Virus record (IMG/VR): IMGVR_UViG_3300033232_000010
Location: 1 to 51,480 of that record
Direction: 5' to 3' (one strand)
Length of the DNA: 51,480 nt
From: a virus
Both the position numbers and the translations under genes were made by a program. Positions 1-51,480 of this stretch are shown piece by piece. How positions within the stretch are numbered: the stretch's first letter is position 1; the number at the start of each line of letters is the position of its first letter. The notes beneath the pieces were generated by a model. It was not told where the DNA came from. It was given only the letters and a program-made list of their open reading frames with translations, and did no database searches.

Positions 1-127
1 GATCATGAACGACACCAAAACAGCGTTCAAAATGATCGGGCATTTGGGTATGGCGATTAAATGGGTGGCCGGTATTGCGGTGGCGATTGGCTCGGTGTGG
101 CTGATCTTCAGGGATTTGCACAAATGA
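1..127. repeat. Terminal direct repeat, copy A (identical to 51354-51480). Either a circular-assembly overlap or true terminal redundancy.
   Basis: Read directly: 'gatcatgaacgacaccaaaacagcg...cagggatttgcacaaatga' occurs at both ends of the window, 127/127 identical. It carries the 3' end of CDS 51058..51480. Confidence 0.97.
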
Positions 128-534
128 ACCCACTCGTCCTCGCCCCGCTGCTGGAAGTCGGCAAGACTCTGCTGGATCGCTTCGTGCCTGACCCCGAGGC
201 CAAGCGGCAGGCCGAGGCTGACTTCTTGCGCATGGCGATGGACGGAGAGCTCAAACAGGTCATCGCTCAGCTTGAAATCAACGCACGGGAAGCGCAACAT
301 CCAAGCGTCTGGGTGGCTGGATGGCGCCCCGGTGCAGGCTGGGTGGGAGTGGCTGGGTTTGCCTACGCCGTATTCCTCCAGCCCATGATGACATGGGTAG
401 CCGCCATCAACGGCTGGCCCACGCCGCCGACCATCGACGCTGATCTGCTCTGGGTAGTCCTCAGTGGCATGTTAGGTATTGGCGGGATGAGGACATTTGA
501 ACGCGTCAAGGGGGTGATTCCGAATGGGCGGTAA
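124..534 (+). CDS. Putative holin (3-TM, GTA-type holin-like).
   Basis: The in-frame ATG at 124 overlaps the upstream stop (caaATGA); the ORF-track start at 61 lies inside the upstream gene. A charged N-terminus '[28 protein letters not shown]' is followed by hydrophobic stretches ([48 protein letters not shown]). It sits in a lysis cluster with an M15 endolysin. Confidence 0.65.
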
Positions 535-1081
535 CTTGTTTCTTGTATACGACGTTTTTGACATCGTAGGGGCGCACACCGAGCGCAGCCGATACCAGTT
601 TTGGGGAACGCGTTTTCGCGTATTCCTCCTGAATGCGCTTGTGCTGTTCTTCGGTCAGTTTGGCTTGAGGGCGATTCCGTGCTTGCTGCGTAGGCGTGGC
701 CCAGCGGCAGTTCTCCGGGCTATACGAGCCGTCATTGTCAATTCTGTCAAGTGTCAGCCCAACTGGTTTCGGCATAAGATCAGACACGAAGTTTCTAACA
801 TCATGCCAGCGGGGGCAAACAAAAATACCCCGACCGCCATACCGATGGTACTTTGCATTCTTCGGGTTGTAGCAGCGCTGCATCATGCTGTACCACGTTG
901 GGTACAGGGCATGATTCCACAGTCCGTGTTTTGTATTCGCAAGCGCCGCGCGTTTTACCCCCTCCTCAGTGGATTTAACTACAGTCGGATCGCCATGTTT
1001 ATACCATCGCAAATAGTGCATTCTGCACATTTGTCGGGCAAGCGTAGGGTTGGGGCACTGAGGTTGCGAGCAGGTGTTCAT
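506..1081 (-). CDS. Free-standing HNH homing-endonuclease-like protein.
   Basis: 191 aa. Cys-rich N-terminus '[29 protein letters not shown]'. Motifs '[15 protein letters not shown]' and '[26 protein letters not shown]' are typical of phage HNH_3-type endonucleases. It is on the opposite strand to the flanking lysis genes. Confidence 0.85.
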
Positions 1082-1137
1082 TACGCCAGTATAGCGGATA
1101 AACGCACCTACGAAAAGTCCAAAGGAGTCGCAGCGAA

Positions 1138-1590
1138 ATGACCTTCAAACTCTCCCGTCGCAGCCGTGACAACCTGATCGGAGTCGATCCTGATTTGGTG
1201 ACTGTAGTCGAGCGGGCGATTCAGATCACCACCGTGGACTTTGCTGTCACTGAGGGGCTGCGTACTGAGGCGCGGCAGCGGGAGTTGTTCGAAAAGAAGG
1301 CCACGCAGACGATGAACTCCCGGCACCTCAAAGGCGAAGCAGTCGATCTCGTGGCGTTCCTTGGTGGACGCATCTCGTGGGAACTCAACCTCTACGATGA
1401 GATCGCGGACGCAATGCGGCGGGCCGCGCTGGAGCGCAACGTCGGCATCCGCTGGGGCGCTGCGTGGAACGTGCCCGACATCCGCCATTGGAACGGTACG
1501 CTGGAGCAGGCCATGCACCATTACATTGACGCAAGGCGTAAACTAGGGCAGCGGCCCTTTATCGACGCGCCGCATTTTGAAATGGTGTAA
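1138..1590 (+). CDS. Endolysin, Peptidase_M15 / VanY-like L-alanyl-D-glutamate endopeptidase.
   Basis: 150 aa. '[12 protein letters not shown]' (H-x6-D zinc site) and C-terminal 'DAPHFEM' match the M15 endolysin signature. Confidence 0.85.
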
Positions 1591-1592
1591 AC

Positions 1593-4022
1593 ATGGCTGG
1601 CCTCAAGATCACGAACTTCCTCGGCAAAGCGCCCAAGATCAGTCCTGAGTTGCTGCCAAACACGGCTGCACAGACTGCGAAGAACTGCAAGCTGTATTCC
1701 GGTGATCTGATCCCCTACCCGCAACCTGTCGTAATCGCTAACACAGGGCGCACCGGCGCGGCCAAAACTCTGTACGCACTTCGTGAACCGGATGACCCAG
1801 ATGATCTGACGTGGCTCTCGTGGGCGGGGGACGTGGAAATCGCGGTGGCTTCGTCCAATTTGCAAGACGAGCAGCGGTTCTACTACACAGGTGACGGGGC
1901 GCCCAAAATCAGCACCCACGAGTTGGCAACGATCGGCGATGCGCCATACCCGGTGGGGTACTACGATTTGGGCTTGCCTGTGCCGCCGGACAGCGCTACG
2001 CTCAATACGACGGCTGCGACGTTTGCCACTAAGGCCACCTCCTCATTTTTACGCGACGCAGGCAATATCGCCACTGTCGTCACCAGCGCAGCGCATGGTC
2101 TGCGCACGGGTAACATCATCACAGTGTCGGGCTTTACCTACCGCACCGGTACCTACGCGCAATCTGGCACCACTGTCACGGTTACGATCAGCAACCACGG
2201 GCTGGCAAATGGCGCGGATGTTACGCTGGATTTCACCTCTGGGACTGCAGTTGATGGCAACTTCACTATTAGCGATGCCACAGCCAACACGTTTAAAGTG
2301 GTCGCAAATACGGCAGTGTCGACTAGCGGCAATGTGCGCTGGGACATCCGCAACTTCAACGCGACCAATGTGGAATGCACAGTAGTCAACGATACGACCT
2401 TCACTTACTTCAGCCCCGGCTCGCAAGTCACGACCACCACCTACACGGCTGGCAAGGTCGATCTTGGGGGGCTGACGCAAGCGCGGTCTTACGTCTTCAC
2501 GTGGTTCACCCCGTGGGACGAGGAGTCCATCGCGTCCAAGCCATCGGACAACCTGTACATCAAGGAAGGCATCGCCGTCACGGTGTCCAACCTGCCAACT
2601 GTCAAACCGCCGGGTAATAACTTTGTGCGTGGTGTACGGGTATACCGCACGCTGTCTTCTAGATCGGACACCGAGTATTTTCGGCTTGGCACCCTGTGGT
2701 TTCCCACCGGGCTAGCGTCTGTGCAGCGAACGGCCAACGTTTCGCGGGTGGCACTGCTGTTCCCGCATAATTTTGGGATTGACGACCGGTTCAAAATCAG
2801 CGGCTGCACTGTGGCGTCGTTTAACATCACGGGGGGCATCGTCACCGACCTCGTTGATGAATATACTTTTGAGTACGCGCAGGTCGCCGCTAACGTTACC
2901 AGTACGCTTGTGAATGCAGGCACCCTGTACCACGACGCGTCCGAGAACCCGCCTACCACCGCAGCGCGGTACTGGGGGGATGGCGGCTACAATTTTGTCG
3001 ATGATTTCGATTCCCGCAGTCTACTTAGTATCCTTGATTCCGACGAGTACGACGCGCCGCCCGAAGACCTGCGCGGACTGACCGTCATCCAAAATAGCAT
3101 TCTTGTCGGCTTTGTCGGCAACACGTTGTACTTTTCTGAGCCAAAGCTGCCGCACGCATGGCCCAGAGAGTATGCCACGCCGCTAGGCGACGACATTGTG
3201 GCGATAGCCTCCATTGCCGGTTCGTTGCTTGTAACGACCACAGGGTATCCCTATATTGTTTCAGTGAATGACCCCGCCTCGGGCGTGTCAGTATCAAGGA
3301 TTGACGTGCTGTATCCTTGCTTAAGCGCCAAGAGCATGGTGACGATGGACTACGGCATTGTCTGGTCAACCAACGACGGTCTGGCCGTGTATTCGCCTGC
3401 CAGCGGGGCGACACTTGTGACCAAGTTGTTATACAACAACGACACGTGGGCCGTCGATGTCGATCCCGCTACGGTGGTGGGTGTGTATTACGGGGAGAAC
3501 TACTTCGCTTCGCACTCACAGGGGTCGTTCGTGTTTTCGTATGACACAAAAACTGGCGGCTTCTTCGTGGATACCAGCCCGGTTTTTACTGCCGCATGGT
3601 ATGACACGTTGACCGGCAACCTGTACTACTTGGCAGGCACGCAGGGGGATGTCTACGAATGGGACAGTCTATCCCAACCTGCGCTAGTTTTGGAGTGGAA
3701 GTCTAAGACGCTTGTGGCCAAGGACATGAGCAACTTTGGCGCGGCCCGCGTAATCGCCGACTATGCATCGACTACTTCTGTATGGGATACCAATCTGGCA
3801 GCGTGGGAGTCGGAAACAACTAAATGGGACGCTGTAGACGGGGTGACATTCCGATTGTGGGTAAACAAACAGTTGGAATTTGAAACAGTGGTGCCAGACA
3901 CAGGGGCGTTCCGGCTCCCGACTGGGTACCGCGCGGACACTTTTGAAGTCGGCGTAGAGGGCAACGTCCGGGTCAGAGCCGTACATCTCGCAGAAACCAT
4001 GTTTGGGCTCAAGGAGGTGTAA
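1593..4022 (+). CDS. Large tail structural protein (tail tubular B / nozzle-like; function inferred from context only).
   Basis: 809-aa ORF starting 3 nt after the endolysin stop. Its size and its position ahead of the internal-virion genes resemble T7 gp12-type proteins. It has beta-rich repeats such as 'AAHGLRTGNIITVSG' and 'NHGLANGADVTLD'. Confidence 0.55.
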   Translation: MAGLKITNFLGKAPKISPELLPNTAAQTAKNCKLYSGDLIPYPQPVVIANTGRTGAAKTLYALREPDDPDDLTWLSWAGDVEIAVASSNLQDEQRFYYTGDGAPKISTHELATIGDAPYPVGYYDLGLPVPPDSATLNTTAATFATKATSSFLRDAGNIATVVTSAAHGLRTGNIITVSGFTYRTGTYAQSGTTVTVTISNHGLANGADVTLDFTSGTAVDGNFTISDATANTFKVVANTAVSTSGNVRWDIRNFNATNVECTVVNDTTFTYFSPGSQVTTTTYTAGKVDLGGLTQARSYVFTWFTPWDEESIASKPSDNLYIKEGIAVTVSNLPTVKPPGNNFVRGVRVYRTLSSRSDTEYFRLGTLWFPTGLASVQRTANVSRVALLFPHNFGIDDRFKISGCTVASFNITGGIVTDLVDEYTFEYAQVAANVTSTLVNAGTLYHDASENPPTTAARYWGDGGYNFVDDFDSRSLLSILDSDEYDAPPEDLRGLTVIQNSILVGFVGNTLYFSEPKLPHAWPREYATPLGDDIVAIASIAGSLLVTTTGYPYIVSVNDPASGVSVSRIDVLYPCLSAKSMVTMDYGIVWSTNDGLAVYSPASGATLVTKLLYNNDTWAVDVDPATVVGVYYGENYFASHSQGSFVFSYDTKTGGFFVDTSPVFTAAWYDTLTGNLYYLAGTQGDVYEWDSLSQPALVLEWKSKTLVAKDMSNFGAARVIADYASTTSVWDTNLAAWESETTKWDAVDGVTFRLWVNKQLEFETVVPDTGAFRLPTGYRADTFEVGVEGNVRVRAVHLAETMFGLKEV

Positions 4023-4381
4023 TGGCGACCAGAGCATCACGGTTTTCAACGATACCGAATATCCCGCAGCAGGGGCTGTCGGACTGGCAGTTCCAGACGC
4101 TCAATGCGATGAAAGAGAACGTCGAGCTTTTGACCGGCGCGCGCAGAGGTGGTGCTGCATCTGCGGCAGCCCTGACCCGTGGCTCTATCACGGTGGCCGC
4201 TGCACCGGCGCAAACAATGCAACGCGTTACAGCAATAGGTACGGGATATACAATCAGCAATGTAACTGTGCCAAGTTTGGATGACTATGTGCGGCTTGTC
4301 ACCAATGTTCAACAGATCGCAAACGACGTAGCAGTACTGCGGAGTACTGTCAACGCGTTGATTAACCAACTGAAAGGATGA
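4022..4381 (+). CDS. Hypothetical virion-module protein.
   Basis: 119-aa ORF. Its ATG follows the upstream TAA (taATGg). The C-terminus is coiled-coil-like: 'VQQIANDVAVLRSTVNALINQLK'. Confidence 0.6.
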   Translation: MATRASRFSTIPNIPQQGLSDWQFQTLNAMKENVELLTGARRGGAASAAALTRGSITVAAAPAQTMQRVTAIGTGYTISNVTVPSLDDYVRLVTNVQQIANDVAVLRSTVNALINQLKG

Positions 4382-5469
4382 TCATGGCCATGAACGAAAC
4401 AATGAGGACTATGCTCAGTTCAGCCCCGGGCCCCGATCCGGCCAACCCGTATCCGTTTGGAAAGTATATGGCCTTGGGCACCTTCCTGAAAAATGGGTTT
4501 GGCGCAAACCGTGGCGCACCGGTGTCACGCGCAGTCAACGCGGCGCTAGACAGCGCGACGCGCGGGAGCTACCCTGCCTTTAGTAGTGCGCCACAGTTTG
4601 CGCCTATCGTATCCAGCGTGTTCCCAAGCCCGCAAGCATCCCCCGCTCCAATGCGCTCCGAAGCTGGCCTCGACTACAGCAACCCACAGTCTATCCCGCT
4701 CGGCAGGCGCCGGGCCCTAAGGAAGCGGGATGAAATCAACCGCTCGACGGACGCAAATACTGGCATGGACACCGGCGTGGAGGACCAGCAGGATGATATC
4801 CCCTCCTATGCGGCAGGCGGCATGATTGGTGCAGGCGGTATGCCCGAGCCAATGGGTGCGGGTTTTGCTCCGCAAGGCCAAATGCCCCAAGGCGGTATGC
4901 CTGAGCCGACGGGTGTGGGCCTCGCCCCGCAAGGGCAGATGCCCCAAGGCGGTATGACGCCCCAGATGCTGGAAATGGAGATCAACCAGTTTTCTTCGCA
5001 ACACCCGCAGCAGGTCGCGCAGATTCGTGCCGCCATTATGGAAGTGATGCAGACCGGCGAGTTGACCCAGCAGGAACTCAACATGGTTGTCCAGTTGGCG
5101 ACGGTCGCCGCTCAGAACCCTGAAATGTACCCGTACGTGCGCAACTTTGCCCTTCAAAACGGCATCGCCACAGAGCAAGATTTACCCCAGCAATACGACC
5201 AAGGTTTGGTGTTCGTCCTTCTACTCGCCGCCCGCGCCATTCAGGAAAACGTCGGCGGGCAGAACATGATGCAGGGCGGCACGCCCGCGATGGCGGGGGG
5301 CCAGCCCATCCCCTCAATGGCGAAAGGCGGCATGACCCCAGACTCCAAGAAGTCTGACGGCTCTTTATTGATCAATGCACACGAAGGTGAGTACGTCATC
5401 CCGGCGAATGTGGTTAAGATGAAGGGTAAAGAGTTCTTTGATAGCCTTGTTGAGAAGTACAAAGCATGA
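4378..5469 (+). CDS. Hypothetical internal-virion protein with a Gly/Met/Pro/Gln repeat.
   Basis: 363-aa ORF. The start may instead be 4384 or 4390 (ATGatcATGgccATG follows 'aagga'). It contains a 57-bp (19-aa) tandem unit, GGMPEPMGAGFAPQGQMPQ, repeated about 2.3 times. Confidence 0.7.
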   Translation: MIMAMNETMRTMLSSAPGPDPANPYPFGKYMALGTFLKNGFGANRGAPVSRAVNAALDSATRGSYPAFSSAPQFAPIVSSVFPSPQASPAPMRSEAGLDYSNPQSIPLGRRRALRKRDEINRSTDANTGMDTGVEDQQDDIPSYAAGGMIGAGGMPEPMGAGFAPQGQMPQGGMPEPTGVGLAPQGQMPQGGMTPQMLEMEINQFSSQHPQQVAQIRAAIMEVMQTGELTQQELNMVVQLATVAAQNPEMYPYVRNFALQNGIATEQDLPQQYDQGLVFVLLLAARAIQENVGGQNMMQGGTPAMAGGQPIPSMAKGGMTPDSKKSDGSLLINAHEGEYVIPANVVKMKGKEFFDSLVEKYKA

Positions 5470-5897
5470 GCAATATGTCCATTGAAATGCTGACACCCGA
5501 GCGAGTCACTGAATTGTGGCCCGTTCTGGAGCCGTATTTTGATGCGGCGTGTAAAGGTAATGAAATTGCCAAAGACGAACTGGACGCCAAAGACATCTAC
5601 GTCCTTGCCATCACAGGGTTGGTAGCAGTTTTTGTGGGATTCGAAGACGGGAAGCCTGCATGTGTGTTGGGTATCCAGTTCAACACCACGAACGGCCACA
5701 AGGGGGCTGACGTCATGGCGCTCGCGGGTCGCGGTTTGATGCGGTTTAAAGCGGCGTACTGGCACATCATCCTTGAATGGCTTAAAGTTAATGGGGTGGA
5801 ATTCCTCGATGCGTACGCGCCTGAGCGGCTCGCAAAAATTTATATGAACCGCTTCGGGTTCAACAAGTCGTGTATGTACGTCAGAATGGCGTTATAA
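5466..5897 (+). CDS. Hypothetical protein, possibly a GNAT-like fold.
   Basis: 143-aa ORF, start overlapping the upstream stop (ATGA). 'ALAGRGLMRF...YMNRFGF' is loosely GNAT-like. The assignment is weak. Confidence 0.6.
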   Translation: MSNMSIEMLTPERVTELWPVLEPYFDAACKGNEIAKDELDAKDIYVLAITGLVAVFVGFEDGKPACVLGIQFNTTNGHKGADVMALAGRGLMRFKAAYWHIILEWLKVNGVEFLDAYAPERLAKIYMNRFGFNKSCMYVRMAL

Positions 5898-5907
5898 GGA
5901 GAGAACC

Positions 5908-7350
5908 ATGAGTAAAGCTGTTAAAACCGTTGTGAGCGTTGTGGCCGCAATTGCCGTTCCGTACTTTGCCCCTGCTATTGCGGCGTCCATTGGGCTGTCT
6001 GGAGCTATCGGCAGCGCCATTGGTACTACCGCTGCTGCCGCCACTGCGGGTAACGTAATTGGCGGCGCAGTCGTGGGGGCAGCGCTTGGCGCAGCCAAAG
6101 GGGCCGTACTCGGCGAAGATGTTAAGCGCAGTGCGTTGATGGGTGGTATCGGTGGGGGCATCAGCGGCTACATGTACAACCCGGCGGCTGCTTCGGCTGG
6201 CGGCGCCGCCGGGGCGGAGGGTGCCGTACCAAACACCGTGGTTACCAACGTTGGCAGCAACACGGGATACTGGTCTTCCGAGCTTGGGCAGTATGTTGAC
6301 CCGGCAACGGGGAATACCATATTGTCGCAGAACATTGCTTATGGTGGCAATTTGGCTCCAACACAATTCAATGCGCTGCAACAAGGCAGCCTTTCCGCTA
6401 CAGATGCCGCAAACGCATTGTCCGGGCTGTCCGTCAATACACCAATGGCGACTACAGGGTTTGGCTCCGCCCAGTTAGGCACGACAGCGTACTATAACCC
6501 CGATGCCGTATTTGCTCCGCAAACGTCATTCGTCGATTCTGCAGGAAGCAGTGCTGCGCTCTCGCCTACGTATGAGCAAGCAGGTCTGAATATTCCGGCT
6601 TCCCAATTAACACCTGTTGGTGGGGGCGCTGCGCAGCCCGGTACCCCAACTGCAACCCTTGCGTCCCCCGCCGCGTCCCCCGCCGCGTCCCCCGCCGCGT
6701 CCCCCGCCGCGTCCCCCGCGGCGCCCCCGAAAACATTCGGCGAAGCTCTGCAGCAGGTTCCCGAGGCAATTGCAAAAAAATTTACTGATCCCAATGTATT
6801 AGCTGATTTGACGCTCCGCGCCGCTGGCCAAATTGCGGGTTCCGCGATCGCGGGGGATGGTTTATCCGCGGAGGAACGCAGTTTGCTGGACGCGCAGGTT
6901 GAAGAACTTCGACGGCTTCAAATTGAAAATCAGGCGTTGTTCAACCAGCGGCTGGAGCAAGCGCAGGCTCTGATCGGGGAATCCAAGTATTTCGATCCCG
7001 AGTACTTCGGGTTACAAAGTGCTCGCCGCGCCCAGATTGCTGGCGCACGTGCTAAGCGCGCTGGTCTGCGGGGCCTGAGCGGGGGTGCCCGTGAGGCTGA
7101 AGCGCGGCGGATCGACTTGGCAACAGGGCGTAATACGGGCACCGCCTATGATGCGGGCTACGCCACGGGGGTATCTGGTCGTTTGCAAACACAGCAAGCG
7201 GGAATGTCCGGGATGCCGACAGAATTTCCGTCCAGTATGAACGCCTATACCAACATACGAACCGCATACGACGCCGCTGCTGAACGCAGCCGGAAGCAGC
7301 AAAAAGACACTGGTTCAATGTTTGGATCGTTGACTGGCCGCAGCACATAA
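5908..7350 (+). CDS. Internal-virion/ejection protein with a glycine-zipper membrane segment.
   Basis: 480 aa. SD 'aaggagag' precedes the start. The N-terminus is hydrophobic and Gly/Ala-rich (AIAVPYFAPAIAASIGLSGAIGSAIG...GGAVVGAALGAAKGAVLG). Contains an (ASPA)x5 repeat. Confidence 0.7.
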   Translation: MSKAVKTVVSVVAAIAVPYFAPAIAASIGLSGAIGSAIGTTAAAATAGNVIGGAVVGAALGAAKGAVLGEDVKRSALMGGIGGGISGYMYNPAAASAGGAAGAEGAVPNTVVTNVGSNTGYWSSELGQYVDPATGNTILSQNIAYGGNLAPTQFNALQQGSLSATDAANALSGLSVNTPMATTGFGSAQLGTTAYYNPDAVFAPQTSFVDSAGSSAALSPTYEQAGLNIPASQLTPVGGGAAQPGTPTATLASPAASPAASPAASPAASPAAPPKTFGEALQQVPEAIAKKFTDPNVLADLTLRAAGQIAGSAIAGDGLSAEERSLLDAQVEELRRLQIENQALFNQRLEQAQALIGESKYFDPEYFGLQSARRAQIAGARAKRAGLRGLSGGAREAEARRIDLATGRNTGTAYDAGYATGVSGRLQTQQAGMSGMPTEFPSSMNAYTNIRTAYDAAAERSRKQQKDTGSMFGSLTGRST

Positions 7351-7360
7351 GGAGAGCACT

Positions 7361-9316
7361 ATGAATTTCGGGCAACTACTTGCTGGTGCCGGGGTCGTCG
7401 GGCAAGGCTGGCGGGAGGAAGAAGACGCACAGCGGCGCTCGCGGGATATCGAACTGCGCACCGCGGAGATGAACCGGCTGGATCGTTTGCGGCAAGAAAT
7501 GTTGCAAGCCCAGCGGCCAGCGTATACGCCGGTGCCCCAGTTTGCCCCCAGTATGCCGACGAGAGTGATCCCGCCTGCTGCCCCCGCTCCTGCTCCTGCT
7601 TCTGCCGCTCCCCCTGTCGCTGCTGCTGTAAACCAGTCGGCCGCGGAGACCGCTCGGTTAAACCGGTACGCTGCGACAAACCAGCCTGCAATGTCCCAAG
7701 TCGAGGCTGACCGGCTGTCTCTGCTGCGTACGCCGACAGCTGCGCTCGATGTGTTCCAAGCCCCTGCTGCCGCTGGGTTAAACCTCGCAACGGCGACAGG
7801 GGAAGCAGTCATCAACTTTGGTGGTCGCCTCGTCAACGCCGTTACTGGGCGCGAGGTAGCACCTACTGACGTGCGCGGGCCAAGATTCGGCATGACGCCG
7901 TTTTACGACCGGTATGTCCGCGGGCCAGAGGGGATGCTGCAAGTCGAAAGCGACGCCAAGACCAATATGCCGATGGTCAGTGACGCTCCGTCGGCCGCAG
8001 GCGCTGGTCGGGGGTTTGTGAACCCGGCGAATGTTGTGCCCGATCCGCAGCGCCTGCTGCAAGCCATGATCAAGGTGGAGAGTACAGGTAAACCCGGAGC
8101 CGTCAGTGACAAAGGCGCTGTGGGCCTGATGCAGGTGCTGCCGTCCACGGCTATGGACCCCGGCTACGGTCTGCCCAACGTGTTCGACTTTGCCCAGCAG
8201 ATGGGTACGCAGGTCGGTCGCCGCAATGAGGCTGAAGCCAAGCGTTTGTTGGCTGATCCGGATGTGGGCGCTGCCTACGGCCAGCGGTACATGGACGCCA
8301 TGCTCCAGCGGTACAACGGCAATCTGGAGCACGCACTGGCTGCGTACAACGCAGGCCCACGCCGCATCGACAACTGGCTGGCCGCTGGTGCTGACTTCAC
8401 CAAGCTGCCCAAGGAAACCCGCGGGTACATCCCCAAGGTTTTGGCTGCGCTCAACTCGCAAGCCGCGCCTACCGCGCAAGCTGCTGCGCCTACCGCGCAA
8501 GCTGCTGCGCCTACCGCGCAAGCTGCTGCGCCTACCGCGCCTACCGCGCAAGCTGCGCCCACCGCAATGAGCGCTGAAGCGGACTTCGACTTCGCTGACC
8601 CGCGGGCCATTCCGTTGGAGATGCAGCGGGCCATGCAGCAGCGTGCCGAGGTCGAGCAACTTGCTGGTATGTACCAACGCGCTGGCTTGGGGGCGCAGTA
8701 CATGGAGGCTCGCGCTAAGCTGATGGAGCTCGACCACGGTATTACTTACCTTCAGGGGGCGCAAGGGGTGCAAGAATTTGAGCTTACCGGTGATACGCGC
8801 CGCCTTGCTGCTGTGTGGTCGCAGTACGCCGGGGTGCCAATTGGTGTCCAGCCGCGCTCCGATGGTAATTTTGACATCGTGGTCAACGGTAAGCGCGCCC
8901 GGGAAGGTCTTTCCAGTGCAGACGTGGTAGATCGTGCCCGCTCGGCTATTGACGGTTCCTACCGGCAGCAAAAGAGTGCCACGGCTTCCAAACTCTACGA
9001 GGAGTCCTTTAAGGCCAAATTGAATAGAGATACGGAAAACGCCAAGCAGTTGGCCCAGATGATCCGTGAGATAGCCGTGCAGCAAACGCAGGGCAACACG
9101 CAACTTGCTGTCGAACGGCTCAAGCAGTTTCGTTACGATGTCAAGCCAACAGGCGCGGGGGACGGTACTGTCGTCATTACACCGCCGGGGGCGGGGGTGC
9201 CGTTTCTTTTCAACCCATCCGGGCGCACAATCACAGTCGATGGCGTTAAGATCACGTCAAACGCGGCGGTTCCGATCCAAGGGCTGCCGTCTTACGGCGG
9301 TGTACAAATGAGGTAA
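7361..9316 (+). CDS. Internal-virion protein with a lytic transglycosylase (SLT) domain.
   Basis: 651 aa. 'IKVESTGKPGAVSDKGAVGLMQVLPSTA' (catalytic E-S and GLMQ) and 'AAYNAGPRRIDNW' are SLT motifs. Contains an (APTAQAA) repeat. Confidence 0.85.
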   Translation: MNFGQLLAGAGVVGQGWREEEDAQRRSRDIELRTAEMNRLDRLRQEMLQAQRPAYTPVPQFAPSMPTRVIPPAAPAPAPASAAPPVAAAVNQSAAETARLNRYAATNQPAMSQVEADRLSLLRTPTAALDVFQAPAAAGLNLATATGEAVINFGGRLVNAVTGREVAPTDVRGPRFGMTPFYDRYVRGPEGMLQVESDAKTNMPMVSDAPSAAGAGRGFVNPANVVPDPQRLLQAMIKVESTGKPGAVSDKGAVGLMQVLPSTAMDPGYGLPNVFDFAQQMGTQVGRRNEAEAKRLLADPDVGAAYGQRYMDAMLQRYNGNLEHALAAYNAGPRRIDNWLAAGADFTKLPKETRGYIPKVLAALNSQAAPTAQAAAPTAQAAAPTAQAAAPTAPTAQAAPTAMSAEADFDFADPRAIPLEMQRAMQQRAEVEQLAGMYQRAGLGAQYMEARAKLMELDHGITYLQGAQGVQEFELTGDTRRLAAVWSQYAGVPIGVQPRSDGNFDIVVNGKRAREGLSSADVVDRARSAIDGSYRQQKSATASKLYEESFKAKLNRDTENAKQLAQMIREIAVQQTQGNTQLAVERLKQFRYDVKPTGAGDGTVVITPPGAGVPFLFNPSGRTITVDGVKITSNAAVPIQGLPSYGGVQMR

Positions 9317-9319
9317 CTT

Positions 9320-12300
9320 ATGGCAACAGCAGGACTCTCCTTCGCTAACCCCCTTCTGGGGAAGGTAAACGTGGGGGAGGAGCCGAACCCATATGCGCCG
9401 TTCAACCCCGCGTCGAGCATCGGCCCTGGGGGGCTAGCACCTTCCGCCGCAGACATGGCTGTCATGGGGGCGTCCCTGTCTGCCCAAAGCCAGTTCACCA
9501 TGCCGGAGATGCGCAAGCCTGTGGGTATCGCATACAACGAAGACACCCAAGAGCTCTTTGTACAGGGTAATGTCTTCCGTGCGGACGACGCTGCATCTGC
9601 GCTTCAGTCCGAAGGCTTACTCAGTGGCCCCGGCACGGGGGTACCCACTGGAGGTAACTGGGTGCCGCTCTCAGAAGACGCGTATCGCCAGTACCTCCAG
9701 ACCATTCGCAACCCCAGCCTCGGGCGTTTGGCATCCAAGTCCTTTGGCCGCGGCGTCGACGTCATGCAGTCGCTTGGGGGGCGCGCGCTACAACTCGCTG
9801 GCGCTGAGGAACTGGGTGGGCGCATCGTTGAGCAACAGGAGACTGAGCTCGCCCGCACCGCGCCGTTTGAGCGGCAGTTCACCGACATCGAAAGTGGCCG
9901 TGATGCTGTCGAATGGTTCGTCGCCAACTTCGCGCAGCAAGGGCCCAACCTGATCGAGTCAGTCGTCACAGCAGGTTTGGGCTTCCTCGCGGGCACTGCC
10001 GCAGGCGGCCCGTTGGCAGGCGCAGGCGGGGCGATGGTGGGCCTCATGGGCAAGACCGCCTTCAAGGAGGCTATCATCGCCGCGGCCCACAAAAAGGCGG
10101 CAGGCGAAGTTCTTAACGCGGCTGAAAACAAGTTACTGAGGGAAGCCGCCGGTATCGCTGGTGCTGTTTCTGCGTCCTACACCCAGAACCTTGCCACGGG
10201 TGCAGCTGACATCTACGGCGAACTGCGTGAGCAAGGGGCCGACGCCGACGATATAGACGCCCGCCTGAAGGCGTTGGCTGGCTCCGTACCCTATGCTGTG
10301 CTGGAAACGCTGCCCGAGTTTTTACTGGCCTCGCGGCTGTTCAGTGGCGCGTTGGCCCCGTCTGCTTTGGCCGCTGGCGCGTCGCGCACCGCGCGTGGTG
10401 CTGAAATGCTCAAACGAGGCGCCATTGGCTTCGGTGTAGGCGGTACGGCAGAGGGGCTTACCGAGACGGGGCAAGAGGCCCTGTTGCTGGGTATCTCCGG
10501 CCAAGACCTGTCCTCGCCCGAAAGCGTCAACCGGCTGATCAACTCGTTTGCGGCTGGCTTTGGCGTCGGTGGTCCTCTTGGCGCTGCTGCCAACTTACGC
10601 AGCAAGCAACCGGAGAACCTGCTCGACCCGGCCAAGTCGCCCGAGCCGACCCCCGGGCGTGATCTGATTGTCCCCCCGGGCACCCAGCCGTCTGGCCCCG
10701 ATACGGACATGGGGATGCCGCTACGCGATGGTGCTGTACCTGCCCAAATGGAAGGGCCGATGGCACCTCCCGCGCTCCCGGCTCCCGCTGCGCCTATCGC
10801 CCCCGTCGGTGGCCCAGTCATCATGGCTGGCATGGGACCGGATGCCGCGTCTGTCACCCGGCAAGATGTTCTGCTGCGGCAGCAGGGCAACGTGCCCCCC
10901 GGCGCACCCGGTACCCAAGGGGTGCTGGACGTTTTCGGTGGCACCATCCCGGCGCAAGAATTGGCGGCGCGAATGCAACCGCAGGCCCCGTTGCCTGCAC
11001 TGCCAGAGCCGTCTCCAGCAGTAGCGCCCGATCCTCGGCAAGGGGCGCTCCAGTTCGCTGGGCCAGCTACCGCAGCAGGCCCTGTCAACACCCAGATGGC
11101 GAACCAGCTTCAGGCCATCCAAGACCAGATTCGCCGCCAGCGAGAGTTCGAAACAGCGCAGGCCCAGCAGGCAGCGCTCATCCAGCAACAGACTGATGCG
11201 CTTGCGCAGCAGAGTACAAATGCGCGCGACCTGTTCGCACTGCAGCAACAGCAAAACATGCAGCCTGCGCAGATGGCAACCGGGCTTCCCATGCGCCCAG
11301 CTGGCCCGACGCAGCCGGTGCAGCTGCCGCTGTTCCCGCGCCGCCAGCTTCCTGTTCCCAGCCGTGCCGAGGGCCTGCGCCGTGGGGTGGGTACGGGTTT
11401 ACCCTTAGATGTTGGAGAAACCCCGCAGATTGCCGCCCAGCGGCAGGTTCAAGTCCCGCTGTTTACCCAGCAGGGTGAGCCGTCTGTCGCTGCGTTGCGC
11501 GCTGCGGGGGTCAAAACCAAACTGCCACCAGCGGCACCCAAGCCGCGCGCTACCAAGACAGTTGGCGCCCGTGGTCTGCGGAAAGGGGCCAAAGTCGCCG
11601 CTATCGAGATCGTTCCAAAGGAGGCCGCGCTGAAAAAAAGTGAGCTCGCCCAAGCTGGACGCATGTGGCCGCAGTACGCCGATCCAAAAACCCAGCCCAA
11701 GTGGGCTGATCTGTCCGACGCGCAGAAGGACGCATGGCGCAAAATCGCCATCGGAGACCGTCGACCCAATATCGCGGCCACCGAGGAGATCGCCCCGCCC
11801 TTAAAAGGTAAAGCTCTCAAAGTCGGCGAAAAAGGGCTGACCCGGAAGCCTACGCTCCGAATCACGCAATACAACGACGGTACTTTTGGTATTGATTGGC
11901 TGGATCGTGACGGACGACCTGCTGTTGAACGTACGTACAAGACTGAAGCCGAAGCACGCGCTGCCGCGCTGAAACAGTTTGGATCGGGTGAGCCTATTCA
12001 AAATGAGGTCTACGTTCGTCCGCGGCCCAAGAAGGAGATCGCCCCGCCTCCAAAAGCTGAGGCAGCAACAGCCGCCGAGGTACTGGCCGAAGAAATCAGC
12101 GTAGCCGAGGCGACCACGGACATCCGCACGTTCCGCGACGCCATCCAGACGGTAATCAACTACGCGTTCTTTTTGGGCGAAGACACCAACGTCAAGAAGT
12201 TGGTGGATCAGGCACGCGCGTTCCTTGACCGCACCCAGTTCACCGATGCGCAGATGGCCGCGATGGACGAGGCATTTCTCGATGCTGTGCGGTACGAAAC

Positions 12301-15300
12301 GCAGCTGGAAGCCCAGTACAAGGGTGGCTCGCGCAAAGGCCAGCCGAAGCCGTGGTTCTCCTACGCTGTGGCCCGTGGCCTGCTGCCCAGCGTCAAGGCC
12401 CGCATCGTCAACATGCCCGCGCAGTACAAGACGAAAGCCGAGCCCGCCAGCGGTGTGATTGCCAAAGCCAAGCCGGTTGAGTCCAGCGTGGAAAAGATGA
12501 CCCAGAAGCCCGAAGCGCTGCTGGGTGAGTTGATTGGCGACCTCGTGGCCCGCATTCGTGAGTACGCCAAGCTGACCCAGCCCGTGAAATTCCGGGGCAG
12601 AACTTACGACAACGTAGTGGAGCTTGCCAAGCAGCTTTACGCTCGTGCTGACAAAGCTGGCCGCGAGTACATCGTGCGTGGCAACAAGCTCAAGGACTAC
12701 TTCAACGCTGACGGCTCGCCCAAGATGATCAAGTCCGGTGGCCGCTACATCATCACCACACAGACCATGACCACTGCCGAACAGCGCAAGCTGGAGCAGG
12801 AGCAGAAATCAGAGGCCAAGGCGGTCGCTGCTGAGCAAGCCGAATTGCGCGCTGCCGAGTTCGAGCGCGCCCGTATTGAGAAGGAGGGATTCCGTGAAGA
12901 AGACGCTTGGGATAGTACTGATGGTATGTTCTATCAAGCTGATGGAACCGAGAATCCCGCCACGCTGCCGGTTGGCCGCATCCGCCTACTGGTCAAGGGG
13001 TTCCTGAGCAAGTTGCGCATAAAGCCCAACACGTTTGTCTATAAAAACGTCGCAGACTTGAAGACGCGCAACCCTGATTTGTACCGCCGCGCTGCCGCCG
13101 CCCGCAAGGAAGGTGACTTCGACGCGACCAACGCCGTGGGCTACTCGTTTGGCCCCAATGTCATCGTATTCACTGACTTTGTTCGCACCGCGCAGCAACT
13201 GAAGTTTGTGCTGGCGCACGAAACGCTGGGGCACTTCGGCTTCAAGGGCGTGATCCCCAAGGCCCAACTCGACAAGGTGCTCAACCGCATCTATGACGTT
13301 GACCCCGACGTACAGGCCGCAGTTGATGCGATGGTAGCCAACCGTGGCATACCCAAGCTGGAAGCCATTGAGGAATATCTGGCTGACAACGCTGCCGAGT
13401 TGGACACGTCCATCGTGGCGCGCATCTGGAACGTCCTGAAGAATTTCCTTAACAAGCTGGGCTTTGAGTTCCAAGACGACGAAGCCCGCTACTTCATCAA
13501 CCTCGCCCGCAAGTATGTGCGCCAAGGCGATGCTGGCAACTTTGTCAACGCCCGTTCCATTATGGGCAACCTTGAAACCATTGCGCGCGATCAGGCCGAC
13601 GGGCGGTACGCCCGCATTTACGCCGGGGACATGGGGTCACGCGTATTCGCCGCAGGCGCGCTCAACCGCATGCACTCGTTTGGAGGCACTGGTGGCCTAC
13701 TCGGTTCAATGGAAGCCTTTGCCAAGGGCGTATTCGGCGCCCGCCGCGATGTACCCGGTACTGTGGGCCGCATCCTTGAGACAGTGCAGACGCTGGATAA
13801 CAAAGCCCGCCGCAGCTACGGCTTGAGCCAGATTTACCGCATCCTTGAGAAGCAACAGCAGTACGCACGCTCCCTGTTGTCCAACTACCAGCGCCTGACT
13901 GCGTTTACACATTCGCCCACCATTTTTGGGTTCGGTAAGGGCGTGACCGAGGAGCAAAAGCAAACCGCAGGCGAACTGCTTGCACGGGCTGCCTTGCTGC
14001 GGGCCGAGCAAGCCACTGATGACCATATTAAGTCTTTCGACCCGCTGGTTATTGTCGACGAGATGGGCAACGTCACCATTGACCAGACGGTTCGCCGCGA
14101 TATAGAGCGCGCCGGTTTCGTCACCGCCGAGGAGTTCCGCAAGGGCTTCGACATCAAGTACACCGACGGCAGCACCGTGCGGTTCCAGTTCGACGTGGAT
14201 GAGAAAAGCGCCGAATGGCGTGTCTACAACGAGATACGCAACGCCGTCAACGAAGCCGCCATCGACCTGCTGCTGTCAAACTACGAAGCCTCGCAGGCTG
14301 AGGCCAAGCGCGTGGGGGCAGACCTCAACAACAAGCGGCGTGGCACCAACGTGTTCACAGGGGAAGACCTCGCCGCCATCCGGCGCGCGGCCGCGATGTA
14401 TCAATCCAAGCGGTACGCAGGCAGTGACGTGGCGAACGCCGGGGTGGAGGTCAAGCGAAGCGCCGACAAAAACTCCGAGGAGTTCCTTGTTGCATTCGGC
14501 CGCGCCTTGTTCAACGATGACGTCTATGCTGTCTGGATGAAAGACCCCAATGCCAAGCCCGAGATTGCCAAAGACTTGGAGGAGTTTCTGAAGTCCGAAT
14601 ACGACGACCTCCGGGCCGCGCTGCCCAGCCTAAAAGCAAAAATCAAAAACGACAAAGAGTCGTTCCAAGTGCAGAAAGCCATCCGCGATCTGTTCATGTT
14701 CGACCTCCAGTCCAAAAACGCTGACTACTATGCCAAGCACACCATCCTTGGTTCCTACGTTCGGTTCGCCCGCCGCGGTACCGAGCAGGTGCGGCTTGTG
14801 GCCGTCGATGACCGCGGGAATCCAGTGGCACTGGACGAGAACATCCGCGCTGCGCTGCCGTACTTTCAATTCAACACCCGCCGTGCGGCGATGGAAGCGG
14901 CAGCAGAACTGGACAAGGAATTCGGTAGCGACAATGAATTCGTTCTGCTCGATGATCAGGGCAACGAAACCACTGTGAGGCTAAAAGTCGAAGTGTCCCG
15001 TACCCGGCAGTCTCCTGACTTGACGGAAGCCGTGAACTTCAACGAGTTTATCTACGTGCTCAACCGGCTCAACATCAACATTGCACCGGAAGCACGGGAA
15101 CGTATTGTCACGACGCTGACAAATCAAAACGCACGTGCGCGGAGCAACCTTCAGCGTTCTGGCACCGAGGGCTGGGACAAGGACGTGGTGCGCTCCGTGT
15201 CAGAGCATCTGGAGACCACTGCGCACGTATCGGCGAAGAAACTCTACCGCCACCGCCTCGACGACATCCTGCTCAACAATGCAAACTGGCTGGGCGACGA

Positions 15301-17167
15301 CCAGATGCTGGGGGACTTGAAGTCCGCGGTGGACAACGCGCAAACCGATGGGGAACGCGCACGCGCACAGCGGGCTTATGATGAGTACGCATACATGTAT
15401 CGCTACATGAAGGGTGTAGCAGGCGGCAACACCGTTACCATCGGCGGCAAGGAAATGCCCACGCTGGGGCGCGGTGAAGATTTCCGGGAGGAAGCCAAAA
15501 AGGTGCTTCGCTGGTACAGCGAGGCGACCAACATTACCGACTCGACCGAAGACCTTTTGTCAGGCGAAGTCGGTTCAATGCTCAAGCTGTCGGCCGTACT
15601 GATGCAACTGGGCGGTTCGGTCGCCACGGCCGTGGTCAACCTTGCCTCGCTAGTCACGCACTCAATCCCATACTTGTCGTACTACAACTCCGCCCGGGGC
15701 TACGGCGGCGGGTACGGCGAAGTTAAGGCCACGACTGCACTGTGGCGTGCCGCGAAAGACCTCAAGAATGCCAACCTTGCTGATGCCGCCTTTCTTGAGG
15801 GGATGCTGCGTGACGGTACCTATGACCGCTTCGGCCTGACAGAAGACGAAGCCCAGTTCTTGCTCGACCAGACCGAGCAAGGTACATTGCAAGCTGCGCA
15901 GTTCAACGCGCTTGTGGGCACTGCACGAGGCAAAATATTCAGCAACAAAGCACAATTTGCGGTGCGGGCGTGGATGTCGGCCTTCTCCTACACTGAGCAG
16001 TTCAACCGGCGCACTACGGCGCTAGCCGCATACCGGATGGAGAAAGAACGCCTTCGCGCACAGGGTATCACCGACGAGCAGCAGATCAACAGCGAAGCCG
16101 CAGAAGTGGCGCGGGTAGCCGTGAACTCATCGCAGGGTGAGTACGGCATGTTCAACCGCCCCGGAATGGCACGTGGCAAAGTGCTGCAGTATGTTTTTGT
16201 GTACAAGCAGTTCGTCATCGTGACAGTACAGTTGCTGCGTAACCTGCCACCTAAAGGGCAAATGCTGATGTTAGGGATGCTGTTGCTGGCGTCGGGCCTA
16301 CGGGGTCTGCCGTTTGCTGAGGACATCTTTGACATTGTGGACACCATCGCCCAGACGCTGGGGCTGAAAATGGGCAGCATTGAGAAAGAGATCGCTGAGT
16401 TCATAGATTCTGTGGCCCCCGGCATGACACCATATGCGATGCGCGGGGTGCTTGACAGAATGACTGGGGGCACAATGTCCACCCGCTTAGGTATGGGTGA
16501 TCTAGTGCCACTTACCGGCGCGGCCAAGGCTGGTGCTGACCCAGCGCGCGAGGCAGCTAACTTTGCGGGCCCAGTGTTCGCGGGTATTTCCGGGCTGGCC
16601 GGTATGGCTGGTGGTTTCGCCAAGTACGGGGCTGAAGTGGTGGGTCTGCGCGACGACGTGACTTCGATCAGTGGCATCATGCGTAACTCGCCTATCGCGG
16701 CTTTCCGTGCGATGGCCGACGGGCTGGCCTTCCTCGACAGCGGGATGATCACCAACAACCGGGGGCAAGTTGTGGCGCGTGAGGCACCGTACCACGTGAT
16801 CCTCGCGCGAATGCTGGGCTTCTACCCAGCCATCGCCACCGAGCAGAACGACATTGTGCGGATGTCCAAGGACGTGACGAGCTACACCAAGGCGATCAAG
16901 GCAGACTACGTAGCGGCCTACGTCAAGGCCAAGCTGGCGGGGGACACTGAGCGGATGCAGGACGTGCTGTCTGATGTGCAGCAATGGAACGAAGACGCCA
17001 GAGGCACTGGGCTGGAGATTCCTTCGTTCGCGCGCTCTGCCAACCGCGCCGCAATGGAGGCATCCCGCCCCACAGTAGCCCGGTACCTCAAATCCGCGCC
17101 GCGGCAGATGCGGCCTGAAACGATTGAGATGCTACGGCTCCACGGGCTCGAAGACGAGGTTCGTTAA
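9320..17167 (+). CDS. Giant (2615-aa) virion-associated, polyvalent-type protein with an HExxH zincin motif.
   Basis: A single uninterrupted ORF with SD 'gaggtaa'. 'FVLAHETLGHFGFKG' lies at 13217-13234. A long Pro/Ala/Gln low-complexity tract spans about 10600-11600. The C-terminal part is hydrophobic. It is the last gene of the virion module. Confidence 0.8.
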   Translation: MATAGLSFANPLLGKVNVGEEPNPYAPFNPASSIGPGGLAPSAADMAVMGASLSAQSQFTMPEMRKPVGIAYNEDTQELFVQGNVFRADDAASALQSEGLLSGPGTGVPTGGNWVPLSEDAYRQYLQTIRNPSLGRLASKSFGRGVDVMQSLGGRALQLAGAEELGGRIVEQQETELARTAPFERQFTDIESGRDAVEWFVANFAQQGPNLIESVVTAGLGFLAGTAAGGPLAGAGGAMVGLMGKTAFKEAIIAAAHKKAAGEVLNAAENKLLREAAGIAGAVSASYTQNLATGAADIYGELREQGADADDIDARLKALAGSVPYAVLETLPEFLLASRLFSGALAPSALAAGASRTARGAEMLKRGAIGFGVGGTAEGLTETGQEALLLGISGQDLSSPESVNRLINSFAAGFGVGGPLGAAANLRSKQPENLLDPAKSPEPTPGRDLIVPPGTQPSGPDTDMGMPLRDGAVPAQMEGPMAPPALPAPAAPIAPVGGPVIMAGMGPDAASVTRQDVLLRQQGNVPPGAPGTQGVLDVFGGTIPAQELAARMQPQAPLPALPEPSPAVAPDPRQGALQFAGPATAAGPVNTQMANQLQAIQDQIRRQREFETAQAQQAALIQQQTDALAQQSTNARDLFALQQQQNMQPAQMATGLPMRPAGPTQPVQLPLFPRRQLPVPSRAEGLRRGVGTGLPLDVGETPQIAAQRQVQVPLFTQQGEPSVAALRAAGVKTKLPPAAPKPRATKTVGARGLRKGAKVAAIEIVPKEAALKKSELAQAGRMWPQYADPKTQPKWADLSDAQKDAWRKIAIGDRRPNIAATEEIAPPLKGKALKVGEKGLTRKPTLRITQYNDGTFGIDWLDRDGRPAVERTYKTEAEARAAALKQFGSGEPIQNEVYVRPRPKKEIAPPPKAEAATAAEVLAEEISVAEATTDIRTFRDAIQTVINYAFFLGEDTNVKKLVDQARAFLDRTQFTDAQMAAMDEAFLDAVRYETQLEAQYKGGSRKGQPKPWFSYAVARGLLPSVKARIVNMPAQYKTKAEPASGVIAKAKPVESSVEKMTQKPEALLGELIGDLVARIREYAKLTQPVKFRGRTYDNVVELAKQLYARADKAGREYIVRGNKLKDYFNADGSPKMIKSGGRYIITTQTMTTAEQRKLEQEQKSEAKAVAAEQAELRAAEFERARIEKEGFREEDAWDSTDGMFYQADGTENPATLPVGRIRLLVKGFLSKLRIKPNTFVYKNVADLKTRNPDLYRRAAAARKEGDFDATNAVGYSFGPNVIVFTDFVRTAQQLKFVLAHETLGHFGFKGVIPKAQLDKVLNRIYDVDPDVQAAVDAMVANRGIPKLEAIEEYLADNAAELDTSIVARIWNVLKNFLNKLGFEFQDDEARYFINLARKYVRQGDAGNFVNARSIMGNLETIARDQADGRYARIYAGDMGSRVFAAGALNRMHSFGGTGGLLGSMEAFAKGVFGARRDVPGTVGRILETVQTLDNKARRSYGLSQIYRILEKQQQYARSLLSNYQRLTAFTHSPTIFGFGKGVTEEQKQTAGELLARAALLRAEQATDDHIKSFDPLVIVDEMGNVTIDQTVRRDIERAGFVTAEEFRKGFDIKYTDGSTVRFQFDVDEKSAEWRVYNEIRNAVNEAAIDLLLSNYEASQAEAKRVGADLNNKRRGTNVFTGEDLAAIRRAAAMYQSKRYAGSDVANAGVEVKRSADKNSEEFLVAFGRALFNDDVYAVWMKDPNAKPEIAKDLEEFLKSEYDDLRAALPSLKAKIKNDKESFQVQKAIRDLFMFDLQSKNADYYAKHTILGSYVRFARRGTEQVRLVAVDDRGNPVALDENIRAALPYFQFNTRRAAMEAAAELDKEFGSDNEFVLLDDQGNETTVRLKVEVSRTRQSPDLTEAVNFNEFIYVLNRLNINIAPEARERIVTTLTNQNARARSNLQRSGTEGWDKDVVRSVSEHLETTAHVSAKKLYRHRLDDILLNNANWLGDDQMLGDLKSAVDNAQTDGERARAQRAYDEYAYMYRYMKGVAGGNTVTIGGKEMPTLGRGEDFREEAKKVLRWYSEATNITDSTEDLLSGEVGSMLKLSAVLMQLGGSVATAVVNLASLVTHSIPYLSYYNSARGYGGGYGEVKATTALWRAAKDLKNANLADAAFLEGMLRDGTYDRFGLTEDEAQFLLDQTEQGTLQAAQFNALVGTARGKIFSNKAQFAVRAWMSAFSYTEQFNRRTTALAAYRMEKERLRAQGITDEQQINSEAAEVARVAVNSSQGEYGMFNRPGMARGKVLQYVFVYKQFVIVTVQLLRNLPPKGQMLMLGMLLLASGLRGLPFAEDIFDIVDTIAQTLGLKMGSIEKEIAEFIDSVAPGMTPYAMRGVLDRMTGGTMSTRLGMGDLVPLTGAAKAGADPAREAANFAGPVFAGISGLAGMAGGFAKYGAEVVGLRDDVTSISGIMRNSPIAAFRAMADGLAFLDSGMITNNRGQVVAREAPYHVILARMLGFYPAIATEQNDIVRMSKDVTSYTKAIKADYVAAYVKAKLAGDTERMQDVLSDVQQWNEDARGTGLEIPSFARSANRAAMEASRPTVARYLKSAPRQMRPETIEMLRLHGLEDEVR

Positions 17168-20010
17168 ACTGCCTTCAACTGGCCGTAGGCTAAATTGTCC
17201 AGCGCCTCGTCTGCGTCTGTCAGCATTCCTTGCAGACGCGGGTGGTTGAGGTTCAGGCCAACCACATAGGACTGGCCCAGCTTGATCGGGGTGTCCTTTG
17301 CCAGATACGCCTTGCTGGACTTGGGCGTGGCGATGATATTTTCGCCTGTAAACTCGTTGATAAATGATTTGTAGTCGGCCCCGCGCTGCGCCAGCCAGCG
17401 CCGCAAGTGGGTACGGTCAATCATAACGGTGCCCTGCCGCACGGGGTCAGGCGAGCTCTTGCGGTAGAAGTCGAAACGCACCCTAACCTCGCCACGGGGT
17501 ACGCGGTTGTAGTCCATCGTGGGCTTCTGCGTTCCGGTGTGGAACACCTGAACCTGCGTGTCGGCGTTGTCGTTGAGGTACTCAGACAACATGTCAAACG
17601 CGTCCAGCTTGAACTCGGATACCGCGCGGCGAATCGCACCTACTTGCGCCAGCACCCATTCGATTCCGTCCCGGTGGTCGTAAGCAATTAGGCCCCATCC
17701 TTTCGCCAGCTGCGCCGCCAAATCAGCGAGGATGATGGCCTGCTCCCAGTAGCGTTCCTCGCCGGAGAATTTGGCCTTGTACTTGTTGCGGAACTCAGCG
17801 GTGGCCTCGGCGATAGCTGCACGGATGCCGTCGGGCCCAAGCTCCAGCAACCGCTTGATAAACTCCCGGCCAACGTGGCCGTAATTGGCGTTGATGAACT
17901 CGTAAACCTTGCGGCCAGCGGTGCTGTCCGCGGTAAATATCCTGCTGGGCGGAACACTGATTTCAAGGATACGCGCCAACTGCGCGTCAGTGTCCAAACC
18001 ACTGGCAATAAGTTTGGAGGTCATGGACTTGTTGGTGGAGACTATCACTGGCATCGCCCATGTCTTTGCGTCGCGCTCCTCAGCAGTGCGGGTCATCCGC
18101 GCCTTGTCCCTACCCTGACTGACCCAGTAGACAAAATCGCCCACCTCACGGTCGTCCATCATGGTCACCTCGTCAATGGTCATTGGCATGTGAGCGTACA
18201 TCCCCATGCGGCCGAACAAAGAGTTCTGGGTGAACTTGGCGGCGAAGTGCAGCTTGTCCGGGTTGCCGAAGATGGACTGTATCCACATCTGGGCCAGCGA
18301 CTTGCCACCGCCTGTCGGGCCGTATAGCGAGACGGCCAGCCCTTTGAGGCCGGTAAACGCGTACAGAGGGCCAGAGAAACCAACGGCCAGCGCAAACATG
18401 TGCGCCCGGAGATCGGCCTTTGAGACCAACGCGGTAAAGTCTACCCATGCGTCGAGAGACCCGTTGGTGCTCCAAAGCTCGTGGCCCAAGCGGGCGGAGC
18501 CCGAAGCCAGAGAGATTGATTCTTCACTGACGGAACCATCAGCATTGCGGCGCAGAATCGTGTCGCCGATGACAAACTGGGAGAAATTCTCCTTCCACCC
18601 CATTGTGGTGTACAGGTTTGTCATTGCGCGTTTCTGCCGCAACTCGTCCATATATGATCGCAGCATGATTTGAAAGTACTCTGTTTGCCGTTCGGACGTA
18701 AGGACGATGCCTTGGTCGGCCGCGGTCGTAGTGAAGTCCTTGAGGCGGGATTTGGTAAGGTCAGCTTGCCGCATTACGAGCTCCTGCCACCCAGCGTGCG
18801 GTCTGTCCCAGCCAAAGCGCACCGTCTCGTATCCCAGCCCCTCGTCTTTGCCGTAGGCCACTGGGTAAATGTCGAACTTGCACACGTCGATGTCTGTCTC
18901 GTCGATGGTCATCTTGATCCCATCGGTAGTGCGCTTGAACGGACGGGGTAGGGGGATGCTCACGGCCACGTTTGCCGGGACAGTAGCCGGGGGTGCGACT
19001 TCGAGGTACTGGATACCGAGCCGAGCCGGGGTGCCCACCTTGTCTTTGAACTTGCAGCCCTTGCAGCCAACCGGACGGAGTTCCTCAAACTTCTTGCAGG
19101 TTGTCGGGCCTGTTGTTGCTGCTTTCCAGTGTGACAGCTTGCGCAGCGCCTCGTTGGCGTTGTACCCGGGGTGCTGCTCCGACCACGCGATCACTACCGC
19201 CTCAGGGTCTTGGCAGTGCGCAGCCACGCCGATCAGGGCGTACCAGAAGGGCTCCTCTACCTCGCCTTGGTTTTTCGCCCCCCAGCCGATCTGCTGGCAC
19301 TTGGTAGCGACAACGGTCGCATTGGCCGGTGGGAAGTCTTGCTGTATCTGCAACGCTTGCGCCAACCCGCTGCTGGATGCTGAGCGCGGCAGGCTCGCAG
19401 GTTGGGCCACCATGTACGCCGACAGGCACGTGACCATCTGCTCAACAGTGACCGGTTGCGCGTCGACCAGCAGCTTGACCTTGGTACCGCTCTTGGGGTT
19501 GGTGGTGCCAATAGGGCGCAGCACCCGGGCGCTGTCTGCAGGCACAGCTGGATCGATGTCGAAACCCTTGTCCCGCGCTGCTGCCTTCATTGCCTCAGCC
19601 AATGGCTTCCAACGCACTGGCTCAAGCTCCTCAGTCATAGCCCAGTACACATGTAACCCGTTGCCTGAATGAGTCACCAGCGGCTTGGGTAGCCCCATCT
19701 GCTGGACGAATTGCCCTAGTGCCATCAGCCCTTCCTTCCACGAGAAGAAAGGCTTTCCGTCACCGCAGTCCACGTCTAGCGCGATCACCTTGGTCGCCCG
19801 GACGTTTTCTTGTTTTCGGCTTCCCTTCTCAACGAACGCTGAGAGAGCGAAGTATGTGTTGTTGCCGCGCTGGTCTGAGCCGACCACCGCTTTTGCGAGT
19901 TCCTCTACCGTGGTGAAGAATCCCTGCCGCCTGCCGTCTGGATTGATGACTGTGGTGACGTAGAAACCTGTTGTCGGTAGAACCCGCTGAAGAAAATTCA
20001 ACGTGTCCAT
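17164..20010 (-). CDS. Bifunctional primase-polymerase (AEP) / SF3 helicase.
   Basis: 948 aa. 'VIALDVDCGDGK' (DxD), 'THSGNGLHVYW' and Walker A 'YGPTGGGKSLAQ'. Confidence 0.85.
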   Translation of the reverse strand: MDTLNFLQRVLPTTGFYVTTVINPDGRRQGFFTTVEELAKAVVGSDQRGNNTYFALSAFVEKGSRKQENVRATKVIALDVDCGDGKPFFSWKEGLMALGQFVQQMGLPKPLVTHSGNGLHVYWAMTEELEPVRWKPLAEAMKAAARDKGFDIDPAVPADSARVLRPIGTTNPKSGTKVKLLVDAQPVTVEQMVTCLSAYMVAQPASLPRSASSSGLAQALQIQQDFPPANATVVATKCQQIGWGAKNQGEVEEPFWYALIGVAAHCQDPEAVVIAWSEQHPGYNANEALRKLSHWKAATTGPTTCKKFEELRPVGCKGCKFKDKVGTPARLGIQYLEVAPPATVPANVAVSIPLPRPFKRTTDGIKMTIDETDIDVCKFDIYPVAYGKDEGLGYETVRFGWDRPHAGWQELVMRQADLTKSRLKDFTTTAADQGIVLTSERQTEYFQIMLRSYMDELRQKRAMTNLYTTMGWKENFSQFVIGDTILRRNADGSVSEESISLASGSARLGHELWSTNGSLDAWVDFTALVSKADLRAHMFALAVGFSGPLYAFTGLKGLAVSLYGPTGGGKSLAQMWIQSIFGNPDKLHFAAKFTQNSLFGRMGMYAHMPMTIDEVTMMDDREVGDFVYWVSQGRDKARMTRTAEERDAKTWAMPVIVSTNKSMTSKLIASGLDTDAQLARILEISVPPSRIFTADSTAGRKVYEFINANYGHVGREFIKRLLELGPDGIRAAIAEATAEFRNKYKAKFSGEERYWEQAIILADLAAQLAKGWGLIAYDHRDGIEWVLAQVGAIRRAVSEFKLDAFDMLSEYLNDNADTQVQVFHTGTQKPTMDYNRVPRGEVRVRFDFYRKSSPDPVRQGTVMIDRTHLRRWLAQRGADYKSFINEFTGENIIATPKSSKAYLAKDTPIKLGQSYVVGLNLNHPRLQGMLTDADEALDNLAYGQLKAV

Positions 20011-20028
20011 TGTGCCCCTGCTTTTAGC

Positions 20029-20048
20029 GGGAAGGGTTGCCCCTTCCC
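20029..20048 (-). promoter_or_regulatory. Intergenic stem-loop between the HTH gene and the primase gene.
   Basis: gggaaggg/cccttccc form an 8-bp stem with a 4-nt loop (GCAA on the minus strand). No U-run follows, so its role is unclear (attenuator, processing site or RNA stabiliser). Confidence 0.45.
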
Positions 20049-20057
20049 GTCACCTCA

Positions 20058-20336
20058 TTACTGGTTCAGTATCTCAAGGAGACGCTCCTTCCGCTGCTTC
20101 TGCTCCGCGGCGATCACTTCCGGCATAGGCCATTCGTGATCCGTCATCACAGCAAGCAGCCGCTTTAGCATCGCCCGTACTGCCGCGTCGTTGGCTTTGC
20201 GAAGGACTTTGCCCTTCACCCACCCATAATACGTCATACGGGACACTCCTAGCAACTCGGCCATGTCCGTAGTTGTTAGAAGCATATGCTTGCGAAGCGC
20301 CTCAACCTTTTTGAAATCGAGTGGTTTAGGCATCAT
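20058..20336 (-). CDS. Small HTH DNA-binding protein.
   Basis: 'LLTTTDMAELLGVSRMTYYGWVKGK' is a helix-turn-helix. The start is chosen at MMPKPL (20336), because the ORF-track start at 20390 lies inside the upstream gene. Confidence 0.65.
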   Translation of the reverse strand: MMPKPLDFKKVEALRKHMLLTTTDMAELLGVSRMTYYGWVKGKVLRKANDAAVRAMLKRLLAVMTDHEWPMPEVIAAEQKQRKERLLEILNQ

Positions 20337-21330
20337 CAGCGTCAATCTCCCCAACGAGGGCCGCAATCTCATCGGCCAATGAAGACGCATCGGACGCGCC
20401 TGCCGCGGCTACAACCTTGGGGGCCTTGGGGGCCTTGGCCGGTGCGGGTGCGGGGGCCGCAGCAGCCGGTTTGGATGCGCCAAAACCACGCTTGGGTGCA
20501 GCAGCCGGTGCGGGTGCAGGGGCGGGTGCAGGTTCCTCAACGGGTGCTGCTGCTCTGACAGCGGGTTTCGGCGCAACTGGTGCAGCAGCCGGTGCCTTGG
20601 CAATCTGGGGCACAGCCACTGGTGTTCTCAGGGTTTCCCCGGTAATTGCTTTGACTTCCTCAGTACCGAACAGCGCGTCAACAGCTTGCTGGGTGTCTGC
20701 ATCAAGGAAGCCACCAAAGGTGAACTTCAGCTTCGGGAACGACGCATCAGTGTCGAAAGCCACGCGGGTCTTGACAATCTCCGGGGGGATACCACGCACG
20801 GATAGTTCCTTCTGGTATTGGTTCAAGCCCTTCAGCGCAGCCGGGGTGACCGACAGCAAGTAAACCGGGCCGCTCGGGTCGTCAGCGGCAACGACTGCCA
20901 AACGTTTGTTGTCCGAGCACGCCTTGATCTGCTGGCCACTTGGGGTGACCTTGGAGCCCCACGCATTTTGGGGGCAGGAGGCGCATAGGTCGCTCTGCGG
21001 GTCTTCGGATTCTGGGTCAGGGCCGACGCCATCCAGTGAGAAGCAGTCGGGCCCGGTAGGCTCAGCGTCCTTGTCCCATACCTTGGCGTACCAAGTCTTG
21101 GACAGCCGGGGGTTGGCACCGACAACTACTACGTCGAGGAAGGTAGAGTCCAGCACAGTCTCGGTGTCGCCTTCGACAATGCGGAAGCGGCTGGCCTTAA
21201 TGCTGATGCGGGGGAACAACTGCCCCGATGACAGGCCACCAGTCAGGGACTGGGCCAGTGCAGACGGAACACCAACGCGGGCGGCGAGGTGGGCGGGTAC
21301 TTGGATGTTCACGGGAACGATATTGCTCAT
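20326..21330 (-). CDS. Putative ssDNA-binding protein (T7 gp2.5-like architecture).
   Basis: 334 aa with a globular N-terminal part, a long Ala/Pro linker and an acidic C-terminal tip, 'LADEIAALVGEIDADDA'. It sits in the replication module. Inferred from architecture only. Confidence 0.45.
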   Translation of the reverse strand: MSNIVPVNIQVPAHLAARVGVPSALAQSLTGGLSSGQLFPRISIKASRFRIVEGDTETVLDSTFLDVVVVGANPRLSKTWYAKVWDKDAEPTGPDCFSLDGVGPDPESEDPQSDLCASCPQNAWGSKVTPSGQQIKACSDNKRLAVVAADDPSGPVYLLSVTPAALKGLNQYQKELSVRGIPPEIVKTRVAFDTDASFPKLKFTFGGFLDADTQQAVDALFGTEEVKAITGETLRTPVAVPQIAKAPAAAPVAPKPAVRAAAPVEEPAPAPAPAPAAAPKRGFGASKPAAAAPAPAPAKAPKAPKVVAAAGASDASSLADEIAALVGEIDADDA

Positions 21331-21345
21331 TTGAGGCTCCTTTGG

Positions 21346-21717
21346 TTAAAAAATAGATTTCTTCGCGGCACGGGCAAGGCCGGGGGCCCGGTTTGCTGCG
21401 TGCTTCTCATTCTCAAACATGTCGGACTGCACGCCCAACTTGTCCTTCATCGCCGACGACACGAGGTGATCAGCGATAGCTTGATGGTCGGCGCAGTAGA
21501 CGAAGCCGGTAAAGCAGCCCCCCACAATAGCAGTGTGCCGATTTAGGGTTCGCACCACGAAGCCGTTGTCGATCTGGAACGCCATGATGGAAGCGCCGCT
21601 ATCGGTCAGCATGTCGCCAAGTCTGCCGCTTATACGCATGGCGTCTTCTGCTTCGCGATTCTGGGCTAATCCCTCGTAGGCGGCTTTCGCCAACCAGCGT
21701 TTGAATGCTTTGATCAT
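21346..21717 (-). CDS. Hypothetical protein.
   Basis: ORF on the minus-strand operon. The ATG at 21717 is preceded by 'agaggactgag' and lies just after the upstream stop. Confidence 0.55.
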   Translation of the reverse strand: MIKAFKRWLAKAAYEGLAQNREAEDAMRISGRLGDMLTDSGASIMAFQIDNGFVVRTLNRHTAIVGGCFTGFVYCADHQAIADHLVSSAMKDKLGVQSDMFENEKHAANRAPGLARAAKKSIF

Positions 21718-21718
21718 C

Positions 21719-22135
21719 TCAGTCCTCTGCTTTGGCACCGGGTTTGCGGATGTTCACCTCCAGCGTGGTGCCGTAGTTGACACCGGGGGGGACTGCCTTG
21801 AGTTCCTTGATGTAGCCGCGCACAGCGATCTTGCTGACGCGCTTCTCCAGCATGTCATAGGCTTCGTTTTTACGGATGAACCCCAGCACTGCGTCCCAGT
21901 CGGCCACGTTCGCGTAGTCCGTGGTGGTCAGGAACGCCGTGCCGTAGTCTGACTTGAAACTGGTCAGGCCCTGTGCGTCCATCTGCGTCTTGAGATACGC
22001 TTCCAGTTTCTCCAGCTTGGCCTTGATCGTAGCCACTTGGCCTTTGATCTCAGCTTCGAGCGTGGCTTTCTGGTCGCGCAATTTCATGTAGGTGCGGATC
22101 ACGTCACCTATGTTGGGTGCTGCTGCTTCACTCAT
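21719..22135 (-). CDS. Hypothetical coiled-coil protein.
   Basis: 138 aa. 'KLRDQKATLEAEIKGQVATIKAKLEKLEAYLK'. Tightly packed in the operon. Confidence 0.6.
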   Translation of the reverse strand: MSEAAAPNIGDVIRTYMKLRDQKATLEAEIKGQVATIKAKLEKLEAYLKTQMDAQGLTSFKSDYGTAFLTTTDYANVADWDAVLGFIRKNEAYDMLEKRVSKIAVRGYIKELKAVPPGVNYGTTLEVNIRKPGAKAED

Positions 22136-22136
22136 T

Positions 22137-23690
22137 TCAATTCCTTGTCTGTTGTTGGATCATTTCAAGCAGTAGCCCTTGCAGCTTCTGCTTGTTCCTA
22201 AGGCGCTCGTACATCCTGTGCTCAAGGTCTGTGCCTTCTATGTGGACGACGTTGGAGACTCTTGTCTTGCCGATGCGCTCGATGCGCCCGTTGGCCTGTA
22301 CATATATCTCGTTGCTGTTGATCGGCCCATACCAAATGATGGTCGACGCAATAGTAAGTGTAAGACCATGTGCCATCGTGCCCGGGTGGGCAATCAAAAC
22401 ATGCGGGTCTTTCTCATGCTGGAATCCGTGGAAGATGCGGTTTCGCTCGTTGGCGGACACCTCACCGTTGACCACGCTGACTGACCAATGCTTGCGAAGC
22501 TCTTTCTCCAGCATGTGGAGCGCCCCGGTCAGGGGTACGAATACGATTACTTTTTCACCTGCTTCTTCAATCACCTCCTTCACTAAGTTTACTCGCGGGG
22601 AACAGTCGAGCAAAATGTTCTGCCCGTCATCGCCGTATGCCACGCCACAAGCGATCTGTACTAACTTCTGAATCTTCACTGCCTCATTAACTGCGGTGAT
22701 CGTCCCTTCAGCCGCGGCCTCGGTCACAAAGTGCCGCAGCATCTGGGTGTAGTGTTTCTTCTGCTCCGCGGTCAACTCGGCCTGCCGGGTCTGGATGATC
22801 GTCTCTGGCAAGTCAAAGCACTCGTCCCGCGTGTAACGCACAGCAGGTTGCAAGACGTGCTTCACGATCTCTATTGCTTCAGGGCGCGGCGCGAACTTCC
22901 ACTGGCCGATCTTCATCATCACCTGCTCACGGAACGCCGTGAACGTCTTGGTAAGGAAGGGCGAGTTCACCAGCTTTGCCAGTGCCCATGCATCAGTTGG
23001 GTCGTTGGGTGTTGGTGTGCCCGTCATCAGCCACAACCGGGTGTCAATGTTCTGCTCCATCCACTTGCGGAAGATTTTGAACCTGCGTGTCGATGGGTTG
23101 CGCAGCACTGCTACCTCGTCCACGATCACCAGATCGAACATGCCGCTGCACTCCTCCTTGATGATGGCGAACCCGTCGTGGTTGACAATATAGAAGTCTG
23201 CTTCAGTGTGCAGCAGCCTGAGTCGTTTCTCTGCCGTTCCGTGCAGCACCACGAACTTGCGGTGCACCAGCCCGGTAAAAATGCCGTCGCCCCAAACACG
23301 CTCCAACGTACTGAGCGGTGACAGAATCAGCACCTTCTTGACCTTCTTGGTCTTGATCAAGTAGTCCGCGGCCCACAAAGCCGACTGCGTTTTCCCAGTA
23401 CCGATCTCGTTGAGTACCAGCCCACGCTGTTGCAGCGTAAGGAACGCGGCAGTCTCACGCTGGTGGTCGAACGGGGTGTACTGCCCCGGCCAGTCGTAGT
23501 AGTGCAGGATGGGCGACGGTGCCCTAATGCCAAGATTGCGCAGCACCTTAACTTCGTCGAGCCGATGTGGAGCGACCACGATCTGGGCGCCATTCACCTC
23601 CAGCGACTTGGCCGTAGGGATGGAATCCAGTACCCGGTTTGGGTTGTTCAACTTGAGGGCCAGAGCTCTGGCCTTCTCGACTACCAACAT
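22137..23690 (-). CDS. SNF2-family (DEAD/DEAH-box-like) helicase.
   Basis: 'LNEIGTGKTQSAL', 'LVIVDEVAVLRN', 'LMTGTPTPN' and 'QANGRIERIGK'. The start is set at MLVVEK (23690), 1 nt after the VRR-NUC stop. The track start at 23873 overlaps the upstream gene. Confidence 0.85.
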   Translation of the reverse strand: MLVVEKARALALKLNNPNRVLDSIPTAKSLEVNGAQIVVAPHRLDEVKVLRNLGIRAPSPILHYYDWPGQYTPFDHQRETAAFLTLQQRGLVLNEIGTGKTQSALWAADYLIKTKKVKKVLILSPLSTLERVWGDGIFTGLVHRKFVVLHGTAEKRLRLLHTEADFYIVNHDGFAIIKEECSGMFDLVIVDEVAVLRNPSTRRFKIFRKWMEQNIDTRLWLMTGTPTPNDPTDAWALAKLVNSPFLTKTFTAFREQVMMKIGQWKFAPRPEAIEIVKHVLQPAVRYTRDECFDLPETIIQTRQAELTAEQKKHYTQMLRHFVTEAAAEGTITAVNEAVKIQKLVQIACGVAYGDDGQNILLDCSPRVNLVKEVIEEAGEKVIVFVPLTGALHMLEKELRKHWSVSVVNGEVSANERNRIFHGFQHEKDPHVLIAHPGTMAHGLTLTIASTIIWYGPINSNEIYVQANGRIERIGKTRVSNVVHIEGTDLEHRMYERLRNKQKLQGLLLEMIQQQTRN

Positions 23691-23691
23691 G

Positions 23692-24000
23692 TCACAACAC
23701 CTTGTCTTGTATAAATCGTTCCAGTTCAGCGCATGAGTCCACGTCAAACACGAGGAACCAGCGCCCGCCCGCCGCCTGAATCTCCTTGCCGCAGCGGATT
23801 TGCAGTTCAGTAGGCTTCTTGGTCTTGTCGGCCTTGGCCTCGATTCCCACAAAGTCACCGGCAACAATAGCAATGATGTCCGGGATGCCCGCGCGGCCCA
23901 TGCCGTTTGCTGCTGGGAAGAAGTACCAAACTCCGTACTTCTTCAACATCTTGGTCACCATCTGTTTTATCTTTCCTTCTGGGGTAAGTGTACTCATCAT
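23692..24000 (-). CDS. VRR-NUC domain nuclease.
   Basis: 102 aa. 'GRAGIPDIIAIVAGDFVGIEAKADK' is a PD-(D/E)xK core of VRR-NUC type. Confidence 0.8.
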   Translation of the reverse strand: MMSTLTPEGKIKQMVTKMLKKYGVWYFFPAANGMGRAGIPDIIAIVAGDFVGIEAKADKTKKPTELQIRCGKEIQAAGGRWFLVFDVDSCAELERFIQDKVL

Positions 24001-24041
24001 ATCACCGTTCTTTACGTTCGTGTCAAGTTTTTATATAGGGG

Positions 24042-24698
24042 TTAACCCCTAGCGTAGTCACAGTCGTGACGACAAGGGCAGAAGCGGCACAACCCACTGG
24101 GACGGGCGGGCCAATTGCCGTGGTCATACGCGTCGTAGATGCGCTGGATGCGCTTCATAATCTCCGCCCAGAGGGCGTTCACCCCGCTGCGGGCGTACTG
24201 GTTGGTGTCCATCTCCATTGTCTTGAGCCACACAAGGGATGTCTTCACCTGCCGCACGTCAGGAAAGTGCTTGAACACCTGCGCTGCAAACATCTGCATC
24301 TGAAACTGGTCGGCGTTGCGCTTGCCCGTTTTCCAGTCCATAACCACAGCGTCTTCACCGACGATGACAAGCACGTCAAGTTTGCTGCGCAGCCACGCGT
24401 CAGAATCCCACCAGCCTGTTGGTGTAAGGTTCTCGGTCAGCACCAATTCGTGCTCAATGTGCAGGGCACCTTGTTTTGCCAGCGTCTCGACCGACCGGCA
24501 TAGCGGCTCGTACTGCACCACTTCAGCCGGTAACCCCGCGCCTTTCAACCGATTTTCAAGGAACGTGTGGATACGTTCCCCGTGCTTGGACGCTTCGCCG
24601 CCCTCATCGGCGACCTCTTTCTTGATTCGCTGGCGGTAATACCGCAGGGGGCAGTTCTCGAACTGCTTGATCGATGAGTATGAATGGCTTAAGCGCAT
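24042..24698 (-). CDS. Cas4/RecB-like PD-(D/E)XK exonuclease with a Cys cluster.
   Basis: N-terminal 'FENCPLRY', core 'DVLVIVGEDAVVMDWKTGK' and C-terminal 'CRFCPCRHDC' (4-Cys pattern). The start is uncertain: 24698 (MRLSHSY) or as far upstream as 24779. Confidence 0.75.
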   Translation of the reverse strand: MRLSHSYSSIKQFENCPLRYYRQRIKKEVADEGGEASKHGERIHTFLENRLKGAGLPAEVVQYEPLCRSVETLAKQGALHIEHELVLTENLTPTGWWDSDAWLRSKLDVLVIVGEDAVVMDWKTGKRNADQFQMQMFAAQVFKHFPDVRQVKTSLVWLKTMEMDTNQYARSGVNALWAEIMKRIQRIYDAYDHGNWPARPSGLCRFCPCRHDCDYARG

Positions 24699-24760
24699 AG
24701 TAGTTTGCCCCTCAGGTGTCGCCTGAAGGGTGCTTGTAAAGTTGGAGCCCCCACTGTATA

Positions 24761-24973
24761 TCATTCGCGCATCCGGCACAACGTGTCATGCTTGGCGAGC
24801 TCAAGCACTGCAACAAGTTGCATCATGTCCGTCAGCCCAGACGAAAAGCGGTGGTATTCGCCGTCGATCTTGACGACAGCCAGCACCTCAGCAGTATCAG
24901 GGTTTTCCCTTACCTTGCCAGTGATGGTCTCCAGAAGTTGGAGGGCCTGTTGGTTGTTGGATTCAGTATTCAT
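24761..24973 (-). CDS. Hypothetical protein (70 aa).
   Basis: ATG at 24973 preceded by 'aaggggaaacaaa'. The track start at 25054 overlaps the polymerase gene. Confidence 0.55.
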   Translation of the reverse strand: MNTESNNQQALQLLETITGKVRENPDTAEVLAVVKIDGEYHRFSSGLTDMMQLVAVLELAKHDTLCRMRE

Positions 24974-25010
24974 TTTGTTTCCCCTTGGTGTTTGATTCTT
25001 GCCGTTTCCA

Positions 25011-26852
25011 TTACGTGTCCCCATAGTTAACTGCCAGCCCAGACTCACACGCAATCGGAAGGTCGGGGGCCCACACGGGGGCAGTGGACATAATTGCTTC
25101 GAGTTTGGTTTGGTCGGCCAGCGCAGTGGCCTCAGGCGCGCTGATGATTATTTCGTCGTGGACTTGAAAGGCCACCTTGAAGTACTTGCCAGCTTCGGCC
25201 ATCTGTTCCCGGATCACAAGCGCAGCAAGCGCCTGCGTGAGGTTCTCAGTCATTTTCCCGCCGTACATCCGCGTCCATACAGCTTCTTCCCCGGACTGAA
25301 ACTTCTTGAACTGGCGAGCGTCGTTGATGTACTCGAACCCGTTGGCAGTAGAACGCAGCGCCGGGTACGGAACCTTGAACCCGTTGGGCAAAGTGACACC
25401 AGTGCTGTCAAACGGAAGCACGTCATGCAAGTGGCCGCTGCCACCTTGGGTCATCGCCACCAGCGCGCGGCCACACTTCTGCCAAAATTGCACAATGTGA
25501 AAATTCTTGGCACGGTAGATTCGCACAATGCGCTCGGCCTCGCCGAGGTCGATCACCACGTTGATGCCGCCTTGGCCGAGCTCCAGAGTACGTTGCAGCT
25601 TAGTTGCACCCATGCCGTAGCCCAGCCCCAGAATGCAGGTCTTGCCCACGAACCGCTCCACCTTGTCGGCCTTGGTGATCTTGCGACCATAGACCTCAGT
25701 GGCGAACTCTGAGTAGATGTCCCGCTTCTGTGCGAACGCTTCGACCAGATCAGTCTGCCCAGCCAACCACGCCACAGTACGTGCTTCGATCTGAGACGAG
25801 TCGCACGAGATCAGCATGTGGCCCTCGGGTGCCTTGAGCGCCCTGCGGATGGTCGTGTTGCCGCGGCTTGGAAGATTCTGAAGGTTAACCCCGCCTCCCC
25901 CGCTGAAGCGCCCAGTGTGGGCGCCGTAGTAGTTGAGCATGATGGGTAGCCGCCCGCGCTCAGCCACGCCGATCAGGTTGTCAGTGCGGGTCTCCTCAAT
26001 CGTGGACTTGGCACCCAGCCGAACAGTCACCGCAGTTTGAACCTGCACATCAGAGTGATCCAGCAGGGCGGTCAACTCCTTATCCGTCTTGGCGAACGCC
26101 CACGTTACCTTGCCCGTGGTAGGGCTGACCTTGGTGGGGGGCTCTGCACCCAGCGACTCAAGATATGCAGCAAACTTGTTGTTGGACATGATGATTTCTT
26201 GGGCGTCGTCCCCCAGTGCGGCCAGTAGCTCCGCTTTGCGTGCCCGAACTTCCTCAAGATGTTGCTCCAACAACGGTACATCAAGCTCGATCACCGGCTC
26301 GGTGTACATGCGCAGCGTCTGGTCGATGATCAACAGTTCGCTGACCGGGAAGCCCACCTTCAGCTTGTCCCACAGGGCTTTGGTCAGGTTCACGTCGTTG
26401 ATGCAGTACTGCCCGTACTGCGCAAGATCGGCCTTGGTGAAGTCAGCCTTGCGCTTGCCCAGCGCGGCCACCACCTCATCACCCTTCTTGCCCAGCCCGT
26501 AGTGCGTCGCCAGCTTGGCGAGCGAGCCGCCCACCATGATGTTGTGCAGTGGACGCGCCATGCTCAGAGTGTCCAGCCACAGCCTTGGCTTGATACCAAA
26601 GTGCCACGACAGGATGGCACCATCAAACGCGGTGTTGTGGCACAGAATAGCCCGCTTGCGATAGTCCAGCGCGTTGAGGAACTTGCCGGGGTTGTCCCCG
26701 GAGTACCAGTCGGTAGGGTAGTCGTTGACCCTGACTCCCACACCAATGACCTCGAACCGGGGATCACGGACGTAGGACTCAGTGGTCATCTTTGCCAGAG
26801 AGTACTCTTTGTCGTAGTACGTCTCTATGTCAATCGTAACAATGTCCATCAC
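25011..26852 (-). CDS. Family-A DNA polymerase with a 3'-5' exonuclease domain.
   Basis: 613 aa. 'DIETYYD' (Exo I), 'HNTAFDGAIL' (Exo II), 'NLQNLP', 'KTCILGLGYGMG' and 'QVHDEIII'. Confidence 0.9.
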   Translation of the reverse strand: MMDIVTIDIETYYDKEYSLAKMTTESYVRDPRFEVIGVGVRVNDYPTDWYSGDNPGKFLNALDYRKRAILCHNTAFDGAILSWHFGIKPRLWLDTLSMARPLHNIMVGGSLAKLATHYGLGKKGDEVVAALGKRKADFTKADLAQYGQYCINDVNLTKALWDKLKVGFPVSELLIIDQTLRMYTEPVIELDVPLLEQHLEEVRARKAELLAALGDDAQEIIMSNNKFAAYLESLGAEPPTKVSPTTGKVTWAFAKTDKELTALLDHSDVQVQTAVTVRLGAKSTIEETRTDNLIGVAERGRLPIMLNYYGAHTGRFSGGGGVNLQNLPSRGNTTIRRALKAPEGHMLISCDSSQIEARTVAWLAGQTDLVEAFAQKRDIYSEFATEVYGRKITKADKVERFVGKTCILGLGYGMGATKLQRTLELGQGGINVVIDLGEAERIVRIYRAKNFHIVQFWQKCGRALVAMTQGGSGHLHDVLPFDSTGVTLPNGFKVPYPALRSTANGFEYINDARQFKKFQSGEEAVWTRMYGGKMTENLTQALAALVIREQMAEAGKYFKVAFQVHDEIIISAPEATALADQTKLEAIMSTAPVWAPDLPIACESGLAVNYGDT

Positions 26853-27151
26853 GCGCTGTCCTCCCCCAGCACCTCAAGAAGTTTCTGGATGTAGTGCTGG
26901 CCCTTTGCCACCTCAAGGGGTGACTCGTCTTTGTTCCCCATACGCATCAGGTACTTCAGCGCGCCACCGCGGTAGTATCCAATGCGCTGCTCAAGCGGCC
27001 ATGTGTCCACGACATCCCACGGCTCCACGCCCATGTTCTTGTAGTGGTCACCCCCCACTTGGCGGGTACGTGCCCGACCCCTTAGGGAGTCACCCCAGTC
27101 TTGGTTCTCGTCCATAAGTTTCTCCTTGTCAATACCCAGCTTTGTCATCAT
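26849..27151 (-). CDS. DUF3310-like protein.
   Basis: 'QVGGDHYKNMGVEPWDVV...GGALKYLMRMGNKD...VAKGQHYIQKL' is the pattern of the DUF3310 family. Start chosen at MMTKLG. Confidence 0.7.
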   Translation of the reverse strand: MMTKLGIDKEKLMDENQDWGDSLRGRARTRQVGGDHYKNMGVEPWDVVDTWPLEQRIGYYRGGALKYLMRMGNKDESPLEVAKGQHYIQKLLEVLGEDSA

Positions 27152-27362
27152 GTTCTTCCACCCCCGCTTGGGGGACGTCGCCCCGAAAGGCCAATTGAGA
27201 CAGGGCAACGATATGTGCTACCGTCGCTTTTAGTTTGCCCGTCTCGGACTGAATCCCCTCAAGTGTTCTCGCAAGCCGCTCGTTTCGGGCTCGCATCAAC
27301 CTGTTCTCGTACTCCAACTCAGCGACCAGCAGGTCAAAATTGCGTTCGTCTTCCATCGTCAT
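27129..27362 (-). CDS. Hypothetical coiled-coil protein.
   Basis: ATG at 27362 preceded by 'ggagtatttt'. 'LVAELEYENRLMRARNERLARTLEG'. Confidence 0.5.
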   Translation of the reverse strand: MTMEDERNFDLLVAELEYENRLMRARNERLARTLEGIQSETGKLKATVAHIVALSQLAFRGDVPQAGVEEHDDKAGY

Positions 27363-27729
27363 AAAATACTCCAAACTTTCTCCGAAGCGCCACGCTGTTA
27401 CGGCGGCATACCTCATCAACAGCGTCGAGAACCCGCGCTACGTTGGGTTGCAGGTACGCCGATAAAAGCGTGACCTCGGCGGTTTTCACAAACCCCTCCA
27501 GAAGTTCTGGGGGGAACTCGTTATTTTTCATGCAAGTGTACAGGAATGTAAGCCATTCGTCGGCCTCCCATACGGGCGCATACCATTGGTGTTTACCCTG
27601 ACGCTGGGCCGCAATCTGCTCACAAGCACGTTGTATCACTCCGAGCTTGGCTCGCACCCTCATGCCGTACTTGAATCGGCGCAGGGCACGGAGCCATTCT
27701 CGACGCTTATCAGGGTCGATTTGCAGCAT
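27334..27729 (-). CDS. Hypothetical protein.
   Basis: 131-aa ORF in the operon. Confidence 0.55.
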   Translation of the reverse strand: MLQIDPDKRREWLRALRRFKYGMRVRAKLGVIQRACEQIAAQRQGKHQWYAPVWEADEWLTFLYTCMKNNEFPPELLEGFVKTAEVTLLSAYLQPNVARVLDAVDEVCRRNSVALRRKFGVFYDDGRRTQF

Positions 27730-27731
27730 GG

Positions 27732-28361
27732 TTACAACCCGAACTTGGCAGCGGCGCTCATGGCAGTGAGCTTGCCGACATCGATGTCTAGCACGACCTC
27801 CTTTTTACCGCGTACCGCGACCTGCCGGTGCTTGTCTTTCACGTCCTCAGGGATAAGGTCCCACAGTGGAGGCCATGCCTTGAGCGCCGGGCCCAGTGTG
27901 GAGTACGCTTCGCAGATTTTCCTGACCGCAAAGAGAAACTCGTTATGCCGTGCACGGGCAGCGTCAACCCGCTCGTTGTAAGCGGCCACCTCGGAGCGGA
28001 ACTCATCCCAGACAGGAGAGTCGTTGAGCGCGACCGCACCACCATAGCGCGATTCTAGACCCGCGGCTCCAATGTCAGAGAATTTATACGGCCACGGCAT
28101 AGGGCACGGGAGCGTAAAAGTCATGTTGCAATAGGCTTCACCGACACGACTGATCTCAATTGACTCCACAGTTTTTAACCACCCATTAGGAACACTCTGG
28201 GCAAACTTGCTGATCTCCGGGAACAGGATGTCGTAGATGCGCTGCCCCCATGAGTTATCGGGCTTTGCCATCACAACCCGCTCGACCGCGGGCCCCATTT
28301 TGGCACGAGCGATCCGCTCAATACTGCTGCGCAGTTCTTTGTTAAAGTGTACTGTTGCCAT
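27732..28361 (-). CDS. Hypothetical protein.
   Basis: 209-aa ORF in the operon. Confidence 0.6.
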   Translation of the reverse strand: MATVHFNKELRSSIERIARAKMGPAVERVVMAKPDNSWGQRIYDILFPEISKFAQSVPNGWLKTVESIEISRVGEAYCNMTFTLPCPMPWPYKFSDIGAAGLESRYGGAVALNDSPVWDEFRSEVAAYNERVDAARARHNEFLFAVRKICEAYSTLGPALKAWPPLWDLIPEDVKDKHRQVAVRGKKEVVLDIDVGKLTAMSAAAKFGL

Positions 28362-28365
28362 GATA

Positions 28366-29496
28366 TTACTCTCCTATTTCAATGATTTCACCAAAAGGTG
28401 CGCTGCTTAAATCCGTCGTGACCCATAGTACCGGCGCGTCGGGCTGATCCCCGAAGCTACCGCAGCACAGGTCGGTCAGGAACACGATTGCAACTGGGTT
28501 GATGCCCAGTTCGATGATCTTGGCAAAGACTGGCGCAAAGTCAGTGCCACCCCCGCCGTGGGGCTTGATGTCAAGGTCGTCATGCTGCTCGTAAGACTCC
28601 ACATGGCTGACCTCGTTGTCGAAGTACATCACATGGATACGCTCCGGCATCAGGTCTTCTTTGACGCGGCTGACCTCGGCGGCAAATTGGTTGAGCGTAT
28701 GCTGGTCAATGGAGCCGGAACAGTCCACTGCGAACAGCACCTCGCCCATTGCCTCGCCGCTTACACTGGGTAGGTACAGCCCTTGCGGCAGGAAGCGGCG
28801 GTTGAACCGGGCAAACGAACGGCTGTCACTGCGGGCTCTGATAAGGAACCTCTGAAGCACCTCGCGCCAGTCAACTTTTGGTTGCAGCACCTCGTTGACA
28901 AGACGTTGCATATTGGCTGACATCTTGCCCATCATCTTGGCGGCTTGCGCCGCTTGGGCTACCTTCACTTTCCACTCGGCCTGCTGCTGCGCTTGCTCAG
29001 CAGGGTCACCAGAACCGTCCTCGCAGTTGTCCATCAAATCGCCAACGCCCTTGTCTTCGTCCTGCTCTGGCAAGATGTTGTAGATGCCCTCACTGGTGCC
29101 GTGGCCAGCGTTGTATATGCTGGGGTCATGTAGCCCCACAGCAGGCATTCGGCCGATGCCTTCATCGACCAGCAGCTTGTTGATCACGTAGTCTGCGGCC
29201 ATGTTCCACCTCCGCGCCTGCCGTTCCCCGCGCCGGAAGGTATGCTCCATCATGGGGTGGAAGCACTCATGGGCCACAAGGAACTTGACCTCCTCATCAG
29301 TCAGGTCGGCCACGAACTCGGGGTTGAACTTGACCCGCTTGCCGTTGGTCGCGGCAGTGGGGATGCTATCGTCAAGCTCAAAGGGCATGTTCAGGGCGAT
29401 GGTGCCGACGAAGGGATGCTCCAAGATTAGAGCGGTCTTGGCCTTCGCCAGTTTGGTTTGAACCTTTTTCAGGTCAATGGTCGCAGTCGCCATCAT
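28366..29496 (-). CDS. VWA-domain protein with an N-terminal putative zinc metallopeptidase (DUF2201-like / CobT-like).
   Basis: 376 aa. 'LVAHECFHPMMEH' (HExxH) and 'FAVDCSGSI' (DxSxS MIDAS). Confidence 0.75.
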   Translation of the reverse strand: MMATATIDLKKVQTKLAKAKTALILEHPFVGTIALNMPFELDDSIPTAATNGKRVKFNPEFVADLTDEEVKFLVAHECFHPMMEHTFRRGERQARRWNMAADYVINKLLVDEGIGRMPAVGLHDPSIYNAGHGTSEGIYNILPEQDEDKGVGDLMDNCEDGSGDPAEQAQQQAEWKVKVAQAAQAAKMMGKMSANMQRLVNEVLQPKVDWREVLQRFLIRARSDSRSFARFNRRFLPQGLYLPSVSGEAMGEVLFAVDCSGSIDQHTLNQFAAEVSRVKEDLMPERIHVMYFDNEVSHVESYEQHDDLDIKPHGGGGTDFAPVFAKIIELGINPVAIVFLTDLCCGSFGDQPDAPVLWVTTDLSSAPFGEIIEIGE

Positions 29497-30344
29497 AGTG
29501 CTCCATTCATAAAGACGGACATCTTGTCCATGATCGCCTTGGCCTCGGCGGCAGTGTCGCGCCTCAGGTCGGGGTCATTGCGCAGTGCATCAGGATGCTT
29601 CAGCAAAGATGCCTCAACCTGTTGCCGCATGGCTTCCAAGTGCGGGTCGTCACTGAAGTTCAACCGCGGCAGCAGAGCGCAAATCTCCCGGGCATTCTCG
29701 ACCATCGAGTCACGAAAGATCGCCTTCGGGTCGGCCAGCTTCTCAGCCATGTGTTTCACCCGGTCATACAGCCGAGCCCAGATGTCCTTCAACGCGGCCT
29801 GCTCAGCCTCCTTCACACGCCGCTCAACATCTTGCTGGATGCGTGTCAGTTCTTCTGACCCGATACTTACACGGAAGTCCGCACTCGGCACCGGGAACAC
29901 GGCCATATCCATGTTGAACTTGCGCCGCAGGTCGGCCACTGGCGGGTAATCGGCGTGGTCATACAGTGACCCGAGAATGCGCTGGGCATCGAGTTTGAGA
30001 CTGTCGTAGTTGTCGATGAACGTCTGCACCAGCGACTCCCACTCGCCTTTCTCCTTACGGAAGTCTGACATGAACGCCAGATAGTTGGCCGTGGGCAGCA
30101 TCATGGTGCCGTCCAGCCCCCACGGCAACGTGTTGCTATAGTATTTGGTGCGGATGAACGTTGTTTTCTTGTGGATGTTGTCCAGCAAGTCGTTCATGGG
30201 CAGCAAAGCCTTGTTATATCGGCCAGCCGCAGTCGTGGTGCCGTGCGCTGTCGCCACTTCATTGGTGGCACGCTTGTCGTATTTGCGTGCCGTCCACTGG
30301 GACACGTTGAGTTGCACCAAAAGTGCTCGATCGTTTAATTGCAT
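29493..30344 (-). CDS. Hypothetical protein lying between the AAA and VWA genes.
   Basis: 283-aa ORF, translationally coupled to the VWA gene (4-nt overlap). Confidence 0.65.
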   Translation of the reverse strand: MQLNDRALLVQLNVSQWTARKYDKRATNEVATAHGTTTAAGRYNKALLPMNDLLDNIHKKTTFIRTKYYSNTLPWGLDGTMMLPTANYLAFMSDFRKEKGEWESLVQTFIDNYDSLKLDAQRILGSLYDHADYPPVADLRRKFNMDMAVFPVPSADFRVSIGSEELTRIQQDVERRVKEAEQAALKDIWARLYDRVKHMAEKLADPKAIFRDSMVENAREICALLPRLNFSDDPHLEAMRQQVEASLLKHPDALRNDPDLRRDTAAEAKAIMDKMSVFMNGAL

Positions 30345-30359
30345 GTTGTTCTCTCTGTT

Positions 30360-31346
30360 TTAAAAAAGGACTTCTTGGTGGGCGATTGACCACGATGTAA
30401 AGGCCCGTGTGTTGGCAAGGTCAGGATCACGCCGCGTCGCCATCGACATGGACAGCACGCTAAATTCTGGCGGTATCCTCTCGATGTACTGGCAGACCCG
30501 CTCCAAGTTGCCCGAAGTAGCCCGTTGTGCAAGAGCACCGGACAGGGCATACAACGTTGCAGGGTCAGTCGGCACGTCTGCTGTGGCCGGATTCAGCAGG
30601 ATGGCATCAGGGTTTGGCAGCTTCCTGAAAATGCGGATAAACCCAACGAACTCGGCAGCAGCACCCTCACCCACAGCACCCTTGAAGCACTCGAACTCGG
30701 CCTCAGCAGGGACAGTGCCGATCACGTCACTGACACCCTCCATCCACGCTCGTGGAGTGGCGTTCTGATCACGCTGAGGGTCGAAGTCGTGCAACAGACC
30801 GGGCCGAAAGCGGATGAAACTGACCACCTCAGGCTTGGCGCCGTGGTTAAGGGCCCACGAAGTCCAGTCATCGAGGTGGGTTTCAAGCTCCAGCACTGTC
30901 TCTCTGTTACGCAGGTGGCTCAGCACCCGGTTGGCCCCAGCACGGTCGGACTGTCTGTTGCCCGTGCTGATCACCTGCCATCCATCGGGCATGGGGACAC
31001 CATGCAGTGTCCGGGCTTGGCAGATGTTTGCCAAGACCTTTTGCAAGTCAGGCCCCGCTTGGTTGCGGTCATCGAACAGCAGGATGCCACGCTCTGGGGC
31101 CTTGCCCTTGACCGGGAACCACTCGGGAAGCTTGTAGTCCAGCTTGCCGTCGGTGCTTGGATACAGCACCCCAAAGTCCTCGACCAGCATGGTCGGCATA
31201 TGCCGCTCGACGCAGGGAATGTCCAACTCGTTGGCAACTTCGTGGACGATGGTGGTCTTGCCACCACCGGGAGCACCCTCAATTGATAGGGTACGGGTGA
31301 TGGGAAACAGAGACTTGATGGTCTCCTTCAAAAGTTTAGCTCGCAT
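30360..31346 (-). CDS. MoxR/CobS-like AAA+ ATPase.
   Basis: Walker A 'EGAPGGGKTT' and Walker B 'GILLFDD'. Start set at MRAKLL (31346) after 'gagaggaaaaatc'. Confidence 0.8.
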   Translation of the reverse strand: MRAKLLKETIKSLFPITRTLSIEGAPGGGKTTIVHEVANELDIPCVERHMPTMLVEDFGVLYPSTDGKLDYKLPEWFPVKGKAPERGILLFDDRNQAGPDLQKVLANICQARTLHGVPMPDGWQVISTGNRQSDRAGANRVLSHLRNRETVLELETHLDDWTSWALNHGAKPEVVSFIRFRPGLLHDFDPQRDQNATPRAWMEGVSDVIGTVPAEAEFECFKGAVGEGAAAEFVGFIRIFRKLPNPDAILLNPATADVPTDPATLYALSGALAQRATSGNLERVCQYIERIPPEFSVLSMSMATRRDPDLANTRAFTSWSIAHQEVLF

Positions 31347-31569
31347 GATTTTTCCTCTCGGATTTTGGTGTATGGTCAGGGCCGTGGGATACCACGAAGA
31401 TCGGGGTCGCCAGCCCCGTGTTGAGTTCGTCTCTCTGTCGTTTCGCTTCCTCCTTGTCGTTGAAATAGATAAAATTCCCCTTGGTGTCGCGCACCTTGGG
31501 GCCGTACTTGCCGTACCGCAGGCAAAAAAGCCTGAGCTCAGCGGTTGATGAAAACACATGCATATTCAT
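31336..31569 (-). CDS. Hypothetical protein (77 aa).
   Basis: ATG at 31569 preceded by 'aagggggaacggc'. Confidence 0.5.
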   Translation of the reverse strand: MNMHVFSSTAELRLFCLRYGKYGPKVRDTKGNFIYFNDKEEAKRQRDELNTGLATPIFVVSHGPDHTPKSERKNHAS

Positions 31570-31687
31570 GCCGTTCCCCCTTTGCGTCAATGTAAGTTTC
31601 ACCACAGCCCGCCACCCATTCGATCAGGGCGACGGCCCACAACATGGCGACCAGTACGGCCACCATGAGCGCAAGTAACGCTTTCAT
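31538..31687 (-). CDS. Possible small membrane protein (49 aa; below the ORF-track cutoff).
   Basis: My own translation is MKALLALMVAVLVAMLWAVALIEWVAGCGETYIDAKGERHEYACVFINR. Its ATG overlaps the upstream stop (ATGA) and 'aggaagt' lies upstream. Confidence 0.35.
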   Translation of the reverse strand: MKALLALMVAVLVAMLWAVALIEWVAGCGETYIDAKGERHEYACVFINR

Positions 31688-32280
31688 ACTTCCTCCCCCT
31701 CTTCGTCGTTAAGCCCATTGGCCACAATGGTGTCCCACACAGCCTCGTCACTGGTGAGGTAGTCATACTCCTTTCCCAAGGATGTATACAGGTCTCTCAT
31801 GTGCCCCCTGAACGCTTCTGCGCAGTCAGCGGCCAGTGTGCTGCCATCGAACTGCTGCAACACTGCCTGCCATGCTTTTGACCGGATGTCGTCAACCGGA
31901 TAGGGGCTGTAGTTCTCGACGAACTCCTCGTCGATGTACTCGTACCCGTCAGGCATCGGCATCTCGACGTCGAAGTCGACACATCGTTCGTGGTAATAGT
32001 GGTCTGAGTGCTTGGCGCTGAAGCGAAAGTGCTCTTTGGCATGCTGGATCAGCGCACTGTCGGTGTACCCCAATGACTTGAGGAACAGCCCCCAGTCGGC
32101 CACCTCCCCCTCAAAGCAGGCGCCGTCCCCCTGACTGGAGAACCCGCTAAAGTAAATTCGATCGACGTGGATGCCGACGGCCTTCATCTGCTCCTTGAAG
32201 TCGGCCTCCATGTCCTCCCACCAACTGTGGTCGTCCACGTTTATGTACAGGTAATAATCCAGCAGGTCTTGCTTGCTCAT
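31684..32280 (-). CDS. Strongly acidic hypothetical protein.
   Basis: 198 aa from MSKQDLL. The ATG overlaps the upstream stop. It is very rich in Asp/Glu and ends in 'NGLNDEEGEEV'. Confidence 0.65.
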   Translation of the reverse strand: MSKQDLLDYYLYINVDDHSWWEDMEADFKEQMKAVGIHVDRIYFSGFSSQGDGACFEGEVADWGLFLKSLGYTDSALIQHAKEHFRFSAKHSDHYYHERCVDFDVEMPMPDGYEYIDEEFVENYSPYPVDDIRSKAWQAVLQQFDGSTLAADCAEAFRGHMRDLYTSLGKEYDYLTSDEAVWDTIVANGLNDEEGEEV

Positions 32281-32645
32281 ACTGCGACCCCCCCCAACAA
32301 GCGGGACTGAATCAGCCCACGGTATCCCTTGTTCACAAGGGTTTGCATTCCCGCAGTGGACAACCAATGCATCTTGGCACCATCCCAAACAGGGCGGGCA
32401 TAACGCTGGTGTCGTGTCGTTGATCTGCTGTACTTATCCCGGTTGGCGAACCACCGGGTTTCACCGTCAATAGTGACGGCGACGTAGATTGGGAAGTGAT
32501 GGGCGTAGCTGTAAACCACGTACCCATGCTGTCCCTCTGCGCTGATCGCAAAGACAGCGCAGAAAAACACCCCGAACAGGTTAGACCCTGTAAAGGGCTG
32601 CTGCTTTACGACGAACTCCCGACAGTCCTTGTTGGCAATCTTCAT
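32277..32645 (-). CDS. Hypothetical protein.
   Basis: ATG at 32645 (MKIANK) preceded by 'gaggagttgtcca'. The track start at 32702 is a GTG further upstream. Confidence 0.6.
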   Translation of the reverse strand: MKIANKDCREFVVKQQPFTGSNLFGVFFCAVFAISAEGQHGYVVYSYAHHFPIYVAVTIDGETRWFANRDKYSRSTTRHQRYARPVWDGAKMHWLSTAGMQTLVNKGYRGLIQSRLLGGVAV

Positions 32646-32736
32646 TGGACAACTCCTCAGATGGTTAACGATGCAACAGTGCATCCACAAGCCCTCTGTC
32701 ACAGGGCTTGTAGTGGGCTGTCAGCTTAGCTGTTAA

Positions 32737-32988
32737 TCAGGAATGGAAGCCGTAGTGGTCGCCGTGCCACACGGCACCAATGGTGCATCCGCGTTCACCA
32801 TCATCCTTGCTGTAGACGGCAAGGAGGTCGGTTTCACCATCCCCGTAGATGGTTACGTGGGGGTACACCATCCCCCAAGTTGCCAGGTAACCGATGGCGG
32901 TGAACAGCTTGTCCCAAGTGCCGATGGTTTCGGCGATTTTGGTTAAGTTGCCGTTGGTAATGCGTATCTCTACGGTGCGATCAGACAT
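32737..32988 (-). CDS. Hypothetical protein.
   Basis: 83-aa ORF in the operon. Confidence 0.55.
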   Translation of the reverse strand: MSDRTVEIRITNGNLTKIAETIGTWDKLFTAIGYLATWGMVYPHVTIYGDGETDLLAVYSKDDGERGCTIGAVWHGDHYGFHS

Positions 32989-33229
32989 GATGTGCTCCTT
33001 CGTTGTAGTACAACCCCAGCATGGCGAGTTCTGCGGTGCCGTAGACTTTTGAGCTACCGCAGGTCGAACAGACGTACTTTGCAGCGTCAGGTTCTACGCT
33101 ATCCTCGACATTGCCACATGCCAAGCAGAAACCTTGGCACTCGTCGTCCATGTCCTGTAGCAGGACATTGCTCGGCATGTACTGCCGTTTTCCACTTTTT
33201 GCAGTGTATGGTTTGTAAATCTCAGCCAT
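32981..33229 (-). CDS. Hypothetical zinc-ribbon protein.
   Basis: CxxC...CxxC pattern ('CLACGN...CSTCGS'). SD 'aaggagcacatc' precedes the start. Confidence 0.6.
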   Translation of the reverse strand: MAEIYKPYTAKSGKRQYMPSNVLLQDMDDECQGFCLACGNVEDSVEPDAAKYVCSTCGSSKVYGTAELAMLGLYYNEGAHHV

Positions 33230-33299
33230 GATGTGCTCCTTACAATGTTAAAAATACTCTACAGAGGGCTCTGTAAAGGGGCCATCGAGGCCCAAACCC

Positions 33300-33328
33300 A
33301 GTCTAGCTCGGCGGCGCTGGCGTGTCAA
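33300..33328 (-). promoter_or_regulatory. Sigma70-like promoter (minus strand): TTGACA-N17-TAGACT.
   Basis: The minus strand reads 'TTGACAcgccagcgccgccgagcTAGACT'. It lies about 70 nt upstream of the ATG at 33229. Confidence 0.45.
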
Positions 33329-33367
33329 GTTGCGGCTGATTTCCCAAGAGAATCGGCAACTTGACAC
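33322..33367. repeat. Perfect 12-bp inverted repeat, GTGTCAAGTTGC...GCAACTTGACAC, with a 22-nt spacer.
   Basis: Read directly. The left arm overlaps the -35 of the promoter above. It sits just downstream of the RHH gene stop. Confidence 0.8.
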
Positions 33368-33377
33368 AGGCCACTGC

Positions 33378-33569
33378 CTACTCCGTGTCGTCAATGAAAC
33401 TGGCTAAAGGGTCGATGTCTTCGGGTTTCGGGGGGTTGTATCCAGTTTCTTTTGCAATGGCGCGCAGAACTATACAGCTTACTGGTGTAAATTGGCCTGT
33501 GGCGTACCGTGTAAGGTGCTGGTAAAGGTCAGTTGGGACACGGACGTGGAGGGTCTTTTTAGGGATCAT
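33378..33569 (-). CDS. Ribbon-helix-helix (Arc/CopG-like) DNA-binding protein.
   Basis: 63 aa from MIPKK. SD 'aggagaaccatt' precedes the start. 'KKTLHVRVPTDLYQHLTRYA' fits a beta-strand plus helix RHH N-terminus. Confidence 0.6.
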   Translation of the reverse strand: MIPKKTLHVRVPTDLYQHLTRYATGQFTPVSCIVLRAIAKETGYNPPKPEDIDPLASFIDDTE

Positions 33570-33610
33570 AATGGTTCTCCTGAGTTGTTTACACCACATG
33601 GTGCGGAGCT

Positions 33611-33619
33611 AGTATAACA
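33611..33619 (-). promoter_or_regulatory. Candidate extended -10 promoter element (TGTTATACT) for the leftward operon.
   Basis: The minus strand reads 'TGtTATACT' about 42 nt upstream of the RHH ATG. It abuts the first iteron. Confidence 0.35.
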
Positions 33620-33826
33620 CAACTGCTACACAATCGTACACAACTGCTACACAATCGTACACAACTGCTCTAAGAAAGCGGCGGGGGGTACGCGCGCAAC
33701 TGCTACACAATCGTACACAACTGCTACACAATCGTACACAACTGCTACACAATCGTACACAACTGCTACCTGCCCTTTAGTAGCAGGTTGGTACACAACT
33801 GCTACACAATCGTACACAACTGCTAC
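33619..33826. repeat. Iteron arrays built from a 21-bp unit, ACAACTGCTAC+ACAATCGTAC, in three blocks.
   Basis: The blocks are 33619-33669, 33697-33769 and 33795-33826. There are about nine copies of the 11-mer and six of the 10-mer. Confidence 0.9.
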
Positions 33827-33839
33827 CCACTTTTTTGCG

Positions 33840-34440
33840 AAAACCACAGATAATCTAAACTTGACATGTAAACAATCTACTTTTTTGGGGTGTGTAGATG
33901 TAAACTTAGATCGCGTAAGTTGTTGATTTTAAACGATGTTGCACTGCACAATCTAAATAATCTACGTTTTTGGGGGTATGTGTACCAGAAAAAATTAGGG
34001 AGCTTGAGATTTCATAATGTGAAATTGAGAAAATCTCACGAGGTGGTATACCTATAAATAGTATATTTTTTAACTCATATATATCGTCAGCGACTGTGGA
34101 TTTTTCCGCAGATTTGCGTAAGTGGTTGATTTCGTTGGTTTTTCTGCTAACTTGACACGTGTAAACTTGTAAAGTTAGAGCATGTAAAGCGGACTTCCGC
34201 GCGACTGGTTAATCGTAGATTGTTTAGATTGTTCTGCATTGCTGGCAAACTTGACACATTTTGCACCAAACTTGACGTAAACCGCGCGCGAGCCATGAAC
34301 TTGGCACAGGCAGCTTGAACCGCGCGATGTAAAACCGGCGTAAGGGCGAGCAATGACCCCCCGACGTATAGTCTATAAAACTAACACATGCGATGACCCT
34401 CCAAAGACCCTCCACTGGCGCTCGGTGGCAAAACGAAAGG
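33840..34440. promoter_or_regulatory. Non-coding, AT-rich control / ori-like region with several repeated motif families.
   Basis: There is no credible ORF. It contains an AT-rich stretch at 34040-34085, a palindrome at 34006-34037, and repeated AATCTAAAyAATCTAC, GCGTAAGTnGTTGATTT and AACTTGACA motifs. Confidence 0.6.
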
Positions 34441-34441
34441 C

Positions 34442-34476
34442 AAAAAGAAAACCCGCTCACCTTGCGGTGGCGGGTT
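34442..34476 (-). terminator. Rho-independent terminator (minus strand).
   Basis: Stem aacccgc(t)cacc / ggtggcgggtt with a 4-nt loop, followed on the minus strand by 'TTTCTTTTTG'. Confidence 0.7.
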
Positions 34477-34480
34477 GCAG

Positions 34481-34567
34481 TCAGAAGCCCATAACTACTA
34501 CCAACAAAAAGTAGAGAAAGGGCGCCGCGACCAGCGCGGCCAGAAATACCCTCATATCATCGTTCAT
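34481..34567 (-). CDS. Possible 28-aa hydrophobic peptide.
   Basis: My own translation is MNDDMRVFLAALVAAPFLYFLLVVVMGF. 'ggagcgttt' precedes the ATG. It lies between two terminators. Confidence 0.3.
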   Translation of the reverse strand: MNDDMRVFLAALVAAPFLYFLLVVVMGF

Positions 34568-34576
34568 AAACGCTCC

Positions 34577-34616
34577 AAAAAATTAAAAAGAAACCCGAAG
34601 CCTGTCACGCTTCGGG
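34577..34616 (-). terminator. Rho-independent terminator (minus strand).
   Basis: Stem cccgaagc/gcttcggg (8 bp, 7-nt loop), followed on the minus strand by 'TTTCTTTTTAATTTTTTG'. Confidence 0.7.
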
Positions 34617-34624
34617 TACTTAGG

Positions 34625-34924
34625 TTATGCCAGTTTCGTCACGGCATTTCGTTTGGCCTGCCCGTCTTCACGCTTCGGAAGAAGCGCAATGTAGGGGTTC
34701 CCGTACCGGTTCGCCAGTAGCACCGGCTCGGTGCCGTCCTTTACCATGAACAGAGAGTACTTATTCACACTGGCCTTGCGAGCTTTCGCCAGCTTGGTCA
34801 ATGTGGTGTAGCACTCTGCCGCGTTCTCGGCAGAGAATTTGCCATCGCTGTCGGCCTTAAGGGCTATTTCGCCCTTGGTGTTGAGTACTATTGACACGGT
34901 GCCATCATAGGTTTTTGCGGCCAT
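34625..34924 (-). CDS. Hypothetical protein (99 aa).
   Basis: ORF with 'aggagatagaa' upstream of the ATG and its own terminator. Confidence 0.6.
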   Translation of the reverse strand: MAAKTYDGTVSIVLNTKGEIALKADSDGKFSAENAAECYTTLTKLAKARKASVNKYSLFMVKDGTEPVLLANRYGNPYIALLPKREDGQAKRNAVTKLA

Positions 34925-35308
34925 TTCTATCTCCTAGGTGATAACCCTGATCCGGTGGCGAAATGCAACCTTCAAATCAAGGCCATCATTCAAAGAGACA
35001 AAAATAGCACCTTGTTAAAGAGCGGGAAACCTGCCGAGCAGTGCGATCACTGCATCGACAAATCCAGACTTACATAAATTGACATTGTTGTCAAGTATGC
35101 AATGGTTTTGCTGGCCACAGGCGCCGCCAAAGCCTCGGGCAACCCAAATCCCACAATCGCAACATGGCAAGAGGGGGGGGGACATGGCTGGCGAAAAATG
35201 ACCCCCCGCCGTATATACCCAAACCCCTTAAACCAAGACCCAAAAAATAGCACGTGTAAAGTTAGCTTTTTGCAGTACACTCCCACTCACCCGTATATCC
35301 TTGGAGGT

Positions 35309-35554
35309 ATGATGAAGCTACCCAATATCGCATACGACAAAGCCCTGCACCTTATTGCCGGACTGCTGGTGTTCACCATTGTGCTGCCGTACTCTGCAGA
35401 CATGGCTCTTGTGGCCGCAGTCGCTGCTGGTGCAGGCAAAGAAGCCTACGACCGTGTTGCCGGGCCGGGCACCTCGGAATTCATGGACTTTGCAGCGACT
35501 TTCGCCGGTGGCCTGTGGGGGTACATGATCGTGCTGCTTGCGACCCGGTTTTGA
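35309..35554 (+). CDS. Small membrane protein.
   Basis: ATG at 35309 after 'ttggaggt'. Two or three hydrophobic segments (LHLIAGLLVFTIVLPY, ALVAAVAAGAG, FAGGLWGYMIVLLA). The track start at 35102 covers intergenic DNA. Confidence 0.6.
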   Translation: MMKLPNIAYDKALHLIAGLLVFTIVLPYSADMALVAAVAAGAGKEAYDRVAGPGTSEFMDFAATFAGGLWGYMIVLLATRF

Positions 35555-35587
35555 CACCCCTGTCACTTCTGGTGGTACACTGGCCGC

Positions 35588-36073
35588 ATGGACAACCTAC
35601 CGCTGAACCACACCAAATGGAACGACAGGCTGGCCTTCGACGTGGCGCTGACCCTCGAAGGCAGTGGAGAGACGCTTCAGGAGCTCATGGGGCGCCACAA
35701 CATCACGGCCAACGACATCCTCGTGTTCAACGCCGACCCCATCTTCTTGAAGAAGGTGGAGCACTACCGCACCGAGGTGCGCGACAAGGGGCTGACGTTC
35801 AAGCTCAAAGCCCGGGCGCAAGCTGAGGAGTTGTTGACGACCTCATGGCTGCTGATCCACGATCCAGCTGTTTCCCCGGCCGTGAAGGCCGACCTGATCA
35901 AGTCCACTGTGAAGTGGGCGGGGTTGGAGCCCAAAGACAGTACTGTCCCCGATGGCGGTAGTGGTGGTGTCAAAATCACCATCAACCTTGGCCCGAACCC
36001 CGGCGACGCGCGCACCATTGAAGCCCCTGTTTACGAAGTTGAAGCCGAAGATGCAACTGCCCTCGAATATTGA
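35588..36073 (+). CDS. Putative terminase small subunit.
   Basis: 161-aa ORF immediately upstream of the large terminase. Assigned by position only. Confidence 0.45.
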   Translation: MDNLPLNHTKWNDRLAFDVALTLEGSGETLQELMGRHNITANDILVFNADPIFLKKVEHYRTEVRDKGLTFKLKARAQAEELLTTSWLLIHDPAVSPAVKADLIKSTVKWAGLEPKDSTVPDGGSGGVKITINLGPNPGDARTIEAPVYEVEAEDATALEY

Positions 36074-36260
36074 AGACCTGTTCACCCAAAATTTCAATGG
36101 GTTTCGCGCGTTCAAACTGCGCAGTGCAAGCGAAGCCATCGCGGTGGAGAACGAGCTCGCGCGGCAGGAACGTTCGTTCCAGACTAGGATCACACGGAGC
36201 AAAAAACACGGGCGGGAGTTTGTGATTCTGCTGGTCGAAGGAGCTCCCGCATGGCTTTAG
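36051..36260 (+). CDS. Possible small protein bridging the terS and terL genes.
   Basis: 69 aa from MQLPSN ('FRAFKLRSASEAIAVENELARQERSF' looks protein-like). It overlaps both neighbours, and its ribosome-binding site is weak. Confidence 0.3.
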   Translation: MQLPSNIEDLFTQNFNGFRAFKLRSASEAIAVENELARQERSFQTRITRSKKHGREFVILLVEGAPAWL

Positions 36261-38503
36261 ATATAAATTACACACCGCCGCCAACCGGCAAGCGGTTCAT
36301 GGCCTCGGACGACAAGATGCGCGTGATCGTCGGTCCTGTGGGCTGTATCGCTGGTGATACCCTTATCCAAACGGAGGAGGGGGCCATCCCCATTGAGCGT
36401 ATAGATCGGCCAGTGCGCGTTCTAAGTTGGGACGAGACAGGTCAACGATACCGGCTTTCTCCAAGTGGCGGTGCGTTCCCGAAAGGTAGGGACTATCTGT
36501 ACCGAGTGACAACGCTGCGAGGAGAATTTGATGCACTCGGACTTCACCAAGTGCTTTGCGCTGACCGTAGATATCAACCTGTTGAATCTTTGCGCCCCGG
36601 TCAGTCCTTGCACCTATGTTCTTTACCCCCTTCGGCGACCACCTACGCGGCCCTGTTGCAGTCTGAGCCAGATGCTCACCATTTGACGCAAACAGCCGTA
36701 GATTATCTGGCGCGTTATGCAGAGTCAGCCCGTCTACGTGGTCAACCACTTCTTCAGGAGACAGGTAACGGCCCAGCTTTTTCTCCATTACGAGGCGGTG
36801 CTCGCAGATTATTTTCCCAGCTCTGTTCGGGCGCTGCCTTGCGTGCGGGTGGTCTGTTGGGGCTGTCACAAGTACATAGCCGTCAAGGCCAACTCGCCTT
36901 CCACACGCATACTGGTGGTTGCGTGGCCCCGGTTGAGCGCCTTCGCTCAGACGATCCAGATCGAATTTCTTCATCACCCTCCGGACATATCGAGGGGAAA
37001 GCCCAACAATTTCTGCGATTTCTACGGACGAGCGCTGCCCGTTGGAAAGTTCGATTATTTGCTTTGTGTTCTCGTTCATACATAAGCTCCTTATCCGACG
37101 GGACCATTATCTCTATAGAGCGTTTGCCCGGCAAGCAGGTTTATTGGGATATGCAGGTTTTGGATACGAATAACTACGTGACTGCGGATGGTACTGTCCA
37201 TCACAACAGCGGCAAGAGCGTGACCTGTTCGTTCGAGGTGGTGCGGCGCGCCTCGATGCAGAAACCCAACGCCAACGGCATCCGCAAAACCCGTGCGGCT
37301 GTCGTGCGGGAAACTGCCCGCCAGTTGCAGGACACCACGATCAAGACCTTCCTTGACTGGTTTCCTCCGGGGCAGTGTGGGCAGTACATGCGTACCACCA
37401 AGACGTACTTTTTCAAGGTGGGGGATGTGGAGTGCGAGATTATGTTTCGCGCCCTCGATGACGCTGACGACGTGGCCAACCTGAACTCGCTGGAATTGAC
37501 TTTCGCTTGGTTCAACGAATGCCGAGACATCCACCCCGACATTGTGGACGCCATGTCCAAACGTATTGGGCGATTCCCCAGTGCAAAGGACGGCGGGCCG
37601 ACGTGGCACGGCATGTGGGGTGATACCAACCCGCCGACGATGGACGGGTGGTGGTATTACCAGATGGAAGGGCTTGACCCCAAGGATGGTGTCTCGCCCA
37701 ACGACAACGGCTGGGCGGTGTTCAAGCAGCCCTCCGGGCGCAGCGCGTACGCCGAGAACATCGAGAACTTGCCCGAGGGGTACTACGACACCCAAGGGCG
37801 CTCCGAGGAGTACATCCGGGTTTACATCGATGGCGAGTACGGGCTGTCCTCCGCCGGTATGCCCATTTACAAGTACTTCCGGGTTGACTACCACATGGGC
37901 AAAGAGCGCCTGCGGCCCATTATTAACGGGGTGCGGCCCATCGTCATTGGCATGGACTTAGGGTTAACCCCAGCAGCCGCGATCGGTCAGCTTGACCCCC
38001 GCGGGCGGGCGCTGATACTTGACGAATGTGTCTCGTTCGATATGGGCATCCAGCGGTTTGTCCGCACCATGCTCAAGCCCTTGCTGTACGAGCGGTTTCC
38101 CGGTGCCCCTGTGCTGGTGGTTGTCGACCCTGCGGGGGTGCAGCGGGCCCAGACGGACGAGCGCAGCGCGGTGGACATCATCAAAGCGGAGAACCTCAAG
38201 GTCATCCCGGCCAAGACCAACAACGTCTCGGCGCGCATCAACGCGGTGGACGAGTACCTCATGCGCCAAGTAGACGGCGACCCGGCGTTTCTCGTCGACC
38301 CGCGCTGCACGCAGCTCAAAGCCGCCATGATGGGTGGGTACCGGTACAAGCCCAAGGGCGACGGGGACATCGACAAAAACAAGCACTCCCACGTGGCTGA
38401 AGCCCTTCAGTACCTCATGCTCCATATTTCGAGCGCCAGCGAGGGGCAGCAGATGGGGCAGCGCCGGGAAATAAAACGGGTACCCGCGCTTGGATGGACG
38501 TGA
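36251..38503 (+). CDS. terL: Terminase large subunit precursor (contains an intein; the spliced product would be about 462 aa).
   Basis: Walker A is split: 'VGPVG | intein | SGKS'. Walker B-like 'LTFAWFNECRD'. Nuclease region 'VIGMDLGLTPAA'. Confidence 0.9.
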   Translation: MALDINYTPPPTGKRFMASDDKMRVIVGPVGCIAGDTLIQTEEGAIPIERIDRPVRVLSWDETGQRYRLSPSGGAFPKGRDYLYRVTTLRGEFDALGLHQVLCADRRYQPVESLRPGQSLHLCSLPPSATTYAALLQSEPDAHHLTQTAVDYLARYAESARLRGQPLLQETGNGPAFSPLRGGARRLFSQLCSGAALRAGGLLGLSQVHSRQGQLAFHTHTGGCVAPVERLRSDDPDRISSSPSGHIEGKAQQFLRFLRTSAARWKVRLFALCSRSYISSLSDGTIISIERLPGKQVYWDMQVLDTNNYVTADGTVHHNSGKSVTCSFEVVRRASMQKPNANGIRKTRAAVVRETARQLQDTTIKTFLDWFPPGQCGQYMRTTKTYFFKVGDVECEIMFRALDDADDVANLNSLELTFAWFNECRDIHPDIVDAMSKRIGRFPSAKDGGPTWHGMWGDTNPPTMDGWWYYQMEGLDPKDGVSPNDNGWAVFKQPSGRSAYAENIENLPEGYYDTQGRSEEYIRVYIDGEYGLSSAGMPIYKYFRVDYHMGKERLRPIINGVRPIVIGMDLGLTPAAAIGQLDPRGRALILDECVSFDMGIQRFVRTMLKPLLYERFPGAPVLVVVDPAGVQRAQTDERSAVDIIKAENLKVIPAKTNNVSARINAVDEYLMRQVDGDPAFLVDPRCTQLKAAMMGGYRYKPKGDGDIDKNKHSHVAEALQYLMLHISSASEGQQMGQRREIKRVPALGWT
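36344..37207 (+). mobile_element. Intein (288 aa) inserted in the TerL P-loop.
   Basis: It starts with Cys ('CIAGDTLIQTEEG'), has a block-B-like 'GLHQVL' and ends '...VYWDMQVLDTNNYVTADGTVHHN' followed by Ser. Excising it recreates GPVGSGKS. Confidence 0.85.
36363..37079 (-). CDS. HTH + HNH endonuclease encoded antisense inside the intein.
   Basis: 238 aa. AAGGAG lies 7 nt upstream of the ATG. HTH 'SSVEIAEIVGLSPRYVRRVMKK'. HNH core 'CEHRLVMEKKLGRYLSPEEVVDHVDGLTLHNAPDNLRLFASNGEH'. Confidence 0.8.
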   Translation of the reverse strand: MNENTKQIIELSNGQRSSVEIAEIVGLSPRYVRRVMKKFDLDRLSEGAQPGPRNHQYACGRRVGLDGYVLVTAPTDHPHARQRPNRAGKIICEHRLVMEKKLGRYLSPEEVVDHVDGLTLHNAPDNLRLFASNGEHLAQTATGPRRWSPKGVKNIGARTDRGAKIQQVDIYGQRKALGEVRVHQILLAALSLGTDSPYLSGTHRHLEKAGIVDLSRPNLERALADLYAQWGWPPPPFG

Positions 38504-38562
38504 TATGATTGCATTGCTGCTTTCCGCAGTTTCTGTTGTCTCCTCCCCGCCTCCGCGGGTTG

Positions 38563-38600
38563 CCCCCAAGCGCATTTTTGCCTTGGGGGTTTCTTTTTGT
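38563..38600 (+). terminator. Rho-independent terminator after terL.
   Basis: Stem cccccaag/cttggggg (8 bp), followed by 'TTTCTTTTTGT'. Confidence 0.75.
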
Positions 38601-38629
38601 TTGACACGCTGTATACTTGCTGGTAGAAC
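38601..38629 (+). promoter_or_regulatory. Sigma70-like promoter: TTGACA-N17-TAGAAC.
   Basis: Read directly. It follows the terminator immediately and lies 26 nt upstream of the ATG at 38655. Confidence 0.5.
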
Positions 38630-38654
38630 CCTGTTGCAAGGGTAAGGAGCGGCC

Positions 38655-38837
38655 ATGAAAATGTCGAAGTCAAAGAGCAAACCGTACACAGCCATCTCGG
38701 ACAATCCCAAGCTGGACACTACTGGTATGGCTGGCAAACCGATGGATTACTGCGGCGCAGAGGGCGAGTACAAGCCGCCTCCGATGACCGTGATGCAGAT
38801 GATGGATAGGCACAAAGCAATCCAACCGAAGAAGTGA
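38655..38837 (+). CDS. Hypothetical small protein (60 aa).
   Basis: SD 'taaggagcggcc' precedes the ATG. Confidence 0.6.
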   Translation: MKMSKSKSKPYTAISDNPKLDTTGMAGKPMDYCGAEGEYKPPPMTVMQMMDRHKAIQPKK

Positions 38838-38841
38838 CACA

Positions 38842-40893
38842 ATGGCTGGACTGACATTCCTACGAGTGGTGTCTAACACCGATCTTACGAAGCAAGAGCA
38901 AGAGGCGACGAGCCGTGCGCTGCAAGAGCGACAGAACCAGCCCGTGATTCTGGGGCTGGCGGCGTATTTGCGCCAGTGCTGGGACGCCGCGCATCTCGCT
39001 AAACGCCCCATCGAGCGCAAGATGCTGGACGCGATGCGCCAGCGCAATGGCGAGTACGACGCAGACAAACGGCAACAAATTCGTGCCCAAGGCGGGTCAG
39101 AAATCTACATGATGATCACCGAGGTCAAATGCCGCGCTGCGGAGTCGTGGCTTCGGGACATCCTGCTCGATAGCGGCGCCCCGCCGTGGGACTTGCACGC
39201 GACCCCCATACCTGATCTTGGCCCGGTGCAGACCAAAGAAGTGCAGGCCATGTTTGCAGAGCAGGTGCTCAAGATGGTCGATGAGTACGGCAAGGCACCC
39301 AATATTGAGGAAATGCGCGAGATCAAAGAGATGGTGTCGCAGGATTACCGTTTTGGCATTCTGCGAGAGGCGCAGAACCGCGCCGACCGGATGAAGACCA
39401 AGATTCAAGATCAGTTTGCGCAAGGCGGTTGGGAAACATCGTTCAACGAGTTTGTCACTGACCTTGTGACGTACCCATGCGCCTTTATCAAGGGGCCGGT
39501 TGTCCGGCGCCAGCGCGCGCTTGGGTGGAAGACGGACAGCACGGGGCGCACCGTTGTGGAGCCCACTGAGCGGTTGGCGCCTGAGTACGAACGGGTTGAT
39601 CCGTTCCGTATTTACCCCGAGCCGGGGATCAGCAACATCAACGAGGGGTATATCTTCGAATTGCACCGCATGACTCGCATGGAACTGTCCGACCTGATTG
39701 GCGTTCCGGGGTACGATGACGACGCGATTCGGAGCGTGTTGGACGCCGACAGCGGCGGTACATCGTGGGTCAACGACGGTATTGAGCTCCAAAAGGATGA
39801 GGAGGAGCGCAAGTACTATTCCTACATGCGACCGACTTCCGAGTTTGAGGCTATTGAGTTCTGGGGCAAGGTCAGCGGCAAGATGCTTGTGGAATGGGGG
39901 ATGACTGAGGAAGAAGTCCCTGATCAGGCGCGCGAGTACGACGCCAACGTCTGGCTGGTCGGCAACTATGTCATCAGGGCGGTGCTGAACTACGACCCCC
40001 TCGGGGAAAAGCCCTACGCCAAGACTTCGTTTATCAAGTGCCCCGGCGCGTTCTGGGGTAAGGGTATACCTGAGATCATCGAGGATTTGCAGGGCGTATG
40101 CAACGCCGCCGCCCGCGCGCTGATAAACAACATGGGTATCTCCAGTGGGCCGCAGGTCGAGGTCAACGTTGAGCGCCTGCCACCCAACGAGGACATTACC
40201 AACCTGTCTCCTTGGAAAATCTGGCAGACCATCAACGACCCCGTGGGGTCAAGTGCACCGGCTATTCGGTTCACGCAACCTGATTCGCGCGCAGATGAAC
40301 TGGTGGGGGTGTACGAAAAGTTCAGCCGTCTGGCGGACGACCACTCTGGCATTCCGGCCTACATCTACGGTGACACCGATGTACAGGGCGCAGGGCGCAC
40401 AGCGTCGGGTTTGTCCATGCTGATGGGCGCCGCAGGTAAGGGTATCCGTCAGGTGGTTATGCACATCGACAGCGATGTGATCAAACCTATTGTCATGCGC
40501 CAGTTTGTGTACAACATGCGCTACGACGAAGACGAAGCAATTAAGGGTGATGTTGAAGTAGTCGCCAAAGGCGCGATTAACCTTGCAGTCAAGGAGACGG
40601 TCAACATTCGCCGCATTGAGTTCCTCAACGCAACCGCCAACCCCATTGATCTTGAGATCATTGGGAAGGAAGGACGCGCCACCGTCCTGCGGGAAGTGGC
40701 GAAAGGGTTGCAAATGCCTGTGGAGGACGTTGTTCCATCTCGGGATAAGTCAGGTTACCAAGGCCGTATTCAGGCGCGGGCGGCGGCTGTTGCTGAGCAG
40801 CAGGCCCAAGCCCCGCAGGGTACGCCTACGCAGCCTGACGGTACTCCCAAAGGTGGGCAAGAAGCCAACACAGTCGGGAGGGCTGCTGCATGA
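38842..40893 (+). CDS. Portal (head-to-tail connector) protein.
   Basis: 683 aa. Assigned by size and by its position between terL and the scaffold and capsid genes. Confidence 0.7.
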   Translation: MAGLTFLRVVSNTDLTKQEQEATSRALQERQNQPVILGLAAYLRQCWDAAHLAKRPIERKMLDAMRQRNGEYDADKRQQIRAQGGSEIYMMITEVKCRAAESWLRDILLDSGAPPWDLHATPIPDLGPVQTKEVQAMFAEQVLKMVDEYGKAPNIEEMREIKEMVSQDYRFGILREAQNRADRMKTKIQDQFAQGGWETSFNEFVTDLVTYPCAFIKGPVVRRQRALGWKTDSTGRTVVEPTERLAPEYERVDPFRIYPEPGISNINEGYIFELHRMTRMELSDLIGVPGYDDDAIRSVLDADSGGTSWVNDGIELQKDEEERKYYSYMRPTSEFEAIEFWGKVSGKMLVEWGMTEEEVPDQAREYDANVWLVGNYVIRAVLNYDPLGEKPYAKTSFIKCPGAFWGKGIPEIIEDLQGVCNAAARALINNMGISSGPQVEVNVERLPPNEDITNLSPWKIWQTINDPVGSSAPAIRFTQPDSRADELVGVYEKFSRLADDHSGIPAYIYGDTDVQGAGRTASGLSMLMGAAGKGIRQVVMHIDSDVIKPIVMRQFVYNMRYDEDEAIKGDVEVVAKGAINLAVKETVNIRRIEFLNATANPIDLEIIGKEGRATVLREVAKGLQMPVEDVVPSRDKSGYQGRIQARAAAVAEQQAQAPQGTPTQPDGTPKGGQEANTVGRAAA

Positions 40894-41105
40894 TCAAGCC
40901 CGAACCGCAGATCATCAAAGGACTGGCGCAAGCTGTCCGGCAACACCCAGAGCTTCTGGCGTGGATGGAAGGCGTGTTTGCGCATGAGATGAAGCGCCTG
41001 CCTTACGCAGTAGACAATCCGGCAGTTTTTCAGGGGCGCTGCCAGATGCTTGGCGAACTTATTGAGTTCGCCGAAAATGCCCCCGCAATAGCGGCAAAGT
41101 TATAA
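40890..41105 (+). CDS. Hypothetical protein (71 aa).
   Basis: ATGA overlap with the portal stop. Confidence 0.55.
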   Translation: MIKPEPQIIKGLAQAVRQHPELLAWMEGVFAHEMKRLPYAVDNPAVFQGRCQMLGELIEFAENAPAIAAKL

Positions 41106-41149
41106 TGACTCGCCTTTAACTCACGCACACCGACAAGGAGCGTTTTACT

Positions 41150-42202
41150 ATGGCACTTCCAGAGCAAATTCGTAAACAGACCGAGGCAGTTCAGGAGTTG
41201 TACAAGCAACTCAACACCGACGACAGCACAGGCGAAAAGGGATTCCCTTCCGCCGATGGAACTGTTGTGCCCGTTGAGGATAATGGCAACCAGAATCTTG
41301 CCGACGAGAACCCTGCAGCGAATGATGCTGCCTCGTCGCCCGCAAATGAGCACAAGCCGGGTGGCGACAATGTGTCGGAAGAAACTATCGTGCAGAAGTA
41401 CCGCACGTTGCAAGGTATGTACAACGCTGAAGTCCCACGGCTGCACCAGCAGAACCGTGAGATGACCCAGCGGGTACAGCAGATGGAACAGTTGCTCGCA
41501 TCGTTGTCTGCACAACAGCAGGCTCCTGCCGCCCATTCCGAGCCAGTCGTTGACCGGCTCATCACCGACAAAGATGTTGGGGAATACGGCGAGTCTCTAG
41601 ATGTGATGCGCAAGGTGTCCCGCGAGGAATTAGTCCCCGTGGCGCAACGCCTTGCGCAGATCGAGGCGATGCTGCATCAGATGCAATTTAACGTCGTGCC
41701 GCAGGTGCAAGCCGTTGCGCAGCGTCAGCAAATGAATGCAGAGCAGCAGTTTTGGGCCGACCTAGCCGCAAATGTCCCGAATTTTCGTGAGATTAACGGA
41801 AACGATGGGTTCCAATCGTGGCTGTTGGAGGCTGATCCGCTGACTGGTATCACCCGCCAGACCTACCTTGACAACGCGCAACGGTCACTTGATGTCCCGC
41901 GTGTAGTTAATTTCTTCCGTACTTGGCTTGAAATGACTGGACAAGCCCCGGTTGCTCAAAACTCTCAGCGTAACAATTCTGCATCCGAACTTCAAAAGCA
42001 GGTTGCACCGGGCCGCGGCCGTAGCACGAATAGTGCGGCAACGGCAGCTGCGGCATCCGGTAAGACCTACACCCCTGCCGATATTCGCGCCTTTTTTGAA
42101 GACGTTCGGCAGGGGCGCTACAAGGGCCGGGAGCAGGAGCGTGACCGCGCCGAACGCGATATTTTCGCTGCACAGCGAGAAAATCGTATTGTCAATGCTT
42201 GA
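41150..42202 (+). CDS. Scaffolding protein (putative).
   Basis: 350 aa, Gln/Glu-rich and helical or coiled-coil. SD 'aaggag'. It lies between the portal and capsid genes. Confidence 0.6.
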   Translation: MALPEQIRKQTEAVQELYKQLNTDDSTGEKGFPSADGTVVPVEDNGNQNLADENPAANDAASSPANEHKPGGDNVSEETIVQKYRTLQGMYNAEVPRLHQQNREMTQRVQQMEQLLASLSAQQQAPAAHSEPVVDRLITDKDVGEYGESLDVMRKVSREELVPVAQRLAQIEAMLHQMQFNVVPQVQAVAQRQQMNAEQQFWADLAANVPNFREINGNDGFQSWLLEADPLTGITRQTYLDNAQRSLDVPRVVNFFRTWLEMTGQAPVAQNSQRNNSASELQKQVAPGRGRSTNSAATAAAASGKTYTPADIRAFFEDVRQGRYKGREQERDRAERDIFAAQRENRIVNA

Positions 42203-42218
42203 TTAAAGGAGCCTTATC

Positions 42219-43133
42219 ATGGCTGGATTTCCTGTTGCATCCCCCCGTACCGTTAACTACAACGGTAACTTTATCCCCGAGATTTGGTCGGGTAAACTGA
42301 TTGAGAATTTCTACGACGCCACTGTGCTCGCAGCGATTTCCAATACCAACTACGAAGGCGAGATTCGTCAGCACGGTGATACGGTCAACATCCGTACCAC
42401 ACCTGATTTGACGATCCGTACTTACGAGAAGGGTATGACCCTTCAGGTCGAAAATCCTGACAAGCCGAAAATTCAGCTCGTCATTGACAAAGGTGAATAT
42501 TTCGCCGCTGTTGAGGACGATGTGGACAAGGTTCAGTCGGACATTGCCCTGATGGACACTTGGTCAAAGGACGCCTCCGAAAAGATGAAGATCAAGATCG
42601 ATCAGCGCGTTCTGGTCGACATCCTCCCCGGTGTCGCCGCGATCAACAAAGGCGCGACCGCTGGTCGCATCTCGGCCAACATCAATCTTGGTACCACTGT
42701 GGCACCTGCTGCATTGACCAAGAACAATGTGCTGGACTTCATTGTGGACATGGGCACCGTGTTGGATGAAGCCAATGCCCCCGAAGGCGAGCGCTTTTTG
42801 GTTATCCCGGCCAAGATGGCCGGTATGATCAAGAAGTCGGACCTGAAGGATGCGTCTTTGTCCGGTGATGCCATGTCGGTGATGCGTAACGGTCGCCTCG
42901 GTATGATCGACCGTTTCACCCTGTACATGAGCCACAATCTGTTCGTTGATGCGGGCAAGTTCAGCGTGATCGCTGGGCACAAAATGGGCCTGACGTTTGC
43001 TTCGCAGATGACCAATATGGAAACCATCCGCAGCGAGTCCACGTTTGGTAACATCGTCCGTGGCCTTCAGGTCTACGGTTACAAGGTTGTGAAGCCCGAG
43101 GCTTTGGCCCAAGGTATCATTACCCTGTCGTAA
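42219..43133 (+). CDS. Major capsid protein.
   Basis: 304 aa. SD 'aaggag'. Assigned by position after the scaffold, the strong stem-loop downstream, and an N-terminus ('NFIPEIWSGKLIENFYDATVLAAI') resembling small P22-coat/HK97-fold capsid proteins. Confidence 0.7.
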   Translation: MAGFPVASPRTVNYNGNFIPEIWSGKLIENFYDATVLAAISNTNYEGEIRQHGDTVNIRTTPDLTIRTYEKGMTLQVENPDKPKIQLVIDKGEYFAAVEDDVDKVQSDIALMDTWSKDASEKMKIKIDQRVLVDILPGVAAINKGATAGRISANINLGTTVAPAALTKNNVLDFIVDMGTVLDEANAPEGERFLVIPAKMAGMIKKSDLKDASLSGDAMSVMRNGRLGMIDRFTLYMSHNLFVDAGKFSVIAGHKMGLTFASQMTNMETIRSESTFGNIVRGLQVYGYKVVKPEALAQGIITLS

Positions 43134-43139
43134 TAAGTT

Positions 43140-43157
43140 GGGGGGCTTCGGCCCCCC
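43140..43157 (+). terminator. GC stem-loop with a UUCG tetraloop downstream of the capsid gene.
   Basis: ggggggc-ttcg-gcccccc. There is no clear U-run, so it may be a partial terminator or an RNA stabiliser. Confidence 0.5.
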
Positions 43158-43176
43158 GCTTGATAGGAGAAATTGA

Positions 43177-44346
43177 ATGCCAGCCAATCTAACCGGCTCC
43201 ACCATTGCGAGCACATACTCGCAACTTTTGCACGTAAACGGTGGCCCTACTGCGACCGAAAAGCCCGTTTACAGCGCTACTGGGGTAGCCACCGCGTTAA
43301 AGGTCGGCACGGTTTCCGCGGCGGTGGGCAACATCCGCCTAAGCGGGAATACTGTTTCCGCCCTTACCGGGAATTTGACGCTCGGGCCAAATATTGCGTT
43401 TGACAACGCCAGCAACGCCCGGACGGCCCTTGGGCTCGGGACGATGGCGGTTCAGAACGCCAACAACGTTGCTCTTACGGGTGGCACGATTTCCAATATT
43501 ACTGATCTTGCTATCGCAGACGGCGGCACGGGGGCGTCCACAGAAGTGGGAGCGCGTACCAATCTCGGCCTCGGGACGATGGCGGTTCAGAACGCCAACA
43601 ACGTCGCCCTTACAGGGGGCACGATTTCCAATGCTGCCTTCATAGGGGGCACGATTTCCAACACCACGTTTACTGGCACGCTTACCGGCATGACGCTGGT
43701 TGAATCCGCGACTCTGGCAACAGGTAGTACTACGGCAGGGGTGAACCTCGACGGCAGCACGCTGGCCGCTGACGGCACCGACACCGACATTGACATTAAC
43801 ATTACGCCCAAAGGTACGGGCGAAGTCAACGTCACCAACATCAACGTATTGAGCGGTAAGGTACCATTTGGGGTCATCACGAGCCGCGCCTACGCCTCGT
43901 TCTCAGATATAACCGACCAGACTGGTAGTGTCACTGCGGCGACCCCCGTGAAGTTCGGCACACCCGAAGTCGCGGGTTCGGGCATCACGATGGCCTCAGA
44001 CGGGGTGAATATGACCCGGCTCACGTTTGCAGCGGCGGGTACCTACATGGTAGCCCCCAGCTTGCAGTTGGAAAATTCTGCGAGCAGCGACCATGACGTA
44101 ACTATCTGGTTCGCCTTAAATGGTACAAATATCGCCCGGTCGGCTACTCGTGTCACAGTTCCCAAAGTCGGCGACGGTGGGGCGGCGTTCTTCCAGATCG
44201 TCTTCTATGTCACTGTTACGGCTGGCCAGTATGTGCAGGTGATGTGGTTGCCCGAGGACGTTGCCGCGACTATCGGGTACACCGCGGCCAATTCGATTAC
44301 ACCGGCTATCCCTTCGGCCATTGTCGTTGCGGAGAGGATCGCGTAA
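43177..44346 (+). CDS. Fibre-like structural protein with an internal 45-aa duplication.
   Basis: 389 aa. 'ARTALGLGTMAVQNANNVALTGGTISN' recurs after 135 nt. The 'IADGGTGAST..ARTNLGLG' motif is common in phage fibres. The C-terminal domain is beta-rich. Confidence 0.6.
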   Translation: MPANLTGSTIASTYSQLLHVNGGPTATEKPVYSATGVATALKVGTVSAAVGNIRLSGNTVSALTGNLTLGPNIAFDNASNARTALGLGTMAVQNANNVALTGGTISNITDLAIADGGTGASTEVGARTNLGLGTMAVQNANNVALTGGTISNAAFIGGTISNTTFTGTLTGMTLVESATLATGSTTAGVNLDGSTLAADGTDTDIDINITPKGTGEVNVTNINVLSGKVPFGVITSRAYASFSDITDQTGSVTAATPVKFGTPEVAGSGITMASDGVNMTRLTFAAAGTYMVAPSLQLENSASSDHDVTIWFALNGTNIARSATRVTVPKVGDGGAAFFQIVFYVTVTAGQYVQVMWLPEDVAATIGYTAANSITPAIPSAIVVAERIA

Positions 44347-44411
44347 TGGATACCAAAGACGCGCGGTTCGCGTTTGGCGGTAAGCAAAGTGGGATGACAA
44401 AGGAGCACACA

Positions 44412-44693
44412 ATGGGCAAACTATATATTCGGGTGAAGAAAGACGGGTTTTTGTACGGGTACAACGCAATTTTGGCGGAAAACCCGGACTGCGAAGTCAT
44501 CACTGAAAGGGAAGCGTTCCCGGAGCGTTTCGTCCCCACACACGCCGCTGACCGTGTGGGGGGGCCAGAGAAAGGCAAGCGCACTGCCAAGCACAAAGCA
44601 GCGCTCGATCTGTCGACCGTTGACGTCCCCGAGGCGCCGCTTTATACTCCCCCAGAATTGGCTGAAGACGCCGCACGAAACCTACCCATATGA
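44412..44693 (+). CDS. Hypothetical protein.
   Basis: ATG at 44412 after 'aaaggagcacaca'. An alternative upstream start at 44346 overlaps the previous stop. Confidence 0.5.
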   Translation: MGKLYIRVKKDGFLYGYNAILAENPDCEVITEREAFPERFVPTHAADRVGGPEKGKRTAKHKAALDLSTVDVPEAPLYTPPELAEDAARNLPI

Positions 44694-45349
44694 CACCCGC
44701 TGACGTTATCGCTGAAACTCGGAGCCTGATTCAGGACACCAAGGCGCCGTATCGTTACAGCGATGCAGTGCTGCTCGGCTTCGTCAACCAGACGCTCAAG
44801 CGCATGGTGATGCTTCGTCCAGATTTGTTCACGACGATTACCAGTCTTCCAACGGAACCTAATGACGTGCAGCAGGCGTTACCTACCAGTGCAGTGAGGT
44901 TGGTTGAGTTGTTCCGGGTTGTTGGCGGGCCATCACTTGAGGAAGCGGACTGGGGTGTCTTCACCCGCACGTATCCGGAGTGGGCGACCGACCCCGCGGG
45001 GGTGCCAACGAAATACATTCGGCACCCGCGCAACCCCCGGGTGTATTTCCTATACCCCCGCCCAGCGGTAAACATCGCGCTTCTTGGTGAGTACGTTGTC
45101 ACACCCCCTAATTACGCACTGGATGACGACATTAGTGGATTGCCCGACGCGTATTTTGGCGCGATAGTAGATGGCGTAGTGTTCTTGGCGGAGTCTGTGG
45201 ACAACGAGCATGTTAACTCCAACCGTGCCAAGCTGTTCTTCGACTCGTTTGTGCAAGCGCTTGGGGTATCTTTGCAGTCCCGCGCACTGACGGATAGCGA
45301 CGGCAGAGGCGGCGCAGCGCGGGCTGACGCAAGGGAAGGCGCGCAATGA
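44690..45349 (+). CDS. Virion (adaptor-like) protein, paralogue 1.
   Basis: 219 aa, clearly homologous to the next ORF (shared 'LLGFVNQ.L...LRPDLFT', 'Y.RH.RNP..YFLYP.P'). Confidence 0.65.
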   Translation: MTPADVIAETRSLIQDTKAPYRYSDAVLLGFVNQTLKRMVMLRPDLFTTITSLPTEPNDVQQALPTSAVRLVELFRVVGGPSLEEADWGVFTRTYPEWATDPAGVPTKYIRHPRNPRVYFLYPRPAVNIALLGEYVVTPPNYALDDDISGLPDAYFGAIVDGVVFLAESVDNEHVNSNRAKLFFDSFVQALGVSLQSRALTDSDGRGGAARADAREGAQ

Positions 45350-45999
45350 CACCGAATGACGTTATCACCGACGCCCGACGGCTGGCCCAAGACAATGGGT
45401 TGCTACGCGCGCCAGATACATACACTGCAGCAGCGCTGCTAGGGTTTGTGAATCAAGTGCTGAGGCAAACGGCAGTCCTGCGTCCTGATCTGTTCACGGT
45501 GATGGCTGACATTCCGACGACTCCCAATGTCGTGGAGCAGCGGCTCCCGGCTGATTCCATTCGGCTGGTCAACATACTGGCTGCCAAGGATGGGGGCGCG
45601 ATTACTGAAGTGTCCCGCGAAATGATGGATCAGTCGTACCCCCAGTGGCGGCTTGATTCTGCCGGTACGCCGGTCAATTACATGCGGCACGTTCGTAATC
45701 CGAACCAGTACTTCCTATACCCCAAGCCCATCGCGGGGGTAGTTCTTACTGGTGAATACGCCCAGTCGCCACCGACCTATACGATAGACCAGCAGATTGC
45801 GCTGTTGCCTGATGCGTTCCAGCCAGTCATTACGGCAGGCGTTGTGATGTTGATTTCTGGAGTAGAAAATAGCAACCAGAGTGTTCAGCGGTTCTCGCAG
45901 TTTCAAGAGATGTATGCGCAAACACTCGGGGCCAATTTGCAGACTAGGGCTACCACGGATACAAAATCTAGCGGGCTCGATCCGAAGCAGGTGATCTAA
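45346..45999 (+). CDS. Virion (adaptor-like) protein, paralogue 2.
   Basis: 217 aa, homologous to 44690..45349. ATGA overlap. Confidence 0.65.
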   Translation: MTPNDVITDARRLAQDNGLLRAPDTYTAAALLGFVNQVLRQTAVLRPDLFTVMADIPTTPNVVEQRLPADSIRLVNILAAKDGGAITEVSREMMDQSYPQWRLDSAGTPVNYMRHVRNPNQYFLYPKPIAGVVLTGEYAQSPPTYTIDQQIALLPDAFQPVITAGVVMLISGVENSNQSVQRFSQFQEMYAQTLGANLQTRATTDTKSSGLDPKQVI

Positions 46000-46769
46000 T
46001 GTCTGAACGCACATTTGCCTCCCTTGTTTCACGCGTCGCAGCGAGTGTCCCCGGATGCCCGCAGCCGGTAATCGTTAGCTACATCCGGGACTCCGCGATC
46101 CGTACGTGCGAGCGGACGCTGGTGTGGCGGTATCAGATACCCCTATTCCAGCTGCAACCGGGGGTATATGAGTACTTTTTCACTAAACCTGAACAGACGG
46201 ATGTTCACGCTGTGTTTTCCAGCGTGGTTAACGGCGCACCCTTGGAGACACTCACATTGGATCAAGCTATTTGCGTGTATCCGAAGTGGGCTGACCTCTA
46301 CAGCGGGCTGAATGCAGAGCAGTTGTGGGCTGAGGCAGAGGCCCCCAGCACGTACAATGAAGCCCAATACAACGAAGCCCAGTACAATAACACTGCTGAG
46401 TTCGTGCTACCTGCCGCGGCGACAGCTGACGGCGGCACCCCACAAAGTATCACGCAGATAAGCCCAGACAAGTTCATTGTGTTGCCCATGCCGGACGCTG
46501 CAAAGACGTACCAGATGCGGATGTTTGTCGCGCTCAAGCCCAAAAAAACCGCGACTGGCATGGATGAGGTTATCTTAGATGATCTTGAAGAAGTTATCAT
46601 GCATGGGGCGCTGCAACATCTTCTGGTGTTACCGAACCAAGCGTGGTCAGACCGTGAACTTGCTGCCTACCACGCCAAGCAGTACGTATTCCAGACCGCT
46701 GAGCGCCGCGCAAGAGCCAACCTTGGGAACGCCCGCGGAACGTTGCGAGCGCGGTTCCCACCGTTTTAA
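45999..46769 (+). CDS. Hypothetical structural protein.
   Basis: 256-aa ORF. Its ATG overlaps the previous stop (taATG). Confidence 0.6.
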   Translation: MSERTFASLVSRVAASVPGCPQPVIVSYIRDSAIRTCERTLVWRYQIPLFQLQPGVYEYFFTKPEQTDVHAVFSSVVNGAPLETLTLDQAICVYPKWADLYSGLNAEQLWAEAEAPSTYNEAQYNEAQYNNTAEFVLPAAATADGGTPQSITQISPDKFIVLPMPDAAKTYQMRMFVALKPKKTATGMDEVILDDLEEVIMHGALQHLLVLPNQAWSDRELAAYHAKQYVFQTAERRARANLGNARGTLRARFPPF

Positions 46770-46779
46770 GGAGTAAATC

Positions 46780-47916
46780 GTGTTCATCCGTCTAAAGAAC
46801 AACGCCTCGGGGTTTCTCGCCAATGCCGTATCGTCGACTGACACGCTGCTCGTCTTGCAGGCTGGCGGGGGGGAGGAATTCCCCGCAATTCGCGGTACGC
46901 AGTTTTTCTATGTGACGATTGCCAGCCCAGTTGGCGCAATTGAAGTCGTTAAGGTGACTGGCCGGTCTGGGGACTCCTTGACTGTGCATCGGGCGCAGGA
47001 AGAAACCAGCGCGATGTCCTTCCCTGCGCTGTCACGGGTTGAGATGCGCATCAGTGCTCAGTCTATCTACGATGTTATTGACTCTGCGATCAGCGGTACT
47101 AGCCTTGCAATTTCTAACATTGGCAGTGTAATCACCGTCGCAGCTAATATTGGTAGCGTCAATACAGTTTCCGACAACTCTGGCGATGTGAGTAATGTGT
47201 CCGCTAATATGGCGAAGATATGGGATGTCTCGCACGACATCGACAACGTTAATACGGCTGCCACCGGTATCATTGATATAAATACGGTTGCCACCAACGT
47301 TGCTGCTGTCAACACGGTAGCGGGCAACATCCAGCCCATATTAGCTAATATCGAAGTAATTACTGCGGTGGGCGCAAACATTGCTAACGTGACCACCGTT
47401 GCGACCATATCTGCTAACGTGAACACGGTTGCAGGCGCCAATGCTGCTGTGACTGCCGTTGCCGGGGTTGCCTCAGAAGTGGTTACGGTGGCTAACGCCG
47501 CCGCTAACATGGCTACCGTTGCCAACGCTGTTACAGAGGTGATTACCGTGGCGGGGGTTGCCCCGGCGGTAGCTACGGTTGCAGGCGTTTCCGCCGACGT
47601 GACGACCGTGGCGGGGGTTGCCCCGGCGGTAACTACGGTTGCAGGCGTCTCCGCCAACGTGACGACCGTGGCGGATATTTCCGCTGCAGTAAGCACGGCG
47701 GCGGCGAACATCGTCGCCATTCAGGACGCGCCCGCGCGCGCCAGTCAGGCCGCTAGCAGCGCGGTGGCTGCCAACCAGTCCGCTGTAAACGCAGCGGCAT
47801 CCGCGGCCTCGGCGTGGAACACCGTGGCCATAGTTGAAGAAGCCAGTGCCAGCATTTCAGCCTTCAACGCCGCCCGGGTAACGGCGGATTCCGACTTCGG
47901 TCTCAACTTTTTTTAA
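46780..47916 (+). CDS. Tail fibre protein with a long heptad-like repeat shaft.
   Basis: GTG start 7 nt after 'aaggag'. The N-terminus 'FLANAVSSTDTLLVLQAGGGEEFP...VKVTGRSGDSLTVHRAQEETSA' resembles phage fibre anchor domains. It is followed by about 30 repeats of the 'xxNVxTVA' type. Confidence 0.7.
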   Translation: MFIRLKNNASGFLANAVSSTDTLLVLQAGGGEEFPAIRGTQFFYVTIASPVGAIEVVKVTGRSGDSLTVHRAQEETSAMSFPALSRVEMRISAQSIYDVIDSAISGTSLAISNIGSVITVAANIGSVNTVSDNSGDVSNVSANMAKIWDVSHDIDNVNTAATGIIDINTVATNVAAVNTVAGNIQPILANIEVITAVGANIANVTTVATISANVNTVAGANAAVTAVAGVASEVVTVANAAANMATVANAVTEVITVAGVAPAVATVAGVSADVTTVAGVAPAVTTVAGVSANVTTVADISAAVSTAAANIVAIQDAPARASQAASSAVAANQSAVNAAASAASAWNTVAIVEEASASISAFNAARVTADSDFGLNFF

Positions 47917-47931
47917 CAAAGGAACCTTACC

Positions 47932-49200
47932 ATGTCATCAACTGCACAAAGCACACTGGTAGCGCGTATTGCCACCGTATCGGCCACCGAGACCGACTTG
48001 CAAAAACTCGCCTATGCCGCCAAAGGTCTGGCGGCGCTGGAGCCCACGGGCTCAACTGACACGACCCAGTATTACGGTGTGAGTTGGGATGAGTTTGCTG
48101 ACACCTACGTGGCCACTGGCTCTGCCACGGCGCACATTGCACTGCCCGTCCAGTCTCGGATGCGCCGTTGTTTGCTCAATGACGCTGGCGAAGTGGTCAG
48201 CTATCTGCACCCGCAAAACAGCCTGTATCTGGACAGCGGCAACATTGCCGACCTCACGGGTGTGGCCGGACAAGTCATGGTGGAGGTGCCGAAATTCTGG
48301 CAGCGTTACAGCTATGTCGGCACGCGCCACACTTGGGAGATTGCCGAACAACCCTTGGCAGGCTTCAGCGTACACCCTGCTTTTGTCAAGGATGGGGTCG
48401 AGGTGCCTTACCGCTACACCAGCGCCTATGAAGCCAGCCTGAGCACGACCAAGATCGCCTCGGTTTCTGGCGTGCTGCCGCAAACTGCCCGCACGCGTGC
48501 CCAGTTCCGCGCGGCTGCTGTGGCGCGTGGCGCGGGTTGGCGGCAGTATGACTACTTTATGCACAGCGCATTGCAACTGCTGGCGCTGGTGGAGTTTGGC
48601 AGCTTCAACATCAAGGGCGCGATTGGTGCTGGCCGGGTGAATCTGTCAGGTGGCAGTTGGGTCGAGGGCAGCTACTTGGCGCTGACTGGCTTGTCCAACA
48701 GCTTTGGCAACGGCAGTGGCAGCGTGGCACTGGGCGGCACCGCAGGCTACCTGACCGACGTGATGAGCTACCGTGGGGTTGAAAACTTCTGGGGCCACGT
48801 CTGGAAGTTTGTTGACGGCATGACGGTTGACGCTACAGCCAACGACACCACCACGGCCATTCCGATCTGGGTGACCAACGACAGCACTTATTTTGCCGAC
48901 ACCGGCAGCGCGGGTATGACCAAGCTCTGGGACATGACCAACTTTGGCGCGACCAATGAGGGCTACACCGCTACGCTGCATGAAAACATTGTCGGGTTCA
49001 TGCCAGATGCACTAGGAGGCACCAGCACCACCAAGGCGCATCAGTACACTTGGCAGTACTCGGCCAATAACCAAGGGTGGCGTACCCCCTATGTTGGCAC
49101 GCATGCGAATTATGGCGCGGGTGCGGGGCCGCTCGCGCTCTCTTTGTATGATGCGTCGGGCTTTTCGAGTGTGGCTGTCGGCGCGCGCGCGGGGTTCTGA
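47932..49200 (+). CDS. DGR target protein (Mtd-like receptor-binding protein; the C-terminal variable region is presumably C-type-lectin-fold).
   Basis: 422 aa, immediately after the tail fibre gene. The last 39 codons are the VR. Confidence 0.85.
   Translation: MSSTAQSTLVARIATVSATETDLQKLAYAAKGLAALEPTGSTDTTQYYGVSWDEFADTYVATGSATAHIALPVQSRMRRCLLNDAGEVVSYLHPQNSLYLDSGNIADLTGVAGQVMVEVPKFWQRYSYVGTRHTWEIAEQPLAGFSVHPAFVKDGVEVPYRYTSAYEASLSTTKIASVSGVLPQTARTRAQFRAAAVARGAGWRQYDYFMHSALQLLALVEFGSFNIKGAIGAGRVNLSGGSWVEGSYLALTGLSNSFGNGSGSVALGGTAGYLTDVMSYRGVENFWGHVWKFVDGMTVDATANDTTTAIPIWVTNDSTYFADTGSAGMTKLWDMTNFGATNEGYTATLHENIVGFMPDALGGTSTTKAHQYTWQYSANNQGWRTPYVGTHANYGAGAGPLALSLYDASGFSSVAVGARAGF
49079..49195 (+). 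repeat. DGR variable repeat (VR).
   Basis: Aligns with 49268-49384 at an offset of 189. All 21 core mismatches fall at TR adenines. It ends in a G/C-only tract, 'cggcgcgcgcgcgggg'. Confidence 0.9.
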
Positions 49201-49267
49201 AATTTTTGGATGCTGAAAATGGGAACCTTGTCCGCTAACCCGAGGAGCCAGCTTTTGGGCCTTTCGC

Positions 49268-49384
49268 AACGTACCCCCTATGTTGGCACGAATGCGAATA
49301 ATGGCACGAATGCAGGGCCACTCACGCTCAATTTGAATAATGCGTCAGGCATTTCGAATGTGAATATCGGCACGCGCACGGAGT
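49268..49384 (+). repeat. DGR template repeat (TR).
   Basis: Intergenic copy of the VR. In the VR reading register it has 9 AAT codons. It lies 115 nt upstream of the RT start. Confidence 0.9.
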
Positions 49385-49499
49385 CTGTCCTTTACTTGAA
49401 TCCAGGACAGGGTTTCCACGCCCCTTGGCGAAATATAGAACGGCCCTTTGGTGCTGGTAGGCGTCACCGCCGAACGCTCCGGGCCGGGACAGGAACCGT

Positions 49500-50549
49500 A
49501 TGAAACGCTACGGTAACCTTTACGCCAAGGTATGCACGCTGGAGAACATCCGGCTGGCGCACAAAAACGCCCGCAAGGGCAAGCTGAAATACGCCGAGGT
49601 CAAGTGGGTCGACGCCCACTTGGACGAGTGCGTTGCGCAGATTCAAAAAATGCTGGTTGAAAAAACTTACACCACTTCACCTTATCGGGTGTTTGACAAG
49701 GTTGACAACGGCAAGCGGCGCGTGATCTACGCGTTGCCCTATTTCCCCGACCGCATCATTCATCACTGCATCATGCAGGTGGTCGAAGACATCTGGATGC
49801 GTACCTTCATCAGGGACACCTACGCCAGCATGAAAAACCGGGGCGTGCATGATGGCGTGCGCCGGGTGCAGTCGGCCATGCGTAACGACCCGGCGGGTAC
49901 GCGCTACTGCCTTAAGATGGACGTGACCCAGTTCTACCCGTCTATCAGCCACCCATTGCTGAAGCAAACCATTCGCCTGAAAATCAAAGACCCCGACCTG
50001 CTGGCGCTGATGGATGGCATCATCGATTCGGTACCGTCCGGCGTGCCCATTGGCAATTACCTGAGCCAGTTTCTTGGTAACCTGTTCCTGTCAGGCATTG
50101 ACCACTGGGGCAAAGAGGTGCTGGGCCTGAAGTACTACTTTCGGTATTGCGATGACATCGTGGTGCTGCTCGACGACCCTACCCGGTTGCACCAGTTGCG
50201 CAGCCTGTTTGACACCGAGCTTGCCGCTATCGACCTGTCGCTGAAGGGCAACTGGCAAGTGTTCCCGGTCGCCGCGCGCGGTGTCGATTTTTTAGGCTAC
50301 CGGTTTTTCGGCACGCACACGCTTGTGCGGCGCCGCATCGCAGACAAATTCCGCCGCCAAATGCGCCAGCACCGCAAGGCGTGGCACCGTAAAGCCCCGG
50401 CAGCGGTGCTGTCATCCATCATGAGCTACCACGGATGGATGCGCTTCGCGCAGGCTAAAAGCCTGTTTAGCCACCATGTTTCCAAACCCTTGCGCCAGCG
50501 AGTGATAACCCGCACTGGGCGCTATACCCTTGAAGGAGCTTTCCAATGA
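49500..50549 (+). CDS. DGR-type reverse transcriptase.
   Basis: 349 aa. 'FPDRIIHH', 'LKMDVTQFYPSI', 'GVPIGNYLSQFLGNLFL' (the SQ motif typical of DGR RTs) and 'YFRYCDDIVVL' (YxDD). Confidence 0.9.
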   Translation: MKRYGNLYAKVCTLENIRLAHKNARKGKLKYAEVKWVDAHLDECVAQIQKMLVEKTYTTSPYRVFDKVDNGKRRVIYALPYFPDRIIHHCIMQVVEDIWMRTFIRDTYASMKNRGVHDGVRRVQSAMRNDPAGTRYCLKMDVTQFYPSISHPLLKQTIRLKIKDPDLLALMDGIIDSVPSGVPIGNYLSQFLGNLFLSGIDHWGKEVLGLKYYFRYCDDIVVLLDDPTRLHQLRSLFDTELAAIDLSLKGNWQVFPVAARGVDFLGYRFFGTHTLVRRRIADKFRRQMRQHRKAWHRKAPAAVLSSIMSYHGWMRFAQAKSLFSHHVSKPLRQRVITRTGRYTLEGAFQ

Positions 50550-50881
50550 AAATGCACTCTACCCACCTACCCCCGGCCCTGCACACCAGCAACGGTGTCT
50601 GGTTTTTCAATGTGAACCCTGTACTGATCCCCGGCGCACCGGCCACCGAGACCACCGAGGCTACCCAAGACAGCTATGAGTGCGACAGCATGGCTTTGAC
50701 CGGCGAACCCGCGCGTGCTGCGCTCATCTCCGCGGGTATCGCTGCGCGCTACAGCAAAGACGACGAGATTGCGTTGCTCAACAACAAGCTGCTGGGTGAT
50801 GATGCAGCTTACGCGGCTTACGCGGCTTACCGTGATGACGTCAAGGCGCAAGTCGCTGCGGCTGGCTATCCGGCGGTGTAA
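50546..50881 (+). CDS. Hypothetical acidic protein translationally coupled to the RT.
   Basis: 111 aa. ATGA overlap with the RT stop. Confidence 0.55.
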   Translation: MKMHSTHLPPALHTSNGVWFFNVNPVLIPGAPATETTEATQDSYECDSMALTGEPARAALISAGIAARYSKDDEIALLNNKLLGDDAAYAAYAAYRDDVKAQVAAAGYPAV

Positions 50882-50898
50882 CGGTTACTGGGGTTGCC

Positions 50899-51048
50899 AT
50901 GCTTGACACGCTTATTTGGCTCGACGTCACCCTGTGGCGCTGGGCCACGCTTGGCCGCTATCCGGTAGGCGAGACGGCATCAGCGGCGGCTTGGCGCATG
51001 CAGCTGGCAGGGCGCAGACGTGGCCGGGTGGCAGGTGCATATTTATGA
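50899..51048 (+). CDS. Possible small protein (49 aa; below the ORF-track cutoff).
   Basis: My own translation is MLDTLIWLDVTLWRWATLGRYPVGETASAAAWRMQLAGRRRGRVAGAYL. The SD is weak. Confidence 0.3.
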   Translation: MLDTLIWLDVTLWRWATLGRYPVGETASAAAWRMQLAGRRRGRVAGAYL

Positions 51049-51057
51049 AAGATAAAA

Positions 51058-51480
51058 ATGACGAATGACCACACCGAACGCCGCGCATGGCCGCGCCCTG
51101 TAGCACCGCATGACGACGCCCACCCATGTACCAACGGCTGCGACGATCTGAACGATGTGTCTGCCGCCATTGAGGCCACCCGCGTGGAGTTGCAGAGTTT
51201 TGAGCACCGGCTCGACGAGGGGCATGTCCAACTAAATCGCTTTGAGCACCGGCTCGACGAGGGGGACGCACGCATGGGCCGCATCGAGACAATGATCAAC
51301 GCCAACAACCGTTCAATGACCCAAAACTCTGCGGACACGGCAGAGATATTGGGGATCATGAACGACACCAAAACAGCGTTCAAAATGATCGGGCATTTGG
51401 GTATGGCGATTAAATGGGTGGCCGGTATTGCGGTGGCGATTGGCTCGGTGTGGCTGATCTTCAGGGATTTGCACAAATGA
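51058..51480 (+). CDS. Lysis-cassette protein with a C-terminal TM anchor.
   Basis: 140 aa. Contains a tandem 14-aa repeat with 'FEHRLDEG' and the C-terminal TM segment 'IKWVAGIAVAIGSVWLIF'. Its stop overlaps the holin ATG once the genome is circularised. Confidence 0.6.
   Translation: MTNDHTERRAWPRPVAPHDDAHPCTNGCDDLNDVSAAIEATRVELQSFEHRLDEGHVQLNRFEHRLDEGDARMGRIETMINANNRSMTQNSADTAEILGIMNDTKTAFKMIGHLGMAIKWVAGIAVAIGSVWLIFRDLHK
51354..51480. repeat. Terminal direct repeat, copy B (identical to 1-127).
   Basis: Same 127-nt string as the window start. Confidence 0.97.

Follow-up and report, generated by a model that had tools for sequence, protein, structure and literature searches.

The terminase large subunit (TerL) encoded in this viral DNA is interrupted in its Walker A motif by an intein, and the opposite strand of that intein carries a gene for an HNH protein that reaches deep into the splicing domain. 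The window, meaning the whole stretch analysed, is the 51,480 nucleotides of IMG/VR record IMGVR_UViG_3300033232_000010. At a probability of roughly 0.78, we consider the two to be one mobile unit, in which a spliced sense-strand intein and a self-expressed antisense HNH homing gene are joined by a dual-coding overlap.

Table 1. Features of the TerL locus. Positions are those of the window; HNH residues count from the start of the antisense protein.
Feature	Position	Strand	Remarks
Weak terminator-like hairpin (tentative)	36275..36291	-	Downstream of the HNH stop
TerL precursor ORF, 750 aa	36251..38503	+	N-extein, intein and C-extein share one frame
N-extein, 31 aa	36251..36343	+	C-terminus ...VIVGPVG, first half of Walker A
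Class-1 intein, 288 aa	36344..37207	+	Cys1 (CIAGDTLI) ... DGTVHHN, then Ser+1
N-terminal Hint half (Hint-N), ~codons 1-99, blocks A and B	36344..36640	+	Known inteins' N-terminal halves align here (profile positions 2-92)
Predicted HTH-HNH endonuclease gene, 238 aa plus stop	36363..37079	-	Nested antisense inside the intein
Doubly constrained zone	36405..36539	-	HNH residues 181-225 (helical C-terminal part) opposite Hint-N codons ~22-66
Sense-frame spacer, ~codons 100-239	36641..37060	+	Open frame, amino-acid sequence unconserved
HNH catalytic core, ~residues 61-140	36660..36899	-	Invariant E93 H94 R95, D113 H114 D116 G117, H121 N122, N126, N133, H136
Helix-turn-helix, HNH residues 1-45	36945..37079	-	HTH_29/HTH_28/HTH_24 below Pfam cut-offs; AF2 helices 3-11, 18-25, 29-38
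C-terminal Hint half, blocks F and G, YWDMQVLDTNNYVTADGTVHHN	37061..37207	+	Known inteins' C-terminal halves align here (profile positions 241-291)
Shine-Dalgarno AAGGAG	37087..37092	-	7 nt 5' of the HNH ATG
Sigma-70-like promoter TTGCCG-17-GATAAT	37106..37134	-	Ends 26 nt before the HNH ATG
C-extein, 431 aa	37208..38503	+	N-terminus SGKS, second half of Walker A

An intein splits the Walker A motif of TerL

The precursor ORF matches PHROG 2, terminase large subunit, with an E-value of 1.4e-24, and its Pfam Terminase_3 match of 27.1 bits exceeds the cut-off. Excision of 36344-37207 (TerL residues 32-319) rejoins the two halves of Walker A as GPVG/SGKS, where the slash marks the insertion point. 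Searching with the C-extein retrieved 3245 relatives, many of them intein-less and ~460-490 aa long. Two intein-less homologues, P0129 (GPVGSGKS) and P0132 (GPVGSGKT), run through the site without interruption, and the DNA of the P0129 allele was recovered, reading GGGCCTGTCGGT before and TCTGGTAAATCT after the junction. Megablast of the region against GenBank phages gave no match.

A profile built from 16 family members matched mini-inteins with both N and C halves aligned, namely 1mi8 (DnaB intein) at an E-value of 1.7e-5 and further 4o1r (replicative DNA helicase), 7cfv (Spl DnaX mini-intein) and gp41-1. In the 16-row alignment, C1 and H68 of block B are invariant, while 90% or more of the rows have H287 and N288; one row (P0121) stops before these two residues. 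At every junction examined, the +1 residue after the Asn is Ser or Thr. These nucleophile, His, His-Asn and +1 residues, together with the Hint homology and the insertion into a conserved motif of which intein-less alleles exist, identify the insert as a class-1 intein. Pfam Hint matches obtained with the single sequence were below threshold. The AF2 model of the intein, made from only 3 sequences, is unusable (pLDDT 34), so the Hint fold rests on sequence-profile matches of moderate E-value. From the split Walker A motif and a sense frame selected to stay open, we infer that the TerL precursor undergoes protein splicing.

The middle of the insert has a different character. Residues 101-245 consist of 57% S/R/L/G/A, against 35% in the C-extein, and this sense-frame segment found no family match in Pfam, NCBIfam, PHROG or PDB. 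This absence of matches, together with the codon-position pattern described below, led us to reject a degenerate in-frame nuclease. The first-pass annotation had proposed an intein in the P-loop of the 750-aa TerL ORF, inserted directly after GPVG and having a Ser/Arg/Leu/Gly-rich middle in which it saw no LAGLIDADG, HNH or GIY-YIG motif; all of this is supported.

The insert might instead leave as RNA, being an intron with a homing endonuclease gene, or TerL might be made in two pieces from a split intein or fractured gene. GenBank and PGAP do annotate relatives as a truncated TerL plus a separate HNH gene, and fractured terminase genes with split inteins exist (PMC2677866). However, the window and each of the 88 related loci have one uninterrupted sense frame, which is selected to stay open and encodes conserved Hint catalytic residues, evidence against a TerL made in two pieces. 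An intron or other RNA element was rejected, as an Rfam search of 36000-37600 returned no match at E<=1, introns of groups I and II included. Both forms of this explanation are very improbable.

The opposite strand encodes a predicted HTH-HNH endonuclease

The protein read from the opposite strand scores above threshold against Pfam HNH_3 (27.5 bits versus a cut-off of 24.8) and matches PHROG 10730, 'HNH endonuclease', over nearly its full length (E 2.8e-55). The above-threshold HNH_3 match and the conserved catalytic residues, whose invariance was judged over 35 sequences, assign it to the HNH (His-Me finger) endonucleases. The best match of its N-terminus, HTH_29, has an E-value of 5.9e-5 and stays below the Pfam cut-off (23.5 versus 28.1 bits). 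AF2 modeled the protein with a pLDDT of 88 and a pTM of 0.74, and pLDDT is 87-95 in the 10-residue blocks spanning residues 181-230. Foldseek of the whole model against PDB gave no match at E<=0.001; weak HTH matches were seen, as well as I-HmuI (1u3e) at a probability of 0.77. Among BFVD structures there were 31 matches at E<=1e-3, and the named ones are mostly phage HNH or homing endonucleases. Public data contain 691 protein clusters related to the HNH protein at E<1e-5.

The HTH and the HNH_3 core are shared with I-HmuI-like and free-standing phage HNH_3 homing endonucleases. Identity over query residues 15-131 is 32% for Mycobacterium phage Thibault gp148; for MW202481 it is 29% over residues 3-129. 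The free-standing relatives stop ~25 residues past the core, whereas proteins of the intein HNH family are ~100 residues longer at the C-terminus, and this extension is antisense to Hint-N. The window also holds a second HNH gene, unrelated to this one.

The gene appears to have its own expression signals. GGAG-like motifs occur at a spacing similar to that of its Shine-Dalgarno sequence in most loci. Of 14 loci, 10 match the promoter pattern TTGAC-N17-TAnnAT at the same position, among them the divergent locus L002 (11 of 12 matches), yet the count of predicted promoters in the window equals the shuffled expectation, and some of the conservation could simply follow from sense-frame residues that are themselves conserved (..VK.., ..TI[IV]S..). 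The terminator-like hairpin is tentative because the hairpin count is not above that of shuffled sequence. With these predicted elements, the HNH gene would be transcribed and translated on its own.

What the first-pass annotation had said of this strand also stands. It had described a 238-aa antisense ORF (37079 down to 36363) with an HNH core, an N-terminal HTH and an AAGGAG 7 nt upstream of the ATG (located at 37092-37087). Its impression, gained by eye, that the HNH codons are more AT-rich than their flanks agrees with a GC3 of 0.54 in the HNH gene versus 0.81 in the C-extein. The independence that it ascribed to the gene fits an HNH frame under selection that is apparently self-expressed, judging by the predicted promoter and Shine-Dalgarno sequence. 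GC content overall is likewise lower in the element (0.535) than in the C-extein (0.611).

Selection acts on both strands

With its stop 19 nt inside the intein, the HNH ORF takes in Hint-N codons 7-99, so that ~280 nt are read on both strands. Since it spans nearly all of Hint-N, and not just the endonuclease loop, the stretch is truly dual-coding.

Codon-position diversity reveals which frame is constrained where. Along the HNH core, among 68 distinct sequences, diversity at the HNH wobble position is 0.43-0.68, versus 0.13-0.44 at positions 1 and 2. Likewise, the spacer is most diverse at the HNH wobble position, corresponding to sense codon position 2. The C-terminal Hint half displays the ordinary pattern of sense-frame selection, with sense position 3 the most variable. 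Along the element, the most variable position thus shifts from the antisense wobble in the HNH core to the sense wobble at the intein ends. In the doubly constrained zone, diversity across the 68 distinct sequences is only 0.17-0.29 at every codon position, indicating that ~135 nt are under purifying selection on both strands.

Stop codons give a second measure. Synonymous resampling of the HNH gene, with sense-frame stops counted, predicts ~6 sense stops in the window given the HNH protein; none is seen (P(0 stops) <1/2000). Divergent loci behave in the same way, with 0 sense stops in 11 of 11 against 4-10 expected (P(0) <=0.005 each). Reciprocally, the antisense frame over Hint-N is open in 10 of 10 loci (P(0) 0.001-0.25 each). 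Together these counts indicate that both reading frames are kept by selection.

Could the antisense ORF be a decaying relic or a chance frame, and the intein an immobile, vertically inherited mini-intein with a junk loop? The GC-rich window has many long antisense ORFs, several of them opposite the C-extein, and inteins outpace exteins in divergence among close TerL relatives. But the wobble pattern in 68 distinct sequences shows that the HNH frame is under purifying selection, all 88 loci have an intact ORF, and the protein has 691 full-length relatives, invariant catalytic residues and a confident structure model. A chance ORF was rejected on the relatives, the catalytic residues and the wobble pattern, and we regard this explanation as having next to no probability.

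The origin of the overlap is more speculative. It is possible, though at somewhat less than even odds, that the HNH protein's helical C-terminal part (residues ~170-230) was born de novo by overprinting the antisense strand of Hint-N and is now selected, perhaps as a DNA-binding domain. If so, splicing domain and nuclease share nucleotides and are physically inseparable, which would be an unreported route by which a homing endonuclease gene and an intein become one obligate unit. It would also provide a clean natural case of a folded domain arising from the reverse strand of another folded domain. Constraint on Hint-N, and not selection on the HNH C-terminus for its own sake, may account for part of the conservation of the latter, as the antisense frame is still open and conserved in a mini-intein (P0140, see below). 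The locus offers a compact natural system for antisense dual coding and, possibly, de novo domain birth.

The intein and the HNH gene travel together

The HNH gene lies antisense inside an open TerL frame at the same P-loop site in 88 of 88 related loci, a count that overstates the number of evolutionary events because the loci are not independent. The relative frame of the two genes is identical wherever examined, and the insertion motif GxxG/S[GTSA]K[ST] is common to all of these loci. The arrangement is carried by cultured phages of Pectobacterium/Dickeya and Pseudoalteromonas, such as Pectobacterium phage Ymer and Pseudoalteromonas phage PHS3, and by many viral contigs from the environment. 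Scanning cellular genomes yielded 3 loci only, all in metagenome-assembled genomes, and we suspect these to be binned phage contigs. The arrangement is widespread rather than rare.

Two divergent loci, L001 and L002, are 46-49% identical to the window in the Hint halves and 42-54% in the HNH protein, and their C-exteins have no significant BLASTP similarity to that of the window (E 0.099 and 0.48). Finding the unit in TerL proteins without detectable similarity points to horizontal transfer. P-loop placement in unrelated TerLs supports the published idea that nucleotide-binding motifs are shared landing sites for host-protein switching. Where TerL proteins are closely related, the extein is better conserved than the intein, which fits long vertical residence as well as active homing.

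The indirect evidence for homing consists of the presence/absence polymorphism, the unrelated TerL families and the foreign codon composition, and from it we infer that the HNH protein is a homing endonuclease of intein-less terL. Under this model, the 288 inserted codons would be translated within TerL, and the two Hint halves would fold and excise the insert by class-1 protein splicing to give GPVGSGKS; the ~140 codons between them would be a mere spacer that must stay stop-free. The opposite-strand gene, with its own promoter and ribosome-binding site, would produce the HTH-HNH endonuclease. During co-infection, TerL alleles that lack the intein would be cut by this enzyme in or close to their P-loop codons, and repair off the intein-bearing genome would copy the whole unit. 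The last ~90 HNH codons run antisense through Hint-N, and with two selected proteins encoded in one stretch, recombination could not easily part the nuclease from the intein.

The HNH protein may instead be a working nuclease that is not the homing enzyme of this intein, either a packaging-associated HNH working with terminase, of the kind seen in HK97-like cos phages, or a selfish free-standing gene for which the intein is a safe landing pad and whose target is another site. In favour of this, HNH endonuclease genes often adjoin terminase genes (PMC3592412), and the window carries the second HNH gene. Yet family members lie inside the intein in all 88 loci and never beside TerL, intein-less TerL relatives manage without the HNH protein, and the gene moves with the Hint domain into unrelated TerL families. 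The protein also resembles phage homing endonucleases in its HTH plus I-HmuI-like HNH_3 architecture and its size of ~235 aa, whereas cos-associated HNH proteins are smaller (~100 aa). This explanation is unlikely.

Somewhat less likely again is that the HNH protein targets nuclease-less mini versions of the same intein rather than intein-less TerL, making two nested selfish elements instead of a cooperative unit. Such a mini-intein exists: P0140 belongs to the same Hint family and lacks the nuclease core, and in the proposal of Gosselin et al., architectures of this sort originate from invasion of inteins by free-standing endonuclease genes (bioRxiv 10.1101/2025.01.02.630785). However, P0140 carries an antisense remnant of the HNH C-terminus, its frame open and conserved, and so looks like a deletion derivative and not a naive target. 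Its comparison with full-length inteins, aimed at a relaxation of sense position 3 after loss of the HNH, gave evenly spread differences (19, 18 and 17 at the three codon positions for the closest pair), the nearest relative being only 73% identical. Furthermore, the HNH ORF overlaps Hint-N in every lineage, which suggests that nuclease and intein move together, and unrelated TerL families with the unit share only P-loop codons at the DNA level.

The arrangement also bears on annotation. Gene callers retain the HNH ORF at the cost of a truncated TerL, so that the intein sequence finds only 5 database proteins compared with 691 found by the HNH protein. As a result of this systematic misannotation of TerL, terminase-based phage phylogenies and intein surveys miss or distort such genes.

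Relation to known inteins

According to the first-pass annotation, no antisense endonuclease gene in a contiguous intein had been described. This does not hold, as Gosselin, Arsenault and Gogarten report contiguous actinophage inteins with antisense LAGLIDADG, antisense VSR-like and frame-shifted EndoVII-like genes, and name the terminase large subunit as one of four host proteins for inteins with non-canonical endonucleases (bioRxiv 10.1101/2025.01.02.630785). Their antisense LAGLIDADG cases include actinophage minor-capsid inteins; for such genes in the DnaX intein of Synechocystis and a SpoVR-like intein of Chloroflexus, the same preprint cites Gorbalenya 1998 and Gogarten 2002 (bioRxiv 10.1101/2025.01.02.630785).

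With a contiguous intein ORF and a separate nuclease ORF on the opposite strand, the TerL intein fits the antisense-endonuclease class in the sense of Gorbalenya 1998 and Gosselin 2025. Like the antisense-LAGLIDADG inteins, it is uninterrupted, has an in-frame middle that is not an endonuclease, and spreads jointly with its nuclease into divergent exteins. It differs in that the nuclease is of the HTH-HNH type and that the carriers are Pectobacterium/Dickeya and Pseudoalteromonas phages and environmental contigs rather than actinophages and cyanobacteria. In that class the secondary ORF typically, though not by definition, lies outside the splicing domain, whereas the HNH ORF overlaps Hint-N. 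The VSR-like and EndoVII-like actinophage inteins are also phage inteins with a separately encoded nuclease, but the nuclease fold and the Hint lineage are different. Because terminase is essential, the intein must still splice, as argued in the Gosselin preprint and here.

The Gosselin survey gives HNH as an in-frame domain only (bioRxiv 10.1101/2025.01.02.630785). An antisense HNH gene deeply overlapping a splicing domain appears to be new and, as far as searchable papers go, unreported; HNH would then join the nuclease families that serve inteins from the opposite strand.

Fractured genes (Dassa et al. 2009, PMC2677866) resemble the TerL intein in having a free-standing-type endonuclease gene at the usual position of the endonuclease domain, and a terminase example is known. 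There, host gene and intein form two ORFs joined by trans splicing, and the nucleases are GIY-YIG or Vsr-like, whereas the TerL sense frame is continuous. ShiLan (2025, PMC11855218) likewise has a hidden HNH in a non-host frame, inside a stop-free in-frame insertion. Its HNH lies on the same strand and its insertion has no detectable Hint domain, whereas in the TerL intein the HNH is antisense and the splicing blocks are present.

Results

A Hint-type intein at the TerL P-loop

The precursor of the terminase large subunit (TerL) matches PHROG 2 (terminase large subunit, E 1.4e-24) and, above cut-off, Pfam Terminase_3, both matches being confined to residues downstream of an insert. Deleting residues 32-319 from the ORF translation joins GPVG to SGKS, in agreement with the first-pass annotation, in which the insert splits the Walker A motif. 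We searched the C-extein against 1.8 billion representative proteins. Many of its 3245 relatives are ~460-490 aa long with a match beginning near residue 30, and the P-loop is uninterrupted in P0129 (GPVGSGKS, 56% identical) and P0132 (GPVGSGKT).

In Pfam, NCBIfam and PHROG searches the sense-frame insert alone gives sub-threshold Hint matches, at its two ends only. A 16-member family profile matches the solved mini-inteins 1mi8 (DnaB intein, E 1.7e-5), 4o1r (replicative DNA helicase intein, E 4e-5) and 7cfv (Spl DnaX mini-intein, E 2e-4), and also gp41-1. The N-terminal halves of these mini-inteins align with profile positions 2-92 and their C-terminal halves with 241-291, indicating that ~150 residues occupy the usual place of an intein endonuclease domain. 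The 16-row alignment shows no variation at Cys1 or at block B His68; the terminal His287-Asn288 are found in at least 90% of rows (one row ends before them), and all junctions examined have Ser or Thr at +1. Since the AF2 model of the intein reaches a pLDDT of 34, with few usable sequences, it is on these profiles and catalytic residues that the insert is classed as a Hint-type intein, with the splicing blocks first proposed for it. Its middle section had been described as S/R/L/G-rich and without visible endonuclease motifs; it consists of 57% S/R/L/G/A and has no family match in sense-frame profile searches. No Rfam family matches the insert region, which leaves an intron without support.

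A second, unrelated Hint family, with the signature C[LW]..[DH].E[FY]L ... N|SGKS, occupies the same Walker A site in four TerL relatives. P0126 (extein 80% identical to the window's) and P0130 have mini-inteins of this family; those of P0145 and P0180 include an in-frame LAGLIDADG-like motif. Two Hint families at one site show that the P-loop of this TerL family is a hot spot for inteins. In the TerL relatives P0131 and P0137 the P-loop is intact and the intein lies close to the C-terminus (..HSHV|CF...SN|CE..). Many further C-extein relatives match in two stretches, which suggests more insertion sites.

Features of the window
Feature	Position	Strand	Description
TerL precursor ORF	36251..38503	+	750 aa
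Intein	36344-37207	+	residues 32-319; CIAGDTLI at start, VHHN at end, then SGKS
HTH-HNH ORF	37079..36363	-	238 aa; nested in intein
HNH Shine-Dalgarno	37087-37092	-	AAGGAG, 7 nt upstream of ATG
Sigma-70-like match	37134-37106	-	TTGCCG-17-GATAAT
TerL Shine-Dalgarno	36235-36240	+	AAGGAG
ORF opposite C-extein	37091-37894	-	
ORF opposite C-extein	37964-38737	-	
Second HNH gene	28369-29496	-	376 aa; replication module
Very long ORF	9320-17167	+	2615 aa

An antisense HTH-HNH gene nested in the intein

The antisense ORF and the spacing of its AAGGAG are as first noted. Its protein scores 27.5 bits against Pfam HNH_3 (cut-off 24.8 bits) and matches PHROG 10730 ('HNH endonuclease') over residues 6-229 (E 2.8e-55); several HTH models match the N-terminus, all below their own cut-offs. 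Thus the proposed HNH core is recovered above cut-off and the proposed HTH by sub-cut-off matches only. A 5.8-billion-protein collection holds 691 relatives at E<1e-5, and the 120 listed range from 226 to 255 aa in length, with identities of 58% or more. A confident AF2 model built on 35 relatives (pLDDT 88, pTM 0.74) has 31 structural matches in BFVD at E<=1e-3, the named ones mostly phage HNH or homing endonucleases. No PDB entry matched at E<=0.001; I-HmuI (1u3e) had a probability of 0.77 but an E of 0.43. Residues E93-H94-R95, D113-H114, H121-N122, N126, N133 and H136 are invariant. The replication module holds another HNH endonuclease gene (PHROG 1314, E 5e-101), unrelated to this one.

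Opposite the C-extein, too, there are several long antisense ORFs (up to 267 aa), among them the two in the table. The high GC3 of the C-extein (0.81) probably accounts for them, and ORF length alone is therefore weak evidence in this window.

The sole sigma-70-like match in 35900-37700 ends 26 nt ahead of the HNH ATG. In 10 of 14 loci a promoter is scored at the same position, against a background of 0-1.1 hits per kb per strand; among the 10 is the divergent element of Pseudoalteromonas phage PHS3, with TTGACA-17-GATAAT (11/12 matches). Most HNH start codons are preceded by GGAG-like motifs. Because part of the promoter and GGAG conservation may follow from conserved sense-frame residues, the predicted sigma-70-like promoter of the HNH gene is probable, not proven. 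The TerL Shine-Dalgarno is the same AAGGAG, at a similar distance from its ATG.

The arrangement recurs and both frames are maintained

In GenBank phages, tblastn finds the HNH in seven Pectobacterium phages of the Ymer group and Dickeya phage Setonix (53-54% identity) and in PHS3 (44%). In both Ymer and PHS3 it lies antisense inside an open TerL frame, with the intein at AGFG|TGKS and GGAG|SGKS, respectively. We assembled 88 related loci from two IMG/VR scans, a cellular-genome scan (3 loci, all from metagenome-assembled genomes), one contig look-up and these two phages. In 88/88 the HNH is antisense within an uninterrupted TerL frame, and in 88/88 the intein sits at GxxG|S[GTSA]K[ST]. The relative frame is identical in all 22 sequences checked, sense position 1 lying opposite antisense position 1.

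We redrew the synonymous codons of each HNH protein with the codon usage of its own extein. Between 3.7 and 9.7 sense-frame stops were expected and none was observed in 11 of 11 divergent loci (P(0) <=0.005 each); the sense frame is kept open by selection. The antisense frame is open over Hint-N, the N-terminal splicing half, in 10/10 loci (P(0) 0.001-0.25 each).

Nucleotide diversity by antisense codon position (codon-aware alignment, 68 distinct sequences; antisense position 2 = sense position 3, antisense position 3 = sense position 2)
HNH residues	Position 1	Position 2	Position 3
1-150	0.21-0.48	0.13-0.40	0.43-0.69
181-225	0.17-0.21	0.17-0.29	0.18-0.25
226-238	0.32	0.53	0.23

Over residues 1-150 the HNH frame is under ordinary purifying selection and the sense amino acids are free to vary, whereas the last dozen residues are constrained through the sense frame only. 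Between these, diversity is low at all three positions across residues 181-225, the stretch that faces Hint-N codons ~22-66. At the intein ends beyond the overlap, in codons 1-15 and 271-288, diversity peaks at sense position 3 (0.49-0.63 vs 0-0.29 at positions 1/2); the suppression of this position inside the overlap argues that the C-terminal part of the HNH is itself selected. The AF2 model predicts helices there (170-177, 179-192, 203-208, 216-230), with block-mean pLDDT of 87-95 across residues 171-230. Together the data provide good support for a real TerL Walker A intein with an independently encoded antisense HTH-HNH nuclease, both frames being maintained. Splicing, expression, cleavage specificity and homing are what we infer for the intein-HNH unit.

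Proposed origin and mobility of the intein-HNH unit

The free-standing relatives, gp148 of Thibault (188 aa) and the HNH of MW202481 (214 aa), match only over the HTH and HNH core, at query residues 3-131, and end ~25 residues past it, whereas the TerL-intein HNH family has ~100 extra C-terminal residues, antisense to Hint-N. The Hint-N segment is homologous to other inteins, and the HNH ORF may have been extended by overprinting into pre-existing Hint-N coding sequence. The TerL relative P0140 (L091 1501-3291) carries a mini-intein of 135 aa (aa 33-167) that belongs to the window's Hint family and occupies the same P-loop site. It lacks the HTH and HNH core, and its antisense frame has ~100 open codons like the HNH C-terminal part (..GDVRLRAILLAALKFGIDSPFLLGTHRHLEK..). 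It resembles a deletion derivative; either it is a recent one, or part of the antisense conservation is imposed by Hint-N alone.

The Hint halves of Ymer and PHS3 are 46-49% and their HNH proteins 42-54% identical to the window's, whereas their C-exteins have no significant BLASTP similarity to it (E 0.099 and 0.48). The unit thus appears to have moved between unrelated TerL families, into the P-loop every time. Across 66 distinct spliced junctions conservation is seen only at first and second codon positions, GGnCCnnTnGGn|nnnGGnAAn. The HNH codons had been judged more AT-rich than the flanks, and GC3 is 0.54 in the HNH vs 0.81 in the C-extein; the element is compositionally foreign to the gene that carries it. 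Among TerL proteins of the window's lineage, extein identity is 76-90% and the inteins are more diverged (Hint 54-83%), compatible with long residence or turnover.

The window, which coincides with an entire JGI contig of 51,480 bp, looks like a tailed-phage genome, encoding a portal or head-tail adaptor protein, a major head protein and an internal virion protein, as well as a DNA polymerase, a helicase and a primase-helicase. Its very long ORF lies among the virion genes.

Relation to known inteins and public annotation

The first-pass annotation knew of no antisense endonuclease gene within a contiguous intein. This does not hold: Gosselin, Arsenault and Gogarten (bioRxiv 10.1101/2025.01.02.630785) describe 63 actinophage inteins with non-canonical endonucleases (in-frame HNH, antisense LAGLIDADG, antisense VSR-like and frame +3 EndoVII-like) in four host proteins, one of them the terminase large subunit. 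The preprint ascribes the first antisense LAGLIDADG cases to Gorbalenya 1998 and Gogarten 2002. A split-intein version of the arrangement was reported by Dassa et al. 2009 (PMC2677866), and a hidden HNH on the same strand, without a Hint domain, by Arsenault et al. 2025 (PMC11855218). The arrangement therefore falls within a class already known, inteins with antisense endonuclease genes, and is not categorically new. What sets the TerL unit apart is the nuclease family (HNH), its abundance and an overlap with the splicing domain that is both deep and doubly constrained. In the literature searched, neither an intein with an antisense HNH nor this TerL P-loop intein family is reported, and the paper describing the Ymer phages mentions neither intein nor HNH.

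Protein-database matches number 5 for the intein sequence, against the 691 for the HNH. Ymer (OP748252.2) is annotated with a 754-aa 'hypothetical protein' and no HNH, PHS3 (KX912252) with a truncated TerL and a separate HNH, and in the NCBI metagenome-assembled genome GCA_014894715.1 a truncated 491-aa TerL is called beside the HNH. Public annotations mishandle the locus in both phages and in L024 (JADBKY010000113).

Follow-up and report, generated by a model that had tools for sequence, protein, structure and literature searches.

A diversity-generating retroelement with a tail-protein target and no accessory gene in a complete circular phage genome

The window analyzed here, a stretch of 51,480 nucleotides from an environmental (JGI) metagenome, is a complete circular phage genome of ~51.35 kb with a 127-nt terminal overlap and a GC content of 57%. 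Its portal protein is closest to those of Rhizobium RHph_TM3-type phages (35%) and then to those of HMO-2011-type phages (26%). No blastn match for positions 46780-51480 was found among 50,697 phage records. The genome carries a cassette of ~2.6 kb that comprises a target gene, a template region (TR) and a gene coding for a reverse transcriptase (RT), without an accessory gene. The features are listed in Table 1. The target gene directly follows a tail fiber gene, whose position matches that of bbp9 before mtd in Bordetella phage BPP-1, and the 3' end of the target gene is a variable region (VR) that pairs with the TR. Promoter and terminator scans gave nothing informative.

Table 1. Features of the diversity-generating retroelement (DGR) and its surroundings, with the basis for each assignment.
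Feature	Position	Strand	Basis
Tail fiber gene (context)	46780..47916	+	phrog_8469 'tail fiber protein' 3.3e-19, plus further tail-fiber PHROGs
DGR target gene, 422-aa distal tail protein, predicted C-type-lectin-like C-terminal domain	47932..49200	+	phrog_5302, AF2 model matches
VR, last 38-39 codons of target gene	49079..49195	+	TR/VR mismatches all at template A; VRs of relatives vary
G/C-only VR 3' end (GGCGCGCGCGCGGGG, then T), candidate IMH-like boundary	49180..49195	+	G fixed in relatives
TR, non-coding, adenine-rich (31-33 A; 9 AAT codons in VR frame)	49268..49384	+	TR/VR alignment
Structured spacer RNA, analogous to BPP-1 'Sp'	49385..49499	+	RT-17 match, conservation, covariation
Spacer 5' hairpin	49385-49410	+	
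Spacer P1	49419-49430	+	
Spacer P2	49442-46 / 49481-85	+	
Spacer P3	49450-55 / 49475-80	+	
Spacer GGUA	49456-59	+	
Spacer P4	49460-71	+	
Spacer GAA	49472-74	+	
Spacer alternative closing pairing	49385-90 / 49487-92	+	
DGR reverse transcriptase, 349 aa, pI 10	49500..50549	+	Pfam RVT_1 2.7e-13; phrog_1423 2e-114; bRT match
111-aa ORF coupled to RT	50546..50881	+	ATGA overlap with RT, translational coupling

The target protein matched phrog_5302 'tail protein' (1.5e-86) and had no match in Pfam. In the PDB, its AF2 model (pLDDT 88.5, pTM 0.85) came closest to the DGR variable protein TaqVP of Thermus aquaticus (5vf4; E 1.5e-11, probability 1.0), and Mtd (1yu0-4) gave weaker matches. In BFVD, the best structural matches were tail fibers of crAss-like and gut phages (TM 0.73-0.77), and the matches included proteins annotated as TvpA-like and FGE-like. 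TaqVP, the best solved match, aligned over ~396 columns; like the present protein, it is a DGR target whose variable residues lie in a lectin-like domain at the C-terminus. However, the two sequences are 17% identical, with an overall TM of only 0.44-0.48, indicating that the domain arrangement differs. Moreover, TaqVP is a cellular protein, while the target here is a phage tail protein, closer to TaqVP and the crAss-type tail fibers than to Mtd of BPP-1. In the predicted model, the variable residues sit on a variable-protein fold of the C-type lectin type, as had been expected in the initial annotation, which had also named the product a distal tail-fiber-associated protein. These results support the target as a tail-associated variable protein. 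The DGR might also work on a protein that does not bind a host receptor, such as a virion protein with another ligand or one with a superinfection or environmental role. The target has no Pfam domain, its function is read only from fold and position, and members of its family are found across a wide diversity of prophages and MAGs. However, the gene stands right after the tail fiber gene in the structural module, in a synteny shared with Mtd of BPP-1, and both the PHROG match and the model point to tail proteins, so that such a role is decidedly unlikely.

The VR and TR were recovered by the repeat finder as a pair at 49081-49195 and 49270-49384, with a spacing of 189 and an identity of 82%. 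The VR shares the reading frame of the 422-aa ORF, and a gap of 72 nt lies between VR and TR. By direct count, the 115 aligned nucleotides contain 21 mismatches, all of them (21/21) located where the intergenic copy has A, and none of the 84 template positions with C, G or T is changed. Ten of the 31 template adenines are unchanged, and the probability that all 21 mismatches would fall on these adenines is 8.4e-16 (hypergeometric). From TR to VR, there are 14 A>G, 4 A>T and 3 A>C changes, and the A>G share of 67% matches the bias of the clade, which averages 64%. Eight of the nine AAT codons that the template shows in the VR frame are altered, to H, Y, G, S, Y, D, S and A. The counts of mismatches, adenines and codons and the offset of 189 agree with those of the initial annotation. 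Three of the changes are synonymous third-position A>G substitutions, and therefore the adenine pattern does not come from protein-level selection alone. With two flanking positions added, 23/23 mismatches over 117 nt fall at TR adenines. This A>G pair at 49268-49269, already pointed out in the initial annotation, is indeed present, but it is indistinguishable from chance, and in the relative L001 the homology ends at the second position. A continuation of the homology past 49195 with a 1-nt shift was rejected, as only CTG agrees, which is not significant. A whole-genome scan found no second VR.

A pure G/C 15-mer closes the VR; it arises from three A/G differences that are G in all four relatives, and the encoded GARAGF end is unchanged across 19 cluster variants. 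All relatives share these three terminal A>G differences, which may form a fixed boundary element and not stem from mutagenesis. The G/C end is similar to the (G/C)14 element in the IMH of BPP-1, and by this analogy it could be IMH-like. No convincing hairpin or cruciform was detected 3' of the VR, where the DNA fold was no better than that of shuffled sequence (z +1.8).

The RT ORF begins 115 nt past the TR, and its product is homologous over its full length to the Bordetella phage bRT, the best solved relative (PDB 8ub7, E 1.4e-37, residues 2-323). In the same PDB search, group II intron and retron RTs gave values of ~4e-15 to 1e-13, which are ~20 orders of magnitude weaker. The motif IGNYLSQ aligns to IGSLTSQ of bRT and YCDD to YMDD; both motifs had been noticed in the initial annotation. 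The protein scored far under the NCBIfam cut-offs for the group II, retron and DRT families, and its best matches among phage records are the DGR RTs of crAss-like and gut phages (40-47% identity). In addition, adenine-specific VR-TR-RT cassettes of their own were present in 61 of 80 metagenomic relatives of the RT. On these sequence comparisons, the enzyme is a DGR-type RT. The element is a genuine DGR, as the initial annotation had proposed; it is of a well-known kind and nothing categorically new.

Comparison with relatives placed the diversified stretch at ~49084-49177. Nearly the same TR is present in L012, L001 and L009, whose VRs differ, and between L012 and L001 it is identical. Among four related VRs, 20 of the 25 shared A columns vary, and 1 of the 77 non-A template columns is changed. 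Cluster variants are hypervariable at 11-12 of 39 VR columns, compared with 3-5 of 386 columns elsewhere, and the VR differs between variants of sister lineages that come from different samples. Furthermore, where TRs differ at non-A positions, the VR of the same element carries the same difference, which calls for repeated transfer. This bears on another possible origin of the repeats, a tandem duplication of the 3' end of the gene followed by adenine-biased mutation (e.g., strand-specific deamination), beside an RT of retron, group II or defense type. The excess of A>G, two thirds of the changes, could hint at deamination, but the remaining third are A>T or A>C. Likewise, the adenines are found in one copy only, the non-coding one, and the same directional pattern occurs beside homologous RTs in 61 loci. 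Given also the affinity of the RT to bRT and its low scores against the retron, group II and DRT families, a tandem duplication has a negligible probability and is effectively refuted. The aligned VRs and TRs support TR-to-VR transfer with adenine mutagenesis in sister lineages.

No population variants of this exact element were found, so its activity was judged from the sister lineages. The A-to-N degenerate pattern of the full TR had no match in IMG/VR, and the 90% cluster of the target protein has one member. The element could be a relic, a once active DGR that is now frozen after loss of Avd or after an inactivating change that is invisible, with the VR as the record of the last homing event. 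Exactly such a state is seen in L009/L010, where VR and TR are intact with 20/20 mismatches at A and the RT is deleted. Because L009 keeps the pattern with its RT deleted, the adenine-only pattern is no proof of present activity. The absence of an accessory gene from the genome and of recorded variants of the target protein would also fit a relic. However, the RT ORF is of full length with intact catalytic motifs, and the RT is conserved, as are the TR and the spacer RNA. The gene around the VR differs by ~16% in DNA from its nearest relative, and even so no non-A mismatch has accumulated in the 84 positions. Dozens of relatives with the same Avd-less layout have diversified VRs, as do the sister-lineage variants from different samples. 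We consider a frozen relic unlikely. The region is very probably a minimal DGR, consisting of target, TR and RT without an accessory gene, in which the TR would be copied into the VR, and present-day activity in this particular phage would be expected from its sister lineages.

Avd is essential in the BPP-1 prototype, and most DGRs, though not all, have it or another accessory gene (HRDC/MSL/CH1). In the present genome, Pfam scans of every plausible ORF gave no match to Avd (PF05635) or HRDC, and no other known accessory gene is present. PDB searches with the RT-coupled ORF and three small basic ORFs did not match Avd, and NCBIfam was also negative; scFv matches of the small basic ORFs in the PDB search were an artefact of added poly-G linkers. 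The 111-aa ORF coupled to the RT had no Pfam, PHROG, NCBIfam or PDB match, and its pI is 4.7, compared with ~9.5 for Avd. It is conserved 3' of the RT in relatives and is still present in L009, whose RT is gone. An accessory role is unlikely for this acidic protein, which is probably encoded by a phage backbone gene. A 97-aa basic ORF overlapping the TR and the spacer was also considered as a cryptic accessory protein and rejected, since only 11 of 50 relatives keep this frame open. An accessory-less layout is found in 29% of 372 curated DGRs, and an RT lineage without avd has been described (Wu et al., 2018, PMC5758913). Thus, the absence of Avd does not exclude membership in the DGRs. The cassette shares with Architecture A of that study the target-TR-RT order, the lack of an accessory gene and a C-terminal VR of the C-type lectin type. 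The element had initially been called complete, a term to be qualified in that Avd is not part of it; this is a recognised architecture and not a defect. In contrast to Architecture A, the whole phage genome is available, which makes it certain, and not presumed, that it has no avd.

The 115 nt between TR and RT are occupied by a structured spacer RNA. A match to Rfam RT-17 (RF03020) was found at 49414-49492 with 33.9 bits (E 6e-5), which is below the gathering score of 40.4, and the spacer of the relative L004 gave the same match. Phage_DGR (RF03022) had no match at E <= 1 within 48900-49700. RT-17 and Phage_DGR RNAs occupy the same place between the TR and the RT start, and they have in common with the spacer a GCC-NCUU-GGC hairpin followed by AAA, a UGGUAG...CGAA core and a flanking helix. 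The spacer is almost identical between L001 and L012. P1 showed two covarying pairs and no breaks in 32 sequences. In P3, 4.54 of 6 positions paired with the cognate partner, whereas permuted partners gave 3.55 +/- 0.12. From the MAFFT alignment, RNAalifold recovered P1 only, and the other helices come from anchored, permutation-controlled counting. The MFE fold of the whole spacer was not significant alone (z -1.3). The P2/P3 helix has a conserved UxU mismatch, and the first bases of the spacer (CUGUCC) have two mutually exclusive pairings. Based on the shared core and the covariation among relatives, these results indicate that the spacer RNA is related to RT-17, although by the Rfam criterion it is no certified member.

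The overall organization is similar to that of BPP-1 (mtd-avd-TR-brt), the prototype. In both phages, a tail fiber gene is followed by the target with a C-terminal VR, the TR, the RT, small ORFs and lysis genes, and the likeness to the placement of mtd suggested in the initial annotation reflects real synteny. The VR and TR are also of similar size (~115-134 nt) with AAY codons, and the 3' end of the VR is G/C-rich in both. The layout of the spacer is parallel, with a 5' hairpin, a small hairpin with a CC-GC-tetraloop, an A-rich stretch, and a long helix around a G-U-A...GAA(A) core. In contrast, BPP-1 has 387 nt of avd between VR and TR, where the present phage has its short gap. The BPP-1 spacer matches Phage_DGR at 104.7 bits, whereas the spacer here has only the sub-threshold RT-17 match, and the counterpart of the linker holding the priming A56 is much shorter. 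The DGRs of crAss-like and gut phages are close in RT and target structure, but the phage backbone differs, and the gut subgroup has a VR-TR gap of 478 nt, in which no convincing same-strand ORF for avd was found.

According to the proposed mechanism, the TR and the downstream structured spacer would be transcribed together, and the RT would copy the TR RNA into cDNA. C, G and U would be copied faithfully, with misincorporation opposite A that leads mostly to A>G in this clade. The cDNA would then take the place of the homologous stretch, the final ~115 nt of the tail-protein gene, with the boundary and direction of the transfer probably determined by the G/C-only 3' end of the VR. Through the adenines of the AAT codons, ~12 surface residues of the C-terminal lectin-like domain would be re-randomised while the scaffold is kept. 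The outcome would be a library of receptor-binding specificities for the phage, with the target as the putative receptor-binding protein. The priming site and the way in which the RT works without Avd are inferred. A tentative and rather doubtful proposal is a self-sufficient, Avd-independent DGR, in which the spacer RNA, with P1, P2/P3 and its UxU mismatch, the GGUA-hairpin-GAA core and the alternative pairings, replaces the scaffolding and priming by Avd. If this reading is true, this large metagenomic clade would represent the minimal form of DGR in nature and would offer tools for targeted diversification a simpler chassis.

To our knowledge, no natural system other than DGRs diversifies a protein via an RNA intermediate. 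Phage tail-protein DGRs drive host-range switching. The value of the present element is that it is a clean and fully delimited accessory-less example, in which Avd is definitely not encoded by the phage. Its close relatives offer natural 'before and after' comparisons, with different VRs beside an identical TR and one deletion of the RT. RT function without Avd was flagged as an open question by Wu et al. (2018, PMC5758913). The element is a reasonable candidate for studying adenine-specific infidelity and priming by an RT without Avd, and it may serve as a compact chassis for engineered diversification.

Several crAss-like and gut phages with tail-fiber DGRs are regarded as non-temperate, and DGRs of non-temperate phages have already been described. 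BPP-1 is temperate and has an attachment site, while the genome analyzed here has no integrase. PHROG and Pfam scans of all plausible genes in the complete circular genome detected neither an integrase nor a recombinase, which makes a non-temperate lifestyle a reasonable, though not novel, claim. The initial annotation had reported neither an integrase nor a repressor module; the first part was borne out, but the genome has a single weak HTH ORF (20058-20390), under every Pfam cut-off, and there are temperate or integrated relatives. In the search for a host, a first genome scan gave no match, and a profile scan gave only relatives at <=49% identity, scattered across many phyla. The close relatives of the phage are temperate or integrated, and they include a prophage (L009) and one integrase-bearing contig.

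The element is a bona fide diversity-generating retroelement (DGR) with a minimal, accessory-less architecture, and is predicted to diversify the lectin-like C-terminus of the distal tail protein. Its gene order is similar to that of the prototype in Bordetella phage BPP-1. The initial annotation had proposed a DGR aimed at a tail-fibre-associated protein. This agrees with the adenine-only differences between the template region (TR) and the variable region (VR), a reverse transcriptase (RT) like that of BPP-1 (bRT), a 'tail protein' PHROG, and a model resembling the Thermus aquaticus DGR variable protein (TaqVP).

Features of the retroelement and of the phage genome carrying it
Feature	Position	Size	Matches and remarks
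Target gene	47932-49200	422 aa	phrog_5302 'tail protein', 1.5e-86
VR	49081-49195
TR	49270-49384
Spacer	49385-49499	115 nt
P1 small hairpin	49419-49430		CGCC-CCUU-GGCG
RT	49500-50549	349 aa, pI 10	Pfam RVT_1 2.7e-13; phage RT family phrog_1423 2e-114
Acidic ORF		111 aa	Coupled to RT; without a match anywhere searched
Tail fibre gene	46780-47916
Two tandem paralogous SU10-type head-tail adaptor genes	44690-45349, 45346-45999		Pfam PF24175 7e-23, 3e-21
HTH ORF	20058-20390 (- strand)	110 aa	HTH_17 2.6e-5, HTH_3 2.6e-4, all below Pfam cut-offs
Holin and endolysin genes	61-1590		Adjoined by ORF 51058-51480, which enters the terminal repeat
Genome gene content			SU10-type portal, two adaptor paralogues, terminase, DNA polymerase A, DUF927 primase-helicase, SNF2 helicase, PD-(D/E)XK nuclease, holin, endolysin

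The repeat finder placed VR and TR at a constant offset of 189 with 82% identity, and a base-by-base count gave 21 mismatches over 115 aligned nt. All 21 fall on adenines of the downstream, intergenic copy (14 A>G, 4 A>T, and 3 A>C); 10 of the 31 TR adenines are kept in VR, and none of the 84 C, G, or T positions differs (P = 8.4e-16 for 21 random mismatches all on the 31 TR adenines). VR is in frame with the target ORF, and TR read in this frame contains 9 AAT codons, 8 of which are altered in VR to H, Y, G, S, Y, D, S, and A. Every number in the initial annotation was thus reproduced, from the coordinates to the AAT codon count, and the computed alignment contained no non-adenine mismatch. 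Three of the changes are synonymous third-position A>G substitutions, indicating that protein-level selection alone cannot make the adenine-only pattern. Two extra A>G differences at 49268-49269 are not separable from chance, because TR/VR homology already ends there in L001, a related IMG/VR contig. A scan of the whole genome revealed no second VR.

The working of the system was judged on relatives of this phage, namely L001 (target 86% identical), the metagenome contig L012 (RT 91% identical), and L009/L010, a prophage in a MAG (target 84% identical). All three carry a VR/TR pair of their own, in which 21/22, 18/18, and 20/20 mismatches, respectively, lie at template adenines; the TRs of L012 and L001 are identical and their VRs different. 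Among the four elements, 20 of the 25 columns with A in every TR differ between VRs, and a VR change was seen at only 1 of 77 conserved non-A template columns. At non-A differences between TRs each VR matches its own TR, a pattern that only recurrent copying of TR into VR since the lineages diverged can produce. Protein variants from different samples (7 from the sister cluster and 12 from a second cluster of 109) were compared. Of their final 39 columns, 11-12 are hypervariable, with at least 3 residues, versus 3-5 of the other 386, and the variable columns fall on template AAT codons. The marked bias towards A>G here (67%) is usual for the clade, in which 58 elements give 64% G, 19% T, and 16% C. 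The prophage (L009 3298-3700 and L010; NCBI MAG GCA_974168075.1; SRR25014987) adjoins tRNA, PALP, TusA, and ValRS genes. It retains VR, TR, and the first spacer hairpin, while the equivalent of window 49423-50342, and with it the greater part of the RT, is missing. Its VR nevertheless differs from TR at adenines only, showing that a clean adenine pattern can outlive the RT. From these comparisons there is a strong case that the mechanism operates in the lineage; for this genome the evidence is indirect.

Four A>G differences, at VR 49158, 49183, 49189, and 49193 (TR 49347, 49372, 49378, and 49382), recur unchanged in all four elements, which sets them apart from the remaining adenine positions. 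Through the last three, VR ends in a pure G/C 15-mer, which recalls the (G/C)14 of the BPP-1 IMH, the boundary element at the VR 3' end, and the encoded GARAGF end is unchanged in 19 variants. These three may be fixed boundary determinants, or may have been mutagenised and then purified by selection. No convincing hairpin was found 3' of VR.

The ORF annotated as an RT from its IGNYLSQ and YCDD motifs was supported by Pfam, PHROG, and PDB matches. Among all solved structures the DGR RT of Bordetella phage (8ub7 series) matches best, with E 1.4e-37 over residues 2-323; group II intron and retron RTs reached 4e-15 to 3e-13, about 20 orders of magnitude weaker. IGNYLSQ aligns with IGSLTSQ of bRT, and YCDD with YMDD; the I/V/L-G-x-x-x-S-Q motif is typical of DGR RTs. 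NCBIfam group II, retron, and DRT models match only far under their cut-offs (e.g., 99.6 bits vs. 300). The closest RTs among phage records belong to crAss-like and other phages, with Bordetella phages also among the matches. An adenine-specific VR-TR-RT cassette was present in 61 of 80 metagenomic RT relatives (41-91% identity), most of the remainder being too short upstream to be judged.

The kind of system is already known and its interest is modest, lying mainly in a complete phage genome without Avd, the BPP-1 accessory protein, and in an RT of this clade that appears to pair with a distinct conserved structured RNA. Window 1-127 is an exact terminal direct repeat of 51354-51480, and identical 127-nt ends are the mark of a circle assembled with a k-mer size of 127; the window is thus a complete genome (~51,353 bp, 57% GC) whose whole gene complement can be checked. 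A Pfam search of every plausible ORF found no Avd (PF05635), HRDC, or other accessory family, and three small basic ORFs elsewhere in the genome had no Avd match. The acidic RT-coupled ORF is most likely a phage backbone gene, since it is present in L009, where the RT is gone. A 97-aa basic ORF over TR and spacer was rejected because its open frame is not conserved. The element described as complete therefore has target, TR, and RT but lacks avd, a known layout: target-TR-RT without an accessory gene is Architecture A, 29% of 372 DGRs, and an RT lineage without avd was described, for which an Avd-independent mechanism was inferred (Wu et al., 2018, PMC5758913). Going by its gene complement, this genome indicates that an RT of this clade can do without an Avd encoded by the phage. 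The VR-TR distance is 72 nt here and 42-175 nt in most RT relatives. In a human-gut subgroup (L036-L044, L048, L052-L055, L084-L091; RTs ~48% identical) VR and TR always lie ~478 nt apart, and no convincing same-strand ORF was found between them; the TR of this subgroup is constant and its VRs differ from contig to contig.

The spacer is nearly identical in L001 and L012, and its conservation exceeds that of the flanking coding DNA. Rfam RT-17 (RF03020) matched 49414-49492 at 33.9 bits (E 6e-5), under the gathering score of 40.4, and this match recurs at the equivalent place in another relative, L004. In relatives, 32 distinct spacers share a core of P1, an A-rich stretch, helix P2/P3, GGUA, a variable hairpin P4, GAA, and the return strands. 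In these 32 sequences two P1 pairs show compensatory changes and none breaks. Of 6 P3 positions, 4.54 pair with the native partner versus 3.55 +/- 0.12 with permuted partners (maximum 3.96, 2000 permutations), a value slightly favoured by picking the GAA anchor that maximised pairing in the few sequences with more than one candidate; several pair types occur per position, and a UxU mismatch is kept in 18/28 sequences. The BPP-1 spacer, matching Rfam Phage_DGR (RF03022) at 104.7 bits, has a parallel layout. Its priming adenine Sp-A56 lies in the linker GUGGUCA*GC (A* being Sp-A56), provided that numbering starts from the annotated end of TR; the matching linker is only 8 nt here, so the priming site is not transferable by homology. 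Spacer bases 1-6 (CUGUCC, 49385-49390) can pair with either GGACAG copy, at 49405-49410 as a local hairpin or at 49487-49492, closing the whole spacer just before the RT start codon. A long-range closing helix is supported by relatives. The alternative pairings could act as an RNA switch or serve to couple translation.

The target belongs to a large uncharacterised family (211 matches) and contains no Pfam domain. The gene just upstream matches tail-fibre PHROGs; it has internal repeats at 47272-47698 with 30/60/90-nt periodicity and V-T-T-V-A-G-V-type units, and is longer in L001 and L009 (553-573 aa). A confident AlphaFold2 model of the target from 50 homologues (pLDDT 88.5, pTM 0.85) had only three significant PDB matches, all TaqVP chains (5vf4; E 1.5e-11 to 1e-9, probability 1.0), with Mtd of BPP-1 among the weak ones. 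Among predicted viral structures the best were crAss-like phage tail-fibre proteins cr55_1, cr7_1, and cr6_1 (TM 0.73-0.77), and entries annotated as TvpA-like or FGE-like also matched. The lectin-type variable-protein fold that the initial annotation expected at the C-terminus is confirmed by the model.

The nearest portals are those of Rhizobium RHph_TM3-type phages (35%) and HMO-2011-type podoviruses (26%). No integrase or recombinase was found in the genome, and the sole regulator-like protein is the sub-cut-off HTH ORF, just upstream of the DUF927 primase-helicase gene; the description 'not obviously temperate' is thus fair. Relatives with the same target gene include the prophage beside a tRNA (L009) and an integrase-bearing contig, and lytic or crAss-like phages have been described with DGRs before. 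A 2615-aa ORF (9320-17167) in the structural/injection block has only C-terminal matches to PHROGs of unknown function, and LPD22/LPD3 'large polyvalent protein' domains occur in its counterpart in the relative L011. ORF 51058-51480 contains an exact 24-nt direct repeat (51199-51222 and 51241-51264) that encodes FEHRLDEG twice; with its C-terminal hydrophobic segment, the product is possibly a lysis-module protein.
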